A stretch of 64,000 nt of DNA from Candidatus Krumholzibacteriota bacterium (GTDB lineage Bacteria; Krumholzibacteriota; Krumholzibacteriia; Krumholzibacteriales; Krumholzibacteriaceae), in assembly GCA_016932415.1 (NCBI GenBank), contig JAFGCX010000034.1, positions 9,002-73,001 on the forward strand, in the 5' to 3' direction. Shown here piece by piece: positions 1-64,000 of this stretch. A program made the translations under genes and the position numbers. Below the pieces are notes generated by a model that was not told where the DNA came from, did not search any database, and was given only the letters and a program-made list of their open reading frames with translations. Numbering within the stretch: position 1 is the first letter of the stretch; the number at the start of each line of letters is the position of its first letter.

Positions 1-1
1 C

Positions 2-418
2 TTCTATTCAGTCTATACGCTTTGCGTAATGCCTTTCGGCATGCTATCGGACAGGATAGGGAGAAAACCGGTCATCCTCGCCGGATATTCTGTTTTCGCC
101 CTTACTTCAGCCGGATTGATATTTACTTCCAGTCTCGAAGCGATAGTCGTTTTCTTTATCGTCTACGGATTTTTCTACGCGATGATCGACGGCGTCCAGA
201 GAGCTTACGTGGCTGACCTCGCTCCAGTGGAGTCAAGGGCGACGGCGCTGGGGATCTTCCATGCTTCTATCGGCCTGATAGCTCTTCCCGGCGGATTTCT
301 CGCTGGTTTTATCTGGGACAGAACCGGTCCGGAAGGGACTTTTCTATACGGCCTGATATCGAGCCTCGTGGCGATCATCCTTTTCCTCTTTGTCAGGGAT
401 GAAAAGGAAGTAATCTGA
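2..418 (+). CDS. MFS transporter, C-terminal part (5' end outside window)
   Basis: Frame is open from the window start; hydrophobic TM segments and typical MFS C-terminal motifs (LAPVESRATALGIF, GGFLAGFIWD); stop at 416-418. Confidence 0.7.
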   Translation, partial: FYSVYTLCVMPFGMLSDRIGRKPVILAGYSVFALTSAGLIFTSSLEAIVVFFIVYGFFYAMIDGVQRAYVADLAPVESRATALGIFHASIGLIALPGGFLAGFIWDRTGPEGTFLYGLISSLVAIILFLFVRDEKEVI

Positions 419-605
419 AGTCTTCATCAGCTCAGTTTCGCCGATCAGGGACAACGGTCGGATGAATCTCCGCGCCGGAAAAACCGGATGAATTTCATTG
501 AATAAATATATGCCGGATGATATAAAGACACATTGACCGGTTGTCGTGCGGGGGGAGTAAATCAACTGTATCCGTTTATCCGGGGGATGAAGTGGGAGGA
601 AGGAA

Positions 606-1691
606 TTGAAAAAGACGAAATCCAGCGCCAGGGCAAAACAGGGAAAAAGCCCGGTGGAATCTGATAACAGGGAAAAAGCGATAGAGCTCGCTGTCGACCA
701 GATCGAGAAACAGTTCGGACAGGGTTCCATCATGCGGCTCGGAGAAGAAGGCGCTATCGCGGAGATAGAGGCTATTCCTACCGGATCCCTCGCGCTCGAT
801 ATCGCGCTTGGTATCGGGGGAGTGCCCAGGGGAAGGGTCATCGAGATCTACGGGCCTGAGGGCTCGGGGAAAACGACGCTTACCTGTTCGATAATCGCCA
901 ACGCGCAACGCATGGGCGGAGTCGCCGCTTTCATTGACGCCGAACATGCTCTCGATATAGGTTACACGAGGAAGATCGGAGTGGATGTCGATAATCTCCT
1001 CATATCGCAGCCAGATACCGGAGAACAGGCTCTCGAGATCGCAGAAGTCCTGATCCGAAGCAACGCCATAGATGTAGTAGTGATCGATTCGGTCGCTGCT
1101 CTCGTCCCTTCGGCGGAGATCGAAGGCCAGATGGGGGATACGCATGTCGGGTTGCAGGCGAGATTGATGTCCCAGGCGCTCAGGAAGATATCGGGCGCCG
1201 TATCGAAGTCAAACACAACGATGATATTCACCAACCAGATCAGGATGAAGATAGGAGTACTGTTCGGAAATCCTGAGACGACTCCCGGCGGAAACGCGCT
1301 GAAATTCTATTCCACTGTCAGGATGGATATAAGGAGGATCGGCCAGATCAAGGACCGTGACGCGATCATCGGTAATAATACAAGGGTAAAAGTGGTCAAG
1401 AACAAGGTCGCCGCTCCTTTCAGGCAGGCTGAATTCGAGATATTATTCGGCGAAGGAATAAGCTATGAGAGTGATCTTATAGAACTCGGCGTCGCGTCGG
1501 GGATATTGACGAAGATGGGAAGCTGGTATTCCTTCGGGGAGACGAGGTTGGGCCAGGGAAAGGATAATACCAGGATATTCATGAAGGAAAACAGCGATAT
1601 CAAGCGAGAGATAGAGGAGAGTGTATGGGCTCATTACGGCGTCGGACGACCCGGCGGACCGGCAAAACCGGAAGGTGATTCGATCGAATAG
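606..1691 (+). CDS. recA: Recombinase RecA
   Basis: Unmistakable RecA sequence ([16 protein letters not shown], Walker [11 protein letters not shown], full length about 360 aa); TTG start preceded by GGGAGGAAGG RBS. Confidence 0.95.
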
Positions 1692-2337
1692 AGAGTCCGA
1701 AGAAGTAGTCGATATCCGCAGGAAAACCGGTAAGCTGAGGGTCCTGATCACATCCGCGGAGCACCGGTATCTTATCCTAGATCAGCCCGGAAACGAGGAA
1801 TATTTCGAGAAAGGGGCCGTTCTGGGCCCGAAGCAGCTTGAGGAGCTTGAATCGAGAGTCGCCCGGGAAGCAGGGCTTGTTCTTGCGTATAATCTTCTGT
1901 CAAGACGCGATCGCAGCGTGATGGAGATAGAGAGAGCCCTCGCTGATGAAAATATAGAAAAACGGGAAGTAATCGATTATATTGTTGAAACTCTGCGGCG
2001 TCATGGCTACCTCAATGACCGCCGCCTGGCCTCGGGTTTCGTGGAGTACAGGAAAAAACACAGACCCGCGGGTCCTGGTCTGATCAGGAAGAAATTGAGG
2101 GAAGCGGGGATCGATGAAGAGATCATCGATATGGAAGTCGAGAGGAATTTCCCGGAAAACGAAGAGAAAAAAACAGCTTTCCAGCTTGCGGAGAAGAAAC
2201 TGGCCTCGATGAGGGGTGTTGAAAGGGAAGCTTCTGTTCGACGGTTGAACGGATTTCTGACAAGAAAGGGATTTTCACGATCGGTCATCAATGAGATCTG
2301 CGCCCGCGTTTTGAAAAAAGAGACTTTTGGAGAATAA
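1621..2337 (+). CDS. recX: Regulatory protein RecX
   Basis: Directly downstream of recA; three-repeat helical RecX-like sequence ([23 protein letters not shown]..., [17 protein letters not shown]); no canonical start between the recA stop and conserved RecX residues, so the start appears to lie inside recA (about 70-nt overlap). Confidence 0.75.
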
Positions 2338-2339
2338 AT

Positions 2340-5021
2340 ATGAACAGTAATGTCAGGACGGCACATCAGATCAGGAAAGCATACGTCGATTTTTTTCTGG
2401 AAAGAGGACATACGAGAGTCCCGGGCGCTCCACTTGTTCCCAAGGGAGACCCCACCCTGCTCTTTACGTCGGCCGGCATGGTCCAGTTCAAGGATTTCTA
2501 TCTTCAACCGGACAACCTTCCCTATACGAGGGCTGTCTCAGTCCAGAAATGCCTGCGTGCCGGGGATCTTGAAAGTGTTGGAAAGACGCTTCGTCATCAT
2601 ACCTTTTTCGAGATGCTGGGAAATTTCAGCTTCGGCGATTATTTCAAGAAAGAAGCGATATCCTGGGCTTGGGAGTTTGTGACGGAGATCCTCCGGATTC
2701 CCGAAGAAAGACTCTATATCAGTATATATGAAGATGATGACGAGGCTTTTGCCCTGTGGAACAAAGATGCCGGAGTACCGGCCGCAAAGATAGTAAGGCT
2801 CGGGAAAAAAGACAACTTCTGGGGCCCTGTCGGCAAGACCGGCGTCTGTGGCCCGTGTTCCGAGATCTATTACGATGCCGGAGAGGAAAAGGGATGCGGC
2901 AGCGATGATTGTGCTCCGGGCTGCGAGTGCGACAGGTATCTTGAATTCTGGAATCTTGTCTTTCCGCAGTTTTTCCTTGAAGAGGACGGGAATCTCCGGC
3001 CGCTGGAAAAACCGGGGATAGATACCGGGGCGGGACTTGAACGGATTGCGATGATCATGCAGGGAGTCGAGGATAATTTCCATACTGACCTGTTCGCTCC
3101 GATCACGAGAGCTGTGGTCGAAAGGCTTCCGGAAGGAAGCGTGGCCTGTCCCGAAGATATGATGGATATAAATATGATCGCCGATCATGCCAGGGCCCTG
3201 ACATTCACTATAGCGGAGGGTATATACCCGGCAAACGAGGGACGGGGATATCTCCTGCGAAGAATACTCAGGCGAGCCCTGACCAGGCTGCATCTTTTCG
3301 GAGTAAACGAACCTTTCCTCAACGGGCTTGTCGGGGATATCATTTCGGTGATGAGGGATGATTACCCCGATCTTCAGCAACACTGCGGTGATATTGAAAA
3401 GATAGTGAGATCTGAAGAAGAAAGCTTCTTCAGGACGCTGGAGGATGGCCGGGGAAGATTCAGCTCCATTGTCCTCGAGGTGTCTTCAGAAGGCAGCAGG
3501 GTGATAGACGGACAGCGAGCTTTTCTTCTCTACGATACGTATGGATTTCCCCTCGAGTTGACTGTCGCGCTGGCTGCAAGGGAGGGGATGACGGTCGATG
3601 AGGAAGGATTTTCGGCGGCAATGAATGAGCAGAGAAAAAGAGCTCAGAAAAGCAGCAGTTTTTCATCCGGGGAATCGGTCATCGTGACGATGACGAATGT
3701 TTCGGAAGGAGAAACTTCGGTTTTTACGGGATACGAAAAGACTGAAGAGGAAGCGGCAGTAAGATCTTTCCGTGAGATCGAAAAAAAGGAACGCGCCGAT
3801 ATAACCTGGTCGGATATTTCAGGAAAGGGTTGGGAAATCGTCTTCGACAGGACCCCTTTCTACGCGACATCGGGAGGCCAGATGGCCGATCGCGGAACTG
3901 TCGGGATCGCCGGGCATACTCTTGAAGTGATGGATGTCTTTAAACGGGGCGGAGAAATAATTCATCTGGTCGAGTCCCCCAGGAAAGGATTTGACCTGGC
4001 GAAGGACCTTGAAAAGGGCCACGGCGCCAGGCTGATGATCGATCTGTCCTGGAGAAAAGCGACAGAAGGAAATCATACAACGACTCACCTGCTTCACGCC
4101 GCCTTGAAGAAAATCGTCGGAACCCATGTCGCCCAGGCCGGATCGAGCGTTGACGGGGAGAGGCTGAGATTCGATTTCAGCCACTACCGACCTTTGACAA
4201 GCGAAGAAAAACGTTCTGTCGAGAAGACGGTCAACAGGTGGATCTCTGAAGCTCACCAGGTAAGGACCGAAATAATGTCGTATCAGGAAGCCCTGAAGAG
4301 CGATGTAGTCGCGTTGTTCGACGAAAAATACGGAGATACGGTGAGAGTCGTAAGGACAGGTGATATCTCGGCAGAACTCTGCGGTGGGACTCATATCGAC
4401 AACACTGGCCGAATAGGGTTGTTTCTCATACTTTCCGAGAGCAGCGTCGCGGCAGGCGTAAGAAGGATAGAAGGAGTCACTGGAGAGGCCGCCATAAGAT
4501 ATATGCATGAGGTTTTCGATCGCGATGAGTCTGTCGCGGGGTTGTTAAAGGTCTCTCCTTCTGATATGATGGCAAGGGTCTCTTCGATCCTTTCCGAGAT
4601 CGATGAGATGAAAAGGGAGATAAAGAAACTTCAGAGCGGCGAAACGGGCGGAGAGATGGAAAAGATAATCCAGTCGGCTGCCGTTGTTGAAGGGATCCGT
4701 ATCGCGTCGGGAAGGATCAATGTCAGGGAGAGCGGGGACCTCAGGAACCAGGCTGATATATTCAGAAGCAGGGTCGCGTCCGGCGTCGGGGTGTTTTCAT
4801 GCCCCCAGAAGGGGAAGATGCAGTTCGTGATCACCGTTACCGACGATCTTCTGAAGAAGGGGATCGAGGCTGGACTTCTTGTTCAGGCGCTCGGAGAGAT
4901 CGCGGGCGGTGGCGGAGGTGGGAAGAAACACCTCGCCCAGCTGGGAACGAAAGAGATGGAGAGCGAAAAAAAGGTTTTTGAAGCACTCCCCGGGGTTGTT
5001 AAAAAACTGCTTTCAGATTAA
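2340..5021 (+). CDS. alaS: Alanine--tRNA ligase
   Basis: 893 aa; AlaRS N-terminal catalytic motifs (FLERGHTRVPGAPLVP, TSAGMVQFKDFYL, FFEMLGNFSFGDYFK), editing-domain HxxxH (TTHLLHAAL), C-terminal DHHA1-like GGGGGG motif. Confidence 0.95.
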   Translation: MNSNVRTAHQIRKAYVDFFLERGHTRVPGAPLVPKGDPTLLFTSAGMVQFKDFYLQPDNLPYTRAVSVQKCLRAGDLESVGKTLRHHTFFEMLGNFSFGDYFKKEAISWAWEFVTEILRIPEERLYISIYEDDDEAFALWNKDAGVPAAKIVRLGKKDNFWGPVGKTGVCGPCSEIYYDAGEEKGCGSDDCAPGCECDRYLEFWNLVFPQFFLEEDGNLRPLEKPGIDTGAGLERIAMIMQGVEDNFHTDLFAPITRAVVERLPEGSVACPEDMMDINMIADHARALTFTIAEGIYPANEGRGYLLRRILRRALTRLHLFGVNEPFLNGLVGDIISVMRDDYPDLQQHCGDIEKIVRSEEESFFRTLEDGRGRFSSIVLEVSSEGSRVIDGQRAFLLYDTYGFPLELTVALAAREGMTVDEEGFSAAMNEQRKRAQKSSSFSSGESVIVTMTNVSEGETSVFTGYEKTEEEAAVRSFREIEKKERADITWSDISGKGWEIVFDRTPFYATSGGQMADRGTVGIAGHTLEVMDVFKRGGEIIHLVESPRKGFDLAKDLEKGHGARLMIDLSWRKATEGNHTTTHLLHAALKKIVGTHVAQAGSSVDGERLRFDFSHYRPLTSEEKRSVEKTVNRWISEAHQVRTEIMSYQEALKSDVVALFDEKYGDTVRVVRTGDISAELCGGTHIDNTGRIGLFLILSESSVAAGVRRIEGVTGEAAIRYMHEVFDRDESVAGLLKVSPSDMMARVSSILSEIDEMKREIKKLQSGETGGEMEKIIQSAAVVEGIRIASGRINVRESGDLRNQADIFRSRVASGVGVFSCPQKGKMQFVITVTDDLLKKGIEAGLLVQALGEIAGGGGGGKKHLAQLGTKEMESEKKVFEALPGVVKKLLSD

Positions 5022-5031
5022 GGAAAAAATC

Positions 5032-6498
5032 ATGCGTTATCTGAATCGATATCCCGTTCTGTTTTTAATACTGGTACTGTTGATACCTTCCGTTCCGGCA
5101 TCGACACAGATAACCGGAAAGAATCTTCTGGCGGAATCAACGGGGAACGTGGCGGGAGAAGATGGCCGCGACCAGACGGGTAACCAGGCTCTCGTGTCAC
5201 AGCAGTATCTCGAAAAAGCGATCGATCCCGATGAATACGTACTCGGTCCGAATGATATGATCATTATCAACCTGGTCGGTCCCGATCAAAGATTTTTCAG
5301 GCTTTCGGTCCTGCCGGAAGGATATGTCTTCATTCCCGGGATAGGCGCGCTTGGCGCGGATGGCCTGACGCTGACCGATTTTCGTAAAAAACTCGAAGCC
5401 GAAGCGGACCGTTATTTTCACAATATAAGTGTCTTCTGTTATCTTCTTGTCCCACGGAGATTCAGAGTCTTCGTCACAGGTGAAGTCGGAAAACCTGGAG
5501 CCGTGGAGATCTCGGCAGTGGAAAGAGTATCCGACGCGGTGGAAAAAGCCGGCAGCATACTTACTGATGGGTCCAACAGAGAAGTGATCCTCGAGAGGGA
5601 AGGCAGGAAGATCAAAGTCGATGTCCTGAGGTTCCTGATGATGGGCGAATTTAAAAGCAACCCGTTTCTTTCAAATGGAGACAGGATCCATGTGCCGGTG
5701 GCAAAGAGCCATGTCGTGATCAGGGGAAGCGTCAAAAAACCCGGTGTTTATGAACTTGTCACCGGTGAAACCGTAGACGATATGATAGCACTCGCCGGTG
5801 GCCTTTCGGGAGAGGCCGTCTCAGACACGATCCTTCTCAGCAGGGTCATGGAGGATGGGACTGTTTCCACCTTTGCCATCCCAGAATCGGAATTCGACGA
5901 TGCCCTGCTCCGGGACAGAGATGAGATCAATGTGATGGACGGGATGATCGGGACCAGCCGGGTATATGTCTTTGGAGCCACGACAAAGACCGGTCATTAT
6001 TTTATTACCGAAGGAGAGAGGCTGGCCGAACTGGTAGGCAGGATCGGCAGATTTGACGCTGATGCCGATCTTGGAGCGGCGTCGATCGAACGAAGCGATG
6101 GCGAGATAATAAGGCTGGACCTTAAGGAATATATTCCACCTTCCTCAAAGACGGGAATATCCCTAAGAGATGGAGATATGCTTCACATCCCGAAGATCAG
6201 TATGATGGTCGCAGTGGGAGGCGAGGTACAGTTACCGGGGAGATTCCCCTATGAAGGGGACTGGACAGTCGCTCAGTATGTCGGTCTGGCCGGTGGGCCG
6301 ACGGGGAACGGCAGCATCGACAGGGTCGTGATATATTCACCCGACGGTCGATCGAGAGCCGGGGACAGGAACACCCGCCCGAACAGGGGCGACATAATAA
6401 TCGTGAAACGATCGAAATCAAGCATATTCGGCGGATTCTTCGATATGTTCGTCAGAGTCGGTACCGTCGTCGTGACGATGATAGTATTGACAAGATGA
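5032..6498 (+). CDS. Polysaccharide biosynthesis/export protein (Wza-like, Poly_export + SLBB domains)
   Basis: ATG at 5032 after AAGGAAAAAA RBS; N-terminal signal peptide (MRYLNRYPVLFLILVLLIPSVPAS); Poly_export-like motif (GPNDMIIINLVGPDQ...IPGIGALGADGLTLTDFRKKLE) plus repeated SLBB-like segments. The 4879 ORF start in the track is an out-of-context extension into alaS. Confidence 0.7.
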   Translation: MRYLNRYPVLFLILVLLIPSVPASTQITGKNLLAESTGNVAGEDGRDQTGNQALVSQQYLEKAIDPDEYVLGPNDMIIINLVGPDQRFFRLSVLPEGYVFIPGIGALGADGLTLTDFRKKLEAEADRYFHNISVFCYLLVPRRFRVFVTGEVGKPGAVEISAVERVSDAVEKAGSILTDGSNREVILEREGRKIKVDVLRFLMMGEFKSNPFLSNGDRIHVPVAKSHVVIRGSVKKPGVYELVTGETVDDMIALAGGLSGEAVSDTILLSRVMEDGTVSTFAIPESEFDDALLRDRDEINVMDGMIGTSRVYVFGATTKTGHYFITEGERLAELVGRIGRFDADADLGAASIERSDGEIIRLDLKEYIPPSSKTGISLRDGDMLHIPKISMMVAVGGEVQLPGRFPYEGDWTVAQYVGLAGGPTGNGSIDRVVIYSPDGRSRAGDRNTRPNRGDIIIVKRSKSSIFGGFFDMFVRVGTVVVTMIVLTR

Positions 6499-6529
6499 AT
6501 TAACCAGTAGGGAGAAACGGTTTATCTGA

Positions 6530-7129
6530 ATGGATGATAATTATTTGAAACAGGTCGTCTTGGAGCTTGACGCTCTGAGAGGGATTCTTGAAGAGTTTCC
6601 CGAAGAGGAAAAGAAAAAAATAGTGAGCATGGCTGAAGTAATGGCTGGCGCGATAAGCAGGGAAAAGGTCGTTTTTACAGCGGGAAACGGAGGCAGCGCT
6701 GCCGATGCGATGCATATTGCGGGAGAACTGGTAGGAAGGTTCCGTAGAAAGAAGATCAAGGGGTATAAGGCTATTTCGCTGACGGTCAATTCATCTGTCG
6801 TCACGGCTCTGGCCAATGATTATTCATATGACGATGTCTTTTCCAAGCAACTGGAGAGTATGGGAAGCGAGGGGGATGTGCTTCTTCTGCTCTCGACCAG
6901 CGGTAATTCTCCAAACGCGGTGAAAGCAGTGGAGATGGCTGACACGCTCGGTATGGTATCGCTTGCCTTCACCGGCGGAGACGGTGGAGTTCTGGCGAAG
7001 ATCTCAAAGATCGCGCTGACCGTACCGGATAACGATTTTGCCAGGATTCAGGAAGTGCACATGGTCGCCGGACATATTCTTTGCGGGCTTGTCGAGGATA
7101 TGCTGGTAAACGGAAAAAACGCGCGATGA
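6530..7129 (+). CDS. gmhA: D-sedoheptulose 7-phosphate isomerase (phosphoheptose isomerase, SIS domain)
   Basis: SIS-domain signature GNGGSAADAMHIAGE, LLLLSTSGNSPNAV; length 199 aa typical of GmhA. Confidence 0.85.
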   Translation: MDDNYLKQVVLELDALRGILEEFPEEEKKKIVSMAEVMAGAISREKVVFTAGNGGSAADAMHIAGELVGRFRRKKIKGYKAISLTVNSSVVTALANDYSYDDVFSKQLESMGSEGDVLLLLSTSGNSPNAVKAVEMADTLGMVSLAFTGGDGGVLAKISKIALTVPDNDFARIQEVHMVAGHILCGLVEDMLVNGKNAR

Positions 7130-7136
7130 GGGTAGT

Positions 7137-8027
7137 ATGAGAACTGTCTGGAATATTATAATTACGATAAGGCCGAAGCAGTGGACTAAAAACCTTCTTC
7201 TCTTTGCCGGCGTCCTCTTCTCAAAATCGTTCACCGATCTTTCCCTCGTATGGAAAAGTTTCACCGGTTTTATGATCTTCTGCGCCCTTTCGGGAGCGAT
7301 CTATATAATCAACGATATCTTCGATCATGACAGGGACAGGGAGCATCCTTCAAAAAAGACCAGGCCGATAGCCTCGGGAGCGCTGGGCCGCGCGACAGCC
7401 TCTTTGACGGCGGCCCTGATGATCTCGGTAGCGCTCCCTTTGTCGTGGATGCTCGGGTTCGAATTTTTCATTTACGCGGTCGGTTTTGTCCTTGTCAACG
7501 GCCTTTATTCTATCTTGTTAAGGGATGTCGTAATACTTGACGTGATAGCGATCAGTTTCAGTTTTCTTATCAGGGCGGGAGCGGGAGTAGTAGTCCTTCA
7601 TACTGCCATACCAGACCTGGAGTTTTCTCCCTGGCTGTGGATATGTACTCTTTTCCTCTCTCTTTTTCTGGCCATCTGCAAGAGACTCAATGAATTCTCG
7701 AATCTGACCAGCGCGGGCGAGCACAGGCGTTCGTTGAAGGAATATTCCGGACAATTGCTTGACCAGCTCGTCGGGATGTCAGCCACGGCGGCGATGATGT
7801 CTTATTCGATATACACTGTGTGGCCATCCACGGTCTCCAAATTCGGTACTAGAAATCTAGTCTATACGATCCCATTTGTCGTGTTCGGAATAATGCGGTA
7901 CCTCTTTCTTGTCTACAACCGGCACGAGGGAGGTGATCCGTCGGGAGTTCTTCTGACGGAAAAAGCTATAATAATAGATGTTTTTTTATGGTTTGTTACG
8001 ACCCTTGTAATAATCGTGATGGCCTAG
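7137..8027 (+). CDS. UbiA-family prenyltransferase, decaprenyl-phosphate phosphoribosyltransferase (DPPR synthase)-like
   Basis: Polytopic membrane protein; N-terminal KQWTKNLLLFAG and first Asp-rich motif NDIFDHDRDREHPSKKTRPIASG, resembling the NDxxDxxxD...HPxK..RPxAsG pattern of Rv3806c-type enzymes. Confidence 0.65.
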   Translation: MRTVWNIIITIRPKQWTKNLLLFAGVLFSKSFTDLSLVWKSFTGFMIFCALSGAIYIINDIFDHDRDREHPSKKTRPIASGALGRATASLTAALMISVALPLSWMLGFEFFIYAVGFVLVNGLYSILLRDVVILDVIAISFSFLIRAGAGVVVLHTAIPDLEFSPWLWICTLFLSLFLAICKRLNEFSNLTSAGEHRRSLKEYSGQLLDQLVGMSATAAMMSYSIYTVWPSTVSKFGTRNLVYTIPFVVFGIMRYLFLVYNRHEGGDPSGVLLTEKAIIIDVFLWFVTTLVIIVMA

Positions 8028-8075
8028 GAAATATCTGAATCGCTTTAAAGATCGATATTAAAGGAGGTTGACGCG

Positions 8076-9152
8076 ATGGCATCGAAGGTCGCGATTCTAA
8101 AGACTGCTCCGGAAACGGTAGTTGACGATTATCATCGCGTGATGGAACTGGCCGATGCCGGAAAATTCCTTTCAGCCGAAAGAGACCTGCTGATAAAACT
8201 CAATCTGTCCTGGACAAAATATTATCCGGCCTGTTCCAGCCAGCCGTGGCAGCTCGACGGAGTTCTTGGCGATCTTTTCAAGAGGGGATACCGAAAGGAG
8301 CAGATCCACCCGATCGAAAACAAGACGGTGGTGACCAATCCGGGAAAAGGCGCGATCAATAATCTGTGGATGCCGATCCTGGAAAAGAACGGACTCCCCT
8401 TTATCGCTCTTCCCGGCGTCGAATGGGTAAGGTACGAGTTTAAATCCGAATTGCTGAAATTGAACGAGATCTTTCCCGATGGGATAATCATCCCGAAAAT
8501 GTTTGAAGGAAAGGATATCATCCACCTCCCGACCGTAAAGACGCACGGGCATTCCACGACGACCGGAGCGATAAAGAACTCATTCGGAGGCCTTCTTAAG
8601 GAAGTCAGGCATTACGCCCATAAATATATGCATGAAGTCCTTGTCGACCTTATGATGATGCAGAAAGAACTTCACCCGAATATCTTTGCAGTAATGGACG
8701 GGACTGTATGCGGCGATGGAGCAGGTCCCAGGACGATGGATCTTTTTGAGGGAAATATCATCCTGGCCAGCGGAGATTCGGTCGCGATCGACGCGGTCGC
8801 GGCAAAGATCATGGGTTTCGATCCGATGTCAATCGATTATATACGCTGGGCGACAGAGCGGGGTCTCGGAGAGGGCCGGATCGAGAATATCGAGATCGCC
8901 GGCGAGGACATAGGCCTGCTCAATTTTCATTTCCGGACAAAGAAGAGTTTTGTGATCTGGGGCGACCAGATGCTTCGGAAAGGAAAACTGAGATTCCTCG
9001 AGAAGATCTTCCTGCATTCTCCTCTCGTAGTGTGGGCCCCTATGGCCAGTAATATCTACCACGATTTTTTCTGGTATCCGACGATCGGACGGAGCAAGAT
9101 AAGACAATTCGACAGGACAAAATGGGGCGATCTCTGGAAGACCTACAGGTGA
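8076..9152 (+). CDS. DUF362-like hypothetical protein
   Basis: 358-aa soluble ORF with good RBS (AAAGGAGG); resemblance to DUF362 family is from memory of the family and not verified. Confidence 0.4.
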   Translation: MASKVAILKTAPETVVDDYHRVMELADAGKFLSAERDLLIKLNLSWTKYYPACSSQPWQLDGVLGDLFKRGYRKEQIHPIENKTVVTNPGKGAINNLWMPILEKNGLPFIALPGVEWVRYEFKSELLKLNEIFPDGIIIPKMFEGKDIIHLPTVKTHGHSTTTGAIKNSFGGLLKEVRHYAHKYMHEVLVDLMMMQKELHPNIFAVMDGTVCGDGAGPRTMDLFEGNIILASGDSVAIDAVAAKIMGFDPMSIDYIRWATERGLGEGRIENIEIAGEDIGLLNFHFRTKKSFVIWGDQMLRKGKLRFLEKIFLHSPLVVWAPMASNIYHDFFWYPTIGRSKIRQFDRTKWGDLWKTYR

Positions 9153-9204
9153 CCGGCTGTCATCGGGAAAGAGGACAGTTGTCTTCCGGCCCCGGGGAGG
9201 TGCT

Positions 9205-10098
9205 GTGATGAGTTCTGACGGGGTCTGCTCTGTGCTCGCTTCGGCGAAAATAAATCTATACCTTGAAGTGCTCGGCAGGCGCAATGACGGGTTTCACGAT
9301 ATCCTCACTTTTTTTCAGCCGGTTTCCCTTTATGACAGGTTGCGGTTCATAAAAGGGGAAGACAGGATAATCCTCAAAGGAGATGATGAATCGATTCCCT
9401 GGGACGAGAGTAATCTCTGCTGGAAAGCGGCCCGGGCGATCTTTAATAAGGCGGGATATAAGGGTGGCGTGAAGATAGAAGTGAGAAAATCGATTCCATC
9501 CGGTGCCGGCCTCGGTGGAGGCAGCAGTGACGCCGCGGCGGTTCTTTCAGGTCTTAACGAGATATTTCAATTCGGATTCGGTCATCAGGAGTTGCATCGT
9601 ATAGCATATGGTCTCGGGTCGGATGTGCCGTTTTTTCTCGGTGGCGGAGCGGCTGTGGGCAGGGGAAGGGGGGAGATCCTCGAGGCGAGGGAAGGCCTGG
9701 CGGGAGGCTGGATCATTATAGTCAAACCGCCAGTATCGGTTTCCACGCGATGGGCTTATGAAAACATTAAAATACTATTGACAAGGAAAGATGGGGAAGA
9801 TAGACTGAACCATCTGTTGGAGGGATTGAGAGAATTTCCGGATGCTGTTCGCGATACGGTCAACAGCTTTGAGGACCCTGTCGTGTCAAAGTACCCGGAG
9901 ATCGGTTCAATACTGAAGCTGTTAAAGGATGAAGGAGCAGTCCTGAGTGCGTTAAGCGGGAGCGGGGCTGCCTGTTTTGGTCTGTTCAGCGATGAAAGCA
10001 GAGTCAGGGAAGTAGAGTGCCTTTTGTTGGGAAAAGGTTACTTTGCAAAGATTACGCAACCTGTGGAGAAGACATTAAGACTCCTTGGAGAGGAGTAG
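9205..10098 (+). CDS. ispE: 4-diphosphocytidyl-2-C-methyl-D-erythritol kinase
   Basis: GHMP kinase motifs (KINLYLEV, PSGAGLGGGSSDAAA); length 297 aa. Confidence 0.9.
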   Translation: MMSSDGVCSVLASAKINLYLEVLGRRNDGFHDILTFFQPVSLYDRLRFIKGEDRIILKGDDESIPWDESNLCWKAARAIFNKAGYKGGVKIEVRKSIPSGAGLGGGSSDAAAVLSGLNEIFQFGFGHQELHRIAYGLGSDVPFFLGGGAAVGRGRGEILEAREGLAGGWIIIVKPPVSVSTRWAYENIKILLTRKDGEDRLNHLLEGLREFPDAVRDTVNSFEDPVVSKYPEIGSILKLLKDEGAVLSALSGSGAACFGLFSDESRVREVECLLLGKGYFAKITQPVEKTLRLLGEE

Positions 10099-10121
10099 AA
10101 AAGGAAATTCAGGGGGGCCAC

Positions 10122-10415
10122 ATGGATATCACCGAGATTAGGGTATCGTTGCGTGACGACAATAAGTTGAAAGCCTTTGCCAGTATTACGCTGGATAATT
10201 GTTTTGTCATCAGGGGCCTGAAGATTATCGAAGGGGCCAAGGGTGTATTTGTCGCCATGCCTAGCAGGAAACGTCCTGACGGGACTTACCAGGATGTAGC
10301 CCATCCGATCAATAATCAGACGAGAGACTGGATGGAGGAACAGATCGTCGAAGCGTATGAACGGGAAGTCGCTAAAGTCCAGGCAGAGGCCGGACTGGAG
10401 GTCTCTGAACCGTAA
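10122..10415 (+). CDS. spoVG: Septation protein SpoVG
   Basis: MDITEIRVSL...AFASITLDNCFVIRGLKIIEGAKGVFVAMPSRK is canonical SpoVG; ATG 10122 preceded by a G-rich RBS; the upstream part of the track ORF overlaps ispE and is not real. Confidence 0.9.
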   Translation: MDITEIRVSLRDDNKLKAFASITLDNCFVIRGLKIIEGAKGVFVAMPSRKRPDGTYQDVAHPINNQTRDWMEEQIVEAYEREVAKVQAEAGLEVSEP

Positions 10416-10441
10416 CAAAGTTATAGATCAATCCGGATTTT

Positions 10442-10512
10442 TGGGGCGTCGTCAAGTGGCAAGACACAGGATTTTGGTTCCTGCATCGGAGGTTCGAATC
10501 CTCCCGCCCCAG
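10442..10512 (+). tRNA. tRNA-Gln (anticodon UUG)
   Basis: Cloverleaf readable by eye: acceptor TGGGGCG/CGCCCCA, D-arm GTC-AAGTGGCAA-GAC, anticodon stem CAGGA/TCCTG with loop TTTTGGT (anticodon TTG), T-arm GGAGG-TTCGAAT-CCTCC, discriminator G; CCA not encoded. Confidence 0.8.
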
Positions 10513-10525
10513 CTATAAAGGCTGC

Positions 10526-10550
10526 GTGACCGGGAAGGTCATTTTTTTTT
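10526..10550 (+). terminator. Putative rho-independent terminator after tRNA-Gln
   Basis: GTGACC-GGGAA-GGTCAT hairpin (6 bp including one G-U pair) followed by T9. Confidence 0.45.
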
Positions 10551-10566
10551 CGGAGGAATTATAGAT

Positions 10567-11502
10567 ATGACTGATATGATTAAATTGCTGTCGGGCAACG
10601 CGAACCCGGATCTTTCCAGCAGGATCGCCTCGTATCTGAAGACAGACCTCTGCGATGTTGAAGTAGGAAGATTTTCCGATGGAGAGATAAGAGTCAATAT
10701 CAACGAGAATATAAGGGGCAAGGACGTCTTTATTATCCAGCCCACATTTCCTCCGGCGGAAAATCTTATGGAGCTTTTGATCCTTGTCGACGCCTGCTAC
10801 AGGGCATCAGCGAGCAGGATAACAGCGGTCATGCCATATTACGGATATGCCCGCCAGGACAGAAAAGACCAGCCCCGAGTCCCTATCACAGCAAAGCTTA
10901 TCGCTAATCTGATAGAGACGGCCGGCACCAGCAGGGTCCTCGCCCTGGAACTCCATGCTGCCCAGATCCAGGGATTTTTTGATGTTCAGGTTGATAATCT
11001 TTTTGCGGTACCGGTGCTTCTTGAATATATTAGGGGGAAAAATTTAAAGGACCTTACCGTCGTATCACCTGATGTCGGGGGGATAAAGATGGGAAGAGCC
11101 TTCGCGAAACGCCTTGGCGCGGACCTGGCGATCGTCGACAAACGCAGGACGGGAGCTGACGCGTCCGAGGTGATGAACATAATAGGTGAGGTCGATGGCA
11201 GTGATATTATTATCATTGACGATATAATAAGTACTGCCGGGACGATCACCAAGGCGGCGAAGGCTTTGAGAGATGCGGGAGCGGGAAAGATCATAGCCGC
11301 GGCGACCCATCCGGTCTTTTCCGGCGAAGCGATCGAACGGCTTGAGAGTTCCTGCATCGAAGAGGTCGTTGTTACGAATTCGATTCCGCTCAACGGCAAG
11401 GAAAGGTGTAAGAAGATCAAAGTCCTCGATATATCCGCTCTGTTGGGCGAAGCGATCATGAGGATCCATAATGAGGAATCGATCAGTATGTTATTTATCT
11501 AG
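10567..11502 (+). CDS. prs: Ribose-phosphate pyrophosphokinase
   Basis: MIKLLSGNANPDLS..., PRPP-binding and catalytic motifs (YYGYARQDRK, DDIISTAGT); GGAGGA RBS. Confidence 0.95.
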   Translation: MTDMIKLLSGNANPDLSSRIASYLKTDLCDVEVGRFSDGEIRVNINENIRGKDVFIIQPTFPPAENLMELLILVDACYRASASRITAVMPYYGYARQDRKDQPRVPITAKLIANLIETAGTSRVLALELHAAQIQGFFDVQVDNLFAVPVLLEYIRGKNLKDLTVVSPDVGGIKMGRAFAKRLGADLAIVDKRRTGADASEVMNIIGEVDGSDIIIIDDIISTAGTITKAAKALRDAGAGKIIAAATHPVFSGEAIERLESSCIEEVVVTNSIPLNGKERCKKIKVLDISALLGEAIMRIHNEESISMLFI

Positions 11503-11514
11503 TTCGGAGGAAAA

Positions 11515-12198
11515 ATGAAACAGGTAGAATTAAGCGCCCGGGTAAGATCAGATTCGGGCAAGAAAGTAGCACACACTCTGAGGTCGGGCGGAGAGATCCC
11601 CGGTATTTTATACGGACACAAGGAAGAACCCGTGTCACTGGCGATTCCAGCTCACGAATTCTGGACGATACTCCACCATGCCACGACGGAACATCTTATT
11701 CTGAGCGTGACGGTAGATGGCCTGGAAAAGGGCACCATGCTCACGCTGGTAAAGGCCGTGCAGCATCACCCTGTCACCGGTGATATCCTTCATGTCGATC
11801 TCCAGAGAATATCAAGTGATGAGAAGATCAAGGTCGGAGTTCCGGTAAACCTGATAGGCATACCGAAGGGCGTCAAGGACTTCGGCGGGATCCTAGACCA
11901 CAGGGCCAGGGAAGTCAGGATCATTTCGACTCCGGCGAATATTCCCGAGTCGATCGATATTGACGTGTCCCATCTTCTTCTCGGCGATTCGATCCACGTG
12001 GAAGATATCATCGGCCAATTCAAGGAACTTGATATCTTCGACGACGATTCGACCCTGATCGCAGCAGTCGCCGCGCCGAAAAAACTTGAACTTGAAGAGA
12101 TCGAAGCAGCGGAAGCGGCTGAAGGTGAGGAAGCAGCGGAAGGGGCTGAAGGCAAGGATTCTGAGTCTGAAGACGCTGACGAGGAAAAGAGCGACTAG
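11515..12198 (+). CDS. rplY: 50S ribosomal protein L25 / general stress protein Ctc
   Basis: N-terminal L25 fold sequence (GKKVAHTLRSGGEIPGILYGH); acidic C-terminal tail typical of Ctc-form L25; conserved prs-rplY-pth order. Confidence 0.9.
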   Translation: MKQVELSARVRSDSGKKVAHTLRSGGEIPGILYGHKEEPVSLAIPAHEFWTILHHATTEHLILSVTVDGLEKGTMLTLVKAVQHHPVTGDILHVDLQRISSDEKIKVGVPVNLIGIPKGVKDFGGILDHRAREVRIISTPANIPESIDIDVSHLLLGDSIHVEDIIGQFKELDIFDDDSTLIAAVAAPKKLELEEIEAAEAAEGEEAAEGAEGKDSESEDADEEKSD

Positions 12199-12204
12199 GC
12201 GGGT

Positions 12205-12780
12205 ATGTCCGATATATCTTTTCTTTGCGGACTTGGAAATCCCGGTGGAAAATACAGATCGACCAGACACAATCTTGGATTCGATACTCTCGATCTTCTC
12301 GCCAGGCGGAGAAAGCTCGAATGGAAGAATCGAAGGGATACGGCGCTTGTTTCAAGATGGAGCGTGGCCGGTCGGGATATCGTCCTCATCAAACCGCTCA
12401 CATATATGAACCTCTCGGCACAGGCGCTCGAGCTTTTCCCCTCGATATCCGGAGAATCCCTTCTGGTCATCTGCGACGATATAAACCTGCCACTGGGCCG
12501 TCTTAGAATAAGGGAAGGCGGGGGAAGCGGAGGCCACAGGGGGCTTGAGTCGATAAGCGGATATCTGGCAACAGACCGGTACCCGCGGCTCAGAATGGGA
12601 GCAGGCCCCTCCCCTGATGGTGAGGAATGGAGCGATTTTGTCCTTTCTCCTTTTACTGCTATTGAAAAACCGCTTGCCGAAAAAATGGTGGAAGAGGGTG
12701 TCGATGCTATCGAGTTCGTGGTACGGGAAGGTATCGAGGCTGCCCAGAGAGAGTTCAACAGGCGAATGGGTGGCCAGTGA
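12205..12780 (+). CDS. pth: Peptidyl-tRNA hydrolase
   Basis: LCGLGNPGGKYRSTRHNLGF motif; about 190 aa. Confidence 0.95.
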   Translation: MSDISFLCGLGNPGGKYRSTRHNLGFDTLDLLARRRKLEWKNRRDTALVSRWSVAGRDIVLIKPLTYMNLSAQALELFPSISGESLLVICDDINLPLGRLRIREGGGSGGHRGLESISGYLATDRYPRLRMGAGPSPDGEEWSDFVLSPFTAIEKPLAEKMVEEGVDAIEFVVREGIEAAQREFNRRMGGQ

Positions 12781-12805
12781 GAGCTGGATAAGCTTATTAT
12801 CTGTC

Positions 12806-12834
12806 TTGACTGTGCCGTGCGTCTTTGCTATATT
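12806..12834 (+). promoter_or_regulatory. Sigma70-type promoter for the rpsF-rpsR-rplI operon
   Basis: TTGACT - 17 nt - TATATT read directly in sequence; about 125-nt leader to the rpsF ATG. Confidence 0.6.
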
Positions 12835-12962
12835 GCCAGGACTGAAGGCCTGCCATTCACCAGGTGTTTTTTAAGGCAGGCGATAAAATCAATGATTGAA
12901 TCCCTACTTTCCCACTGAAGAGGAAGGGAAAGTCGAGAACGTCCGAAGGGAGGAACCCGCCA

Positions 12963-13295
12963 ATGCGTGCCTATGAGTGCGTTTATATCCTTGACCCATC
13001 TCTTGAAGAAATGGCTGTCAAAGAGAAGACAACCCGTTTCGACGAGATCGTGAAATCCAGGAAAGGTTCGGTCGAGACGATCGATATCTGGGGTAAACGG
13101 AGGCTTGCGTATCCGATCGCCAAGAAATTCGAAGGGACATATGTCCTTATGCGATTTCATGGAAATAATGAGATCCTTGAAGAACTCAACAGGATATACA
13201 GGTTCGACGATGCCGTTTTACGTCATCTTATCGTCATCGATGAAAATCCGCCGGCTGTAAAAGCTGAAACTGCAACCGACGAGATAATGGAGTAG
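12963..13295 (+). CDS. rpsF: 30S ribosomal protein S6
   Basis: [14 protein letters not shown]...[11 protein letters not shown] canonical S6. Confidence 0.95.
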
Positions 13296-13300
13296 TAAAA

Positions 13301-13558
13301 ATGGGTGGAAAATCTATAGCAAAGAAGAAGAAAAAAGACAGGAAGACAACGAATAAGCCGTGCCGTTTCTGCGCCGACAAGCTCAGTATCGATTACAAGG
13401 ACGATGTGCTTCTGCGCCGGTTTATTACCGACAGGGGGAAGATCTCTCCCAGGAGGATAACCGGTACCTGCGCGCGTCACCAGAGACAGCTTGCGCACGC
13501 TATAAAACGGGCCAGGGCGATCGCGCTCCTGCCGTTCGTAAAGATATATTTCCGATAG
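13301..13558 (+). CDS. rpsR: 30S ribosomal protein S18
   Basis: [44 protein letters not shown] canonical S18. Confidence 0.95.
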
Positions 13559-13570
13559 GGAGAGTTTGAA

Positions 13571-14014
13571 ATGGAACTATTATTGAAAACCAGCGTTCCC
13601 GGACTCGGAGAGCGTGGAGACATAGTCAAAGTCAAGCCTGGCTACGCGAGAAACTATCTTTTGCCGAAGAAGATGGCCGTGCCTGCTACCGAATCGATGA
13701 AGAGAGTGATTTTACAGGAGAATCGCCTTATCGAGATCAGGGAAGACAAGGTCAAGCGTTCTCTTCAGGAAGTGGCAAAGAAGATGAAGGACCTTTCCTG
13801 TACGATCGTCGTCCAGGCGGGTGAAGAAGACAAGTTATACGGCAGCGTGACCGCCCATGATATCGCTGAAGCGATATCGCAGCAGGGATTCGATGTCGAT
13901 CAGAAGATGGTCATGCTGGAGGACCCGATCAAGATGCTGGGCGTCTATACTGTTGATATACGGATCCATCGAGAGATCGAACTGCCCGTAAAGATCTGGG
14001 TTGTAAAAGAATAG
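13571..14014 (+). CDS. rplI: 50S ribosomal protein L9
   Basis: MELLLKTSVPGLGERGDIVKVKPGYARNYLLP canonical L9. Confidence 0.95.
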   Translation: MELLLKTSVPGLGERGDIVKVKPGYARNYLLPKKMAVPATESMKRVILQENRLIEIREDKVKRSLQEVAKKMKDLSCTIVVQAGEEDKLYGSVTAHDIAEAISQQGFDVDQKMVMLEDPIKMLGVYTVDIRIHREIELPVKIWVVKE

Positions 14015-14042
14015 GGTATAAGCCGGAGACAGGAGGTCTGTC

Positions 14043-15419
14043 ATCGATATCCCGAAAAATATATTCAGGGAATATGATATAAGGGGCCTGGTCGACAAGG
14101 ATCTTACTCCCGATAACGTAAGATTGCTCGGTGGAGCTATCGCGGTGACGTTGCGACGTGAAGATATCGGTACGGCAGTCGTCGGAAGAGATGTACGCCC
14201 CAGTAGCAACAGTTATTTTGATGCGATGACCGACGGGCTTATGAAGGGTGGGATCGATGTTGTCGATATAGGGACAGTTCCCACACCAGTGCTTTATTTC
14301 GCCGCTGAAAGATGGGGCATCAGGGGCGGAGTAATGATAACGGCAAGTCATAATCCAGCAGAATTCAACGGATTCAAAATAATCCGGGGCGACGGATCGG
14401 TATATGGCAAGGATATTCTCGAACTCCACGCGATCATAGAAGCTGGTGGTCTTTACTCGGATGGAAACGGGAAAATGACAAAGAGGGATGCCAACAGCGA
14501 ATATATTGAATATCTCGTTTCCAATATCAAGCTGGCAAGGCCTGTCAGGTTCGCCATTGATGGCGGCAACGGGACGTCGGGGATATCGGCTCCGGAGATA
14601 TTCAGGAGACTCGGTTGTGACCCCGTCGAACTTTTCATGGAGCCGGATGGCACTTTTCCCAACCACCACCCCGATCCTACCGTTGAAAAAAATCTCGTGG
14701 ACCTGAAAAAGGCTGTTATCGAGGGTGGTCTTGAACTCGGCATAGGATTCGATGGAGATACCGACAGGATCGGAGTCCTTGATGATAAAGGGAATATCAT
14801 CCGCGGAGACAGCCTCCTGGCGATATACAGCAGAGAAATTCTTGCCGATAATCCAGGTTCGTCGGTTATCTTCGAAGTTAAATGCTCACAGGGACTCGAA
14901 GAGGATATTTTAGCCCATGGCGGAAAACCAATCATGTGGAAAACGGGGCATTCTCTTATAAAAAAGAAGATGAAGGAAGAGGGAGCTCTTCTTGCCGGTG
15001 AGATGAGCGGCCACCAGTTTTTCGCCGACAGGTATTTCGGTTTTGATGACGCGATATACGCTGCGTGCAGGCTTCTCGAAATCGTTTCGAGGAGTGAAGT
15101 CCCTCTCAGTGAAATTTATAAGAGTCTTCCTCAATATATCAATACCCCGGAGATTCGTGTCGATTGCACCGATGAAAGCAAATTCAGAATAGTGAACGAG
15201 ATACGGGATTATTTCAGGGCGACGAGGGAAGTCATAGATGTAGATGGCGCCAGGGTAAGATTCGACAAGGGATGGGGTCTGATAAGGGCTTCGAATACTC
15301 AACCTGTGCTGGTCCTGAGGTTCGAAGCGACCGATAAAGAAGCTCTCGATGAGATCCGAAGGGAATTCTTCGCCATACTCGGTAAATATATCGATATTTC
15401 GGGAATTATCGATGGATGA
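14043..15419 (+). CDS. Phosphohexomutase (phosphomannomutase / phosphoglucosamine mutase family)
   Basis: Active-site TASHNPAEFNG, metal loop GFDGDTDR, C-terminal RASNTQPVLVLRFEA. The conserved N-terminal IFREYDIRG (equivalent of GlmM YFGTDGIRG) lies upstream of the first canonical start (TTG 14124) and after an in-frame TAA at 14019, implying a non-canonical start (ATC 14043, 6 nt after AGGAGG). Confidence 0.8.
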   Translation: MDIPKNIFREYDIRGLVDKDLTPDNVRLLGGAIAVTLRREDIGTAVVGRDVRPSSNSYFDAMTDGLMKGGIDVVDIGTVPTPVLYFAAERWGIRGGVMITASHNPAEFNGFKIIRGDGSVYGKDILELHAIIEAGGLYSDGNGKMTKRDANSEYIEYLVSNIKLARPVRFAIDGGNGTSGISAPEIFRRLGCDPVELFMEPDGTFPNHHPDPTVEKNLVDLKKAVIEGGLELGIGFDGDTDRIGVLDDKGNIIRGDSLLAIYSREILADNPGSSVIFEVKCSQGLEEDILAHGGKPIMWKTGHSLIKKKMKEEGALLAGEMSGHQFFADRYFGFDDAIYAACRLLEIVSRSEVPLSEIYKSLPQYINTPEIRVDCTDESKFRIVNEIRDYFRATREVIDVDGARVRFDKGWGLIRASNTQPVLVLRFEATDKEALDEIRREFFAILGKYIDISGIIDG

Positions 15420-15473
15420 TACCGTATAATATCAAGCCTGGTTGAATCATTTCTGTCGCTTTCGATCCTGATT

Positions 15474-16553
15474 GTGGGGTATATAGTGTACGCTGCCATC
15501 CTTGCAGGAGGAAAAGGTAAACGCTTCTGGCCTTTGAGCAGAGCTGAGAGACCGAAACAGTTTATAGATATATCCGGTTCTGGAACAATGCTGTCAGTTA
15601 CATTTGACAGGGTCTCATCACTGATCGACCCCTCGAAGATATTCGTCCTTACCGTCGAGAGCCAGGTCGATCTGGTCCACCAGCAGCTTCCACTGATACC
15701 CGAAGCCAATATATTTCCCGAACCTGCCGGAAGAAACACCGCCCCTTCCCTTGCCGTAGCGGCGGCGATGGCCCTGGCAGCGGGAGATGATGAACCTCTG
15801 CTCTGCTGTCCGTCAGATCATATAATAAACGATGCTTCGTCATTTGAAAGAGTCGTCAGGCAAGCTGCCGTGATAGCTTCGAAGCAGGATATTCTGATCA
15901 CTTTCGGAATCAGGCCGGTTTATCCTTCCACGGGATACGGCTATATAGAATCGGGTAGCCCCCTGGATGGTGGAAATGGCGATATCTATTCAGTCAGCAG
16001 ATTCCATGAAAAACCGGAAATAGAAAAGGCTCGCGATTATATAAACAGGAGCGGATATTACTGGAACAGCGGGATCTTCATGTGGAGGCCGTCAGTATTC
16101 CTCGACGCTTGGAAAAGGTTTGTCCCTGAGGGAACGGAACCGCTCGAGAGGATCTCCGAAGCGATAGGATCAAACCGGTTCATCGATACAGTCGGCCATC
16201 AATATCCATTGATGCCGGCGGTATCAGTCGATTACGGGATACTGGAGAAAGCCGATAATGTGGCGGTCATACCCGCCGATCTCGGCTGGAACGACGTCGG
16301 ATCATGGGACGCTCTCTATGATATTCTTCCCGCGGACGAAGACGGGAACAGAAGCCCGGGAAAAGTCGAATCGATCGATTCGACGGGCAATCTCTTCTTT
16401 CATCCGGGAGGAACGATCGCGGCTATTGGAGTGAAAGATCTGATAATAGTTGTAGATGGCGATACAGTCATGGTATGCGGCAAGGGAGAAAGCCAGCGCG
16501 TCAGGAGTCTGGTCGAGAAGATGGAAAAAGAAGGAAAAAAGGAGATTCTTTAG
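15474..16553 (+). CDS. Mannose-1-phosphate guanylyltransferase (GDP-mannose pyrophosphorylase)
   Basis: N-terminal nucleotidyltransferase motif ILAGGKGKRFWPLSRAERPKQF; about 360 aa ManC/GMP-like; GTG start. Confidence 0.85.
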   Translation: MGYIVYAAILAGGKGKRFWPLSRAERPKQFIDISGSGTMLSVTFDRVSSLIDPSKIFVLTVESQVDLVHQQLPLIPEANIFPEPAGRNTAPSLAVAAAMALAAGDDEPLLCCPSDHIINDASSFERVVRQAAVIASKQDILITFGIRPVYPSTGYGYIESGSPLDGGNGDIYSVSRFHEKPEIEKARDYINRSGYYWNSGIFMWRPSVFLDAWKRFVPEGTEPLERISEAIGSNRFIDTVGHQYPLMPAVSVDYGILEKADNVAVIPADLGWNDVGSWDALYDILPADEDGNRSPGKVESIDSTGNLFFHPGGTIAAIGVKDLIIVVDGDTVMVCGKGESQRVRSLVEKMEKEGKKEIL

Positions 16554-16577
16554 GACAGAGAGCAACAGGAGGTCGAA

Positions 16578-17780
16578 ATGACAGGGAAAAAAATACTGTT
16601 GGCAGTATTTTTAATGATACCGGGATTGATTCTCGTATCATGCGGGGAAAAGGACAAACCCCTGCAGATCAATGAAGGCGTTGCCGCCAGGATCGGAGAC
16701 AGGAAATTGACGGAAAGTGAGATCGACGAGATCTTCGAGACCCTGCCCGAAAATCAGAAAGATGATTTCAAAGGACCGAGAGGAAGGGCGAAGTTCGTCG
16801 ATATGGTAATAAATGATGAACTGCTCTTCCTTGCCGCGAAAAACATGAATCTCGCGAATGATCCCGAGACGAAGAAACAGATAGAGGTCGTGACGAGGAA
16901 GGTGCTCGTCTCCGCCTATTACAAAAAGCAGATCTTCGATAAAATCGAGATCTCTGATGAAGAGATCGAATCGTATTATAAAGACCATGAAGAAAGGTAC
17001 ACAAACAAGGCGATAATAAAAGCCCAGCATATTTTTTCCGTCGACAGCATGAAATGCGTCGCCTGGAAGAAAAGGATCGAAAATGGGGAAAAATTCAGCG
17101 CCATTGCCAAAGCCGAGTCAGAGGACAAATCCTCGGCGGAAGCTTACGGGTCGCTCGGTTATTTCAACACTGACGGTTATGTCAAATTCATCGGTGATTC
17201 AAAGGAGTTCAATGACGCTATTAAAGACCTCGAAACAGGCGAGATGAGCGATGTTATCAAACATAGAAAGGGATATTCGCTCGTTCGCATAAACGATAAA
17301 AAACCGGAATCGTTAAAACCTCTTTCCGAGGTGAGAAAGAGCATAATCGATATAATAAAGCAGGAAAAAGCGAAAGCCTCGATGGAGGTCGAGATAGAGT
17401 CATTGAGAGATAAATTCAAACCGGTAAATTATGCCCAGGAAGTCGTCATCGCGACGACCAGGACTCCCGAGCAGCTCTGGGAGATCGCCCAGGCTGAAGA
17501 CGCCGCGTATACCCGCGTTCTTTATTACAGGGAACTCGTCAACAAATATCCGGAACATAAATATGCCGCGCAGGCGCTTTTTATGATCGGATTCGTCTAT
17601 GGAGAAGAACTGAAGGACCTCACCCAGGCGCAGAGGACGTATAACGAACTCCTGGAAAAATATCCTGATTCTGAAGTCGCCAAATCGGCTGAATGGATGC
17701 TGGAAAATCTTCACAAGGAACATCCTAAATTCGAATCGATTGAAAATGTCCATGAAGAGATGAAGAAGGAAAGCGAGTAG
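16578..17780 (+). CDS. Peptidyl-prolyl cis-trans isomerase lipoprotein (SurA/PrsA-like, parvulin domain)
   Basis: Lipoprotein signal with lipobox LILVSC; SurA-like N-terminal domain; parvulin/PpiC core (KAQHIF...SLGYFNTDG...GYSLVRI); C-terminal TPR-like helix pair. Confidence 0.75.
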   Translation: MTGKKILLAVFLMIPGLILVSCGEKDKPLQINEGVAARIGDRKLTESEIDEIFETLPENQKDDFKGPRGRAKFVDMVINDELLFLAAKNMNLANDPETKKQIEVVTRKVLVSAYYKKQIFDKIEISDEEIESYYKDHEERYTNKAIIKAQHIFSVDSMKCVAWKKRIENGEKFSAIAKAESEDKSSAEAYGSLGYFNTDGYVKFIGDSKEFNDAIKDLETGEMSDVIKHRKGYSLVRINDKKPESLKPLSEVRKSIIDIIKQEKAKASMEVEIESLRDKFKPVNYAQEVVIATTRTPEQLWEIAQAEDAAYTRVLYYRELVNKYPEHKYAAQALFMIGFVYGEELKDLTQAQRTYNELLEKYPDSEVAKSAEWMLENLHKEHPKFESIENVHEEMKKESE

Positions 17781-17788
17781 AGACCGCG

Positions 17789-18274
17789 ATGGAACTTATC
17801 CAGGTCTACGTAAGCGCGATAGCGATCGACAAGGAGAGGGAGCATCCCGTCGTCCTTCTCAAGGCGGAGGGTGATGAGGAGATAATGCCGATATGGATAG
17901 GTCCCGCTGAGGCGTCTGCAATTTATACTGCCCTCTCCGGCAGTACTTTTGAAAGACCTATGACGCATGATCTGCTCAAACTGATAGTCGAGGAACTCGG
18001 AGCTGTCGTGAGCGCCATCGAGATAACAGGGATGCAGAAAGACACATACTTCGCGCGGATCATCCTTCAAAGAGGAGAGGAAGTCTTTTATATAGACGCC
18101 AGACCGAGTGATTCGATATCGCTGGCGCTGCGCTGCGGTTCACCGCTTTTCATGGAGAAGGAACTTTTTCATAAATTCAAAAGGGACCTGAAAGTCGGGA
18201 AGAACGCCGGGGAAGAGATCAAAAAACATTTCAGGGAACTCGACCCGGGCGAATTCGGAGATATTGATCTATAG
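17789..18274 (+). CDS. Bifunctional nuclease family protein (BFN/DUF151)
   Basis: MELIQVYVSAIAIDKEREHPVVLLKAEGDEEIMPIWIGPAEASAI...RPMTHDLL pattern typical of the BFN domain. Confidence 0.7.
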   Translation: MELIQVYVSAIAIDKEREHPVVLLKAEGDEEIMPIWIGPAEASAIYTALSGSTFERPMTHDLLKLIVEELGAVVSAIEITGMQKDTYFARIILQRGEEVFYIDARPSDSISLALRCGSPLFMEKELFHKFKRDLKVGKNAGEEIKKHFRELDPGEFGDIDL

Positions 18275-18284
18275 GAGGAATCTG

Positions 18285-18809
18285 TTGATCGAGCCTTTTC
18301 AGGGGATCAGCCCCGTCATCGGCAGTGATGTATATATAGCCGGCAGCGCGAGCGTAATCGGAGAGGTGACTATCGGCAACCGGTCGAGCGTGTGGCATGG
18401 GGCGGTCGTGAGGGGTGACTGTTGGAAGATCAGCATCGGCGAATCGACGAACATTCAGGATTGCTGCGTCTGTCACGTGACGACTGGAGGTCCGCCGCTG
18501 ATAATAGGAGATAATGTGACTGTCGGGCACGGAGCAGTGCTTCACTCCTGCATGATCGGGAACGGATCGTTGATTGGTATGGGCGCGGTAGTCCTCGACG
18601 GAGCGGAGATCGGAGAGGGATCGATCATAGCGGCTAACAGTGTCGTGCTCGAGAATACCGTCATACCTCCCGGATCGCTGGTCGCCGGTGTTCCCGGGTC
18701 CGTGAAGAAAAAGATCGACGCGGATTCGCGGTCCAGGCTTGTCGAACAGGCGCGGGAATACCATCAACTGGCGTTGTCATATCTGGGATCAGGCAATTTC
18801 TCGCGTTAA
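18285..18809 (+). CDS. Gamma-carbonic anhydrase family / hexapeptide-repeat protein
   Basis: Left-handed beta-helix hexapeptide repeats and gamma-CA-like N-terminus (IGSDVYIAGSASVIGEVTIGNRSSVWHGAVVRGD); TTG 18285 six nt after AGGAGG is preferred over the track start 18264. Confidence 0.8.
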   Translation: MIEPFQGISPVIGSDVYIAGSASVIGEVTIGNRSSVWHGAVVRGDCWKISIGESTNIQDCCVCHVTTGGPPLIIGDNVTVGHGAVLHSCMIGNGSLIGMGAVVLDGAEIGEGSIIAANSVVLENTVIPPGSLVAGVPGSVKKKIDADSRSRLVEQAREYHQLALSYLGSGNFSR

Positions 18810-18819
18810 GGATGTCTTT

Positions 18820-20550
18820 ATGAGGATGAGATCTTTATTATTCCTGGTTCTTGTCTACCTTTCATGCGCGTCGGTCCCGCCAGCGGTCCAGACGGAAAAG
18901 TCAGATGATGAGATCAGGGAAGGGCTTCTTACGAAGATAAGGACTTCCGTATTTGAGGAGGATCATAAGGAAATCAGGAAGAAGGGCCTTCTCTATATTG
19001 AAAAATACGGGGGAAGCAGTGAAATACCAGAGGTAAGGATCTGCGTCGGAAAAGCGTCGTTGAATCTCGGGTATCTGACCGAGGCAAGGACAGTCCTTCT
19101 TCCACTCGCCGGTGGAGACGCCTCTCCATCTGACAGAAGAGAGGCACTGCGGCTTCTCGCCCGGGTCGACATGGAAAATGGCAGATATCAGGATGCCGCC
19201 GAAGAACTTCTCGATGCCATAGGCGCCGGGATGAATGATTCGGAATATCAGGAGACAAGGATCCTGCTTGCCCGGATCTCCAGCCTGCTTTCAGAAAGCC
19301 AGCTGGACAAGCTTAGGGTCGACTACGCTTCGATTCCTGGAATCGATATAATACTCGAACAATCACTTTCCTACGCGCTGGCGGGAAGTGATACGTCCCG
19401 GGTCTCATCTCTGAGACGCCAGCTCATTGCCGCCGACTCTCTCAGGGTGATGCCTGACCGCCTGATAACAAGCAGGACCGTACCTGCTTTCGACAGAAAG
19501 ATCGAAAAGACGCAGAATGGCGATAGCCGGACGATCGGTCTTCTCTGCCCCATGAGCGGGAGATTCGGCCGTCTTGGAGAGGCATTTCTCTCCGGAGCTT
19601 CGACGGCAATGACTGAAGCCCGGATGATGGGAACAATCGATATAGAGATCGTTGTCGGTGATACAAAGGGGAGCGCCCTGGAAGCCCGCGAATTGACTGA
19701 AAGAATGATCAGGGAAGAAGGAGTGACGTCATTTGTCGGGGGAGTCCTGAGTTCTTCCACTATTGCCGCGGCGCAGGCCGCCCAGTTCAATAAAGTTGTT
19801 CTATACTCTCCAGTCGCTTCCGAAGAAGGTATCGACGGGATCGGAGATCATATCTTCCAGGCGCGGACCAGTTCAGATGCCGAGTTGATCGCTCTCGCGA
19901 GGATCGCCTGTTCGATCATGGGAAAAAGAAGGATCGCCTTCCTTTCAGCCGATGGGCATCGTTCAAGAGAATACGAGGCTCTTTTCCGTGAGTCGGTGGA
20001 ACTGCTCGGTGCCTCTCTGGTCGTCTGCGATTATTACGACCAGGGCAATACAGATTTCAAGGTAAATATCGAACGCCTGCGCGGTGCCGATCCCGACGCG
20101 CTGTTCATAGCTTCCGACGTGGAAGACCTGATTCTGATCCTTCCACAGCTGTCATTCTATGAATTCGGCGTCCAGTTGCTCGGAACCAGCGCGTGGAACT
20201 CGAATAATCTGCTCCGAATGGCAGGTCGGGACATGGAAGGCGCTGTCTTCCCGGCAGTAATCGATCTCAAGGATGATGAAGAGGCATACAGATCTGCTGC
20301 CGCCTTTACGGACAGGCAGGCGGTCGATGTCAATCGATTCGTCATAGGCGGATATATCGGTGTCAGAAAAATGCTGGAAGCCGTCGCGCAAAGCAGGCGG
20401 AATGGAAGTTCCATAAGGGAAGAGATGTCAAAGTCCCTGGAGAATAACCAGCATCAATACATCGAACTCGTCTCGGGAAAAGGGATCCTGTTCTACACGA
20501 TCAGAAATGAAAAAGTCATTGATTACATGACCCTGACGCTCCACAGGTAG
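18820..20550 (+). CDS. TPR + type I periplasmic-binding (Peripla_BP_6/LivK-like) domain protein, LpoA-like architecture
   Basis: Signal peptide (MRMRSLLFLVLVYLSCASV); helical TPR-like N-terminal half; C-terminal half with Leu/Ile/Val-binding-protein fold motifs (TIGLLCPMSGRFGRLGEAFLSGA...VGDTKG). ATG 18820 after an AAGGA RBS; the track's upstream extension overlaps the previous gene. Confidence 0.65.
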   Translation: MRMRSLLFLVLVYLSCASVPPAVQTEKSDDEIREGLLTKIRTSVFEEDHKEIRKKGLLYIEKYGGSSEIPEVRICVGKASLNLGYLTEARTVLLPLAGGDASPSDRREALRLLARVDMENGRYQDAAEELLDAIGAGMNDSEYQETRILLARISSLLSESQLDKLRVDYASIPGIDIILEQSLSYALAGSDTSRVSSLRRQLIAADSLRVMPDRLITSRTVPAFDRKIEKTQNGDSRTIGLLCPMSGRFGRLGEAFLSGASTAMTEARMMGTIDIEIVVGDTKGSALEARELTERMIREEGVTSFVGGVLSSSTIAAAQAAQFNKVVLYSPVASEEGIDGIGDHIFQARTSSDAELIALARIACSIMGKRRIAFLSADGHRSREYEALFRESVELLGASLVVCDYYDQGNTDFKVNIERLRGADPDALFIASDVEDLILILPQLSFYEFGVQLLGTSAWNSNNLLRMAGRDMEGAVFPAVIDLKDDEEAYRSAAAFTDRQAVDVNRFVIGGYIGVRKMLEAVAQSRRNGSSIREEMSKSLENNQHQYIELVSGKGILFYTIRNEKVIDYMTLTLHR

Positions 20551-20581
20551 AAACAGTCCCGGGTAGGGGCGAAAGAACCGG

Positions 20582-21250
20582 TCAACCTGTCAGTCTGAAA
20601 CTGATGAGAAAACTTATCCAGAACGATCTTGGCGTTCCGTCTTCGATGACAGGTTTGAATTCAAACTGGCGAACAGCTTTGATCGAAGCTTCTTCGAAAC
20701 TTTTCATTCCGAAGACTTTTCTCACATATGCCTCATCGACCAGACCTCTCTCATTGATATATACCTCGACCAGGACATACCCTTCAGATCTCTTTAACAT
20801 CGCGTCCTGAGGATATTCCGGCTGGATCATCCGGAGTATCACATAATCCTGCCTGTAAGGTACATCGGTATGGGAGGGATAGGTGCGGACGTAGTTATCA
20901 TCGATCACTTCGTCGAAGGTGATTTCTTCGATTTCTTTTTCGGGAGCAGTGGAGATCCGGGGGTTTTCTTCCTCAATATCTTCCTCTTCTTCGCTGACCA
21001 GGTCCATTTCGCGAACGACGATGTCGTGGCGTTCCTCGGAAAAGACCTCTGCCTCTATCCCTCTGTCGTCGATGATAGTTATTTCCGGTACAAACCTCTC
21101 TTCTCCTTCGTAACCTACGGAAAATATCCTGTCCACGACTCTGGAACGTTCAGCGCTGAAAAGTAGGAGAAGAAGAGTGATCAGAGCGATCGGGATCGTC
21201 AGGATGAGTCTCTTTGTGAGTTTTCTGTCGTATTCTACTATTTTTCCCAT
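20582..21250 (-). CDS. TonB family protein (energy transducer, C-terminal TonB domain)
   Basis: N-terminal TM anchor, acidic/proline-poor linker, C-terminal TonB domain (YPQDAMLKRSEGYVLVEVYINERGLV...AVRQFEFKP). Confidence 0.75.
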   Translation of the reverse strand: MGKIVEYDRKLTKRLILTIPIALITLLLLLFSAERSRVVDRIFSVGYEGEERFVPEITIIDDRGIEAEVFSEERHDIVVREMDLVSEEEEDIEEENPRISTAPEKEIEEITFDEVIDDNYVRTYPSHTDVPYRQDYVILRMIQPEYPQDAMLKRSEGYVLVEVYINERGLVDEAYVRKVFGMKSFEEASIKAVRQFEFKPVIEDGTPRSFWISFLISFRLTG

Positions 21251-21338
21251 TTCCCGGACTACCCAGCCTTTTCTATGAATATCAGCTATGAGGTCTCAAT
21301 AGTCAACCAGTGGCGATATCCCTGATAAGCATATCGGC

Positions 21339-23675
21339 TCATAAATCGACGTCGATCATCGAATTGCCTTCGGTGGCGCCTGGTAACTGTAAATGTCTTA
21401 ATATCATCTTTTCATTTCCGGGAAGGATGATAGACAGGATATGGGATCCTTCGTCCAGGAGCCCGTATGAAACGACGCCGTTATCGTCAGTCATCGAGGT
21501 GAAAAGACCGTCGACAGATACGATAGCGCCCCGAACTGGCGATCCGGATCTTGATATGGTTATGTCATGACTGTGAAAAATCGTTGGGTCAGGGGCAAAA
21601 AACCTTGCCAGGCCGGTTACGATGGAGTTGGCCTGCATCTGTCGCCAGAGCTGAGAGGAGAATATCTTTTCCGTCTCTCCGTTCAGCGCGGCATGGATCT
21701 CGCACGCGGGAAGATTGGTCTGCTGGAGAAAGAGATGGGACGACTCCGATATCAGGGGATTTTTAAAAGGTGGAATATTGCCGGACATCTCTTTCAGGCT
21801 GCCAGCTATCCTGCTACCCTTTTCACTTCCCGGGTAATGCAGGAAGAGCGGCTCGTCCGATCCTGCGGGCAATTCTGAACCGAAATAGAGGCCGAGGGCG
21901 AGATCTCCGCGAAACCTGTTTGTCCTTTCGATCCTGTCGTCGAGCGAAAGTGATTCCTCCCCCTCGCGCGTGAGGATGATTTCTGCCCCGGCTGTCGTGA
22001 GGATATCCCTCATCTGTTTGGCGATATCGAGGTTGACAGTCGCTCCCCTGAGCCGCATCGGTCCCAGGCCGGAATCTTCCGTACCTCCCCCGGCAGGATC
22101 GATCACGATCTTCTTGCCATGAAATATTCCACCAAGGAGGGGTTCAAGAATGACCACAGTCCGACCGGTGTCGCCGGCAGGTGCGATCTCATCAAGCTCG
22201 ACCCGGCGATAGCCGGGGGCGGTTATCGTGATCGGACTCGCGGAAAGAGAGGCGGGGATCGACAGAACTCCGGCGGCGCCGGCCGCGCACAGAGTCCCGT
22301 CAGGGAAAAAGGCAGCGGCGTCATCGATATCTTTTCCGCTTGCACGGTCAGTTACTATAAGAGAAAGAGTCATCCGGTCATCGCCAGGGGTGAAAAAGAG
22401 CGTGTCGCAGAGACCGGGGACTTCGAATATAAGTCCTTGGTCGAGAGAACTCCTTGCCGATCTGAATCGGAAGACTCCTTTTTTAGATCTTCCTTTCAGC
22501 ACTTTTCCCGATCCCGTCAGTGTCACCTTTAAAGGCTGTCCGTCAGCTACAGGCTCGCCAAACTGATCGAGTATCTTTACGGAAAGCGAGAGATAAGGTC
22601 CTGCCGAATTTTCAAAAGGTAACGCGATTATATGTCTTGCCGGCCTGGTTAATAAGATCTCAAACGGCGTACTGAGGCAGCTGCCGCCAAGGATGCTTCT
22701 CGCGTAAGCCTGAAAACGGTATTTTCCGTTTGGGGCGTCGTAAGGCAGGGCGTATGATATCCTGCCGAGCAAAGGATCCCAGACGGCGGGGACTCTTCTG
22801 CCATTGTCCAGAATGCCGACCGAGGAGGGGTCTACAGGTATCGAGGCGCCAGGGGCCACTGTAAAAGAGATAATCTCCGGTCGACCGATAGTGTCCCCCG
22901 GGAGGTCAACCGGACTGATTACGGGGATGCCCCTGGAGAAATATGATATCAGGCCGAGGAAATACGCTTCCGCTTCAAGTCTCTGTTTTGATGAGATCCT
23001 CAGTTTCTTTTCGATTCCCGGATGCGAGATGTAACTGGCCTCTCCCAGCACAGAGGCCCTGGCGAGAGAATTTCTTAGAACATAGTAGCTTCCAGGTTTT
23101 ATTGACGATCCCTCTATTCCGAGGTTTCTAGACAGGTGCGTCTGTATGTCCGTCGCCAGTTCCATCGAAGCGTCAGGATCTGTGGCGCGGTAATAGACTT
23201 CTATGCTGTTCTTTTTTCTGTCGAGAGAAATATTGGAATTATGATGTATCGATAAAAAGACATCCGGGTCGAAGGAGTTGGCGACCCTGGTCCTTTCAGC
23301 GAGATCGTCTCCGAGAGCAAGGGAGCTGTCAGGAAGAAAATCCCGGTCATTCGTCCTTGTCATGACGACATCAACTCCGGCATCGTTGAGAAGTCCCCAT
23401 AAATAGAGGGCGACGCCAAGGTTGACTTCCGCTTCAGTGAGCGAATCGATTCCGGTCGCTCCTTCGAAATATCCTCCATGGCCGGGATCGATAACGATCT
23501 TTCTGCCTGTAAGTACTGTCGCGTCGGCTTTTCCCGGATCCTCGCTCAAACGGAGGTAAAGACGCTCCCATGAAGTCTGTTTCGAAGCACATCCTGAGAG
23601 CAGGATAATGAAGGTCAGTGCGGCTATTCGGCAGGTCCGGGCGCGGTTCATCCGATCCTCCTTCTGATCGATCAT
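21339..23675 (-). CDS. N-acetylmuramoyl-L-alanine amidase with two Amidase_3 domains (N-terminal active, C-terminal degenerate)
   Basis: Lipoprotein-like signal (LLSGCAS); domain 1 has IDPGHGG...E...SIHHNS zinc-ligand pattern; domain 2 (GKKIVIDPAGGG...GLYFGS) lacks both His ligands. Confidence 0.8.
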   Translation of the reverse strand: MIDQKEDRMNRARTCRIAALTFIILLSGCASKQTSWERLYLRLSEDPGKADATVLTGRKIVIDPGHGGYFEGATGIDSLTEAEVNLGVALYLWGLLNDAGVDVVMTRTNDRDFLPDSSLALGDDLAERTRVANSFDPDVFLSIHHNSNISLDRKKNSIEVYYRATDPDASMELATDIQTHLSRNLGIEGSSIKPGSYYVLRNSLARASVLGEASYISHPGIEKKLRISSKQRLEAEAYFLGLISYFSRGIPVISPVDLPGDTIGRPEIISFTVAPGASIPVDPSSVGILDNGRRVPAVWDPLLGRISYALPYDAPNGKYRFQAYARSILGGSCLSTPFEILLTRPARHIIALPFENSAGPYLSLSVKILDQFGEPVADGQPLKVTLTGSGKVLKGRSKKGVFRFRSARSSLDQGLIFEVPGLCDTLFFTPGDDRMTLSLIVTDRASGKDIDDAAAFFPDGTLCAAGAAGVLSIPASLSASPITITAPGYRRVELDEIAPAGDTGRTVVILEPLLGGIFHGKKIVIDPAGGGTEDSGLGPMRLRGATVNLDIAKQMRDILTTAGAEIILTREGEESLSLDDRIERTNRFRGDLALGLYFGSELPAGSDEPLFLHYPGSEKGSRIAGSLKEMSGNIPPFKNPLISESSHLFLQQTNLPACEIHAALNGETEKIFSSQLWRQMQANSIVTGLARFFAPDPTIFHSHDITISRSGSPVRGAIVSVDGLFTSMTDDNGVVSYGLLDEGSHILSIILPGNEKMILRHLQLPGATEGNSMIDVDL

Positions 23676-23928
23676 TTAATGTCCGGTTGCCACGGTGGAA
23701 AATTCACCGGTAGCATTGATGCCGGTCCAAACCGGCCAGTCCGGAATGATCGCAGTTATTTATTGTCTAACATATAGTTGTGTACTCTTCAAGTCTGATT
23801 TGACGAGATAGTGGAAATCTGTTGAAGATGAAGAATTTCAATAATATCGTCGATTTAACAATATATTGAGATAATAGTTGACGGTTGCCACAATATATGG
23901 TAGAAAATGGCGAGTTTATATTTATTTT

Positions 23929-25365
23929 ATGTCTATTTTTATCAAAACGGAGAAGTTTATCCAGACAAGTCTGAAAAAGCTCCCTTCAGTAGAGAAGGTC
24001 CTCGGCGACGAGCAGGTCTCTTCACTCATCTCGAATTACTCGAGGAATGGTATCACGAGGATCGTCAGAGAGAAGATTGACGCGTATCGCGCGGTATTAC
24101 TGAAGGATACGGCTGAAGACAAGAGCAGCGAAATAATACTCGGTGAGATAGTCACCGCGGTTGCCGAAGAGATCGGATCGATAAGCGCGGTACATCCGAG
24201 AAGGGTCATAAACGCTTCGGGAGTCGTGCTGCACACAAATCTCGGCAGAGCGGTGTTGAGCGAATCGGCCCGATCAGCCCTTGAGTATGTTTCGGCTGGA
24301 TACGTGGATCTTGAGATCGATATGGCCAGCGGACAGAGGACCGAGCGCGACGCAAAGGCGGCGAGGCTTCTCAGTCTTCTTACCGGTTCGGAAAGCGCGC
24401 TGGTAGTGAATAATACAGCCGCGGCAGTGCTTCTTGCCGTAAATACATTCGCCGGTGAGGGAGCTGTCGCAGTCTCCAGGGGAGAACTGGTCGAGATAGG
24501 AGGCAGCTTCAGACTGCCTGAGATACTGTCATCGGCAGCGCGGCAGGTCATCGAGGTAGGTACGACAAACAGGACTCACCCGGGGGATTATAAGGAAGCG
24601 ATAGAAAGGGGCGCGACTCTTCTTCTTAAGGTCCATACGAGTAATTACAGGATCCTTGGATATACGGACGATGTGGAACTTGAAAAACTGGTCGAGATCG
24701 GAAGAGCAAACGATATCCCGGTAATGTACGATCAGGGGAGCGGAATACTCTTTCCTTTCGGCAAGGGAGGACCCGAGGGCGAGGCGGACGCTGGCGCGCT
24801 GATCAAAAGCGGTGTGGACATCCTGTGTTTCAGTGCGGACAAGGCTCTCGGTGGACCGCAGGCCGGACTGATAGCAGGCAGGTCGGGACCTGTTGAAAGA
24901 CTGAGGAAAAATCATCTCAGCAGGGCTCTAAGAGTGGATAAACTGACCCTGGCAGCTCTTGAAGCTGTATTGCTCCAGTACTGGACCGGCCGGACCGACC
25001 AGATCCCGGCGATCAATATGATATTGGAGAGCGTTGAATCGATCGGGAAAAAAGCTGAAAAGTTTTCCGCCGTTTTATCGAAAAAGTTGTCCCCTGGCTG
25101 TAAAGTGACTCTTGTCGAGGGAGAATCATCGATCGGGGGAGGGAGTTTTCCGATAGATCCTCTTCCGACCATACTTGTCAGGATCGAACTGGATCCAGGT
25201 GTGGCGGTAAAGCTTTCGGCGCTGCTTCGCGGGCTTGATCCGGCGATCCTCGTGAGGATCAAGGATGATTCGATATATCTGGATCTCAGGACTGTGACAG
25301 GCGAAGAGGAAGAGATCATCGGGAAGAGCCTGGCAATGGGAATCAAGGAGATTTCAGGGAGGTAG
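23929..25365 (+). CDS. selA: L-seryl-tRNA(Sec) selenium transferase
   Basis: SelA hallmarks: LPSVEKVL, VINASGVVLHTNLGRA, PLP-lysine motif CFSADKALGGPQAGLIAG; ATG 23929 preferred (MSIFIKTEK...) over the TTG 23878 track start, which sits in a promoter-like TTGACG...TAGAAAAT stretch. Confidence 0.9.
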   Translation: MSIFIKTEKFIQTSLKKLPSVEKVLGDEQVSSLISNYSRNGITRIVREKIDAYRAVLLKDTAEDKSSEIILGEIVTAVAEEIGSISAVHPRRVINASGVVLHTNLGRAVLSESARSALEYVSAGYVDLEIDMASGQRTERDAKAARLLSLLTGSESALVVNNTAAAVLLAVNTFAGEGAVAVSRGELVEIGGSFRLPEILSSAARQVIEVGTTNRTHPGDYKEAIERGATLLLKVHTSNYRILGYTDDVELEKLVEIGRANDIPVMYDQGSGILFPFGKGGPEGEADAGALIKSGVDILCFSADKALGGPQAGLIAGRSGPVERLRKNHLSRALRVDKLTLAALEAVLLQYWTGRTDQIPAINMILESVESIGKKAEKFSAVLSKKLSPGCKVTLVEGESSIGGGSFPIDPLPTILVRIELDPGVAVKLSALLRGLDPAILVRIKDDSIYLDLRTVTGEEEEIIGKSLAMGIKEISGR

Positions 25366-26873
25366 TGATTATCATGGGCGATGAAGAGTACGGAAATGTC
25401 GAAGATGGTCTTTCAGGACCCTGTGGTGGAGGCGGTTACTCGATCTTTCTCGATGAGAAAGAGATGTACGCCTTCATGGAGGAGGGAGATTACTCTTCTT
25501 CGCGAAATCTCGACCATTTTCGTAATGTTGAGGAATCTATTGAAAAAAGAATGGTGGAAGGAGAGGGATTCTCCGTCCTTGCCATGTCGATGCTCGAGAG
25601 CCGGATCGCCAGGGATTTTTCGGTCTTGCAGATAGGTCATCTGCTGTCGAAGAACGGTAAAAGGGTGATAATCGTCGACGCGGATTTCCTGAGCCCGGGG
25701 ATGAACGGTCTGTCGGGTGATATCGAAGACCATGGATTTCTTGACCTGCTGCTCTATGGAAGCTCTCTTAAATCAGTCATGAAACCGACAGGTATAGACG
25801 GTGTTCACATAGCCGGTCCAGGATCTTTCCCCGTATCGAGGACGGTGCCGTTTGCCCTGAAGGAGTTTGGAAAGATCAAGGATTACCTGTCGAGCAAATC
25901 GGATATAGTCATATACTGTTCCACGCTTTATACGGAAGACAAGGCGATAAACCCGCTGAGACAGTACGTGGACAGCGTACTTCTCTGTTGCAGCATAGAA
26001 GAGATGGAAGAAGGGGAACTTCAGAAAGTCCTGAAGGATATCGGGCCTGAATTGCCTTCACCGGACCTGGTCTGTTTCTGCTCTGGAAAGGAAACGGCCG
26101 CCGGCGAAGAGGCAGAGATCGAAGATGAGAAGATAATAGACCTCGAACCTGAATCGGAGATCCTCGACCCCGAATCACCTGACGAGGAGATCAAACCGGA
26201 ATTCATAGAGAAATCGGACGAGATCGACTCGGTCTCGAGGAAAGAGAACAGAAGGATAAACGTTCCAAGACTTGCCATCATCATCATCTCGACACTGATA
26301 GTAATCTTTATCATATGGTGGTTGACGATCGACAAGTCTGTCCAGGAAAAAGAAGGTACAGACAGGATGTCGGAACTTGTCCTTAAACAACAGGACGCGA
26401 GGGAGATGGCGCAGAAGGACGATCAGGAACCGGCCGGGGAAAAGGTCGCCGAAGAAGGGGATAAGGTAGAAACCGGGGCTGTTTCTTCCGGACAGGACGC
26501 CGGGATGTCGACTGAGGGAAGCGGGCTTCAGACCGCGGACGTTCCGGATGATCAAAAACCGGAGACGAGGGTGGATGATTCACCGGATGAAAAGGCCACT
26601 CCCGGGGAGGTCACGATAGCTCCAGAGGGGACTTATTATTCGGTACATATAGCTTCTTTTCTCGATATCGGTAGAGCAGGGACCGAAAGCGACTATTTCG
26701 AGAAAAAGAATTACGATGTGCGGATAATGGAAGTTGAACTGAAGGGAAGAACATGGTTCAGGGTGTATATAGGTGAATTCAGGACGAAGGAGGAAGCTGA
26801 AGCGATGCGTACGGAGCTTCTCTCCTTCAGAAGGATAGCTGAAGCCAGAGTAATGAATGTGAAATATAACTAG
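25365..26873 (+). CDS. Membrane protein: cytoplasmic degenerate ParA/MinD-like domain, single TM helix, C-terminal SPOR domain
   Basis: ParA/MinD-like region (KRVIIVDADFLSPGMNGL...) without an intact Walker A; TM helix LAIIIISTLIVIFIIWWLTI; low-complexity acidic linker; C-terminal SPOR-like domain (YYSVHIASFLDIGRAGTESDYFEKKNYDVRIMEVELKGRTWFRVYIGEFRTKEEAEAMRTEL). Start is GTG 25365 or ATG 25374. Confidence 0.6.
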   Translation: MIIMGDEEYGNVEDGLSGPCGGGGYSIFLDEKEMYAFMEEGDYSSSRNLDHFRNVEESIEKRMVEGEGFSVLAMSMLESRIARDFSVLQIGHLLSKNGKRVIIVDADFLSPGMNGLSGDIEDHGFLDLLLYGSSLKSVMKPTGIDGVHIAGPGSFPVSRTVPFALKEFGKIKDYLSSKSDIVIYCSTLYTEDKAINPLRQYVDSVLLCCSIEEMEEGELQKVLKDIGPELPSPDLVCFCSGKETAAGEEAEIEDEKIIDLEPESEILDPESPDEEIKPEFIEKSDEIDSVSRKENRRINVPRLAIIIISTLIVIFIIWWLTIDKSVQEKEGTDRMSELVLKQQDAREMAQKDDQEPAGEKVAEEGDKVETGAVSSGQDAGMSTEGSGLQTADVPDDQKPETRVDDSPDEKATPGEVTIAPEGTYYSVHIASFLDIGRAGTESDYFEKKNYDVRIMEVELKGRTWFRVYIGEFRTKEEAEAMRTELLSFRRIAEARVMNVKYN

Positions 26874-26901
26874 GGAAGGTGCAAGACACCGGTCGCGGAG
26901 G

Positions 26902-29900
26902 TTGATTGAGGTGAGTCTGAACAGACTGGAATTGGTGGGGTTCAAATCATTTATGTCTCCCGTCACGCTGGATTTCAATAAAGGAATAACGGCTATTCTG
27001 GGTCCGAATGGATGTGGGAAGACCAATGTGGTCGACGCTGTAAGATGGGTCCTTGGAGAACAAAGCGCCCGTCAGCTTCGAAGCAATAAGATGGAAAATG
27101 TCATCTTTAACGGAACGCAGCTTCACAAACCGACAGGTTTCGCTACTGTCTCGATGACGATCAATAATGAAAAGGGAGTCTTTCCGATCGACTACGCGGA
27201 GATCACTATCACCAGAAAGGTCTACCGTTCAGGGATAAGTGAGTATTTCATCAATAAGACCCCTTGCAGATTGAAAGATATCAGGGAGCTTTTTGCCGAT
27301 ACCGGGACGGGAAGCCATTCATACGCGGTCATCGAGCAGGAGATGGTCGAATACGTATTGAACGATGCTCACGGCGAGCGAAGGAATATGTTCGAAGAAG
27401 CGTCGGGTATCGTCAAGTACAGGATGCGCAGGGAAGAGGCGAAAAGGAAGCTTAAGCTGACTGAAGCAGATCTCGTCCGTCTCGACGATATCCTCGAGGA
27501 ACTTGGCAAGAATGTCAGGTCGTTGCGGTATCAGGTCGGAAAGACCAGGCGCTACAGGAAGATCAGCGAAAGAATAAAGGAATGGGGGACTATACAGCTA
27601 AGGAAAAATCTCTCCGCCTTTCTCGCGGAAAAAAGAGCGGCCGAGTCGGAACTTTCGCAGGCTAATGAATTGTCCGCTGAAGGGGGAGATTCTCTCAGCC
27701 AGTTTGAAAGAGAAGTCGAAGAGAAAAAATTCCTCCTAGTAGAGAACGAAAAAAGAAATTCTCAACTCCAGAATGAGCGTTATGAGGTGCGAAGGAAGAT
27801 CCAGGGTTCAGAGGAAAAGATCATCCAATATACCGAGCGCAAGGGTGAAGCGGAAAGGAAGATAGAACGGGCTCTGAGAGAGATCGAGGAAGCGGGCGCG
27901 AGACTCGAAAAGATCTCGGACAGGATATCCGGCGTGATCACAGAACAGAAAGGGACTTCCGAGCAGGCCAGGGAGGAAGAGGATGCTATCAGGGCGCTTG
28001 GTGGAAGATTCGAGGAAATATCTGTCAAGATCGAAAGAATGAAGAATGAACTGATCGATCTGAAACAGACGCAGCTCGATTTCCTTCAGGATAAGGTAAG
28101 GGTCCAGAGCAGTCAGGAACACTATGAAACGGTACTGAAAGAACTTGACGCCAGATCGCTCGAAATGCGAGAGAGAGTGACGGGACTTGAGGCTCAGGTC
28201 GGAGAGGTATCGGCTCTTTTCGGGGAGATGGATCAAAGGTTCAGGCAGCGGCAGGTGTCCCTGGCCGACCTGGAGAAAGAACGAGGTGATCTTTACGATC
28301 AACTCCAGGGAGTGGACAGGAGGCTGCCTGAAAGAGAATCAGTGTTATCCGAAAAGAAGACGGAACTGGCGAGAATGATCAGCCGTCATGAACTCTATTC
28401 AAGGATGAAAGAAGATTTCGAGGGATTTCCCGGAGGAGCGAGATATCTTCTTAAAAAGGGAGATTTAAGAGTAAAAGGCCCGCTGGCCGAGATGGTGAAG
28501 ATCGATGAAAAGTACAGGGTGGCACTGGAAGCCGTCCTGGGTGGACTGAGCGATGGCATAGTGGTCGACGATCTTCCCGGCGCGATGGAGCTGATATCGG
28601 AGATCTCCGAAAAAAGAAGGGGCAGCGTCAGGTTTTTTCTTGAAAAGGCCGATGGATGGGGAATCCCCTCTCCACCCGGGGTTATTCCAGGATTGATAGG
28701 CAGATTGAGCGGTTTTGTGGAAGTGCCGGAATCAAGAAAAAGTATGATAGAAAATCTTCTTGGCGGCACATATCTGTTCGATGATCCGAAGAAAGCGCTT
28801 GAGTTCGTGGAATCGGAGGAGGGGCGGGGGTTCGATGCCGTGACTCTTTCAGGGATATATTTCTGCCGGGGAAAGGGAATCTATTATTCCTGCAATTCTT
28901 CGGAAGAGATATCATTGATCGGGCGTTCAGGGGAAATAGAAAAGATGCAGAGCAATATCGATGGATTGAAAGAGACGGTCGCATCGGAAGAGATACTTTG
29001 CGAAAAGGAAAGAGCTGAGAAAGAAAGGCTGAGAAACCTGCTTGTCGATATTGATCAAAAGATAGTGGCAATGAGAAGCGCTCTTGCCGGAGATCAGGAG
29101 GAACTTCAGAAAGTCGAACGCGATTTCATAATGAAAAAGGAGAAATGTTCACTTTTAATGAAGTCTCTTGACGAGATCGAGAATTCAAGGGTCGAGACGC
29201 TTACGAAGCTTGAGGAACTCAGGCTTTCCATGGCGATGCGTCAGGATAATGGTGATGTCTCGGACTCGAAGAAGATCGAATCGGAGCTTTCCATGCTGAC
29301 CGGACGCAGAAATGAATTGGAAGCGGCTCTTACCGAAAGAAAGGTCAGGCTCGCGTCTCTCAAGGGATCACTGGATAAACATAAAGAAGAGATCCGGGGA
29401 CTGGGCGAGATGGAGAAACAGTTCAGCAGTATAATGCAGCAGAGAAACGAGGAGATAACCACATCGAAAGAAGAACTTGCCCGGCTTGGCGGCGATATCG
29501 AACGGGAACGGGCCGTTGTATCGGCTCTTCTCGAGGAGGAAAGGTCAAGTCAGAAGGATATCGATGAGCTTCGGGATATCCTCGATGATATGCGCGGCGG
29601 GATTTCGCTGATGGAGAAGGATCTCAAGACGAGGCAGGAAGAAAAAGAGAGGATCTTCACAAGGATCAACGACGTGAAGATCAGGCTGAGCACCATAGAT
29701 ACAAGAATAAAGGATCTCGTCGAACGCGGGTTCGAGATATATCAGGAGGACCTCGGCTCATATCTTGAAGGCACGGAGATTCCTCTGACCGAGGAAGAAA
29801 AGAATATCACCCGGGAGATGCTCGACAGGGAGAAGAAAAAACTCGAAAGTCTTGGTCCGGTCAATCTTGCTGCTATCGAGGAATACGATGAGAAGAAGAA

Positions 29901-30516
29901 CAGGCTGGATTTTCTTATCGCGCAGAAAGAGGACCTCGATAAGGCTAAAGAAGAGCTGCGCGAAGCTATCAGCCGTATCAACAGCCGCGCCAGGAAACTT
30001 TTCATCGAGACTTTTGACATCGTCAAAGAGTATTTCAGCGAGATCTTCACAGTCCTGTTCGAAGGAGGAGAGGCTTCTCTAGCGCTTGAAGAGGGGACCG
30101 ACCCGCTTGAAGCCGAGATAATAATATCAGCCAGGCCTAAAGGTAAGAGGTTTCAGGATATCTCGCTGCTGTCCGGAGGCGAGCGCGCCCTGACGGCAAT
30201 GGCGCTGCTGTTCGCTCTTTACAAGGCCAAACCATCTCCATTCTGTATATTCGACGAAGTTGACGCTCCTCTTGATGATGCCAATATACAGAGGTTCGTC
30301 CGGATGCTTAAAAAGTTCTCGGATGAAACGCAGTTTATCATAATCACCCACAACAAACGTACTATGGAAGCGGCAACCATGCTGTTCGGAGTGACGATGG
30401 AACAGAAGGGTGTCTCCAAGATCGTCTCCGTGGATCTGACCGAGGTAGAATCGGTCCTTCAGAACAGGACAGCTCCCGCCGAGGCGATGGTCGAAGCGCC
30501 GGTTGCTTCCAATTAG
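26902..30516 (+). CDS. smc: Chromosome segregation protein SMC
   Basis: 1204 aa; N-terminal Walker A LGPNGCGKTNVVDAVRWVLGEQS, long coiled coils, hinge, C-terminal signature LSGGERALTAMALLFAL and Walker B FCIFDEVDAPLD. Confidence 0.95.
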   Translation: MIEVSLNRLELVGFKSFMSPVTLDFNKGITAILGPNGCGKTNVVDAVRWVLGEQSARQLRSNKMENVIFNGTQLHKPTGFATVSMTINNEKGVFPIDYAEITITRKVYRSGISEYFINKTPCRLKDIRELFADTGTGSHSYAVIEQEMVEYVLNDAHGERRNMFEEASGIVKYRMRREEAKRKLKLTEADLVRLDDILEELGKNVRSLRYQVGKTRRYRKISERIKEWGTIQLRKNLSAFLAEKRAAESELSQANELSAEGGDSLSQFEREVEEKKFLLVENEKRNSQLQNERYEVRRKIQGSEEKIIQYTERKGEAERKIERALREIEEAGARLEKISDRISGVITEQKGTSEQAREEEDAIRALGGRFEEISVKIERMKNELIDLKQTQLDFLQDKVRVQSSQEHYETVLKELDARSLEMRERVTGLEAQVGEVSALFGEMDQRFRQRQVSLADLEKERGDLYDQLQGVDRRLPERESVLSEKKTELARMISRHELYSRMKEDFEGFPGGARYLLKKGDLRVKGPLAEMVKIDEKYRVALEAVLGGLSDGIVVDDLPGAMELISEISEKRRGSVRFFLEKADGWGIPSPPGVIPGLIGRLSGFVEVPESRKSMIENLLGGTYLFDDPKKALEFVESEEGRGFDAVTLSGIYFCRGKGIYYSCNSSEEISLIGRSGEIEKMQSNIDGLKETVASEEILCEKERAEKERLRNLLVDIDQKIVAMRSALAGDQEELQKVERDFIMKKEKCSLLMKSLDEIENSRVETLTKLEELRLSMAMRQDNGDVSDSKKIESELSMLTGRRNELEAALTERKVRLASLKGSLDKHKEEIRGLGEMEKQFSSIMQQRNEEITTSKEELARLGGDIERERAVVSALLEEERSSQKDIDELRDILDDMRGGISLMEKDLKTRQEEKERIFTRINDVKIRLSTIDTRIKDLVERGFEIYQEDLGSYLEGTEIPLTEEEKNITREMLDREKKKLESLGPVNLAAIEEYDEKKNRLDFLIAQKEDLDKAKEELREAISRINSRARKLFIETFDIVKEYFSEIFTVLFEGGEASLALEEGTDPLEAEIIISARPKGKRFQDISLLSGGERALTAMALLFALYKAKPSPFCIFDEVDAPLDDANIQRFVRMLKKFSDETQFIIITHNKRTMEAATMLFGVTMEQKGVSKIVSVDLTEVESVLQNRTAPAEAMVEAPVASN

Positions 30517-30531
30517 GGAAGAAATATCGGG

Positions 30532-31428
30532 ATGAAAAGGATCGTCAGGGGATTGGGAAAGACGAAAGAGCGTCTTTTCGCTCCGCTTAGAAAAATATTC
30601 TCGTCAGGTACTTTAGACGAAAATGCCGCACGGGATCTTGAGGATCTTCTGTTTTCAGCCGATCTCGGGGTCGAAGCTACCGAGAGGATAATAGAAAAAG
30701 TGAAGGAAAAGCAGCGGGCGCAGGGGAGTGGCGCGGAAGATTTCCTCAAAGTCATAAATGACGAACTGATGTCAGAGATCGAAGATGTCCCACCGTATAC
30801 AATCCCTGAAGGATCCCCCAGAGTGATAGTAATGACAGGAGTCAACGGAGTCGGCAAGACTTCGACTATCGGAAAACTCGCAAGCCGTTTCAAAGCTGAC
30901 GGAGAGGACGTCCTGCTGGCTGCCTGCGATACTTTCAGGGCCGCTGCGATAGAACAACTTGAATTATGGGCAAAGAAAACAGGTTCTCCGATAGTCAGGC
31001 AGGAAATGGGGTCGGATCCCGCGGCGGTAGCTTTCGATGCCGTCAACTCAGCCATCGCAAAGGGGATCGGAACTGTTATCATTGATACTGCCGGAAGGCT
31101 TCACACGAAATCAAACCTGATGGAAGAGTTGAAAAAGATATTCCGGGTCATCGGTTCGAGGATGCCGGAGGCCGCGGTCGAGGCCTGGCTCGTAATAGAC
31201 GCCAACTCGGGGCAGAACAGTATCCGACAGGCTGAAGTCTTTGTCGAAGCCCTTCCGGTGACGGCACTCATCCTGACTAAACTTGACAGTACAGCAAAGG
31301 GTGGAGCAGTAATTCCGATACAGAGGGATCTTCGCGTACCTGTCCTCTTCACTGGAGTCGGGGAGGGAGTCCTTGATCTCGAACCGTTTGATTCTCAATC
31401 ATTTATCTCTGCCCTGTTAAGCGAGTGA
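30532..31428 (+). CDS. ftsY: Signal recognition particle receptor FtsY
   Basis: SRP GTPase NG domain (VIVMTGVNGVGKTSTIGKLA, DTAGRLH, LILTKLDSTAKGG); short FtsY without a long acidic N-terminal domain. Confidence 0.95.
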   Translation: MKRIVRGLGKTKERLFAPLRKIFSSGTLDENAARDLEDLLFSADLGVEATERIIEKVKEKQRAQGSGAEDFLKVINDELMSEIEDVPPYTIPEGSPRVIVMTGVNGVGKTSTIGKLASRFKADGEDVLLAACDTFRAAAIEQLELWAKKTGSPIVRQEMGSDPAAVAFDAVNSAIAKGIGTVIIDTAGRLHTKSNLMEELKKIFRVIGSRMPEAAVEAWLVIDANSGQNSIRQAEVFVEALPVTALILTKLDSTAKGGAVIPIQRDLRVPVLFTGVGEGVLDLEPFDSQSFISALLSE

Positions 31429-31560
31429 CCGGTACCGTTCCTGCCACAGCCGCTTGCCGTCCGATCTCCCCGGTCCTCTCCGAAGGCGGGCAGCCAAAAA
31501 AAAATATAAAATCAATCAAGTTGTCGGGTAGTCCATCCGAATATCCTTCATAGACAGAAT

Positions 31561-33060
31561 ATGACGTTTCCAGATATCGAGAGGTGGATGATGAAATTGC
31601 GTTTTCATCTTGGATCGATCAGAAGCAGACTGATCTATTCTACATTCGTTATTGTCATGATCATAACGATAATTCATGGGGTATACGAAGAAATTCATTA
31701 CAGGAACATGGCAAACGCTGACCTTGAGACGAAGATGCTCGACATCTCCAATATCATCGCGTTCAATATAGGAGCCAGCCTCGAGTTCAATGACTACGGG
31801 GCGACTCTCGAAACGCTTGAATCCCTGTCGCAGATGAAGGAACTGAAGATGGTGTCGGTCTATGACGACAGCGGTGAACTGGTCACGACCTATGCAAGCG
31901 AGAAAACCGGTGACGGCGGAGTGCCCCTCGAACCGGTACCGGAGAATGACGATGCTCTTCTCAAGAGGAGCAGCGAAGGCCTGTTCATCTACAGGAATGT
32001 CGTAGTCGATGGGAAATCGCTCGGAACGATAGCTCTCAAGGTATCCCTTGAGAGGGTCAACAGCGTGCTCCAGAACAACAGGATATTCAACCTCATAACC
32101 CTGCTCGTCTATGGAGTCGCGTTGACGATCATTTCCATAATCAGCGGTAATGTACTTATTAAACCGATTCTGAAACTGAGGGATTTCGCGCAGACTCTTG
32201 CCCTTGGTGATTTCACCGTAAGGATGGAGATCGCAAGCGACGACGAGATAGGCGACCTGACGAGTTCGATCAATATCATGGCCAACGATATGAGCCTCGC
32301 GCTCCAGCAGGTGATCGACGCGAGCAGGAAAGTGGCCGATACTTCCTCGCGACTTTCGAGGACTTCCCAGCATGTGACGACAACGACGGAGGAGATCAGC
32401 GTCAATACGCGGCAGATAACACAAAACTCGATAAACGCTGCCAAAGTGACGAAACAGGCGATGGATTCGGCACTGAAAGGTGAAGAAGTAGTCAAAAGGT
32501 CGCTTACCGGGATGAACAAGGTCAGTTCGAAGATAGAAGATTCCACGCAGATGATGAAGGACCTCGGGCACAGCTCGAAGGAGATCGATATCATAATCAA
32601 CGTGATCGATGAAATCGCCGATCAGACAAACCTTCTCGCCCTTAACGCGGCGATCGAGGCTGCCCGCGCGGGGGAGCAGGGTAAGGGATTCTCCGTGGTC
32701 GCCGATGAGATAAGAAAGCTGGCGGAAAAAACTGTAGCCGCTACGAAAGAGATCTCTTCGAAGATAACCACGATCCAGGAGGACGCTCGCCAGATGATAT
32801 CGTCGATGAAAGAAAATGTCGATGAGGTGCAGAAGGGATCCGTCCTTTCCAATGAGGCAGGAGCGGCTCTCAGCGAGATCAGGGATCTTGTCACAGGGAG
32901 CAGCGATATGATACAGCAGATCGCTGATGCCGCCAGTGAACACCTGACAGTCACGGAAAGTATGACAAACAGCGTCGAGGAGACGATGCGCGAAGCGCAG
33001 GAACTTGACCAGATGGCCGAGAGCCTTCAGCAACTCGTCAGCAGATTCAAGATACTGTAG
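31561..33060 (+). CDS. Methyl-accepting chemotaxis protein
   Basis: Two TM segments flanking a periplasmic domain, a HAMP region, and the highly conserved MCP signalling domain ([41 protein letters not shown]). Confidence 0.9.
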
Positions 33061-33071
33061 ATCATACTTAC

Positions 33072-33099
33072 TTGACAGCCGGATTATTTTTCCTATAAT
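33072..33099 (+). promoter_or_regulatory. Consensus sigma70 promoter of the riboflavin operon
   Basis: TTGACA - 16 nt - TATAAT read directly, immediately upstream of the FMN riboswitch. Confidence 0.7.
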
Positions 33100-33117
33100 T
33101 GTGATACAGGTAATATT

Positions 33118-33250
33118 ATACCTGATAGACCTTCGGGGCGGGGTGAGATTCCCCACCGGCGGTGACAGTCCGCGAATGGATGTAAAAATCCACTGACCCG
33201 GTGAAATTCCGGGACCGACAGTTAAAGTCTGGATGGGAGAAGGTTCAGGA
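33118..33250 (+). ncRNA. FMN riboswitch (RFN element)
   Basis: Near-consensus RFN aptamer: CTTCGGGGCGGGGTGAGATTCCCCACCGGCGGT...AGTCCGCGAA...GACCCGGTGAAATTCCGGGACCGACAGTTAAAGTCTGGATGGGAGAAGG, upstream of ribD. Confidence 0.9.
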
Positions 33251-33338
33251 ACTTCTGCGCGCGGATGACCAGCCAGGAGCGGACCGGCGCTTTTCTCATC
33301 ATTTCCCCGGTATAAAATTTTCATGGAGCCTGCGGATT

Positions 33339-34463
33339 TTGCACGAAGAAGATATATATATATCCAGGGCGCTCGATCTCGCGGAAAAAGGGATCGGAAG
33401 GACTTTTCCCAACCCTCTTGTCGGAGCGGTGATAGTCCAGGGCGGAGAGATCGTGGGAGAAGGGTTTCACGCGAGGGCGGGAGGACCGCATGCCGAGGTC
33501 GAAGCGATTCTCAGCGCCGGAGAGAAAGCGAGAGGGAGCGATCTCTATCTGAACCTCGAACCGTGCTGCCATTTCGGCAAGACGCCTCCTTGCACCGATG
33601 CCATTCTCGATGCGGGGATCTCAAGGGTAGTATGCAGTATCCAGGATCCCGATCGCAGGGTCAGCGGGAAGGGGATCGCTCTGCTCCGGGAAAAAGGCAT
33701 CAAGGTCGATACAGGAACGAAGGCTGACGAAGCGCTACAGTTGAATCTTCCATATATACACAAGGCGATAACGGGCAGGCCTTTTATAGTCCTGAAACTT
33801 GCTCTTTCACTCGATGGAGGGCTAAATGCGGCCGATGGAAGATATCTTTCGTCGGACCGCTCAAGGCGGGAAGTCCATCATCTCAGGTCATGGCTGGAAT
33901 CGATCGCGGTGGGAAAAGGTACGTTCGATGCTGACGATCCGATACTTGACAGGAGGATGTTCGACGAAAGCCTTTCCGCGCCGATAAGGATACTGTTCGA
34001 TTCCAGGTTTGCCTTTCCCGCCGGGCATCGGTGGACCGATACTCCCGACCGTCTGCTGATTTACTGTCTTTCAGGCGCTGACAGGAGAAAACGCTCCGAA
34101 TTCTCCGCCAGGGGATTGGAAGTAATCGAACTGCCGGAGAAAGATGGAATGATAGATATCGGGGCATGGATCGAGGATATCTCATCGAGGGAGATCACAT
34201 CCGTTCTCGTCGAGGGAGGAGGCATGCTGGCGACTTCGATGATGAACGAAGGCGCGGTCGACAGGTTGATCCTTTTTCATGCTCCCGTACTGTCGGGAGA
34301 AGATGGAAAGGGATGGTACCGGCACAATGGTGTTCCTGACTGGTTCAACAGGGGAAAATTAAGGCTGCTCAGGCTAGAGAGGTTTGAAGACGATATCATG
34401 GCTGTTTATGACAGGGAAGAACTTGGTTCATATGGTGATATCGTGAGGGGAGTCGAATCGTAG
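33339..34463 (+). CDS. ribD: Bifunctional riboflavin biosynthesis protein RibD (deaminase/reductase)
   Basis: CMP/dCMP-deaminase zinc motifs (HAEVEAI, PCCHFGKTPPC) and C-terminal reductase domain. The conserved N-terminus begins at DIYISRALDLAEKG, so TTG 33339 is the likely start; the 33201 ATG lies inside the riboswitch aptamer. Confidence 0.85.
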   Translation: MHEEDIYISRALDLAEKGIGRTFPNPLVGAVIVQGGEIVGEGFHARAGGPHAEVEAILSAGEKARGSDLYLNLEPCCHFGKTPPCTDAILDAGISRVVCSIQDPDRRVSGKGIALLREKGIKVDTGTKADEALQLNLPYIHKAITGRPFIVLKLALSLDGGLNAADGRYLSSDRSRREVHHLRSWLESIAVGKGTFDADDPILDRRMFDESLSAPIRILFDSRFAFPAGHRWTDTPDRLLIYCLSGADRRKRSEFSARGLEVIELPEKDGMIDIGAWIEDISSREITSVLVEGGGMLATSMMNEGAVDRLILFHAPVLSGEDGKGWYRHNGVPDWFNRGKLRLLRLERFEDDIMAVYDREELGSYGDIVRGVES

Positions 34464-35042
34464 ATGTTTACGGGACTCGTCGAGACGACTGGAAAGGTGC
34501 TTTCTCTTTCGCGAAATTCAAGAGGGGCGAAGATCGTCGTCGAATCAGATATTGAGCACCTGGTCAGGGGAGAGAGTATCGCCATAAACGGAACATGTCA
34601 GACGGTCGCGCTGATAAAAGATGACAGTTTCTCATGCGATATTCTGCCTGAGACGCTTCGAGTGACCAACCTCGGGATGCTTAAACCGGGTCAGCGGGTA
34701 AACCTTGAAAGAGCGATGCGCCCCCACGACCGGCTCGGGGGGCATATTGTCAACGGTCATATAGATGGAACGGGGAAAGTCAGAAGAATATCAAGAAATC
34801 CGGGTAGTATAGAGATATCGGTGCCACCCGGGATCTCGCGATATCTTGTCGCGAAAGGTTCGGTCGCTGTCGATGGTATCAGCCTTACCATCGGGCCGAA
34901 ACCGGGTGAGAAGAGTTTCAAAGTGTTCGTGATACCGCACACATGGGAGAATACGACGCTGGAAGATCTCTCTCCAGGATCAATAGTGAATATCGAGGTC
35001 GATATTCTTGCCAAATATATAGATAAATTATCAGGTAGATAA
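34464..35042 (+). CDS. ribE: Riboflavin synthase (alpha subunit)
   Basis: MFTGLVETTGKV... internal duplicated lumazine-binding repeats; 192 aa. Confidence 0.9.
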   Translation: MFTGLVETTGKVLSLSRNSRGAKIVVESDIEHLVRGESIAINGTCQTVALIKDDSFSCDILPETLRVTNLGMLKPGQRVNLERAMRPHDRLGGHIVNGHIDGTGKVRRISRNPGSIEISVPPGISRYLVAKGSVAVDGISLTIGPKPGEKSFKVFVIPHTWENTTLEDLSPGSIVNIEVDILAKYIDKLSGR

Positions 35043-35086
35043 CTTTTCGATCAAGGGAAAGACGGCAGAGCAAGGGGTGAGAGACA

Positions 35087-36304
35087 GTGGAAGGATTCAG
35101 TTCGATTGAAGATGCTCTAGAGGACATTCGCGAAGGAAAGATGGTCATTGTAGTCGATGATGAGAGCCGCGAAAACGAGGGCGATATCATCATGGCTGCC
35201 GAAAAAGTAGATGCTGAAAAGATAAATTTTATAGCGAAGCACGCGAGGGGACTGATCTGCGTCGCTCTTCTCGGCAAGCGGCTGGGCGAACTCCGCCTCG
35301 GCATGATGGTTCAGGAGAATACGGCGAGGATGAATACTCCTTTTACCGTCTCCGTAGACGCGATCCACGGCACCACGACCGGCATCTCGGCTTTCGACAG
35401 GGCTGTTACTATCAAAGCCCTGATAGATCCGGGGACGCGACCGGAGGATCTCGCGAGGCCCGGGCATATATTTCCGCTCAGGGCAGTCGATAGCGGAGTA
35501 CTTCGCAGAGCCGGACATACCGAAGCCGCAGTCGATCTGACCAGAATGGCGGGACTACGGCCGGGAGGGCTCCTCTGCGAGATAATGGCCGAGGATGGAA
35601 GTATGGCAAGGGGAGCTGAACTAAGGGATTTTTCAGAAAAATTCGGTCTGAGGATGATCACTATATGCGATCTTATTGAATACAGGCGTAAAAAGGAAAA
35701 ACTTATCAAGAGGATCGCCGACGCAAGCCTGCCTACCAGGTACGGGGAATTCAGGCTTTTGGCGTATGAAGGAACGATAGACGGATCGGAATCGGTCGCG
35801 CTGGTGATGGGAGAGCCCTGGAAAGAGGAAAAAGCTCTGGTGCGAGTCCACTCTCAGTGCCTGACCGGAGATGTTTTCCATTCGCTGAGGTGCGATTGCG
35901 GCAATCAGCTTGACGCGGCGATGAAAATGATCGCCGAGCGCGGAAGTGGCGTCCTTTTATATATTCAGCAGGAAGGGCGCGGGATAGGGCTCGTCAACAA
36001 AGTACGGGCGTATGAACTCCAGGACAGGGGCAGGGATACGGTAGAAGCGAATGAAGAGCTGGGATTTCCCGCAGATCTGAGAGATTACGGGACCGGAGCC
36101 CAGATACTCGCCGATCTTGGTTTGCACAAGATAGAGCTTCTTACGAACAATCCCAAGAAGATAATCGGGTTGAAAGCTTATGGTCTTGAGGTAGTCGAAA
36201 GGGTATCGATCGAGACTGTTCCGAACACACGGAACTTCAGGTATCTTTCGACCAAGAGGGAAAAACTGGGCCATCTGTTCAGCGATCTGACAGGGGAAGA
36301 ATAA
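35087..36304 (+). CDS. ribBA: Bifunctional 3,4-dihydroxy-2-butanone-4-phosphate synthase / GTP cyclohydrolase II
   Basis: DHBP synthase N-terminal domain ([20 protein letters not shown]) and GCH-II C-terminal domain with Cys triad ([15 protein letters not shown]); GTG start. Confidence 0.9.
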
Positions 36305-36341
36305 CTGACTTTTGTACGGGAAAGCATCGAAAGGAGAGGAT

Positions 36342-36812
36342 ATGGCGATCGAGAGAAATGGAAAGTTGATAGGGACCGGCATGAAACTGGCCGTAGTCGT
36401 CGGCAGGTTCAACGAACTGGTAACGGGGCATCTGTTGTCGGGGGCCCTGGATTGCCTGATACGGCATGGCGTAGATGACGGGGATATAGTGATCTACAGG
36501 GTCCCGGGATCATTCGAAGTCCCGCAGGCCGCGAGAAAAGCGGTAGAGACCAAGGTCGACGCTGTTATATGCGTCGGCACCCTGATAAGGGGAGATACTC
36601 CGCATTTCGATATACTGGCCAGCCAGGTCGTCAGGGACCTGTCAAGTGTAGCGATCGAATCGGGAAAACCGGTCACATTCGGCATTATAACTGCCGATAC
36701 GCAGGAGCAGGCTCTTGAAAGAGCCGGTAGTAAAGCGGGAAACAAGGGATGGCAGGCCGCCCTTTCGGCGATCGAGATGGCCAGTCTCTGGAAAGAGATC
36801 GAGAAGGGATGA
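36342..36812 (+). CDS. ribH: 6,7-dimethyl-8-ribityllumazine synthase
   Basis: GKLIGTGMKLAVVVGRFNELVT... canonical RibH; ATG 36342 after a GGAGAGGA RBS is preferred to the 36312 track start. Confidence 0.9.
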   Translation: MAIERNGKLIGTGMKLAVVVGRFNELVTGHLLSGALDCLIRHGVDDGDIVIYRVPGSFEVPQAARKAVETKVDAVICVGTLIRGDTPHFDILASQVVRDLSSVAIESGKPVTFGIITADTQEQALERAGSKAGNKGWQAALSAIEMASLWKEIEKG

Positions 36813-37219
36813 GCCGAAGAAGAAAAGCCAGGGAGATAATCCTTCAAACGCTTTATTCCATCGATATCGCCGAAAGGAAATGGGAAGAAGCGCTCAACGA
36901 CACGGTGACCCGGAGAGGTTCTACCGACGAGACCGTTGAATATGCCAGGCGGGTCCTCGCCAGCATACTGGAATCCAGGGAAAGACTGGATAGTATGATA
37001 GAGGGATCGCTGGAGAACTGGAAGCTTGAAAGAGTAGCTCTCGTCGACAGGATCATTCTTCAGATAGCTCTTGCCGAACTGATCGATTGTCCGGAAGTGC
37101 CTACCGGAGTGATCATAAATGAGGCGATAGAAATAGCACACAAGTTCAGTTCGAGCAAAGCGGGAAGTTTTGTCAACGGCATTCTGGACAAGCTGGCAAA
37201 GGAGGTCCGCAACGAGTGA
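36809..37219 (+). CDS. nusB: Transcription antitermination factor NusB
   Basis: RRKAREIILQTLYSIDI...FVNGILDKL canonical NusB; ATG 36809 overlaps the ribH stop (ATGA); conserved ribH-nusB arrangement. Confidence 0.9.
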   Translation: MSRRRKAREIILQTLYSIDIAERKWEEALNDTVTRRGSTDETVEYARRVLASILESRERLDSMIEGSLENWKLERVALVDRIILQIALAELIDCPEVPTGVIINEAIEIAHKFSSSKAGSFVNGILDKLAKEVRNE

Positions 37220-37947
37220 AGCTGTTTGTCTGTGGAGATATTCATGGAAATCTCAGGGCGATAGACGCGGCACTCGCGGTATACAGGAAGAACGCTCCGT
37301 GCCGATTTCTTTTTCTTGGAGACGCCGTAGGGTACGGGGCTCATCCGGACGCCGTCCTCGACCGGGTTCTCGCTCTGCCGGAGTCCATCCTGATCCTTGG
37401 CAATCATGAATGGGCCCTGCTTGACAAGGATGAAAAAACCGTCATGAATCCGGTCGCTGTTGATTCGGTCAAGTGGACCGAAAGAAAGATATTTCCCCGG
37501 TACCGGAACAAGCTTGTAAGAAGATTCCGGATCATGGAAAAGAACAACGATTATATCGCGGCGCATGGTTCTCCAATCGCGCCGAAAGAATGGCATTATG
37601 TCTTTTCTGAATATGACGCGACGGAAATTTTTTATAAATTTGATTTTAATCTGTGTTTTATCGGGCACACACATATTCCTATGGTGTATACTTTCAGTGA
37701 CGGTGTGATCGATCTTGTTCCAGGAATCCCTTTCAGGCTTCAAGAGGATCAGCGTTATATCATAAATCCCGGAAGTGTAGGGCAGCCCAGGGATGGAGAT
37801 TCCAGGGCGTCTTTTTGTATTTTTGACGAGGAAGACAGAACGGTCACATTGTTCAGGGTCGAATATGATGCGAGGGCCGAAGCTGACGATATTATAAATG
37901 CCGGCCTTCCGGCGGAGTTGGCCTTAAGACTCATCAGCGGCTACTGA
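37216..37947 (+). CDS. Metallophosphoesterase (calcineurin-like phosphoesterase family)
   Basis: CGDIHGN, FLGDAVGYG, GNHE, GHTH metal-ligand motifs; GTG start overlapping the nusB stop. Confidence 0.8.
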   Translation: MKLFVCGDIHGNLRAIDAALAVYRKNAPCRFLFLGDAVGYGAHPDAVLDRVLALPESILILGNHEWALLDKDEKTVMNPVAVDSVKWTERKIFPRYRNKLVRRFRIMEKNNDYIAAHGSPIAPKEWHYVFSEYDATEIFYKFDFNLCFIGHTHIPMVYTFSDGVIDLVPGIPFRLQEDQRYIINPGSVGQPRDGDSRASFCIFDEEDRTVTLFRVEYDARAEADDIINAGLPAELALRLISGY

Positions 37948-37967
37948 AAACCGATGGAGCGAAGAGA

Positions 37968-38732
37968 TTGAGATCATCCGATAAAAAGCACTGGAGTGAC
38001 TTCTGGGAGGCGTCCGGCGACGTCGCCGAAGTATACGATAACGAGGGAAGGGTAAGCAGGCATTTCTCGACAGTCGGCGACTACAAGGGCATGAGGATAC
38101 TCGAGGTCGGTGCCGGCACGGGCAGAGATGGAATATACATGGCCCGGGAGGGAGCATCCGTCGTATCTCTCGATTACAGCCTTTCAAGCCTCGGGATGAT
38201 CGGTGGACAGCTCAGCGAGGAGGATGATGTCGCGTTGTGCTGCGCCGACGCTTTCAGGCTTCCTTTCGGGGATGAGACATTCGATCTGGTCTTTCATCAG
38301 GGCCTGCTCGAGCATTTCCGTAATCCAGAAGATATGATGTCGGAACACCGCCGGGTCCTCAAAAAAGGTGGGTATATCCTCGTCGATGTTCCGCAGAGAT
38401 GGCACTACTATACCCTGATCAAACATCTTTTCATACTTATAGGGAAATGGTTTGCCGGGTGGGAAACGGAATTCTCGCCCAGGCAGCTTGAAAGGTTGCT
38501 GATCGACAATTCATTCGAGATAGTCAAGACGTACGGGGAATGGCTCAATCCACCGATCTGGTTCAGGATCCTCAGAAAGGCACTGATGCCCGCGGGGATA
38601 AAACTCCCGATGTATCCGGCGATATTCACCGCGACAAGGAGGATCTTTTCCGGTCTTCGCGGCAGGATACTCGGCACGCGCATCGCGTTGTATTTTACAG
38701 TGGTGACAGGTTCGATAGCGAGAAAGAAATAA
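37968..38732 (+). CDS. Class I SAM-dependent methyltransferase (Methyltransf_11-like)
   Basis: Motif I ILEVGAGTGRDG, acidic motif II SLDYS, motif III FDLVFHQGLLEHF. Confidence 0.8.
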   Translation: MRSSDKKHWSDFWEASGDVAEVYDNEGRVSRHFSTVGDYKGMRILEVGAGTGRDGIYMAREGASVVSLDYSLSSLGMIGGQLSEEDDVALCCADAFRLPFGDETFDLVFHQGLLEHFRNPEDMMSEHRRVLKKGGYILVDVPQRWHYYTLIKHLFILIGKWFAGWETEFSPRQLERLLIDNSFEIVKTYGEWLNPPIWFRILRKALMPAGIKLPMYPAIFTATRRIFSGLRGRILGTRIALYFTVVTGSIARKK

Positions 38733-38744
38733 AGAGGAGAGAAT

Positions 38745-39857
38745 GTGAGGATAGTCGCGCTAAACTGGAGAGACCTGAAGCATCCCGAAGCTGGAGGGGC
38801 GGAAGTACATCTGCACGAGATCCTGGCCCATCTGGGCCGGTGGGGTCATGACGTGGTCGAGATCACATCAGGTTTTCCAGGATCGGGCAGAGATGATGAG
38901 ATAGATGGAGTAAGGATAATCAGGGGGGGACACTGGTACGACGCAAACTTCGTCCTTCCATTGATAGCGCGCGGATATATAAGCAAAAACCAGGTAGATG
39001 TCGTCCTTGAAGATATCAACAAGCTGCCTTTTTTCATGCCGCTGTACACAAAGGTCCCCGTGGTCGGCGTGATACCTCATCTTTTCGGTACGACGGTATT
39101 CAGGGAAGCAAACTGGCTGATAGGGACATATGTGGTCATAATGGAAAAGCTCATACCGGGGATCTTCAAAAATAACAGATTTATGGTCATTAGTCCCAGC
39201 ACGGCTGATGATCTTGCCGCGCGGGGCGTCGACCGGGAAAGAATAGACGTGGTCCTGTGCGGTCTCGATCATGACAGGTACCGCGATCTTTCGCTTGAAC
39301 GATTCGACCGCCCGACGATCGTTCATCTGGGAAGGTTGAGAAAGTATAAAAGCGTCGAGGTCGCCATACGGGCGATGAAGACAATAGTAAAGAGAATACC
39401 TGACGCGAGGCTTGTCATAATAGGAGACGGCCCATACAGGCGGGAGTTGGAGAGAGAGGCCGCGAATATCGGTCTGTCCGGCGCTATCGAGTTCAGGGGA
39501 TATATGGATCCGGGCGCCCTCGTCGAGTATCTCAACAGGGCCCATCTGCTCTTCAATCCCAGTCCGAAAGAAGGTTGGGGGTTGACAGTGGTGGAAGCCA
39601 ATGCCTGCGGTCTTCCTGTCGTGGCCAGCGACAGGCCCGGTCTGAGGGACTCGGTCATCGACAGGGCGACCGGATTTCTTGTCCCCTATGCCGATTCTGA
39701 TGCTTTCGCGGGGAAAGCCCTCGAGATCCTGGAGGATGCGGCCCTATGGAAAGAAATGAGCGACAATTCCCTCAGGCGGGTCAAGGAACTGACATGGGAG
39801 CGTTGCGCCAGGGAAACCGAGAATATTCTTCTCGGTCTGACAGACAGGGATCAATAG
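38745..39857 (+). CDS. Glycosyltransferase family 4 (GT-B, retaining)
   Basis: N-terminal GT4 domain, C-terminal EGWGLTVVEANACGLPVVASD...TGFLV signature. Confidence 0.85.
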   Translation: MRIVALNWRDLKHPEAGGAEVHLHEILAHLGRWGHDVVEITSGFPGSGRDDEIDGVRIIRGGHWYDANFVLPLIARGYISKNQVDVVLEDINKLPFFMPLYTKVPVVGVIPHLFGTTVFREANWLIGTYVVIMEKLIPGIFKNNRFMVISPSTADDLAARGVDRERIDVVLCGLDHDRYRDLSLERFDRPTIVHLGRLRKYKSVEVAIRAMKTIVKRIPDARLVIIGDGPYRRELEREAANIGLSGAIEFRGYMDPGALVEYLNRAHLLFNPSPKEGWGLTVVEANACGLPVVASDRPGLRDSVIDRATGFLVPYADSDAFAGKALEILEDAALWKEMSDNSLRRVKELTWERCARETENILLGLTDRDQ

Positions 39858-39869
39858 CGGGAAAGACGA

Positions 39870-40832
39870 TTGAAGTTAAAAAGATTATCATTTCAACTTT
39901 TGAAAGTGGCGGTGAGCGCCGGACTGATAATATATCTCCTGGGAAGGAAATCCCCGGGAGAACTCGCTGTCTATCTGAAGGATATAGATCCTCTTCTGAT
40001 GGTTCTCGCTGTCCTGATCTTCTTCTCAAGCAGCCTTCTTGGCGCGGTGCAGTGGCATATCCTTCTGAGGGCGGCCGGAGTGGACCTGCCTTTCGGAAAG
40101 ACTTTCCGTTTATATTTTACCGGCCTGTTTTTTAATAATTTTCTCCCCGCGAATGTCGGCGGCGACGCGGTCAAGATATTCGATGTCGTCAGGACGGGGA
40201 ACGATCCCCATAAGGTGTTTGCCGTTACCCTTCTTGACAGGGTCTTTGGAATAACCGGGTTGTGCCTGCTAGCGCTTGGTGCCTCGATATTTTTATCGGC
40301 CGGTGGTTCAGCCAGTTATGATAAAATCTATATCCTGGTCTTTCTGGCCTGTCTTGTCCCCATATTTCTTCTTGCCCTGAATAAAAGGATCTCCGGATCG
40401 TTCAGAACGATCATGGGAAAGATACAATGGTGGGGTATAGGCGAAAGGATCGACCAGGTTCTCTCTCACCTGGGGGGGCTGATAAATCTCAGATCGATGT
40501 CAATCAGACTTTTAGCGCTGACTCTCCTGATCCAGGCGCTGCGCGTCGCGACGCATATTTTTATCGGCAGATCCCTTGGAATAGATATTTCAACGATGTC
40601 AGCGATACATTTCTTTGTCTTTGTACCCCTGCTCGGCCTGATCATGATCCTGCCAGTCTCTATCAACGGACTTGGTCTGAGGGAAGGGGCGGGTGTCGTA
40701 CTTTTTATGCAGATCGGTATCGGTGAGGAACTGGCGGTACTGATGGAGTTTATAACATATGTGGTGCAGGTGGCAGTCAGCCTGCTTGGCGGTATCTTTT
40801 TTATTTTGAGAAAGAAGGCCAATAACGGATAA
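39870..40832 (+). CDS. Flippase-like domain protein (MprF lysyl-PG synthase TM-domain family / UPF0104)
   Basis: Eight predicted TM helices; family signature FNNFLPANVGGDAVKIFDV; TTG start. Confidence 0.7.
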   Translation: MKLKRLSFQLLKVAVSAGLIIYLLGRKSPGELAVYLKDIDPLLMVLAVLIFFSSSLLGAVQWHILLRAAGVDLPFGKTFRLYFTGLFFNNFLPANVGGDAVKIFDVVRTGNDPHKVFAVTLLDRVFGITGLCLLALGASIFLSAGGSASYDKIYILVFLACLVPIFLLALNKRISGSFRTIMGKIQWWGIGERIDQVLSHLGGLINLRSMSIRLLALTLLIQALRVATHIFIGRSLGIDISTMSAIHFFVFVPLLGLIMILPVSINGLGLREGAGVVLFMQIGIGEELAVLMEFITYVVQVAVSLLGGIFFILRKKANNG

Positions 40833-40906
40833 TGTGGAAAGGGTCCAGGATCAGTTTGCCTGCCGATCTGCCGGACCCCGGCGAGGATATCAAGAAAGGG
40901 TTTTAC

Positions 40907-43474
40907 ATGTCGGAAAAAACGATAAACAGATCGATAGCCACTTTGATCTTCATTATAAGCCTCGCAGTCTACGTGATGACGATGGCTGCCACTACATCAT
41001 TCTGGGATTCAGGCGAATTTATAGCGACTTCCTATACTCTGGGGATTCCCCATTCACCAGGGACTCCGTTATATGTCCTTGTCGGCCGCGTGTTCTGTCT
41101 TCTTCCTCTAGCCCTCTCCGCCGCGCAGAAAGTCAATCTGCTTTCAGCCGTGTCAGCCGCTCTCGGAGTGCTCATGGCTTACCTCGTCATGGTCGAGGTA
41201 GTGAGGTTCATGTACGGAAAGGGAGAGAGCGTTCTTGGAAAGTTCATCAGATTCTCGGGTCCGGTGGCTGGTTCCTTTTTTCTGACTTTTTCCGATACGT
41301 ACTGGACCAACGCTTCCGAATCGGAAGTCTATGCCCTGAGCACTTTTGTCATGGGTCTCTGCACCGTCCTCGCGCTCAGATGGCTGAGAGATCCTTCATG
41401 CGAGATGACTGCCGCTGAAAAAGATGAGATAGTCCGGTCGGCCGAAAAGGCGCAAGGAAAGAAACTTATTGATGAACTCGAAGAAAAGAAGAAAGGGCGG
41501 TCGAGGAATATAATCCTTCTCATAGTTTATCTTCTCTCTCTCGGGATAGGATTTCATCTCGGGACAGTCATGGTCTATGGCGGGATATTCCTCATGCTCG
41601 TGCTGATCAGGGAAAAAGCGTTCAGTAACTACGAACTTATTGTGTTTACATTCGGATTCGGAATCCTGATAGCCGACATGACGCTGCATAAATATTCCGG
41701 CCTGACGGCAGTCCTTCTCGTGATTTTCGCGATCATGGTGATCTGGACAACGATGTCGAAGGGCAGGTTCGCGCTCCACGCGACCATCCTTCTCATCCTC
41801 GGATTATCGGCGCATCTTTTTTTGCTGATCAGGTCTCACATGGATCCGGAACTCGACATGGTCGATCCCGAGAACTGGAGGGCTCTGTACGCGCATCTTC
41901 GAAGGGAACAGTATCCTCCCATAAACGTCATGGTTCGAAAATCTTCGATGCTGTTCCAGTTCGGACAGTTCGGCAGGTATTTCAGGGAACAGTTCCGTCT
42001 CGCGGGAGACCTGTTGCTGGGACCTTTCCACATAGGGAAAGCTTCGATCGTCGTTCCCGTGGCGCTTGGCATATACGGGATCGTCTCCAATTTCGTAAAG
42101 GAACGCAAGACCTGGATCTTGAACTTTACCAATCTTGCCATCAATACCCTCGGACTGATCATTCTGCTTAATTTCAGCGATTCAGAGCCTCGCGAGAGGG
42201 ATTATTTCTACGGTCCAGGATTTTATTTTTTCGCCATATTCATCGGTATCGGAGCATCGGCATTTTTGATGATGCTGCTAGAGCAGGTCAAGGAGACCGG
42301 CCGCGACCTCAGAAAACTGATCGTCCCGGCGGGAGTCCTGATAATACTTCTATCCCTTCTTCCAGCGGCTCACCAGTGGCACAGGCACGACCGGTCAAAT
42401 AATTATCTCGCGCGCGACTATGCCTATAACATGCTGGCAAGCCTCGAACCGGACGCGATCCTGGTCACTAACGGAGATAACGACACTTACCCTCTCTGGT
42501 ATATACAGAACGTCGAACATTTCAGGACCGACGTAAGGATTGTCAACCGGATGCTGCTTAATACCTCGTGGTACGTGAAGCAGGTCAGAGATCATATTCC
42601 CGGGGCGCCGATCACCTGGACTGACGACCAGATAGACAGCCTTCGGCCGGTACGCAGCGAACGCGACGGGGGTATAATATGGGTCTATAACAGGGTGCTC
42701 GACCACATAATAAAGACAGCAGGCTGGAAGAGGCCGATATATTTCGGTGTCACCGTTCCCCGCGAAGTCTGGGAAAGATACTCTGATTACCTCGAGATGC
42801 AGGGGATGGTAAGGAGACTCGTGCCGGTCAAGGGAAGGTATATGGTCAACGATTTAATGATGGCGCGGAATCTTGCCGATATCTACAGGTGGAAAGGTGT
42901 ACTTACCGCGGACGGGAAACATGATTATTCGATCTATAAATCGGAAGATGTCCTGACTATGTACCAGAACTATTCGGTGGCCACGATGCAGCTGGCGATG
43001 AATTGCGCCATCGCCGATGATTATCCAGGAGCTGTCAGATGGGGCGAGATGACGTTCAATATCAGTCCTTTCTTCGAATGGGGACGTAAGGAACTGGGCG
43101 TATATTATATCAGGAACGGCCAGGCTGAGAAAGCCGTTGATTATTACAAGGACAGGCTGAAGACAGATCCGGGCAATGGAGAATTCTGGGTAGGTATCGC
43201 CGCCGCCTATGAAAGCATGGGACAGATAGAGAATTCGCTGAGCATACTTCGCAGGGGTTCGGCGATGTCTCCAGATCACAAGGATATCTTCAAGCACGGT
43301 TTCCAGATGGCAGCTCTGCTTGGAAAAAGGGATGAAGCCGTTTTTTTCGTCAGTGACTGGATCGAGAGGCATCCCGACGACAGGGAGTTCAAGGCTCTTT
43401 TCGATGATATCGACCGCGTACTGATCGAAGAATTCGGATTCGGAGATGATACCGATTCAACAGGAACGCGATAG
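40907..43474 (+). CDS. DUF2723/TMEM260-like GT-C-fold membrane glycosyltransferase with C-terminal TPR repeats (paralog A)
   Basis: N-terminal FWDSGEFIATSYTLGIPHSPGTPLYVLVGRVF motif matching the GDSGE...HPPGYPL signature I recall for TMEM260/DUF2723; more than 10 TM helices; large extracytoplasmic domain; C-terminal TPR-like helical repeats. ATG 40907 after an AAGAAAGGG RBS. Confidence 0.7.
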   Translation: MSEKTINRSIATLIFIISLAVYVMTMAATTSFWDSGEFIATSYTLGIPHSPGTPLYVLVGRVFCLLPLALSAAQKVNLLSAVSAALGVLMAYLVMVEVVRFMYGKGESVLGKFIRFSGPVAGSFFLTFSDTYWTNASESEVYALSTFVMGLCTVLALRWLRDPSCEMTAAEKDEIVRSAEKAQGKKLIDELEEKKKGRSRNIILLIVYLLSLGIGFHLGTVMVYGGIFLMLVLIREKAFSNYELIVFTFGFGILIADMTLHKYSGLTAVLLVIFAIMVIWTTMSKGRFALHATILLILGLSAHLFLLIRSHMDPELDMVDPENWRALYAHLRREQYPPINVMVRKSSMLFQFGQFGRYFREQFRLAGDLLLGPFHIGKASIVVPVALGIYGIVSNFVKERKTWILNFTNLAINTLGLIILLNFSDSEPRERDYFYGPGFYFFAIFIGIGASAFLMMLLEQVKETGRDLRKLIVPAGVLIILLSLLPAAHQWHRHDRSNNYLARDYAYNMLASLEPDAILVTNGDNDTYPLWYIQNVEHFRTDVRIVNRMLLNTSWYVKQVRDHIPGAPITWTDDQIDSLRPVRSERDGGIIWVYNRVLDHIIKTAGWKRPIYFGVTVPREVWERYSDYLEMQGMVRRLVPVKGRYMVNDLMMARNLADIYRWKGVLTADGKHDYSIYKSEDVLTMYQNYSVATMQLAMNCAIADDYPGAVRWGEMTFNISPFFEWGRKELGVYYIRNGQAEKAVDYYKDRLKTDPGNGEFWVGIAAAYESMGQIENSLSILRRGSAMSPDHKDIFKHGFQMAALLGKRDEAVFFVSDWIERHPDDREFKALFDDIDRVLIEEFGFGDDTDSTGTR

Positions 43475-43580
43475 GAGAATTTTCTTCCAATCTCCCGGTA
43501 ATTATTGTTATTCTCTCGGAACGATTGTTCCTGTCGAGAAATCAGAACGTTGATGCACAGATTATGGAAAGGTGACGTAA

Positions 43581-46142
43581 ATGTCGGAGAAACTGATCCA
43601 CCGGTCGCTTGCCGTCCTGATATTCCTGATCAGCCTGACCGTTTATGTGAGGACGATGGCTGTGAGCGTATCATTCTGGGACGCTGGTGAATTTATCGCG
43701 ACCTCCTATATTCTCGGCATCCCCCACTCACCGGGGACACCTCTATACGTACTTGTCGGAAGAGTCTTCTGCCTTCTTCCCCTGGCTCTTTCCACCGCGC
43801 AGAAGGTTAATTTTCTGTCAGCACTTTCAGCGTCGCTCGGTATCCTGATGATATACCTGTCGAGCCTCTATGCGATCAGATTCATATTCGGCAAGGCGAA
43901 GACCACCGCGGGGAGGATAGCGAGATACGCTGGACCTGTGACAGGCTCGTTCTTTCTTGCTTTCAGCGATACGTACTGGACGAACGCTTCAGAAGCAGAG
44001 GTATACGCGCTGAGCGCTTTCGTCATGGGTTTTTGCACCATGCTGGCGCTTAAGTGGCTCGGATCCGCTTATGGACAGTTTGGTCCGGGAGACGGGGACG
44101 GAAGAATCGACGATGCCGCCGCAGGAAGCCTACCTCCTGGACCGGCGGAAAAAAGAAAAAACAATTCAAGGAACACGATCCTGCTGATCATCTATCTTCT
44201 TTCGCTGGGGATTGGATTTCATCTCGGCACTATCCTCGTATACGCCGGTATTTTAATAATGCTCATGATGGTGAAGGAAAAAGCGATAAGCAACGTTGAA
44301 CTCCTCATCTTCACGTTCGGGTTCGGAGTGATGGTCGCTGATATGACTGTGCACAGAAACACGACCATTACGCTGGTACTTCTGGCGATCTTCGCCGTCC
44401 TGGTCGTATGGTCGACCTTGTCAAAGGGAAGATTCGTGCTTTTCGCGACTGGTCTTTTTATCCTTGGTATTTCTGTACATCTTTTTCTGATGATCCGGTC
44501 GGGACTGAATCCTGCAATAGATGAGGTCGATCCGGAGAGCTGGAAATCGCTTTACGCCGTCCTGCGCCGGGAGCAGTATCCTCCGATGAATATTTTCGCG
44601 AGGAAGGCGCCGCTACTCTTTCAGATCGAACATTTTACATCCTATTTCGCGAAACAGTTCAAAGTCACTGGTGATTTTTTCGCCGGTCCGTTCAATCTCG
44701 GTATCCTGTCCGCGTTGATCCCCGTCGGATTAGGCATATTCGGTATCGTCGCCAACTATATCAGAGAGAAAAAAAGCTGGGCGCTGAATTTTACGAACCT
44801 GGTGATAAATTCGGCAGGCCTGATAATCTTCCTGAACTTTACAAATCATGAAGTGAGGGAGCGGGATTATTTTTACGGTGCCGCCTTCTATTTCTTCGCC
44901 ATTTTTATTGCTATCGGCGCGACAGCCGTGTTGATGCTGATGTTGGATCAGGCAAAGAAGACCCGGCAGAATCAAGCGCGGTTTGTGGTTCCCGTGGCGG
45001 CATTCCTGATCATCTGTTCGTTGCTTCCTTCTACGCACCAGTGGTACACGCACGACAGGTCGGACGATTTCATAGCGCGCGACTACGCTTATAATATTCT
45101 TTCAGGGCTCGAACCGGACGCCATCATTTTTACCAACGGGGATAACGATACATTTCCTCTATGGTATCTGCAGACGGTCGAGAATGTCAGACCTGACGTC
45201 AGGGTGGCGAACCTGAGCCTCCTGAACACGTCGTGGTACACGAAGCAGATAAGGGACCAGTACCCCACCGTGCCTCTCGATCTGTCAGACGAAGAAATAG
45301 ACAGGCTTAAGCCGATCCGCGTCCAGGACGGGATACTATGGAAGAAGGATCTGCTGGTCAATCAGATAATCAGGAATACGAACTGGGCGAGACCGATATA
45401 TTTCGCCGTCACGGTCCCTGCTGACGTCTGGGACAGGTATTCAGATAATCTTGAGATGCAGGGGATGGTAAGGAGGCTCGTGCCGACGAAAGGCAAGTAT
45501 CTGGTTAACAATATCCAGATGGCCAGGAACCTCGGCGAGATCTTCATGTTCAGAGGGATCTTTACTGAAGACGGGGAGAGGGACGATTCAGTATATAAAC
45601 CGCGTGATGTCGAAAATATGTTCATAAACTTCTCGATCGCGGCGTTCCAGCTGGCTCAGTCGAGTTCGAGAAGCGGGGATGATGAAGAGGCAGTACAGTG
45701 GGCCGAGATGTCGTACAGGTTTTCGCCTGATTTCGAATGGCCCAGGAAATATCTCGGCGTTTATTATATGAAAAACAACCAGTACGAAAAGGCGATAGAC
45801 CATTACAGGAAAGAAATAGAAAGGGATCCTCAAGGCGGAGAGTTCTGGATAAATCTCGCCGCTGTCGAGGAAGAGAGAAACCAGCCAGAAAAAGCGCTGG
45901 AAATCCTCAGGGAAGGTATGGAGAGTGCCGGTTCTTTCAGGGATATTTACGGCCAGGCGTTCAGGATTGCCGCGACTCTCGGCCGGGTCGATGAGGCAAA
46001 AGGATATATAAGGAAATGGATCGATAAATATCCTGACGACGAAGAATTCAAAGCTCTTTACGATGATATAGATATAGTCCTCTTCAACGAATTCGGTATC
46101 GGTCAAGCGCAAAGCGGCGATTCCGTGGAAGGAGAAGATTGA
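43581..46142 (+). CDS. DUF2723/TMEM260-like GT-C-fold membrane glycosyltransferase with C-terminal TPR repeats (paralog B)
   Basis: Collinear paralog of the previous gene (FWDAGEFIATSYILGIPHSPGTPLYVLVGRVFCLLPLALSTAQKVN; shared FSDTYWTNASE, NGDNDT(Y/F)PLWY, NLEMQGMVRRLVP blocks). Confidence 0.7.
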   Translation: MSEKLIHRSLAVLIFLISLTVYVRTMAVSVSFWDAGEFIATSYILGIPHSPGTPLYVLVGRVFCLLPLALSTAQKVNFLSALSASLGILMIYLSSLYAIRFIFGKAKTTAGRIARYAGPVTGSFFLAFSDTYWTNASEAEVYALSAFVMGFCTMLALKWLGSAYGQFGPGDGDGRIDDAAAGSLPPGPAEKRKNNSRNTILLIIYLLSLGIGFHLGTILVYAGILIMLMMVKEKAISNVELLIFTFGFGVMVADMTVHRNTTITLVLLAIFAVLVVWSTLSKGRFVLFATGLFILGISVHLFLMIRSGLNPAIDEVDPESWKSLYAVLRREQYPPMNIFARKAPLLFQIEHFTSYFAKQFKVTGDFFAGPFNLGILSALIPVGLGIFGIVANYIREKKSWALNFTNLVINSAGLIIFLNFTNHEVRERDYFYGAAFYFFAIFIAIGATAVLMLMLDQAKKTRQNQARFVVPVAAFLIICSLLPSTHQWYTHDRSDDFIARDYAYNILSGLEPDAIIFTNGDNDTFPLWYLQTVENVRPDVRVANLSLLNTSWYTKQIRDQYPTVPLDLSDEEIDRLKPIRVQDGILWKKDLLVNQIIRNTNWARPIYFAVTVPADVWDRYSDNLEMQGMVRRLVPTKGKYLVNNIQMARNLGEIFMFRGIFTEDGERDDSVYKPRDVENMFINFSIAAFQLAQSSSRSGDDEEAVQWAEMSYRFSPDFEWPRKYLGVYYMKNNQYEKAIDHYRKEIERDPQGGEFWINLAAVEEERNQPEKALEILREGMESAGSFRDIYGQAFRIAATLGRVDEAKGYIRKWIDKYPDDEEFKALYDDIDIVLFNEFGIGQAQSGDSVEGED

Positions 46143-47101
46143 AAGGGAAAGTGGTAGTTACCGGAGCGGCGGGATTCATAGGATCCCACCTCTGTGAAAG
46201 ACTTCTCGGCGAAGGATATGAAGTGACCGGTATAGATTCGTTCACTGATTATTACGATCCGGCGAGAAAAAGGGAGAATATCAGCCATTCCCTTTCCAGA
46301 GACGGTTTTGATCTTGTCGAGGATGATTTAAACAGGTGTGACCTGCCGGCACTCTTCGATGGGGCGGCGGCTGTATTCCACCTTGCCGCCCAGGCGGGAG
46401 TCCGGAGAAGCTGGGGGAGCGAATTTTCCTTTTATATTGATTCAAATATCCTCGCTACCCAGAAGGTGCTCGAGGCTATTCGTGAGACCGGAGGCACCAG
46501 GCTCGTCTATTCCAGTTCAAGTTCAGTATACGGAGAGACGGAAGATCTCCCGATGAGCGAACAGCACCGTCTGAGACCGGTCTCTCCCTATGGAGCGACA
46601 AAGCTCTCCGGAGAAGACCTCTGCGAGCTTTACTCTTTCAATTTCGGGATCTCATTCGTCGCTCTAAGATACTTTACCGTATATGGTCCCAGGCAGAGGC
46701 CCGATATGGCTTTCAGCCGTTTTATCACGGCATCGCTCCAGGGTGGCGAGATCGAGATCTACGGTGACGGCAGGCAGACCAGGGACTTCACTTTCGTCTC
46801 AGACGCGGTCGAGGCGAATATTCTCGCTTCCAGATACGATGGAAAGGAGAAGATATTCAATATCGGGGGAGGGAGCCGAGTCTCCGTCCTCGAAGTACTT
46901 GATATTATCCGCAGGGAGACGGGAAAAGAGGTCAGTACGTTCTTCAAGGACAGAGCGAAGGGTGATGTCCTCGATACATGGGCAGATACTTCAAGAGCTC
47001 TGAATGAACTCGGATTCAAGCCTGAAGTAAAGCTTGAAGAGGGTCTGGCAAGAGAAGTCGAGTGGTACAAGGATCATATCAAAGCCCGGTCGGGGAGGTA
47101 G
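46139..47101 (+). CDS. NAD-dependent nucleotide-sugar epimerase/dehydratase (extended SDR)
   Basis: Rossmann GAAGFIGSHL, catalytic YxxxK (SPYGATK), about 320 aa. Confidence 0.85.
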   Translation: MKGKVVVTGAAGFIGSHLCERLLGEGYEVTGIDSFTDYYDPARKRENISHSLSRDGFDLVEDDLNRCDLPALFDGAAAVFHLAAQAGVRRSWGSEFSFYIDSNILATQKVLEAIRETGGTRLVYSSSSSVYGETEDLPMSEQHRLRPVSPYGATKLSGEDLCELYSFNFGISFVALRYFTVYGPRQRPDMAFSRFITASLQGGEIEIYGDGRQTRDFTFVSDAVEANILASRYDGKEKIFNIGGGSRVSVLEVLDIIRRETGKEVSTFFKDRAKGDVLDTWADTSRALNELGFKPEVKLEEGLAREVEWYKDHIKARSGR

Positions 47102-47105
47102 GGAT

Positions 47106-48047
47106 TTGGATACTGGCAAAAAACACAATATTTCGGTCGTCATTCCTCTCTATAACGAAGAAGAAAGCATAGAAGAACTTTATTCCCGGCTTGTTTCAGT
47201 ACTCGGAAAAGTGTCGGGGGATCTCGAATTGATATTCATTGACGACGGTTCCAACGATGGCTCGTTGAATATCATCCGAAAGCTCCGTGACGGCGATACG
47301 AGGGTCAAGATAATCAGTTTCAACAGGAATTACGGGAAATCTCCCGCTCTTTCGGAAGGTTTCGAAGCGGCAAAAGGAGATATCGTCGTCACGATCGATG
47401 CTGATCTGCAGGACAATCCCGACGAGATCCCGGGAATGATCGAAAAACTCGAACTGGGGTACGACCTCATCTCGGGTTGGAAGAAAAACAGGAAAGATCC
47501 GATCACCAAGACCCTTCCTTCAAAAGTCTTCAATTTTTTCGCGGCGATGATAACCGGTATCAAGCTTCACGACATCAATTGCGGGTTGAAGGTCTACAGG
47601 CGTGAAGTGGTAAAGCGGATCGATGTATATGGAGAGTTGCACAGGGTCATCCCGGTCCTGGCCGGCTGGGAAGGCTTCCGGATCGGTGAACACCGCGTCA
47701 GCCATTTCGAAAGAAAGTATGGACGCAGCAAATACGGAATGAAAAGATTTCTAAACGGGATATTCGATCTCACGACAGTGATGTTCATAACCCGCCGGTC
47801 GACTACCCCTCTTCATTTTTTCGGAAGAATAGCGGTTTTTTTCTTCACCGTCGGCGGCCTGATAAATCTATACTTTTTCTTTCAGTGGATCTTTGGAAAA
47901 GGGCTTCACGTGCGTCCGCTTATGGTCGGTGGCCTGATCATGCTTATAATCGCGGTACAGATAGGTTCGATCGGCCTGCTTGCCGAACTCTACTCATCGA
48001 ATCTCAAACGCACCTATTCCTATCGCGAGTACCTGATAGATGATTGA
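47106..48047 (+). CDS. GT2 polyprenol-phosphate glycosyltransferase (GtrB/ArnC/DPM1-like) with two C-terminal TM helices
   Basis: ISVVIPLYNEEESI, DDGSNDGS, TIDADLQD (DXD) motifs; two C-terminal TM helices typical of GtrB/ArnC/CsbB; TTG 47106 after a GGGGAGG RBS. Confidence 0.8.
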   Translation: MDTGKKHNISVVIPLYNEEESIEELYSRLVSVLGKVSGDLELIFIDDGSNDGSLNIIRKLRDGDTRVKIISFNRNYGKSPALSEGFEAAKGDIVVTIDADLQDNPDEIPGMIEKLELGYDLISGWKKNRKDPITKTLPSKVFNFFAAMITGIKLHDINCGLKVYRREVVKRIDVYGELHRVIPVLAGWEGFRIGEHRVSHFERKYGRSKYGMKRFLNGIFDLTTVMFITRRSTTPLHFFGRIAVFFFTVGGLINLYFFFQWIFGKGLHVRPLMVGGLIMLIIAVQIGSIGLLAELYSSNLKRTYSYREYLIDD

Positions 48048-49197
48048 CGAACCGGGAAATAAAAGATCGAGAATATGCCTGATCGGACCAGCCCCGCCTT
48101 TCAGGGGCGGAATATCACACTATAACACATGCCTGGCAAGGGAACTTTCAAAAGATCACGATGTACGGATGATCAATTACGCAAGGCTGTATCCGGAATT
48201 CCTTTTTCCCGGAAAGACACAGTATGATGAGGGATCCGGAGCGCTCGCGGCCGAGTCAGAGCGGATGATAGATTCGATCAATCCACTGACCTGGGTGAGG
48301 ACCGGCTTTCATATTGCAGGACTGAGACCAGACGTGACGGTAGTTCAGTGGTGGCACCCTTACTTCGCGCCCGCCCTTGCCAAGATATGCGCGATAATCA
48401 GGATGATGCGCAGGGGGAAGATCGTCTTTGTCTGTCATAATGTACTTCCTCATGAGAGTTCTCCATTCGACCGGATCCTGTCGAGGCTTGCGTTTATCAG
48501 CGCAGATGGTTTCCTGGTCCAGTCCCGCGAGGATCTAGCCAACCTGTCCCTGGTGAAAAAAAATCCGAAAGCGGCATACAATCCGCATCCGATCTACGAT
48601 TTTTTCAGGACAGAAACAATCGATAAATCGGCAGCGAGGGAGCTGGCGGGGCAGGGCGCGGGACCGCTTATTCTTTTTTTCGGTTATATCCGCTCATACA
48701 AGGGGCTTGAGCATCTGCTCCGGGCGATGCCTGATATACACCGCGCGACGGGAGCGAGATTGCTTGTCGTCGGGGAATTCTATGAGGACAGTGCTCCCTA
48801 TTTTGATCTTGTTTCGAGACTGGGAGTCGCCGATCAGGTGGAATTTGTCGATCGTTATGTCGGAAACGACGAAGTGGGCAGATATTTTATCGCTTCCGAC
48901 CTTGTCGTGTTGCCGTATAATACGGCGACGCAGAGCGGCATAGCCCAGATATCAATCGCGTTCGACCGGCCGATGGTCGTCACATCTGTCGGAGGTCTTC
49001 CCGAGGTTGTTTCCGAAGGAAAGACCGGATTTATCGTTCCTCCGGGAGATCCCGGAGCGATATCAAGGGCTGTGATCCGGTTTTTCAAGGAAGGGTGGGG
49101 AGAGAGGATGGCTCCGAATTTTGAGAAGGAGAAAGAACGGTTTTCGTGGAAAAAGATGGTATCTGTGCTGGAAGGGCTGATCGATGATCTTCGATAG
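48040..49197 (+). CDS. Glycosyltransferase family 4
   Basis: GT-B fold; C-terminal domain motif VVTSVGGLPEVVSEGKTGFIVPPGD. Confidence 0.8.
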   Translation: MIDEPGNKRSRICLIGPAPPFRGGISHYNTCLARELSKDHDVRMINYARLYPEFLFPGKTQYDEGSGALAAESERMIDSINPLTWVRTGFHIAGLRPDVTVVQWWHPYFAPALAKICAIIRMMRRGKIVFVCHNVLPHESSPFDRILSRLAFISADGFLVQSREDLANLSLVKKNPKAAYNPHPIYDFFRTETIDKSAARELAGQGAGPLILFFGYIRSYKGLEHLLRAMPDIHRATGARLLVVGEFYEDSAPYFDLVSRLGVADQVEFVDRYVGNDEVGRYFIASDLVVLPYNTATQSGIAQISIAFDRPMVVTSVGGLPEVVSEGKTGFIVPPGDPGAISRAVIRFFKEGWGERMAPNFEKEKERFSWKKMVSVLEGLIDDLR

Positions 49198-49212
49198 AAA
49201 AGGACGACCGGT

Positions 49213-50097
49213 TTGAAAGATCAGATTCTTGACGTGATCATACTTAACTGGAACGGCGAGGACGTGATCGGCCAGTGTCTCGAATCGCTTGAAAAGGTGA
49301 AATCTCCACCTCTGAGGATAACTGTCGTCGATAACGCCTCGACTGACTCCTCGGTCGAAATGATCAGGGAGAGGTTTCCCGAAATCGAACTTCTGATCAA
49401 CGACAGCAACCTTCTTTTCGCCGAGGGGAACAATGTAGGGATCAGAAAGGCGATGGAGAGGGGTGGACAGTACATTCTCCTGCTGAACAACGATACGGAA
49501 GTCGATCCCGATTTCGCGCGGAGGATGATGGAAGCTGCCACCGTTCCCGGCATAGGGATCGTGGGACCGAAGATATATTTTTTTGATGACAGCGATCGGA
49601 TCTGGTATGGAGGCGGTGAATTCTTTCCCGGAATCTGGATACCAAAGCACAAGGACCTGAGGAAAAGGGACAGTGATTCAGATGGCAGGAGCGTTGAGAC
49701 CGGGTGGGTGACAGGGTGCGCGATGCTTGTCAGGAGAGAAGTGTTCGAGGATATAGGGCTTCTGGACAGGTCGTACAGGATCTATTGCGAGGATATTGAT
49801 TTTTGCCTGAGAGCAAAAAAGGCCGGATGGAAGTGTTATTATGAAGAGTCAGCCAGAGTATGGCATAAGGTCAGTTCAAGCAGCGGAGGAGGAATGACTC
49901 CCTTCAAGCTGGAAAACCGTATTGCCAGTACTAACAGGCTTTTTATCAGGTTCAGGTCGCTCTGCTGGCGCCTTTTCTTTTTTCCGGCGCATCTGCTTAT
50001 ATTCCTGTCGGTTCTGGGAGTACTGCTTGTCACTGGCAGATGGGCGCTTCTCAGGGGGGCCCTCAGGGGCGCGATGAGAGTGGTATCTTTCGATTGA
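49213..50097 (+). CDS. Glycosyltransferase family 2 (WbbL/rhamnosyltransferase-like)
   Basis: DVIILNWNG, VVDNASTD, LLLNNDTEV motifs. Confidence 0.8.
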   Translation: MKDQILDVIILNWNGEDVIGQCLESLEKVKSPPLRITVVDNASTDSSVEMIRERFPEIELLINDSNLLFAEGNNVGIRKAMERGGQYILLLNNDTEVDPDFARRMMEAATVPGIGIVGPKIYFFDDSDRIWYGGGEFFPGIWIPKHKDLRKRDSDSDGRSVETGWVTGCAMLVRREVFEDIGLLDRSYRIYCEDIDFCLRAKKAGWKCYYEESARVWHKVSSSSGGGMTPFKLENRIASTNRLFIRFRSLCWRLFFFPAHLLIFLSVLGVLLVTGRWALLRGALRGAMRVVSFD

Positions 50098-50317
50098 TTC
50101 CGTTGCTTCGGGGACGCGGCCCGCCATGCGTATCTCTTCCTGAATCCGCAAATCATCCGTTCTCCGTGACCGGTTCCGGAACGATCGGTGTCCCGATCCC
50201 GCCACGCCACGCGGGAGAACCGGCAGGTAAAGATGATAGATTTTGAAGGTTTACTAGGATAGTGGAAAATGTTATTATTATTGAAATTGTAAAATATAAC
50301 CTTTGAGGAGGCTGTAT

Positions 50318-52789
50318 TTGTCAAAAAATATCAGATCTGGCGATCAGAAGCGGCGCGAGTTTGATCCGGATCAGTTTCTCGATAATGCTGCCGGTTGGCG
50401 AAGGGGTATTCTGGTCGCGCTATTTCTTGTCGTTGTGCTGGCGATCGTCATGCCGGAATTGATCTTTCATGGGGATATTTTTCTTGTTCCCGACACAAAG
50501 GCTCCGATCAGTTTCAGCGAAGTCGGCAGGGAATATCTTGAATCGGGAAAATATCCTTTGTGGAACCCGTATATATTCTGCGGAATGCCGAGTTATCCCA
50601 GCCTGTCGTATACTCCGTATGTCTATCCGATCGCCTATGTGACTTATATTCTTCAAAGATATCTCGGATTCCCCGAGATGACATGGCTGCTGGTCCATTA
50701 CATCCTGGCAGGAATGGGAATATATCTTCTTCTCCGTTCCTTTGGGGTGAGGAGTTCGATCTCGATGCTGGCAGGTGGCCTTTTCATGATCATGCCTAAT
50801 CTTGTCGCGAACGGAGCTAACGGGCATGGTTCCCAGGCGTGCGCGGTCGCATATATGCCCTACGTATTTCTGTTCTGCAGGAATATATTGACCGGCAGAG
50901 GAAGGGTCGTAAACACTGCCTTTCTCGCCATTGCCCTTGGTTTTCAGATGCTGAGGGGGCATGTTCAGATATCGTATTATACATATCTCATCACAGGCCT
51001 TCTTTTTATTATGGAGACGATCCGCCTTGCCCGGACGGGAAAGGGGAAAGAGATCGCGGTGAACTCTGGATTCATTTTCGCGGCGGTCATTCTTTCGGCA
51101 GGTATAGCGGCAGTGCTGATCTTTCCGGTGAGGGAATATGCCGATTATTCGATACGAGGCGGAACAGGCGGGGGGCTGGACTATGATTACGCCACCGGGT
51201 GGAGCCTTCCTCCGAAGGAATTGCTTACCCTAATCTTTCCGTGGGCGTCAGGTTTCGGAAAAATGACATACTGGGGCGGGATGCCTTTTACCGATTATCC
51301 GAATTATCTCGGGATTGTCACTGCGGTCTTTTCGGTTATCGGTTTTTTTATCGTACGCAGCAGATGGAAGTGGTATCTGGCCGTGATCATCATAGTGGCG
51401 ACTTTTGTCAGTTTTGGCAGGTTTATGCCGGTCCTGTACGACCCGCTCTTCAGGCTTCTGCCCTTTTTCAATAAATTCCGTGTCCCGGTGATGATCCTGA
51501 TTGTACAGCAACTGGCCGTTACAGTCCTTATGGGACTGGCTATAGAGGAATATCTTCAGCTGGTTGCCAGGGACGAGCTGCCAGCGATCCTTAAAAAAGA
51601 AAGTTTAAAATGGGGCCTTCTCGCGGCGGTCGCCCTCTTTCTCCTCGTCATCGCCGCTTCAGGCAGCATAAAACAGGATCTCGCGGCAAGCGAGGCGATA
51701 AGAAGCAGGGTCCGTCCAGAGTGGATAATGATGGCAGTCTCAGCCTATTCGTCTGATCTGGTGAGAACTTTATTTTTTCTCGTCGCGACCATAGCCACTC
51801 TCTTTTTCGTATCCTGGAAGAGGCCGAAGGGCTCTCTTGCCATCATCATCCTTTCAGTCCTGTTGCTTTTTGATATTATTTCCGTGGACCGATCGATCGT
51901 GCATCCGGAAAGTACGTGGAACAACAGCGGGTACAGGATCGTCAGACCGGTAACGGCGAGGGAAAGGTACAAGGAACCCGGTGTCATGGCGAAATATCTA
52001 GCCGCGGACACCACTTTTTTCAGGGTCTTTCCCGTTCCCGCTTCAAGGCCTGGAAGCTGGAACCACAGCACTTTCCCTTTCAGCGACAATAGCTATATGA
52101 TGTCGGGGATATTCTCCATGGGGGGATATCACGCAGCCAAGCTCAAAAACTACCAGGATGTGATGGATCTTCTTTTCGCTACATTCAACAGGGGCGTCGT
52201 TCCGAAACAGATATTGAATATGCTCGGAGCGAAGTATTTTCTGTCGATGCATCCGGTCTTCCCGGAAGGATCGGAATATCCTCTGATCTATCAGAAAGAT
52301 AAAAACTACATCTACAGAAATCCAGAGGCTCTTCCCAGGGTCTATTTCGTCGACAGGATCAAGTTGATGACAAAAGAAGACGCGCTCCTTTCGCTGACGT
52401 CGAATGCATTTGATCCCTCACGCGAAGTGATCCTGCAGGCGATGCCCGATGGAGAGATAGATTCAGCCGGAGGAAGCAGAGCCGAGATCACGGCGTATGA
52501 TCTTAACACGATCAATATAGAGGCTCATGTCGAAAAGTCATGTATAATGGTCGTCAGCGAGGTAGACTATCCCGACTGGAAAGTCACCATTGACGGCAGA
52601 GAAGGCGATATCCTGACGGCGAATTACTGTTTAAGAGCGATAGAGCTTCAGCCGGGAGAACATCGGATCGAATTCACATTTGAATCCCCGGTCCTGAACA
52701 GATCACTGATGCTTTCGATAATCTCCATCGCGATAGCTCTGTCAACCGTTATCATCTCATTTCTCGTCACTGGCAGAAAGGGGGATTGA
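50318..52789 (+). CDS. YfhO-family GT-C membrane glycosyltransferase
   Basis: About 825 aa polytopic membrane protein with YfhO-like N-terminal motif GKYPLWNPYIFCGMPS and large C-terminal extracytoplasmic domain; TTG 50318 six nt after GAGGAGG is preferred over the track start 50303, which overlaps that RBS. Confidence 0.7.
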   Translation: MSKNIRSGDQKRREFDPDQFLDNAAGWRRGILVALFLVVVLAIVMPELIFHGDIFLVPDTKAPISFSEVGREYLESGKYPLWNPYIFCGMPSYPSLSYTPYVYPIAYVTYILQRYLGFPEMTWLLVHYILAGMGIYLLLRSFGVRSSISMLAGGLFMIMPNLVANGANGHGSQACAVAYMPYVFLFCRNILTGRGRVVNTAFLAIALGFQMLRGHVQISYYTYLITGLLFIMETIRLARTGKGKEIAVNSGFIFAAVILSAGIAAVLIFPVREYADYSIRGGTGGGLDYDYATGWSLPPKELLTLIFPWASGFGKMTYWGGMPFTDYPNYLGIVTAVFSVIGFFIVRSRWKWYLAVIIIVATFVSFGRFMPVLYDPLFRLLPFFNKFRVPVMILIVQQLAVTVLMGLAIEEYLQLVARDELPAILKKESLKWGLLAAVALFLLVIAASGSIKQDLAASEAIRSRVRPEWIMMAVSAYSSDLVRTLFFLVATIATLFFVSWKRPKGSLAIIILSVLLLFDIISVDRSIVHPESTWNNSGYRIVRPVTARERYKEPGVMAKYLAADTTFFRVFPVPASRPGSWNHSTFPFSDNSYMMSGIFSMGGYHAAKLKNYQDVMDLLFATFNRGVVPKQILNMLGAKYFLSMHPVFPEGSEYPLIYQKDKNYIYRNPEALPRVYFVDRIKLMTKEDALLSLTSNAFDPSREVILQAMPDGEIDSAGGSRAEITAYDLNTINIEAHVEKSCIMVVSEVDYPDWKVTIDGREGDILTANYCLRAIELQPGEHRIEFTFESPVLNRSLMLSIISIAIALSTVIISFLVTGRKGD

Positions 52790-52790
52790 G

Positions 52791-53507
52791 TTGAAGGCTC
52801 TGGTCGTGATTCCAACATATAACGAGAACGAGAATATCAGAAATATAATCAAAGCCGTTCTGAGTCAGGATGAGGGGGTGGATATTCTCGTCATAGACGA
52901 TAATTCTCCGGATGGTACCGGAGCTATCGTTGATGAACTAATCGTATCGGAACCGAGGATCCATGTCATCCACCGGAAGGGGAAGCTTGGGCTGGGGTCT
53001 GCGTATATAGCCGGATTCAAATGGGCGCTGGCCAATACTGACGCGAAATATATTTTCGAGATGGACGCGGATTTTTCCCATGATCCTGGCGACATAAAAT
53101 TTTTTCTCGAGGCGATCAAGGATAACGATCTCGTCATTGGATCGAGATATCTCAATGGGATCCGGGTCGTAAACTGGCCGCTCAGCAGATTGATCCTCAG
53201 CACCGGAGCGAATATATATACCGGAATCGTTACCGGGCTTCCCCTGAAAGATTCAACCGGCGGGTTCAAATGTTTCCGTCGCGAGACACTGGCCGGCCTT
53301 CCTCTTGATACGATCAGGAGTGACGGCTACTCTTTTCAGATAGAGATGAATTTCTTCTGCTGGAAAAAAGGTTTCAGGATAAGGGAAATACCAATAATAT
53401 TTTCCGACAGGAGAGTCGGCGTTTCGAAGATGTCAAAAAAGATAATATGGGAAGCGGCGTTCATGGTCTGGCGCCTGAGGTTCATGTCCCCGCGGCGATG
53501 GAAGTAA
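52791..53507 (+). CDS. Polyprenol-phosphate mannose synthase-like GT2 (Ppm1/DPM1-like, soluble catalytic domain)
   Basis: VVIPTYNENENI, IDDNSPDGT, EMDADFSHDP (DAD) motifs; 238 aa with no C-terminal TM; TTG start. Confidence 0.8.
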   Translation: MKALVVIPTYNENENIRNIIKAVLSQDEGVDILVIDDNSPDGTGAIVDELIVSEPRIHVIHRKGKLGLGSAYIAGFKWALANTDAKYIFEMDADFSHDPGDIKFFLEAIKDNDLVIGSRYLNGIRVVNWPLSRLILSTGANIYTGIVTGLPLKDSTGGFKCFRRETLAGLPLDTIRSDGYSFQIEMNFFCWKKGFRIREIPIIFSDRRVGVSKMSKKIIWEAAFMVWRLRFMSPRRWK

Positions 53508-55583
53508 ATGGATCTTTCAATAATAATCATTACGCACAACAGCCTTGTCCCGGTCGAAAAGTGTCTGGAATCCCTCGAGGCCTGCCCTCCCTCGGGCAGC
53601 TACGAGACGATCGTCATCGATAACGCCAGCAGTGACGGTTGCGCCGACATGATAGAGGAGTCGTTTCCCAGATGCATGGTGATCAGAAACGAGGAGAACA
53701 GGGGATACTCCCGCGGGGTCAATCAGGGGATCGATCTTTCGATTTCGGAATTGATACTCATACTCAATCCCGATATCGAGGTGAGAGACGGTTCCATCGA
53801 CAGGCTCGCCCGGTTCATGAACGATAATCGATCGGCAGGTATGGCTGGATCGAAGCTCCTCTATCCCGATGGACGGCTACAATATTCCTGCCGGGCTTTT
53901 TACACAATAAAGGCGCTTTTTTTAAGGCGGACGTTCCTTGGAAGGATCTTTCCGAAGGCGCGCGCTTTGAGAGAACATCTGATGATCGACTATGATCATG
54001 AGCAGGCGCGCAAAGTCGACTGGCTCATAGGCGCCTGTCTGATGGTCAGGCGGGAAGCGATAGAAAAGGTCGGCAAGATGGATGAAAGGTTTTTTCTCTA
54101 TTTTGAAGATACCGACTGGTGCTACCGGATGAATCAGCACGGATGGGATGTCTATTACATTCCCGATTCGGTGATGACGCACCGGTACGAAAGATCAAGC
54201 GCGAGGTCGGTATTTAAAAAGCCTTTTCTCATGCATCTTCTCAGTCTTCTGCGATATTACGAGAAATGGAATAAAATATTCTACTTTTTCAGGCGGCACC
54301 GGGGCGCCCTGAAATCAATCATATTCGCCGCGTCCGACCTTGTCGCGGCGAACGCGGGATTCTTCATAGCGTATTATCTGCGTGGTCTGTTCCAGTCCCT
54401 GTTTACAAACAGCCTGTATCCTCTCGACTGGTACGCTTTCTTTATCTACTTCTATAATTTTATCTTCTTTTTCACATTCCTCTTCGGCGGTCTCTACCAG
54501 ATCAGGAGGGAGACCGGGGCGGCCCTGGAGTTCTCGAGAGTCGCCAGGTCGGTCTTCGCCTCTTTCGCGATCCTGCTGGGAGCGACATATCTTACCCGGA
54601 TAAGGATATATTCCCGGGCTGTCCTTGGAGGACAGGCGCTGTTGAGCCTTATTCTCGTCTTTGGTTTCAGGAGGATCATCCGGCTTGTTCACAACCAGCT
54701 TGTCAGAGCCTCTTTTGACCTTAAAAGGGTCATCCTGGCAGGTGACGAGGATGAGGTAGAACGGTTCAGGGGACTTGTGCAGGCTGATCCGCATCTGGGA
54801 ATCGATGTCGTCGGAGATATTTCCGGTGGACCGGGATCTATCGGAAAGATGGAAGATCTCGAGAGTATAATCGACAGGTTCAAGATACAGGAGGTGCTGA
54901 TACTTCCATCGTATGTCGAGAGGGGCCTGATCTTTCCGTTCCTTTGCATTCATGGTACGCGGATGCTTGAGATAAGAATAGTGTCACCGGTCGCCAGATT
55001 CATGGGCAGGGAGGTCAGGGTCCAGAAGATCGGTGATAGTTATATGTTTTCCATCGAAAGAGGGACCCAGTTTCTACTTCTGAGATTATTGCAGCGTTTG
55101 TCCGATATCGTCACTGGCGCTGTTTTTCTCCCCCTGTCGGCAGTCTGTCTCTTTTTTTTCAGGATATCCGGAACGGCAGGTCGAAAAGCGTCGGTCTTTT
55201 CGGAAAAAAGGACAGGGTACAGGGAAAAGACAATAGACTGGCCGAGAATCATGACTCGATCAGGCAGGGAGGGATCGGACATGATCAAACCGGCACTCTG
55301 GGCCGATCTGCTGTTCGGGAGACTGGCTCTCGTGGGACCGCCACCTTCACCGGTATCTGATGACGGTGGTCACGCCGGCCCTGACGGAGGAATGAGGCCG
55401 GGGATAAGCGGAAGATGGAGGATCTCTCCCGAAGCTGACTGGAAAAAATCTTTCGAAAACGAGGTAATCGAAACTAGGACACGTTCAATCACTGATTATC
55501 TGGAGATACTTTTCAGGTCTGTCGGCATGTTTTTTTCAGGCAGATATCCGGAATGGTATTTTAACAAGGGGGATAACCCGTGA
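53508..55583 (+). CDS. Fusion protein: N-terminal GT2 glycosyltransferase + C-terminal membrane domain resembling polyprenyl-phosphate sugar phosphotransferase (WbaP/EpsB-like, divergent)
   Basis: N-terminal IIIITHNS, IDNASSDG, DxD-type GT2 about 260 aa; then 4-5 TM helices, a linker, and a Bac_transf-like C-terminus (PALWADLLFGRLALVGPPPSP, compare consensus LPQLxNVLKGDMSLVGPRP) in which the usual DE dyad and KFRTM motif are not recognisable. Confidence 0.6.
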   Translation: MDLSIIIITHNSLVPVEKCLESLEACPPSGSYETIVIDNASSDGCADMIEESFPRCMVIRNEENRGYSRGVNQGIDLSISELILILNPDIEVRDGSIDRLARFMNDNRSAGMAGSKLLYPDGRLQYSCRAFYTIKALFLRRTFLGRIFPKARALREHLMIDYDHEQARKVDWLIGACLMVRREAIEKVGKMDERFFLYFEDTDWCYRMNQHGWDVYYIPDSVMTHRYERSSARSVFKKPFLMHLLSLLRYYEKWNKIFYFFRRHRGALKSIIFAASDLVAANAGFFIAYYLRGLFQSLFTNSLYPLDWYAFFIYFYNFIFFFTFLFGGLYQIRRETGAALEFSRVARSVFASFAILLGATYLTRIRIYSRAVLGGQALLSLILVFGFRRIIRLVHNQLVRASFDLKRVILAGDEDEVERFRGLVQADPHLGIDVVGDISGGPGSIGKMEDLESIIDRFKIQEVLILPSYVERGLIFPFLCIHGTRMLEIRIVSPVARFMGREVRVQKIGDSYMFSIERGTQFLLLRLLQRLSDIVTGAVFLPLSAVCLFFFRISGTAGRKASVFSEKRTGYREKTIDWPRIMTRSGREGSDMIKPALWADLLFGRLALVGPPPSPVSDDGGHAGPDGGMRPGISGRWRISPEADWKKSFENEVIETRTRSITDYLEILFRSVGMFFSGRYPEWYFNKGDNP

Positions 55584-57907
55584 GACGGCTCTGTTCATTT
55601 TTCATCCTGATGTCGATACTGTCCACCGGCCAGGCAACGGCAGATCCAGGGGACTGGAATCTATTTCTCGATGCCAGCGCCGTAAACAGGATCACCTGTC
55701 TCGGCGACAGTCTCTGGTGCGGAACCAACGGAGGAATCCTGCTTTTCGACCTCACTGATTCGACTATGACACAGTTCTATTCCGGGCTGGGATTGAGATC
55801 GAATGAGGTGTCGGCTGTCGCGCTTGATCCAGAAGGCGTCCTCTGGGCGGCATTCAGGGGGGAGGGCCTGGTAAGGATCGAAAATATAGCGACAAACCCG
55901 GTAGTGAGCCATTACAACGAAAAATCGACACTCATCCTCAGCGACAGTATCAATTGCCTTCTCTCTGTCGATGAGGATGTATATTACGGCTCTGACAATG
56001 GAATAGCCAAATTTTTCGACAAGAGCCATTCCCTGGAACCGAATCTGTCCGATAACCTTGCTGGAAAAAGGATAAACGACCTGCTTCTTGACGATGAAAA
56101 CCGGTTGTGGGTCGCTCATGAAGATGGCGTGGCAAGCTTTGGCCGCGACACGTTCATTTTTACTGACTATCCCATAGGCACAGCGTTTTCGATCACTTTG
56201 CATGAAGGGATGATATATGCCGCAACCTCGACAGGGATAGCGAGATTGAACGGCGAGTCATGGGAGCAGTACGGGACGACTTTTCATAATGGTCTTCTCC
56301 CGGTAAGTATAGCTTCAGGTGGAGGCGAGATATACGCGGCGACCGAGGAGAGAGCGTACAGGCATAACGGGTCATACTGGGAGAGTATCGCCACCGCGCA
56401 GATGAAGGCTATGTTTCTCGACAATTACAGGATCGGTCAGTATCATCTCCGCTCTGTCGCGGTCGACGGGAGAGGTGACCCCTGGATCGGGGGAAGACTC
56501 CCGAGCGGTTCGTCGAGGGGAAGTTATATCTCCGGATTCAATGGCGAAGAATGGGTCAACAGAGCCCTGCCGACATTGAGTCAGAATGACGTCATTGCTA
56601 TCGGAATCGCCCCCGGAGGAGCGGTATGGTCGAGCACTCTCTACGGGATCAACTACAGATCCGGTACCGGTGACTGGATCAGGTATTCAAAGATAAGATC
56701 GGACACGGGAAATGATGACGCTCTTTCATATTTTGCCTACAACCTGGCGCTGCTTCATGATTCCGGTAATATCCTGTGGTGCAATTCTCTCAATTACGAC
56801 CTCGATATGATCGACCTGGGAAATATCTTCGATAAGGATGATGATATCTGGCGGCATTTCGCGATAGAGGATGGCAATACGATCACGACTGACAGGTTTG
56901 TAAAGGCAAAGGAAGACCCGGCCGGGAACAGGTGGTTTCTTTCCGATGACGATTATTACGAATCGAGCGGGATATGGGGAATAAATATCACCGACCAGTC
57001 AGCGGATCAGTGGTTCGCCGTAAATCCCCTTCTCAATCCTTCGATGAAAGGCGGCAATATCTTCGACTGCGTCTTCGATCAATTCGGAGTATATCTGGCC
57101 ATAAAGGGATTTGGAGTCCAGTACTGGAGAACGGGCGGGTTCAGCTGGAGTACACTTACTTCGGAGACCGGTGATATATGGCTCACGCTGATGGATGAAT
57201 CGAACCTTGTCAGTACGGAGATAGAAGCTATAGAGGTTGGAAGCGACGGAACGGTATGGGTCGGGACGGGAGGCGGCCTGGTCAGGTATCGCCAGGGTGA
57301 AATAGAGGTGTATACTGAAAAGGGAGAAGAGACCAATTACGGATTGATCGGACTTTCCGTGAGCGATCTCGAATTCGACAGTTTCGGAAATCTCTGGGTC
57401 GCGACAGACAAGGGACTGAACAGGATCGATGCCGACGGGATCATAGACGCGGCGTTTACTACCGCTACTTTCTGGGAGAACAATATACAGGCATTCTATT
57501 CAGAGTCGGTCATATCACCCCTTCCGAGTCATGTATGCCAGGTGCTGGCGTGTGATGCCGATGAGGATCTTCTCTGGATAGGGACCGACAGGGGCCTTGC
57601 ATCTTTCGACGTGAGGCCACTGGTACAGGTTTCGATCCCACTGTCTCGCGCTATACTCTACCCCAACCCGATACATATCGGCCGGGGTGATTCATCCCTT
57701 AAGATCTCACGCATCTCGGGAATCGTCGATATAAGCGTCTATAATCTGGAAGGAGAACTGGTGCATGAGATAGAGGGTGTCGCCGAGGGAGAGGATGCCT
57801 GGGATCTGCTTACGATAAACGGGTTCACTGCCCAATCCGGGATCTATATAGTAAGAATATCCGGAAGTTCCGGCATAGAGACAAGAAAGGTTGCGATTAT
57901 CAGGTGA
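55580..57907 (+). CDS. Secreted beta-propeller repeat protein with T9SS C-terminal sorting domain
   Basis: Signal peptide; many W/Y-rich sensor-propeller-like repeats (WVGT..GL..Y; LW.GTD.GL); C-terminus ILYPNPIHIG...ISVYNLEGELVHEIEG...AQSGIYIVRISGSSGIETRKVAIIR matches the T9SS type-A CTD pattern; GTG start overlapping the upstream stop. Confidence 0.7.
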   Translation: MRRLCSFFILMSILSTGQATADPGDWNLFLDASAVNRITCLGDSLWCGTNGGILLFDLTDSTMTQFYSGLGLRSNEVSAVALDPEGVLWAAFRGEGLVRIENIATNPVVSHYNEKSTLILSDSINCLLSVDEDVYYGSDNGIAKFFDKSHSLEPNLSDNLAGKRINDLLLDDENRLWVAHEDGVASFGRDTFIFTDYPIGTAFSITLHEGMIYAATSTGIARLNGESWEQYGTTFHNGLLPVSIASGGGEIYAATEERAYRHNGSYWESIATAQMKAMFLDNYRIGQYHLRSVAVDGRGDPWIGGRLPSGSSRGSYISGFNGEEWVNRALPTLSQNDVIAIGIAPGGAVWSSTLYGINYRSGTGDWIRYSKIRSDTGNDDALSYFAYNLALLHDSGNILWCNSLNYDLDMIDLGNIFDKDDDIWRHFAIEDGNTITTDRFVKAKEDPAGNRWFLSDDDYYESSGIWGINITDQSADQWFAVNPLLNPSMKGGNIFDCVFDQFGVYLAIKGFGVQYWRTGGFSWSTLTSETGDIWLTLMDESNLVSTEIEAIEVGSDGTVWVGTGGGLVRYRQGEIEVYTEKGEETNYGLIGLSVSDLEFDSFGNLWVATDKGLNRIDADGIIDAAFTTATFWENNIQAFYSESVISPLPSHVCQVLACDADEDLLWIGTDRGLASFDVRPLVQVSIPLSRAILYPNPIHIGRGDSSLKISRISGIVDISVYNLEGELVHEIEGVAEGEDAWDLLTINGFTAQSGIYIVRISGSSGIETRKVAIIR

Positions 57908-59331
57908 GAAGCTCGAGCAATAAGAAAATACTGGTAGTAGGGGCTGGCGAAGCCGGCCGGATGGTCCTGGGAGAGATAGAAGGACACCCGGAGATCGAAT
58001 CATCGGTGATCGGATTTCTTGATGACGACGATGAACTGGCGGGAAAAACGGTGCGATCCGTTCCCGTTCTAGGTACGACTGACCGGCTAGAGGAGATCGC
58101 CGCTTCGATGGATATCGATGAGGTCATCATCTCGGTGCCGACTGCTCCGGGACGATTCGTGCGGGAGATGATAAGGCGGTGCCGCAGGGCGGGAGTCGTC
58201 TACAGGATAGTACCCGGTGTGATGGAGATAATAAAGGGAGATGTCCACATCGACCAGATCAGGGATGTGCGCGTCGAAGATCTGCTTGGACGCGAAACGG
58301 TCAGTTTTGACCTGGAGTCGGCAAGATTGGAACTTTCCGGCAGGAAGATCCTGGTCACGGGGGCGGGAGGTTCGATCGGTAGCGAGCTTTGCAGGCAGCT
58401 CGCAAGAGTCGGACCGGAAGAACTGATCATACTCGGAAGGGGCGAAAACAGGATATTCATGATAGAGGAGGAGCTCAGGTCCTCTTTTCCCGGTTTGAGG
58501 ATATCTACTGTCATCTGTAACCTCACCGATATGGCAAAGATAAAAAGGATGATGAAGGAGATCGCTCCCGGTATCGTATATCATGCGGCGGCCCACAAGC
58601 ATGTCCATTACATGGAAAGGGACCCTTCAGAGGCGGTCATAAACAACGTCGCCGGAAGCATAAATGTAATCAGAGCCGCTGAAGAGTGTGGAGTCGAACG
58701 TTTCGTGTTCATATCGACCGATAAGGCGGCGGATCCCGATGGAGTGATGGGAGCGACAAAGAGAATAGTAGAGCTTTACCTCGGGTCTTACAGCGATCAC
58801 AGCAGGTGCAGGTATATCACTGTGAGATTCGGAAACGTGATAGGGAGCGCCGGAAGTGTTGTTCCTCTTTTTCTCAGGCAGATCGGATGGGGAGGTCCGG
58901 TAACGGTAAGTGACGCCCAGGCGACAAGGTTTTTCATGACGGTAAAAGAAGCTGCTTTTCTTGTCATAAGGTCATCGCTCATCGGCAACGGAAAAGAGAC
59001 ATTTATCCTCGATATGGGAGAGCCTCTGAATATCTATGAGATGGCGAAAGATATAATAATGTTGACCGGTCATGAACCGGAGACCGAGATCCCGATCAGG
59101 ATGTCAGGCTTGCGTGACGGGGAAAAACTCCATGAAGTCCTCGTAAGTAAAAATGAACAGCTTAAGCCTTCCGGTGAGGACAAGATCCTCATTGCCAGTT
59201 CAATTGAGAGACCTCCAGAGGGCCTGGAACGTATGATATCGGAGATGATCGAGGCCGCGGGAAAAGGGGACGATGGCGCAGTGCTTGGATTGATGTCGAG
59301 TATCATTCCCGGATTCGACCGCGGGGACTGA
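57904..59331 (+). CDS. Nucleotide-sugar 4,6-dehydratase (CapD/PglF/WbpM-like, Polysacc_synt_2), soluble form
   Basis: N-terminal CoA-binding-like domain, then extended-SDR domain with second Rossmann TGAGGSIGSEL; GTG start. Confidence 0.8.
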   Translation: MRSSSNKKILVVGAGEAGRMVLGEIEGHPEIESSVIGFLDDDDELAGKTVRSVPVLGTTDRLEEIAASMDIDEVIISVPTAPGRFVREMIRRCRRAGVVYRIVPGVMEIIKGDVHIDQIRDVRVEDLLGRETVSFDLESARLELSGRKILVTGAGGSIGSELCRQLARVGPEELIILGRGENRIFMIEEELRSSFPGLRISTVICNLTDMAKIKRMMKEIAPGIVYHAAAHKHVHYMERDPSEAVINNVAGSINVIRAAEECGVERFVFISTDKAADPDGVMGATKRIVELYLGSYSDHSRCRYITVRFGNVIGSAGSVVPLFLRQIGWGGPVTVSDAQATRFFMTVKEAAFLVIRSSLIGNGKETFILDMGEPLNIYEMAKDIIMLTGHEPETEIPIRMSGLRDGEKLHEVLVSKNEQLKPSGEDKILIASSIERPPEGLERMISEMIEAAGKGDDGAVLGLMSSIIPGFDRGD

Positions 59332-59354
59332 CGGTCAGATGACAGAACGAGGCC

Positions 59355-60311
59355 GTGGTGAATATTGAGATCGAATATGATATCGACAAGGAAGAGATAA
59401 GCGAATTCATCGGATCATGCCGGGGTGCGACCTATTTTCATTCCCCTTCCTGGATGAATATCCTGGTCCGCGCTTTTCCGCGTTTCAGGGGAGGATGGAT
59501 AACGGCACGTGACGGGAAGTCGCTACGCGGCGTCATGCCTTTTATAAGGATAGACAGGGGAGCGGTATTCTCGATATGGTCGATGCCGTTCGGCACCTAC
59601 GGAACGCCTCTTTGCGAGCGGGAGAGCGTCAGGCTGGCTCTCGTCGACAGGTTTTCACAGATAGCCGGATCGTCACGCTGCGCGGAGGCTGTGGCATCTC
59701 TTTTCGAGATCGACGGCGGCGACGGGAGTATGATCGGAAAGGCCGTGGTGGACAGGAACGAATGCAGCCTGATAATGCTCGATGGTGATTTCACCGAGTA
59801 CAGGTCGAAGAGGCTCAGCAGGAAAAAAAGGCAGATATGCAACGGATGCGAGAAGGATGGAGTAGAGATCAGGCTGATTGAAAAAGACGAAGACCTGTCG
59901 ATTTTCTATGACATATATTTTTCGGGGTCGACGGGGTGGGGAGGCGTCCACCCCTATCCCAGGGAGTTTTTCAGGGAGCTTTTTAAAAGAAGGGATGAAG
60001 GGATCCTTTTCTGGGGAGCGTTCGTCGAAGGACGGATGCTTGGAGGACATATCGATATTTATTATAAATCGATGGCGCAGGCATGGCAGGCCGGGATCTC
60101 GGACGAGTCCCATTCGGCCGGGATCGCCTGCTACCTCGTGTACAGGGCAGTAGAAGAGGCTTATAAAAGGGAAGTAAAGGTCTTCAATCTCGGAAGCAGC
60201 TGCGGGGACAGCGGGATGCTGTTCTTTAAAAGATCGATGGGAGGGATCGAACACATTTATCCCGAACTGAGAATTCGAAAGAAATGGTGGAAATGGCTCA
60301 CGAGGAAATGA
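59355..60311 (+). CDS. FemAB-family / GNAT-fold acyltransferase (Acetyltransf_6-like)
   Basis: Sequence pattern (YFHSPSWMNIL..., G(G/A)HIDIYY, VKVFNLGSS) resembles FemAB/BioF2-like GNAT proteins found in some polysaccharide loci; assignment from memory only. Confidence 0.5.
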   Translation: MVNIEIEYDIDKEEISEFIGSCRGATYFHSPSWMNILVRAFPRFRGGWITARDGKSLRGVMPFIRIDRGAVFSIWSMPFGTYGTPLCERESVRLALVDRFSQIAGSSRCAEAVASLFEIDGGDGSMIGKAVVDRNECSLIMLDGDFTEYRSKRLSRKKRQICNGCEKDGVEIRLIEKDEDLSIFYDIYFSGSTGWGGVHPYPREFFRELFKRRDEGILFWGAFVEGRMLGGHIDIYYKSMAQAWQAGISDESHSAGIACYLVYRAVEEAYKREVKVFNLGSSCGDSGMLFFKRSMGGIEHIYPELRIRKKWWKWLTRK

Positions 60312-61831
60312 GGAAAGGGAGATCGAAGATCGCTGGGAATTCCATCTCCCTGGCCGTGTCCGGAGCCGGTGGGATGTTGTTCACCCTCGTTCAACTCAGC
60401 ATTCTCAGCAGGACGCTTGAGGGAGATCTTTTCGGCGCATTCGTCGTTCTTAAAGGCTTTTCCCTTTTTCTCGCCACAATCATCCTTATCGGTCTTCCCC
60501 AGGTGATAATCAGATTCTTTCCCTCGTACCAGAACCGGGGAGAGAACGGCAAAGCGCTGAGACTTTTCGTAGTATCATCGATCGTCGTTCTTGTCCTTGG
60601 TTCCTCGATCTATTTATCCATAGGACGATTGAAGGCTCTCCTGCCGGACGCGCAGAGCGTTTTCTCGACCGACGAGATACTCTACTGGATGGTGATCTCC
60701 TCCATTACCGTGGCATTGAAATTGATACTGTACGGAGGATTCAACGGATTGCGGGAGATGCGCACGCAGATGTACTTCGAGATATCTTATCTCGCCGTGC
60801 TTACCGCTCTGATCGTGTTTTTCCAGGATTCCCTTTCCCTCACCGCGCTTTTCAGGATGATATCGTTGCTGAATGGAATTGTCTACGTGGCAGGAGCGCC
60901 GGTCCTGTTAAATATGATCGGCAGGATGAATGCTTCCACCGGGACAGGGGATGCCGCGCGAGTCGTCCAGCCGGTTTTTTTATCTTATATGGGTTATTCG
61001 CTCGTACTCAGTTTTGTGGCGTTGGCCTTTACTGATTTCGACAGGTTTGTGATGTCATCCGTCCTGCCGTTGTCGGCGATTTCGATATTTCACGTCGCGT
61101 CGAGGATTAACAGCCTGATAAAAAGATTTCTCGGATTTCCCGTTATCGCGCTTCAGCCCGAAGTCACCAGGATCTACGAAGAGGGAAGATGGGAACAGCT
61201 CCCGGAGAAGATCACATTGTTCACGAAGACTACGGTGATAGCCGCTTTCTTTTTTTCCGTCCTTGCCGCCTTGGCCGGTAATGATGTCATCCTTCTTCTG
61301 AGCGGGAAAAAATACGAAGCAGCGTACCCGGTCATGCTCGTGCTGCTCGCCGGCGTGCCTATTGCCGCATTCATAGCCCCTGTCCTGACGACGATGAGGG
61401 GGCTCAATCATATCAAGTGGGCGGCTCTCTGCGATTTCCTGTGGATGGCGGTATATTTCGGTTCGTTCTTCATATTCGTTACGATCTGGGGCGTGACGGG
61501 GATGGCTATCGCGCAGGTTCTGGCATCAATCGTGCAAATGGCCGCGGCGGTCGCGCTTTCGAAGAAAGAGGGGTTCTACGGAGGACTGGGAAAAAATACG
61601 GTCAAGGCGATCATCTTTATTCTGCTTCTGGCCATCCCGCTGATAATGGTGACTCGATACCTTGGAATATACGCTGTCATATCAGCCATGGTATTTTCCC
61701 CTCTTATCCTTAGGATCCTGCTGGTGAAGCTGAGAATATTCGAATCGGCCGAGATAGCCGTCTTAAAGGGAATGATACCTCAGAGAGCAGGCCAGAGATT
61801 CATGGTATGGTTGATCGATCCGGAGGCCTGA
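60308..61831 (+). CDS. Polysaccharide/oligosaccharide flippase (MOP superfamily, Wzx-like)
   Basis: 12-14 TM helix protein with Wzx/PST-family N-terminal pattern; ATG 60308 overlaps the upstream stop (ATGA). Confidence 0.75.
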   Translation: MRKGRSKIAGNSISLAVSGAGGMLFTLVQLSILSRTLEGDLFGAFVVLKGFSLFLATIILIGLPQVIIRFFPSYQNRGENGKALRLFVVSSIVVLVLGSSIYLSIGRLKALLPDAQSVFSTDEILYWMVISSITVALKLILYGGFNGLREMRTQMYFEISYLAVLTALIVFFQDSLSLTALFRMISLLNGIVYVAGAPVLLNMIGRMNASTGTGDAARVVQPVFLSYMGYSLVLSFVALAFTDFDRFVMSSVLPLSAISIFHVASRINSLIKRFLGFPVIALQPEVTRIYEEGRWEQLPEKITLFTKTTVIAAFFFSVLAALAGNDVILLLSGKKYEAAYPVMLVLLAGVPIAAFIAPVLTTMRGLNHIKWAALCDFLWMAVYFGSFFIFVTIWGVTGMAIAQVLASIVQMAAAVALSKKEGFYGGLGKNTVKAIIFILLLAIPLIMVTRYLGIYAVISAMVFSPLILRILLVKLRIFESAEIAVLKGMIPQRAGQRFMVWLIDPEA

Positions 61832-63136
61832 TTGAATCGAAAAAAGATATTGATGATGATAAATTTTTTCCCGCCATCGGCGGGAGGAGGAGTGTACCGT
61901 CCATTATCATTTGTACGGTATCTTTCCGGATCAGGATGGGACGTGACGGTGATCACCCCGAGACCCGGGGAATTCTGGATAAATGATCCCGGACTGGAAA
62001 GCAAAGTACCGCCGGAAGTCCGTGTTATAAGGACGAAGTCTTTCTCCGGTCAGAGGATCCTCGCAAACCTTGGAAAAGGAAAGCAGAGTGGCTCATCGAG
62101 ATCTTCATCACGCTTCGGCCTGATGAGAAAAGCCGGTGAGTTCGTGCTGATTCCCGACACCTATGTCGGATGGGTCCCTTTTGCGGCCGGCGCGGCCGCG
62201 AAGCTATGCCGGTCTGAAAGATTCGATATGATATATTCGACAAGCCCGCCGGACAGCACCCATCTCGCAGCGGGAAGGACCTCGAGAAGGTTTCATCTTC
62301 CATGGGTAGCGGATTTTCGTGATCCATGGATCTCTCTCTATCTCAGAGATCCCGCGACGCCTATCCACGCGGCGATCCATAAAAATCTGGAAAAGCGGGT
62401 TTCAGCCGCGAAGCTCGTTCTCGTGACGACTACATGGCAGAAAGAGAAGCTTCTCTCTCTTTTTCCTTCATGCCGGGTCGAGAAGATCCCGAACGGTTAT
62501 GAGGAAGAGGATTTTCCCGAAGGTTTGGCGATCCCGGACGGCGACGGAAAGTTGAAGATCGTGCACGCCGGGATGCTTACCCTTGGAAGAAGTTCGCGGC
62601 CTTTTCTCGAAGGATTGAGGCTTTTTCTCGACCGAAGACCCGGTGCCGGAGAATCTGTAGAAGTGACCTTTATCGGACCAAGGGAGTCGGCCAATGAGGA
62701 ATGGGTCGGAAGGCTCGGCCTCGGTGGCAACGTCAGGTTCCGTGATAATATCGCTCACAGCGAATGCGTAAATATCGAGAGGGCAAGTGATCTGCTTCTG
62801 CTGATAAAACATGACGATCCGAGATATACAGGTCTGGTTCCCGGAAAACTTTTTGAATATATAGGAGCTAGGCGTCCCATTCTCGCCATCGCTCCCGATG
62901 GAGAGGCAGCTTCGATAGTCAGGGATCTGAATCGGGGAGAGGTTGTTCCGGCAGGTGACAGGGAGGCTGTCGCGGCAGTTATCGATAAGTTCTTTATCCT
63001 GCATAAAGAGGGCAGGCTGGGCAGTTCATATTCCCTCGGCGTGGTCAGGGAATATTCACGCCGTGTTCTCGCTGGAAAGCTCGAACTGTTGTTAAGGAGT
63101 ATCGCGGGAAACGACCATAGTCTCGGAGAGGCGTGA
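61832..63136 (+). CDS. Glycosyltransferase (GT4-like, GT-B fold)
   Basis: N-terminal glycosyltransferase-4-like subdomain (KILMMINFFPPSAGGGVYRPLSFVRYLSGSGWDVTVITP) and C-terminal GT-B half. Confidence 0.7.
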   Translation: MNRKKILMMINFFPPSAGGGVYRPLSFVRYLSGSGWDVTVITPRPGEFWINDPGLESKVPPEVRVIRTKSFSGQRILANLGKGKQSGSSRSSSRFGLMRKAGEFVLIPDTYVGWVPFAAGAAAKLCRSERFDMIYSTSPPDSTHLAAGRTSRRFHLPWVADFRDPWISLYLRDPATPIHAAIHKNLEKRVSAAKLVLVTTTWQKEKLLSLFPSCRVEKIPNGYEEEDFPEGLAIPDGDGKLKIVHAGMLTLGRSSRPFLEGLRLFLDRRPGAGESVEVTFIGPRESANEEWVGRLGLGGNVRFRDNIAHSECVNIERASDLLLLIKHDDPRYTGLVPGKLFEYIGARRPILAIAPDGEAASIVRDLNRGEVVPAGDREAVAAVIDKFFILHKEGRLGSSYSLGVVREYSRRVLAGKLELLLRSIAGNDHSLGEA

Positions 63137-63221
63137 ACGGATATCAGAAGGCCTGCGGGGCGCGTCTTTCAGGAGTAGCGTGATATGACCATCGATGGAG
63201 AATGATCGAATGGAAAGAGCG

Positions 63222-64000
63222 ATGAAGAGAAGCGATTATCTGGTCGTCACGGCATCTGTCGCGTTGATGATAATACTTGCCCTGCCACTCAGGGGTTCGA
63301 TCACCGACGATACGTATATACATATGCAGTACGCGCGTAATCTGGTCGAAGCGGGTGAACTCTCATTCAACAGGGGGGAGCCGACCTATGGCGCTACCAG
63401 TCCACTCTGGGTCCTCCTTCTCGCCACGGTGTACCGGCTCGGTGGCGAGATGGCTCTGTGGAGCAGGATACTTTCGCTTTTTTTCGGCGTAGCTTCGATA
63501 TATATGGTCTACAGGTTTATGATCGCGATCGGGATGGGGAGTTATCCTTCCGCGATAGCCTCGGCGATCTTCGCTTCGGAAGCATGGGTGATACGATGGA
63601 GTATGGTCGGAATGGAATCATCGATGGCAGTTTTCATCGTGATAGCCGCAGTAATGGCAGCTCTGGGAGCTACACGTTCGTTGAGGAGGTCGATGCTGTT
63701 TGGAGCCCTTCTCTTCCTTGCCTATCTTGCCAGACCTGAAACACTTTTGCTACTGCCCCTTTCCCTGATCTCATTCAGCCTCTTTCGCGGCGGCGCCGGA
63801 GGGGCTCGTCGATATGGGTGGCTGCTGATATTTATTCCCGCGATCGTCATCTGGTTCCTTGTGATAAGGGATCATACAGGCACGTGGTTCCCTCTGACTG
63901 CCGGTGCCAAGCAGGGAACGTTCGATTTTTCTCCTGTTCTGCTGACCAGGATGCTCGTCCCGGTAAAAATCCTTTCAATGAGCGTCGGGATCGCGATAAT
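63222..64000 (+). CDS. Integral membrane protein, possible GT-C-type glycosyltransferase (3' end outside window)
   Basis: Open frame from ATG 63222 to the window end, absent from the ORF track because it has no stop; multiple TM helices; acidic DDTYIHMQYARNL motif just after TM1, similar to the DDxY/DExY first-loop motifs of ArnT/PMT-type GT-C enzymes. Confidence 0.5.
   Translation, partial: MKRSDYLVVTASVALMIILALPLRGSITDDTYIHMQYARNLVEAGELSFNRGEPTYGATSPLWVLLLATVYRLGGEMALWSRILSLFFGVASIYMVYRFMIAIGMGSYPSAIASAIFASEAWVIRWSMVGMESSMAVFIVIAAVMAALGATRSLRRSMLFGALLFLAYLARPETLLLLPLSLISFSLFRGGAGGARRYGWLLIFIPAIVIWFLVIRDHTGTWFPLTAGAKQGTFDFSPVLLTRMLVPVKILSMSVGIAI

What the first reader, a model, noticed from the sequence alone, without database searches (positions are those of the whole stretch)
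55580..57907. T9SS-sorted beta-propeller protein embedded in the glycosylation locus: lineage marker and candidate glycosylation target
The C-terminal about 80 aa (ILYPNPIHIG...VYNLEGELVHEIEG...GIYIVRISGSSGIETRKVAIIR) fit the type-A T9SS C-terminal sorting-domain pattern. That places the organism in the FCB superphylum or related candidate phyla. The body is made of W/Y-rich repeats like the periplasmic sensor propellers of hybrid two-component systems, but here it is a stand-alone secreted protein. Its position inside an operon-like run of glycosylation genes (start overlapping the upstream stop, stop overlapping the downstream start) suggests it may be the cell-surface protein the locus modifies. 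Alternatively it may be a lectin-like or glycan-binding component.
Basis: partly seen in the sequence, partly recalled or inferred. Interest (0 to 1): 0.55.

Follow-up and report, generated by a model that had tools for sequence, protein, structure and literature searches.

The report
Divergent PorZ homologue inside glycan operon
This gene encodes a distant relative of PorZ, the surface protein that hands a sugar-lipid anchor to the type IX secretion system, and in a group of little-known phyla it is permanently embedded among genes that probably build such an anchor, which gives a testable lead on how these bacteria attach proteins to their surface.

Summary
ORF 55580-57907 (+, 775 aa) has a signal-peptide-like N-terminus, two seven-bladed Reg_prop propellers and a C-terminal type-A T9SS sorting domain (TIGR04183 36.9 bits, cutoff 23). 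Both gene junctions are GTGA overlaps. The organism is a Candidatus Krumholzibacteriota MAG.

It is probably neither ordinary cargo nor a glycosylation target. It is a divergent homologue of PorZ, the T9SS attachment-complex protein that delivers anionic LPS to the PorU sortase. PorZ is its best NCBIfam hit (84 bits, below the 260 cutoff) and its best solved-structure match (TM 0.6, against 0.35 for sensor kinases). It aligns end to end with a bona fide PorZ (hhalign E 5e-32).

The gene occurs once in about 56 Krumholzibacteriota/Latescibacterota genomes. It almost always lies between a GT2/phosphoglycosyltransferase fusion and a PglF-like dehydratase. A FemX-fold aminoacyl-transferase follows, of the same family as VimA, which completes the T9SS linking sugar in Porphyromonas.

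Best reading (about 0.5): a PorZ-type shuttle for the glycan its own operon builds. T9SS core genes could not be checked. Novelty: new variant of a known kind. Interest about 0.55.

The parts
55580..57907 (+). PorZ-like gene (775 aa): signal peptide, two seven-bladed beta-propellers and a type-A T9SS CTD
   Evidence: ORF. NCBIfam PorZ 84.2 bits and TIGR04183 36.9 bits. AF2 model pLDDT 90.7, pTM 0.82. Foldseek top hit is PorZ 5m11. hhalign to the bona fide PorZ P0112 gives E 5e-32 over 654 columns.
55580..55642 (+). Predicted Sec signal peptide (aa 1-21, MRRLCSFFILMSILSTGQATA)
   Evidence: By inspection: a positive n-region, a hydrophobic core and an A-x-A-like end. Modelled as helix 2-14 followed by a low-confidence stretch at 15-21. 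All 48 aligned homologues have an equivalent N-terminus. No dedicated signal-peptide predictor was available.
55655..56569 (+). Beta-propeller 1 (about aa 26-330, seven four-stranded blades)
   Evidence: DSSP strand pattern of the AF2 model. Reg_prop, SGL and PorZ_N_b_propeller (21 bits, sub-threshold) hits.
56591..57610 (+). Beta-propeller 2 (about aa 338-677, seven blades)
   Evidence: AF2 model. Best Reg_prop stretch at aa 588-610. Collinear match of aa 542-771 to PorZ 5m11 residues 530-758.
57653..57904 (+). Type-A T9SS C-terminal sorting domain (aa 692-775, seven-stranded beta-sandwich)
   Evidence: TIGR04183 36.9 bits against cutoff 23. Seven strands in the model. P695, N696, P697, G725 and W741 invariant; S753, G754, Y756 and V758 nearly invariant.
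53508..55583 (+). GT2 + polyprenyl-phosphate glycosylphosphotransferase-like fusion (691 aa), stop overlaps the PorZ-like start
   Evidence: Pfam Glycos_transf_2, CoA_binding_3 and a weak Bac_transf hit (27.6 bits). NCBIfam EPS_sugtrans/WcaJ/WbaP-like. Directly upstream of the PorZ-like gene in 47 of 47 loci with enough flank.
57904..59331 (+). PglF/CapD/PseB-like UDP-HexNAc 4,6-dehydratase (475 aa), start overlaps the PorZ-like stop
   Evidence: Polysacc_synt_2 E 1.4e-98. PseB and FnlA-like. Directly downstream in 48 of 51 loci.
59355..60311 (+). FemABX-fold aminoacyl-transferase-like protein (318 aa), same family as VimA
   Evidence: PF13480. TIGR03019 61.2 bits, sub-threshold. Family profile hits FemX at E 2.3e-5. 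AF2 pLDDT 92.8. Foldseek top 11 are all aminoacyl-tRNA-dependent transferases, FemX TM 0.73. VimA matches TIGR03019 according to PMC7468200.
60284..61831 (+). Wzx-like polysaccharide flippase (515 aa)
   Evidence: Polysacc_synt PF01943. Conserved in this position.
61832..63136 (+). GT4 glycosyltransferase (434 aa)
   Evidence: Glyco_transf_4 / Glyco_trans_4_4. Conserved.
63222..64000 (+). Polytopic membrane protein, possibly GT-C-like, running off the window end (about 500 aa in relatives)
   Evidence: Translation and about 10 hydrophobic segments in the L001 orthologue. No Pfam or PDB match. Conserved position, followed by mraZ/dcw in relatives.
50303..53507 (+). YfhO-like GT-C (828 aa) and a DPM1/AglJ/PpgS-like GT2 polyprenyl-phosphate sugar synthase (238 aa)
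   Evidence: Both conserved upstream of the PGT fusion in Krumholzibacteriota, Latescibacterota and the more distant L073, L074 and L076 loci.
40832..50097 (+). Upstream part of the locus: two TMEM260-like GT-C/TPR proteins, an epimerase/dehydratase, an ArnC/PgfS-like GT2, a GT4 and a GT2
   Evidence: Conserved order in L001, L003, L005, L073 and L074.
33201..36812 (+). ribD-ribE-ribBA-ribH operon, a positional marker
   Evidence: Pfam and tblastn. Two bona fide porZ genes lie directly after ribH (L006, L075).

Best explanation
The gene encodes a divergent homologue of PorZ, the surface component of the type IX secretion 'attachment complex'. Proposed mechanism: (1) The protein is exported by Sec through its N-terminal signal peptide. 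(2) It folds into two seven-bladed propellers plus an Ig-like CTD. [quoted passage not shown] (4) There it binds the glycan or glycolipid made by the genes that flank it. (5) It presents that glycan to a PorU-type sortase, which attaches it to the C-termini of secreted CTD proteins. The flanking genes suggest how the glycan is made. A phosphoglycosyltransferase-like fusion starts it. A PglF-type 4,6-dehydratase produces an amino-deoxy-sugar precursor, and the Latescibacterota-type branch also has a DegT aminotransferase for this step. A FemX-fold transferase probably adds an amino acid, leaving a free amine, which is the kind of nucleophile a sortase needs. Wzx flips the product, and GT-C enzymes fed by two polyprenyl-phosphate-sugar synthases elaborate it. 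Shown here: the domain architecture, full-length homology to PorZ, the closest fold, a valid type-A CTD, one copy of this family per scanned genome, near-invariant synteny, and the FemX fold of the neighbour. Inferred by analogy with Porphyromonas gingivalis: steps 3 to 5, the ligand identity, the aminoacylation chemistry, and the presence of a T9SS.
For: PorZ homology: PorZ (NF052228) is the best NCBIfam family for the query (E 7e-24) and for every family member scanned (84-109 bits). The family profile aligns end to end with a bona fide PorZ (P0112, 309.6 bits on NF052228): hhalign probability 99.9 %, E 5e-32, 654 columns, CTD included. An HTCS sensor control gives E 1e-17 over 500 register-shifted columns with no CTD. 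Foldseek on a pLDDT 90.7 model ranks PorZ 5m11 first (E 9.9e-31, TM 0.59/0.61), while HTCS sensors reach TM 0.33-0.36. Bona fide PorZ proteins (280-321 bits) appear among the profile's full-length single-stretch hits, with a continuum of scores below them.
Component-like behaviour: the length is fixed at 760-800 aa. The gene appears once in each of about 56 species-level genomes.
Link to a glycan: the PGT fusion lies directly upstream in 47/47 loci, PglF directly downstream in 48/51, and a FemAB-like gene within 5 kb in 41/43. The same core is kept in lineages where the propeller protein is only 23-24 % identical (L073, L074, L076).
FemAB-like neighbour: TIGR03019 61 bits, FemX by profile, and FemX plus aminoacyl-tRNA-dependent synthases by fold at TM 0.70-0.80. 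VimA matches the same TIGR03019 family and supplies Ser/Gly to the T9SS linking sugar (PMC7468200). L076 also carries an AsnB-type amidotransferase, the enzyme class of WbpS.
Positional trace: two bona fide porZ genes follow ribH directly, and in the window the rib operon lies just upstream of the locus.
Known PorZ function: it binds A-LPS and binds PorU in an A-LPS-dependent way (PMC8545088).
Against: The NF052228 equivalog cutoff (260 bits) is missed by a wide margin (84 bits), and Pfam PorZ_N_b_propeller is sub-threshold (21 vs 27 bits). By raw HMM score, HTCS sensor propellers outscore PorZ (4a2l 1e-44 vs 5m11 5e-23), although through many short repeat matches. No T9SS core gene (porU, porV, sprA, gldKLMN) lies in the 64-kb window, and none could be searched for in related genomes. 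Four full-text searches found no paper mentioning T9SS together with these phyla. A second, canonical PorZ elsewhere in these genomes is not excluded, because the genome scan used family-specific patterns. The locus lacks WbpA/B/D/E and a VimE-type deacetylase, so it is not the Wbp/Vim pathway itself, and similarity to VimA is only at family level. The window has no DegT aminotransferase. The Bac_transf catalytic domain of the upstream fusion is weak (27.6 bits) and absent in L076. In the two bona fide porZ loci examined (organisms unnamed), porZ is not in a glycan locus. A cluster fixed next to the dcw genes could make a general envelope polymer unrelated to cargo anchoring.
Confidence: 0.5

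Rival explanations
1. It is an ordinary T9SS cargo. On this reading it is a surface or secreted glycan-binding (lectin-like) or glycan-assembly factor for the envelope polymer that the locus makes, for example holding, organising or measuring the polymer at the cell surface. It would share ancestry with PorZ but play no part in attaching other cargo proteins.
For: It fails the PorZ equivalog cutoff. It is embedded in a polysaccharide locus that stays fixed next to the cell-division (dcw) cluster, which suggests a core envelope polymer. Related double propellers in HTCS sensors bind glycans (PMC5121618). It diverges faster than most of its enzyme neighbours, as surface proteins often do.
Against: Full-length collinear homology and the domain arrangement point specifically to PorZ and away from generic propellers. 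Fixed length and a fixed position in the locus fit a machinery component better than a cargo. The FemX-fold neighbour parallels the VimA step that creates the sortase acceptor.
Confidence: 0.27
2. One reading: the protein is the cell-surface substrate that the locus glycosylates, for example O-mannosylation by the TMEM260-like or YfhO-like GT-C enzymes.
For: Tight operonic linkage. GT-C enzymes of the TMEM260/PMT type and two polyprenyl-phosphate-sugar synthases are present. Three D-S-x sequons are conserved in 33-38 of 48 homologues.
Against: The sequon count equals chance (3 vs 3.5 +/- 1.8), and the conserved ones lie within propeller repeat motifs such as GDSLW. The model has no S/T-rich linker or disordered region. 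The Wzx flippase and the PGT-like initiator indicate a lipid-linked oligo- or polysaccharide pathway, not one dedicated to a single protein. The Bacteroidota sequon may not apply in this phylum, so this test is weak.
Confidence: 0.08
3. These phyla have no working T9SS. On this reading the C-terminal Ig-like domain is a structural relic, and the protein acts in the periplasm as a glycan-binding scaffold or chaperone for the GT-C and flippase steps, or as a sensor-like regulator of the pathway.
For: T9SS core genes were not seen in the window. The full-text searches found no paper mentioning T9SS together with these phyla. The fold is shared with the periplasmic sensor domains of HTCS.
Against: The CTD passes the curated TIGR04183 cutoff in every member tested. 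Its hallmark residues are invariant across 48 sequences spanning Krumholzibacteriota and Latescibacterota: P695/N696/P697 and G725, which I take to be the loop glycine shown to be essential in RgpB (PMC11285876). CTD proteins and T9SS genes co-occur in studied genomes (PMC11285876). The protein has no transmembrane segment, kinase or Y_Y_Y domain.
Confidence: 0.08

Closest known systems
PorZ (PG1604) of Porphyromonas gingivalis, PDB 5M11; NCBIfam NF052228 'type IX secretion system anionic LPS delivery protein PorZ'
   Same: Signal peptide, two seven-bladed propellers and a type-A CTD. Almost the same length (775 vs 776 aa). It is the best structural match, including the relative domain arrangement (TM 0.6). 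A full-length collinear profile alignment links the family to a bona fide PorZ. A glycan-handling role is plausible, since PorZ binds A-LPS and feeds PorU (PMC8545088).
   Different: About 16-21 % identity, and 84 bits against a 260-bit cutoff. It occurs in Krumholzibacteriota and Latescibacterota, for which my literature searches found no T9SS report. It is fixed inside a glycan-biosynthesis operon, whereas the two bona fide porZ genes examined follow the riboflavin operon. CTD retention, ligand binding and PorU/PorQ interaction are untested.
Periplasmic sensor domains of Bacteroides hybrid two-component systems (BT4663, BT4673, BT3049; PDB 4A2L, 3OTT, 3V9F)
   Same: Reg_prop repeats and two seven-bladed propellers followed by an all-beta domain. 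These domains bind glycans. They give the highest raw HMM scores.
   Different: The query has no Y_Y_Y domain, transmembrane segment, kinase or receiver. The domain arrangement differs (TM 0.33-0.36). The alignment to an HTCS is register-shifted and lacks the C-terminal domain.
Wbp/Vim 'linking sugar' pathway of P. gingivalis and T. forsythia (VimA, VimE, VimF, WbpA/B/D/E, WbpS)
   Same: A FemAB/TIGR03019-family transferase sits next to amino-sugar genes. By fold it is an aminoacyl-tRNA-dependent transferase. That fits the step in which VimA adds Ser or Gly to create the amine that is amide-bonded to cargo C-termini (PMC7468200). GT4 enzymes are present. One related locus has an AsnB-type amidotransferase, the class of WbpS.
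   Different: No WbpA/B/D/E and no CE4 deacetylase were found. The sugar route here is PglF-type 4,6-dehydration, with DegT transamination added in the sister branch. That predicts a bacillosamine-like sugar and not a 2,3-diamino uronic acid. Similarity to VimA is at family level only, and VimA itself was not compared.
PEP-CTERM/exosortase-associated EPS loci (TIGR03019 pepcterm_femAB, TIGR03025 EPS_sugtrans, TIGR04063 stp3)
   Same: Several locus proteins have their best, sub-threshold NCBIfam hits to XrtA/PEP-CTERM-associated families. Those systems also pair a sortase-like enzyme with an EPS locus and a FemAB-like gene (PMC7468200).
   Different: No exosortase or PEP-CTERM protein was seen in the window. 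The sorting signal here is a T9SS CTD.

Membership tests
T9SS type-A C-terminal sorting domain (TIGR04183 / PF18962) | HMM score above the curated cutoff | tested here: met
   TIGR04183 scores 36.9 bits against a cutoff of 23, at aa 693-773. The Pfam version scores 23.4 against 27, just below. All homologues scanned pass TIGR04183 at 32-40 bits.
T9SS type-A C-terminal sorting domain (TIGR04183 / PF18962) | Located at the extreme C-terminus, a seven-stranded Ig-like beta-sandwich with a conserved loop glycine and C-terminal motif | tested here: met
   The AF2 model has seven strands at aa 692-774. P695/N696/P697, G725 and W741 are invariant; S753, G754, Y756 and V758 are nearly invariant; the C-terminal K-V-A-I-I-R is conserved. 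Motif importance is described in PMC11285876; the correspondence of G725 to the essential RgpB loop glycine is my inference.
T9SS type-A C-terminal sorting domain (TIGR04183 / PF18962) | N-terminal Sec signal peptide | tested here: met
   By inspection of 48 N-termini and the model helix at 2-14. No SignalP-type tool was run.
T9SS type-A C-terminal sorting domain (TIGR04183 / PF18962) | T9SS core genes (sprA/sov, porV, porU, gldK-N) in the same genome | not testable with these tools
   None lie in the 64-kb window. Only +/-10 kb around homologues could be fetched from related genomes. Literature searches found nothing for these phyla.
PorZ (NF052228 equivalog) | Score of at least 260 bits on NF052228 | tested here: not met
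   The query scores 84.2 bits, and family members 84-109 bits. PorZ is nevertheless the top NCBIfam hit for all of them. Bona fide examples score 280-321 bits.
PorZ (NF052228 equivalog) | Architecture of signal peptide, two seven-bladed propellers and a CTD, about 750-780 aa | tested here: met
   The PorZ architecture is described in PMC5121618 and PMC8545088.
PorZ (NF052228 equivalog) | Full-length collinear homology to a bona fide PorZ | tested here: met
   hhalign of A1 against P0112: probability 99.9 %, E 5e-32, 654 columns, positions 30-783 against 27-754. The HTCS control is weaker and shifted.
PorZ (NF052228 equivalog) | Closest solved structure is PorZ, with a PorZ-like domain arrangement | tested here: met
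   Foldseek: 5m11 ranks first at E 9.9e-31 and TM 0.59/0.61. HTCS sensors reach TM 0.33-0.36.
PorZ (NF052228 equivalog) | It is the only PorZ-like gene in the genome | tested here: inconclusive
   The family is single-copy in about 56 genomes. The scan patterns were family-specific, so a canonical PorZ elsewhere is not excluded. P0095, at first taken for a paralogue, is a contig-truncated orthologue.
PorZ (NF052228 equivalog) | CTD retained after secretion, binding of anionic LPS, and interaction with PorU and PorQ | not testable with these tools
   These are experimental properties (PMC5121618, PMC8545088).
Hybrid two-component system periplasmic sensor | Reg_prop propellers followed by a Y_Y_Y domain, a transmembrane helix, and HisKA/HATPase/REC domains | tested here: not met
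   Reg_prop is present, but PF07495, kinase and receiver domains give no hit. The protein ends in a CTD.
Wbp/Vim linking-sugar pathway (context of the locus) | A VimA-type FemAB-family transferase | tested here: inconclusive
   TIGR03019 scores 61 bits against a cutoff of 260. The FemX fold is matched at TM 0.73. VimA matches TIGR03019 according to PMC7468200. No VimA sequence was available for direct comparison.
Wbp/Vim linking-sugar pathway (context of the locus) | WbpA/B/E/D enzymes and a VimE deacetylase | tested here: not met
   No such families appear among the locus proteins. A PglF-type dehydratase is present instead, and DegT occurs only in the sister branch.

The most novel reading that the evidence does not exclude
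The conserved block (GT-C, GT2, GT2/PGT, PorZ-like, PglF, (DegT), FemX-like, flippase, GT-C), sitting next to the cell-division genes, may be a self-contained 'anchor glycan plus shuttle' unit for covalent surface attachment of T9SS cargo. It occurs in phyla for which my searches found no T9SS report. The sortase acceptor would be an N-aminoacylated 4-amino-4,6-dideoxy-hexosamine, not the Wbp/Vim uronic acid of Porphyromonas. The dispersed porZ, vim and wbp genes of Bacteroidota would then be a scattered derivative of this older operon. If so, the ligand of PorZ-type proteins and the chemistry of T9SS anchoring outside Porphyromonas could be read directly from one operon.
Probability: 0.3. Interest if true: 0.75.

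Novelty: new variant of a known kind. Interest (0 to 1): 0.55.

Why it matters
PorZ is experimentally characterised mainly in Porphyromonas gingivalis. The anchor glycan and its delivery route in other T9SS-bearing bacteria remain largely unknown; Cytophaga, for example, may lack A-LPS (PMC11611037). Here a PorZ homologue is genetically tied to a specific glycan pathway, including a FemX-fold enzyme of the VimA family, across at least two candidate phyla and some more distant lineages. That gives independent comparative-genomic support for the model of PorZ as a glycan shuttle. It nominates a concrete candidate ligand pathway that can be expressed and tested. It also suggests T9SS-type surface attachment may reach Krumholzibacteriota and Latescibacterota. 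For annotation, these proteins are currently named only 'T9SS type A sorting domain-containing protein' or 'ligand-binding sensor domain-containing protein', and a broader PorZ model would capture them.

Tried and rejected
1. Glycosylation-target test: Bacteroidota sequons are not enriched, so the idea is not supported.
2. Possible gene fusion of the PGT and PorZ-like genes in L010, L022, L037 and L045, suggested by long stop-free frames. Rejected: the PGT gene is in another frame with its own stop, and the open frames reflect 62-69 % GC.
3. P0095 as a second, paralogous propeller protein in Krumholzibacteria. Rejected: it lies on the same 33,243-bp contig as L063 and is an orthologue cut by the contig end.
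4. Search for further CTD proteins in 1.2 Mb of fetched loci with a family CTD HMM. Only the family itself was found. This is uninformative, because all the flanks are the same locus.
5. T9SS core genes: none in the window. No seed sequences from these phyla were available and no whole-genome access was possible, so this stays unresolved.
6. Literature on T9SS in Krumholzibacteriota or Latescibacterota: four searches returned nothing relevant. The Krumholzibacteria papers read do not mention secretion.
7. Taxonomy of the intermediate and bona fide PorZ loci (L006, L073-L076): cluster look-ups gave no or truncated organism names. A homology search with P0276 returned mainly HTCS sensors.
8. Single-sequence PDB searches for the FemAB-like and the roughly 500-aa membrane protein were empty. 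Only the family profile and the fold search were informative for the former.
9. Contig look-up of the 100 % identical P0359 to extend beyond the window: not on record.

Full report
OBSERVATION. Its start overlaps the stop of the upstream gene, and its stop overlaps the start of the downstream gene, each time as a 4-nt GTGA. An AAGGGGG Shine-Dalgarno-like motif precedes the GTG. The C-terminal 81 residues (aa 693-773) match TIGR04183, the type-A T9SS sorting domain, at 36.9 bits against a curated cutoff of 23. The Pfam counterpart PF18962 falls just below its gathering score, at 23.4 against 27. The body matches Reg_prop (PF07494) at E 1.3e-12 in four stretches. The N-terminus, MRRLCSFFILMSILSTGQATA|DPGDW, looks like a Sec signal peptide. 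All 48 aligned homologues have an equivalent N-terminus. No dedicated signal-peptide predictor was available.

ORGANISM AND CONTEXT. The window carries housekeeping genes: recA, alaS, selA, smc, ftsY and ribDEBAH. From about 38.7 kb to its end it carries a single-strand run of envelope-glycan genes. The closest homologue of the protein in a named genome (70 % identity) lies in the type genome of Candidatus Krumholzibacterium zodletonense, QTKG01 (PMC7914226). A protein 100 % identical to the neighbouring FemAB-like gene product is deposited as Candidatus Krumholzibacteriota. No T9SS core gene lies in the window.

WHAT THE PROTEIN IS. The best NCBIfam family for the query is not a cargo family. 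It is NF052228, 'type IX secretion system anionic LPS delivery protein PorZ', at E 7e-24 and 84.2 bits, far below the equivalog cutoff of 260. The same holds for every family member scanned, at 84-109 bits.

An alignment-based AlphaFold model is confident (mean pLDDT 90.7, pTM 0.82). It shows two seven-bladed propellers, at about aa 26-330 and 338-677, followed by a seven-stranded beta-sandwich at aa 692-774. Foldseek against the PDB ranks PorZ of P. gingivalis (5M11) first, at E 9.9e-31 with full-length TM-scores of 0.59/0.61. The periplasmic sensor domains of Bacteroides hybrid two-component systems (4A2L, 4A2M, 3OTT, 3V9F, 3VA6) reach TM 0.33-0.36 only. The individual folds are shared with the sensors, but the three-domain arrangement resembles PorZ. 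The PorZ structure paper describes the same distinction between PorZ and BT4663 (PMC5121618).

At sequence level the picture needs care. The family profile scores the sensor domains higher (4A2L at 1e-44) than PorZ (5M11 at 4.7e-23). The sensor score comes from many short repeat matches, whereas the PorZ match is one collinear stretch spanning the last blades and the CTD.

One protein from my first search, P0112, proved to be a bona fide PorZ, scoring 309.6 bits on NF052228 from end to end. hhalign of the family profile against P0112 gives probability 99.9 %, E 5e-32 and 654 aligned columns covering both proteins from the first blade to the last CTD strand. The same comparison with an HTCS sensor gives E 1e-17 over 500 columns, in a shifted register and without the C-terminal domain.

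An exhaustive profile search of 1.84 billion representatives shows two kinds of relatives. The first kind is long multi-stretch proteins of the HTCS type. The second is a series of single-stretch, full-length proteins of 734-836 aa. Within this second series, scores on the PorZ model form a continuum: 321, 293 and 280 bits (passing the cutoff), then 229, 114, and 59-109 bits.

I conclude, with about 0.85 confidence, that the protein is a divergent member of the PorZ lineage that the curated equivalog model does not reach. Because the cutoff is not met, I do not file it as an NF052228 member.

DISTRIBUTION AND SYNTENY. A scan of one genome per GTDB species found the family in 58 loci, which correspond to about 56 genomes. 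Every named genome is Krumholzibacteriota, UBP1 or Latescibacterota, apart from one contig labelled 'Patescibacteria group', probably a labelling error. The family occurs once per genome. The two apparent duplicates are single genes split across contig ends.

The neighbourhood is almost invariant:
- The GT2/phosphoglycosyltransferase-like fusion lies directly upstream in 47 of 47 loci with enough flank.
- A PglF/CapD-like 4,6-dehydratase lies directly downstream in 48 of 51 loci.
- A FemAB-like gene lies within 5 kb downstream in 41 of 43 loci.
- A Wzx-like flippase, a GT4 and a roughly 500-aa polytopic membrane protein follow.

In five loci with enough downstream flank (L001, L003, L005, L073, L074) the block ends immediately before mraZ-rsmH and the dcw cell-division cluster. 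The branch with about 30 % identity to the query has a DegT aminotransferase between PglF and the FemAB-like gene, in 17 loci. The window has none.

The same core recurs in more distant, unnamed lineages, where the propeller protein is only 23-24 % identical to the query (L073, L074, L076). In L076 the propeller protein scores about equally against the query and against a bona fide PorZ, and an AsnB-type amidotransferase lies upstream.

The two bona fide porZ genes I could place (L006, L075) are not in glycan loci. Each directly follows the riboflavin operon. In the window, ribD-E-BA-H lies at 33.2-36.8 kb, just upstream of the glycan locus. This is a modest positional hint that the genes share ancestry. 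Across the module, the PorZ-like and FemAB-like proteins diverge fastest, with median identities to the window's proteins of 45 % and 42 %, against 47-74 % for the other module proteins.

THE FemAB-LIKE NEIGHBOUR. Gene 59355-60311 matches PF13480 and, below threshold, TIGR03019 pepcterm_femAB at 61 bits. Its family profile finds only aminoacyl-tRNA-dependent transferases in the PDB: FemX at E 2.3e-5 and an aminoacyl-tRNA-dependent peptide synthase at 1.7e-3. A confident model (pLDDT 92.8, pTM 0.90) matches FemX at TM 0.70-0.73. It also matches the Sbb17/Sba18 synthases, crystallised in complex with streptothrisamine, at TM 0.70-0.80, and FemA. Acetyl-CoA-dependent tandem GNATs rank lower.

VimA of P. 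gingivalis and T. forsythia is reported to match TIGR03019. It determines whether Ser or Gly is placed on the T9SS 'linking sugar' that is amide-bonded to cargo C-termini (PMC7468200). The locus therefore contains an enzyme of the class that creates the sortase acceptor in the only systems where that chemistry is known. It sits beside an amino-sugar route (PglF, plus DegT in the sister branch) that differs from the Wbp route.

MECHANISM. Shown here: the architecture, homology to PorZ, a valid CTD with invariant hallmark residues, single copy of the family, fixed synteny, and the FemX fold of the neighbour.

Inferred from the P. gingivalis model, in which PorZ binds A-LPS and binds PorU in an A-LPS-dependent way (PMC8545088): the protein is exported by Sec and then by T9SS, stays on the surface, binds the glycan its operon makes, and presents it to a PorU-type sortase.

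Inferred from enzyme families: the glycan is primed or capped by an N-aminoacylated amino-deoxy-hexosamine, flipped by Wzx, and elaborated by GT-C enzymes (YfhO-like, TMEM260-like) using polyprenyl-phosphate sugars made by the ArnC-like and DPM1-like GT2s.

I give this whole chain about 0.5.

RIVALS. (a) An ordinary T9SS cargo that binds or organises the envelope polymer without serving cargo attachment (0.27). (b) A glycosylation substrate (0.08). Sequons are at chance level, 3 against 3.5 +/- 1.8, and there is no linker region. (c) No functional T9SS, with the protein acting in the periplasm (0.08). This is disfavoured by strict CTD conservation but is not excluded, because T9SS core genes could not be searched.

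WHAT COULD NOT BE DONE. I could not inspect the rest of any genome carrying the family. Presence of porU, porV, sprA and gldK-N, and absence of a second canonical PorZ, therefore remain untested. Four full-text searches found no paper that mentions T9SS together with these phyla. [quoted passage not shown]

VERDICT. The feature is best described as a new variant of a known kind: a deeply divergent PorZ homologue fixed within a conserved glycan-biosynthesis operon that also encodes a VimA-family, FemX-fold transferase. Interest is 0.55. It is not categorically new, but it gives T9SS biology a concrete and testable lead on anchor-glycan chemistry and PorZ ligands outside Porphyromonas.

Noticed in passing
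window 33201-36812; L006 9519-12268; L075 3562-10205: Two bona fide porZ genes (309.6 and 280 bits on NF052228) lie directly after ribH, and in L075 after the whole ribD-E-BA-H operon plus a methyltransferase. In the window the same rib operon lies just upstream of the glycan locus that holds the PorZ-like gene. This may be a remnant of shared gene order, with the glycan genes gained or lost in between.
   Followed up: partly
L001 20309-22328; L003 20427-22289; L005 21401-22379; L073 16801-22382; L074 16658-22466: The whole glycan module ends immediately upstream of mraZ-rsmH-ftsL-PBP-mur (the dcw cell-division and cell-wall cluster) in Krumholzibacteriota, Latescibacterota and the more distant unnamed lineages. 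This suggests a core envelope polymer and not a variable O-antigen.
   Followed up: partly
window 55580-57907 and 59355-60311, compared across L007-L076: Within the module, the PorZ-like and FemAB-like proteins diverge fastest, with median identities to the window's proteins of 45 % and 42 % against 47-74 % for the other module proteins. In L076 most other module proteins are 35-62 % identical while the PorZ-like protein is 23 % and the FemAB-like protein 25 %. The two may co-evolve with the glycan or with partner proteins.
   Followed up: partly
window 40832-43474 and 43581-46142: Two tandem paralogues of TMEM260-like (PF11028) GT-C proteins with C-terminal TPR repeats. This is the family of the eukaryotic protein O-mannosyltransferase TMEM260. 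Their substrate in bacteria is unknown to me.
   Followed up: no
window 53508-55583 and 57904-59331; L076 6232-7971: The upstream GT2 fusion carries a WbaP-like membrane/CoA_binding_3 region but only a weak, partial Bac_transf catalytic domain (27.6 bits), and L076 has none. The PglF-like dehydratase lacks the N-terminal membrane domain that I recall being usual for PglF/WbpM/CapD. The PorZ-like gene sits exactly between these two CoA_binding_3-containing genes.
   Followed up: no
L038-L047, L049, L051-L055, L057, L058, L060, L064 (for example L004 13961-15172): A DegT/PglE-type aminotransferase lies between PglF and the FemAB-like gene in 17 loci, all from the branch with roughly 26-35 % identity to the query. 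It is absent from the Krumholzibacteriota-type loci and from the whole 64-kb window. The aminotransferase step must be encoded elsewhere there, or the sugar differs.
   Followed up: partly
L076 1-1689: An AsnB-type amidotransferase (Asn_synthase with GATase domains), the enzyme class of P. gingivalis WbpS, lies at the start of the module in the lineage whose PorZ-like protein bridges the family and canonical PorZ.
   Followed up: no
L018 (DATKWS010000038.1) and L065 (CAWGCC010000021.1): A contig labelled 'Patescibacteria group bacterium' carries the complete Krumholzibacteriota-type module. A contig labelled 'uncultured beta proteobacterium' carries several ORFs with T9SS-type CTDs. Both are likely binning or taxonomy errors in the public records.
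   Followed up: no
window 1-64000: GC skew is positive in every 2-kb bin (cumulative skew rises steadily to 3.9), and nearly all credible genes are on the + strand. This is consistent with the whole window lying on one leading-strand replichore.
   Followed up: no
window 31516-33324 (-) and 31561-33060 (+): Two long overlapping ORFs on opposite strands (602 aa and 499 aa). The minus-strand ORF has no NCBIfam match, and I did not determine which one is real.
   Followed up: no
window 23878-25365: selA (L-seryl-tRNA(Sec) selenium transferase, 490 bits) is present, so the organism probably uses selenocysteine.
   Followed up: no
P0100 (1053 aa) and P0110 (965 aa): Other proteins combine PorZ-like propeller blades (125 and 39 bits on NF052228) with a FlgD_ig-like domain (PF13860) and a type-A CTD. 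This is a different, longer architecture of unknown role.
   Followed up: no
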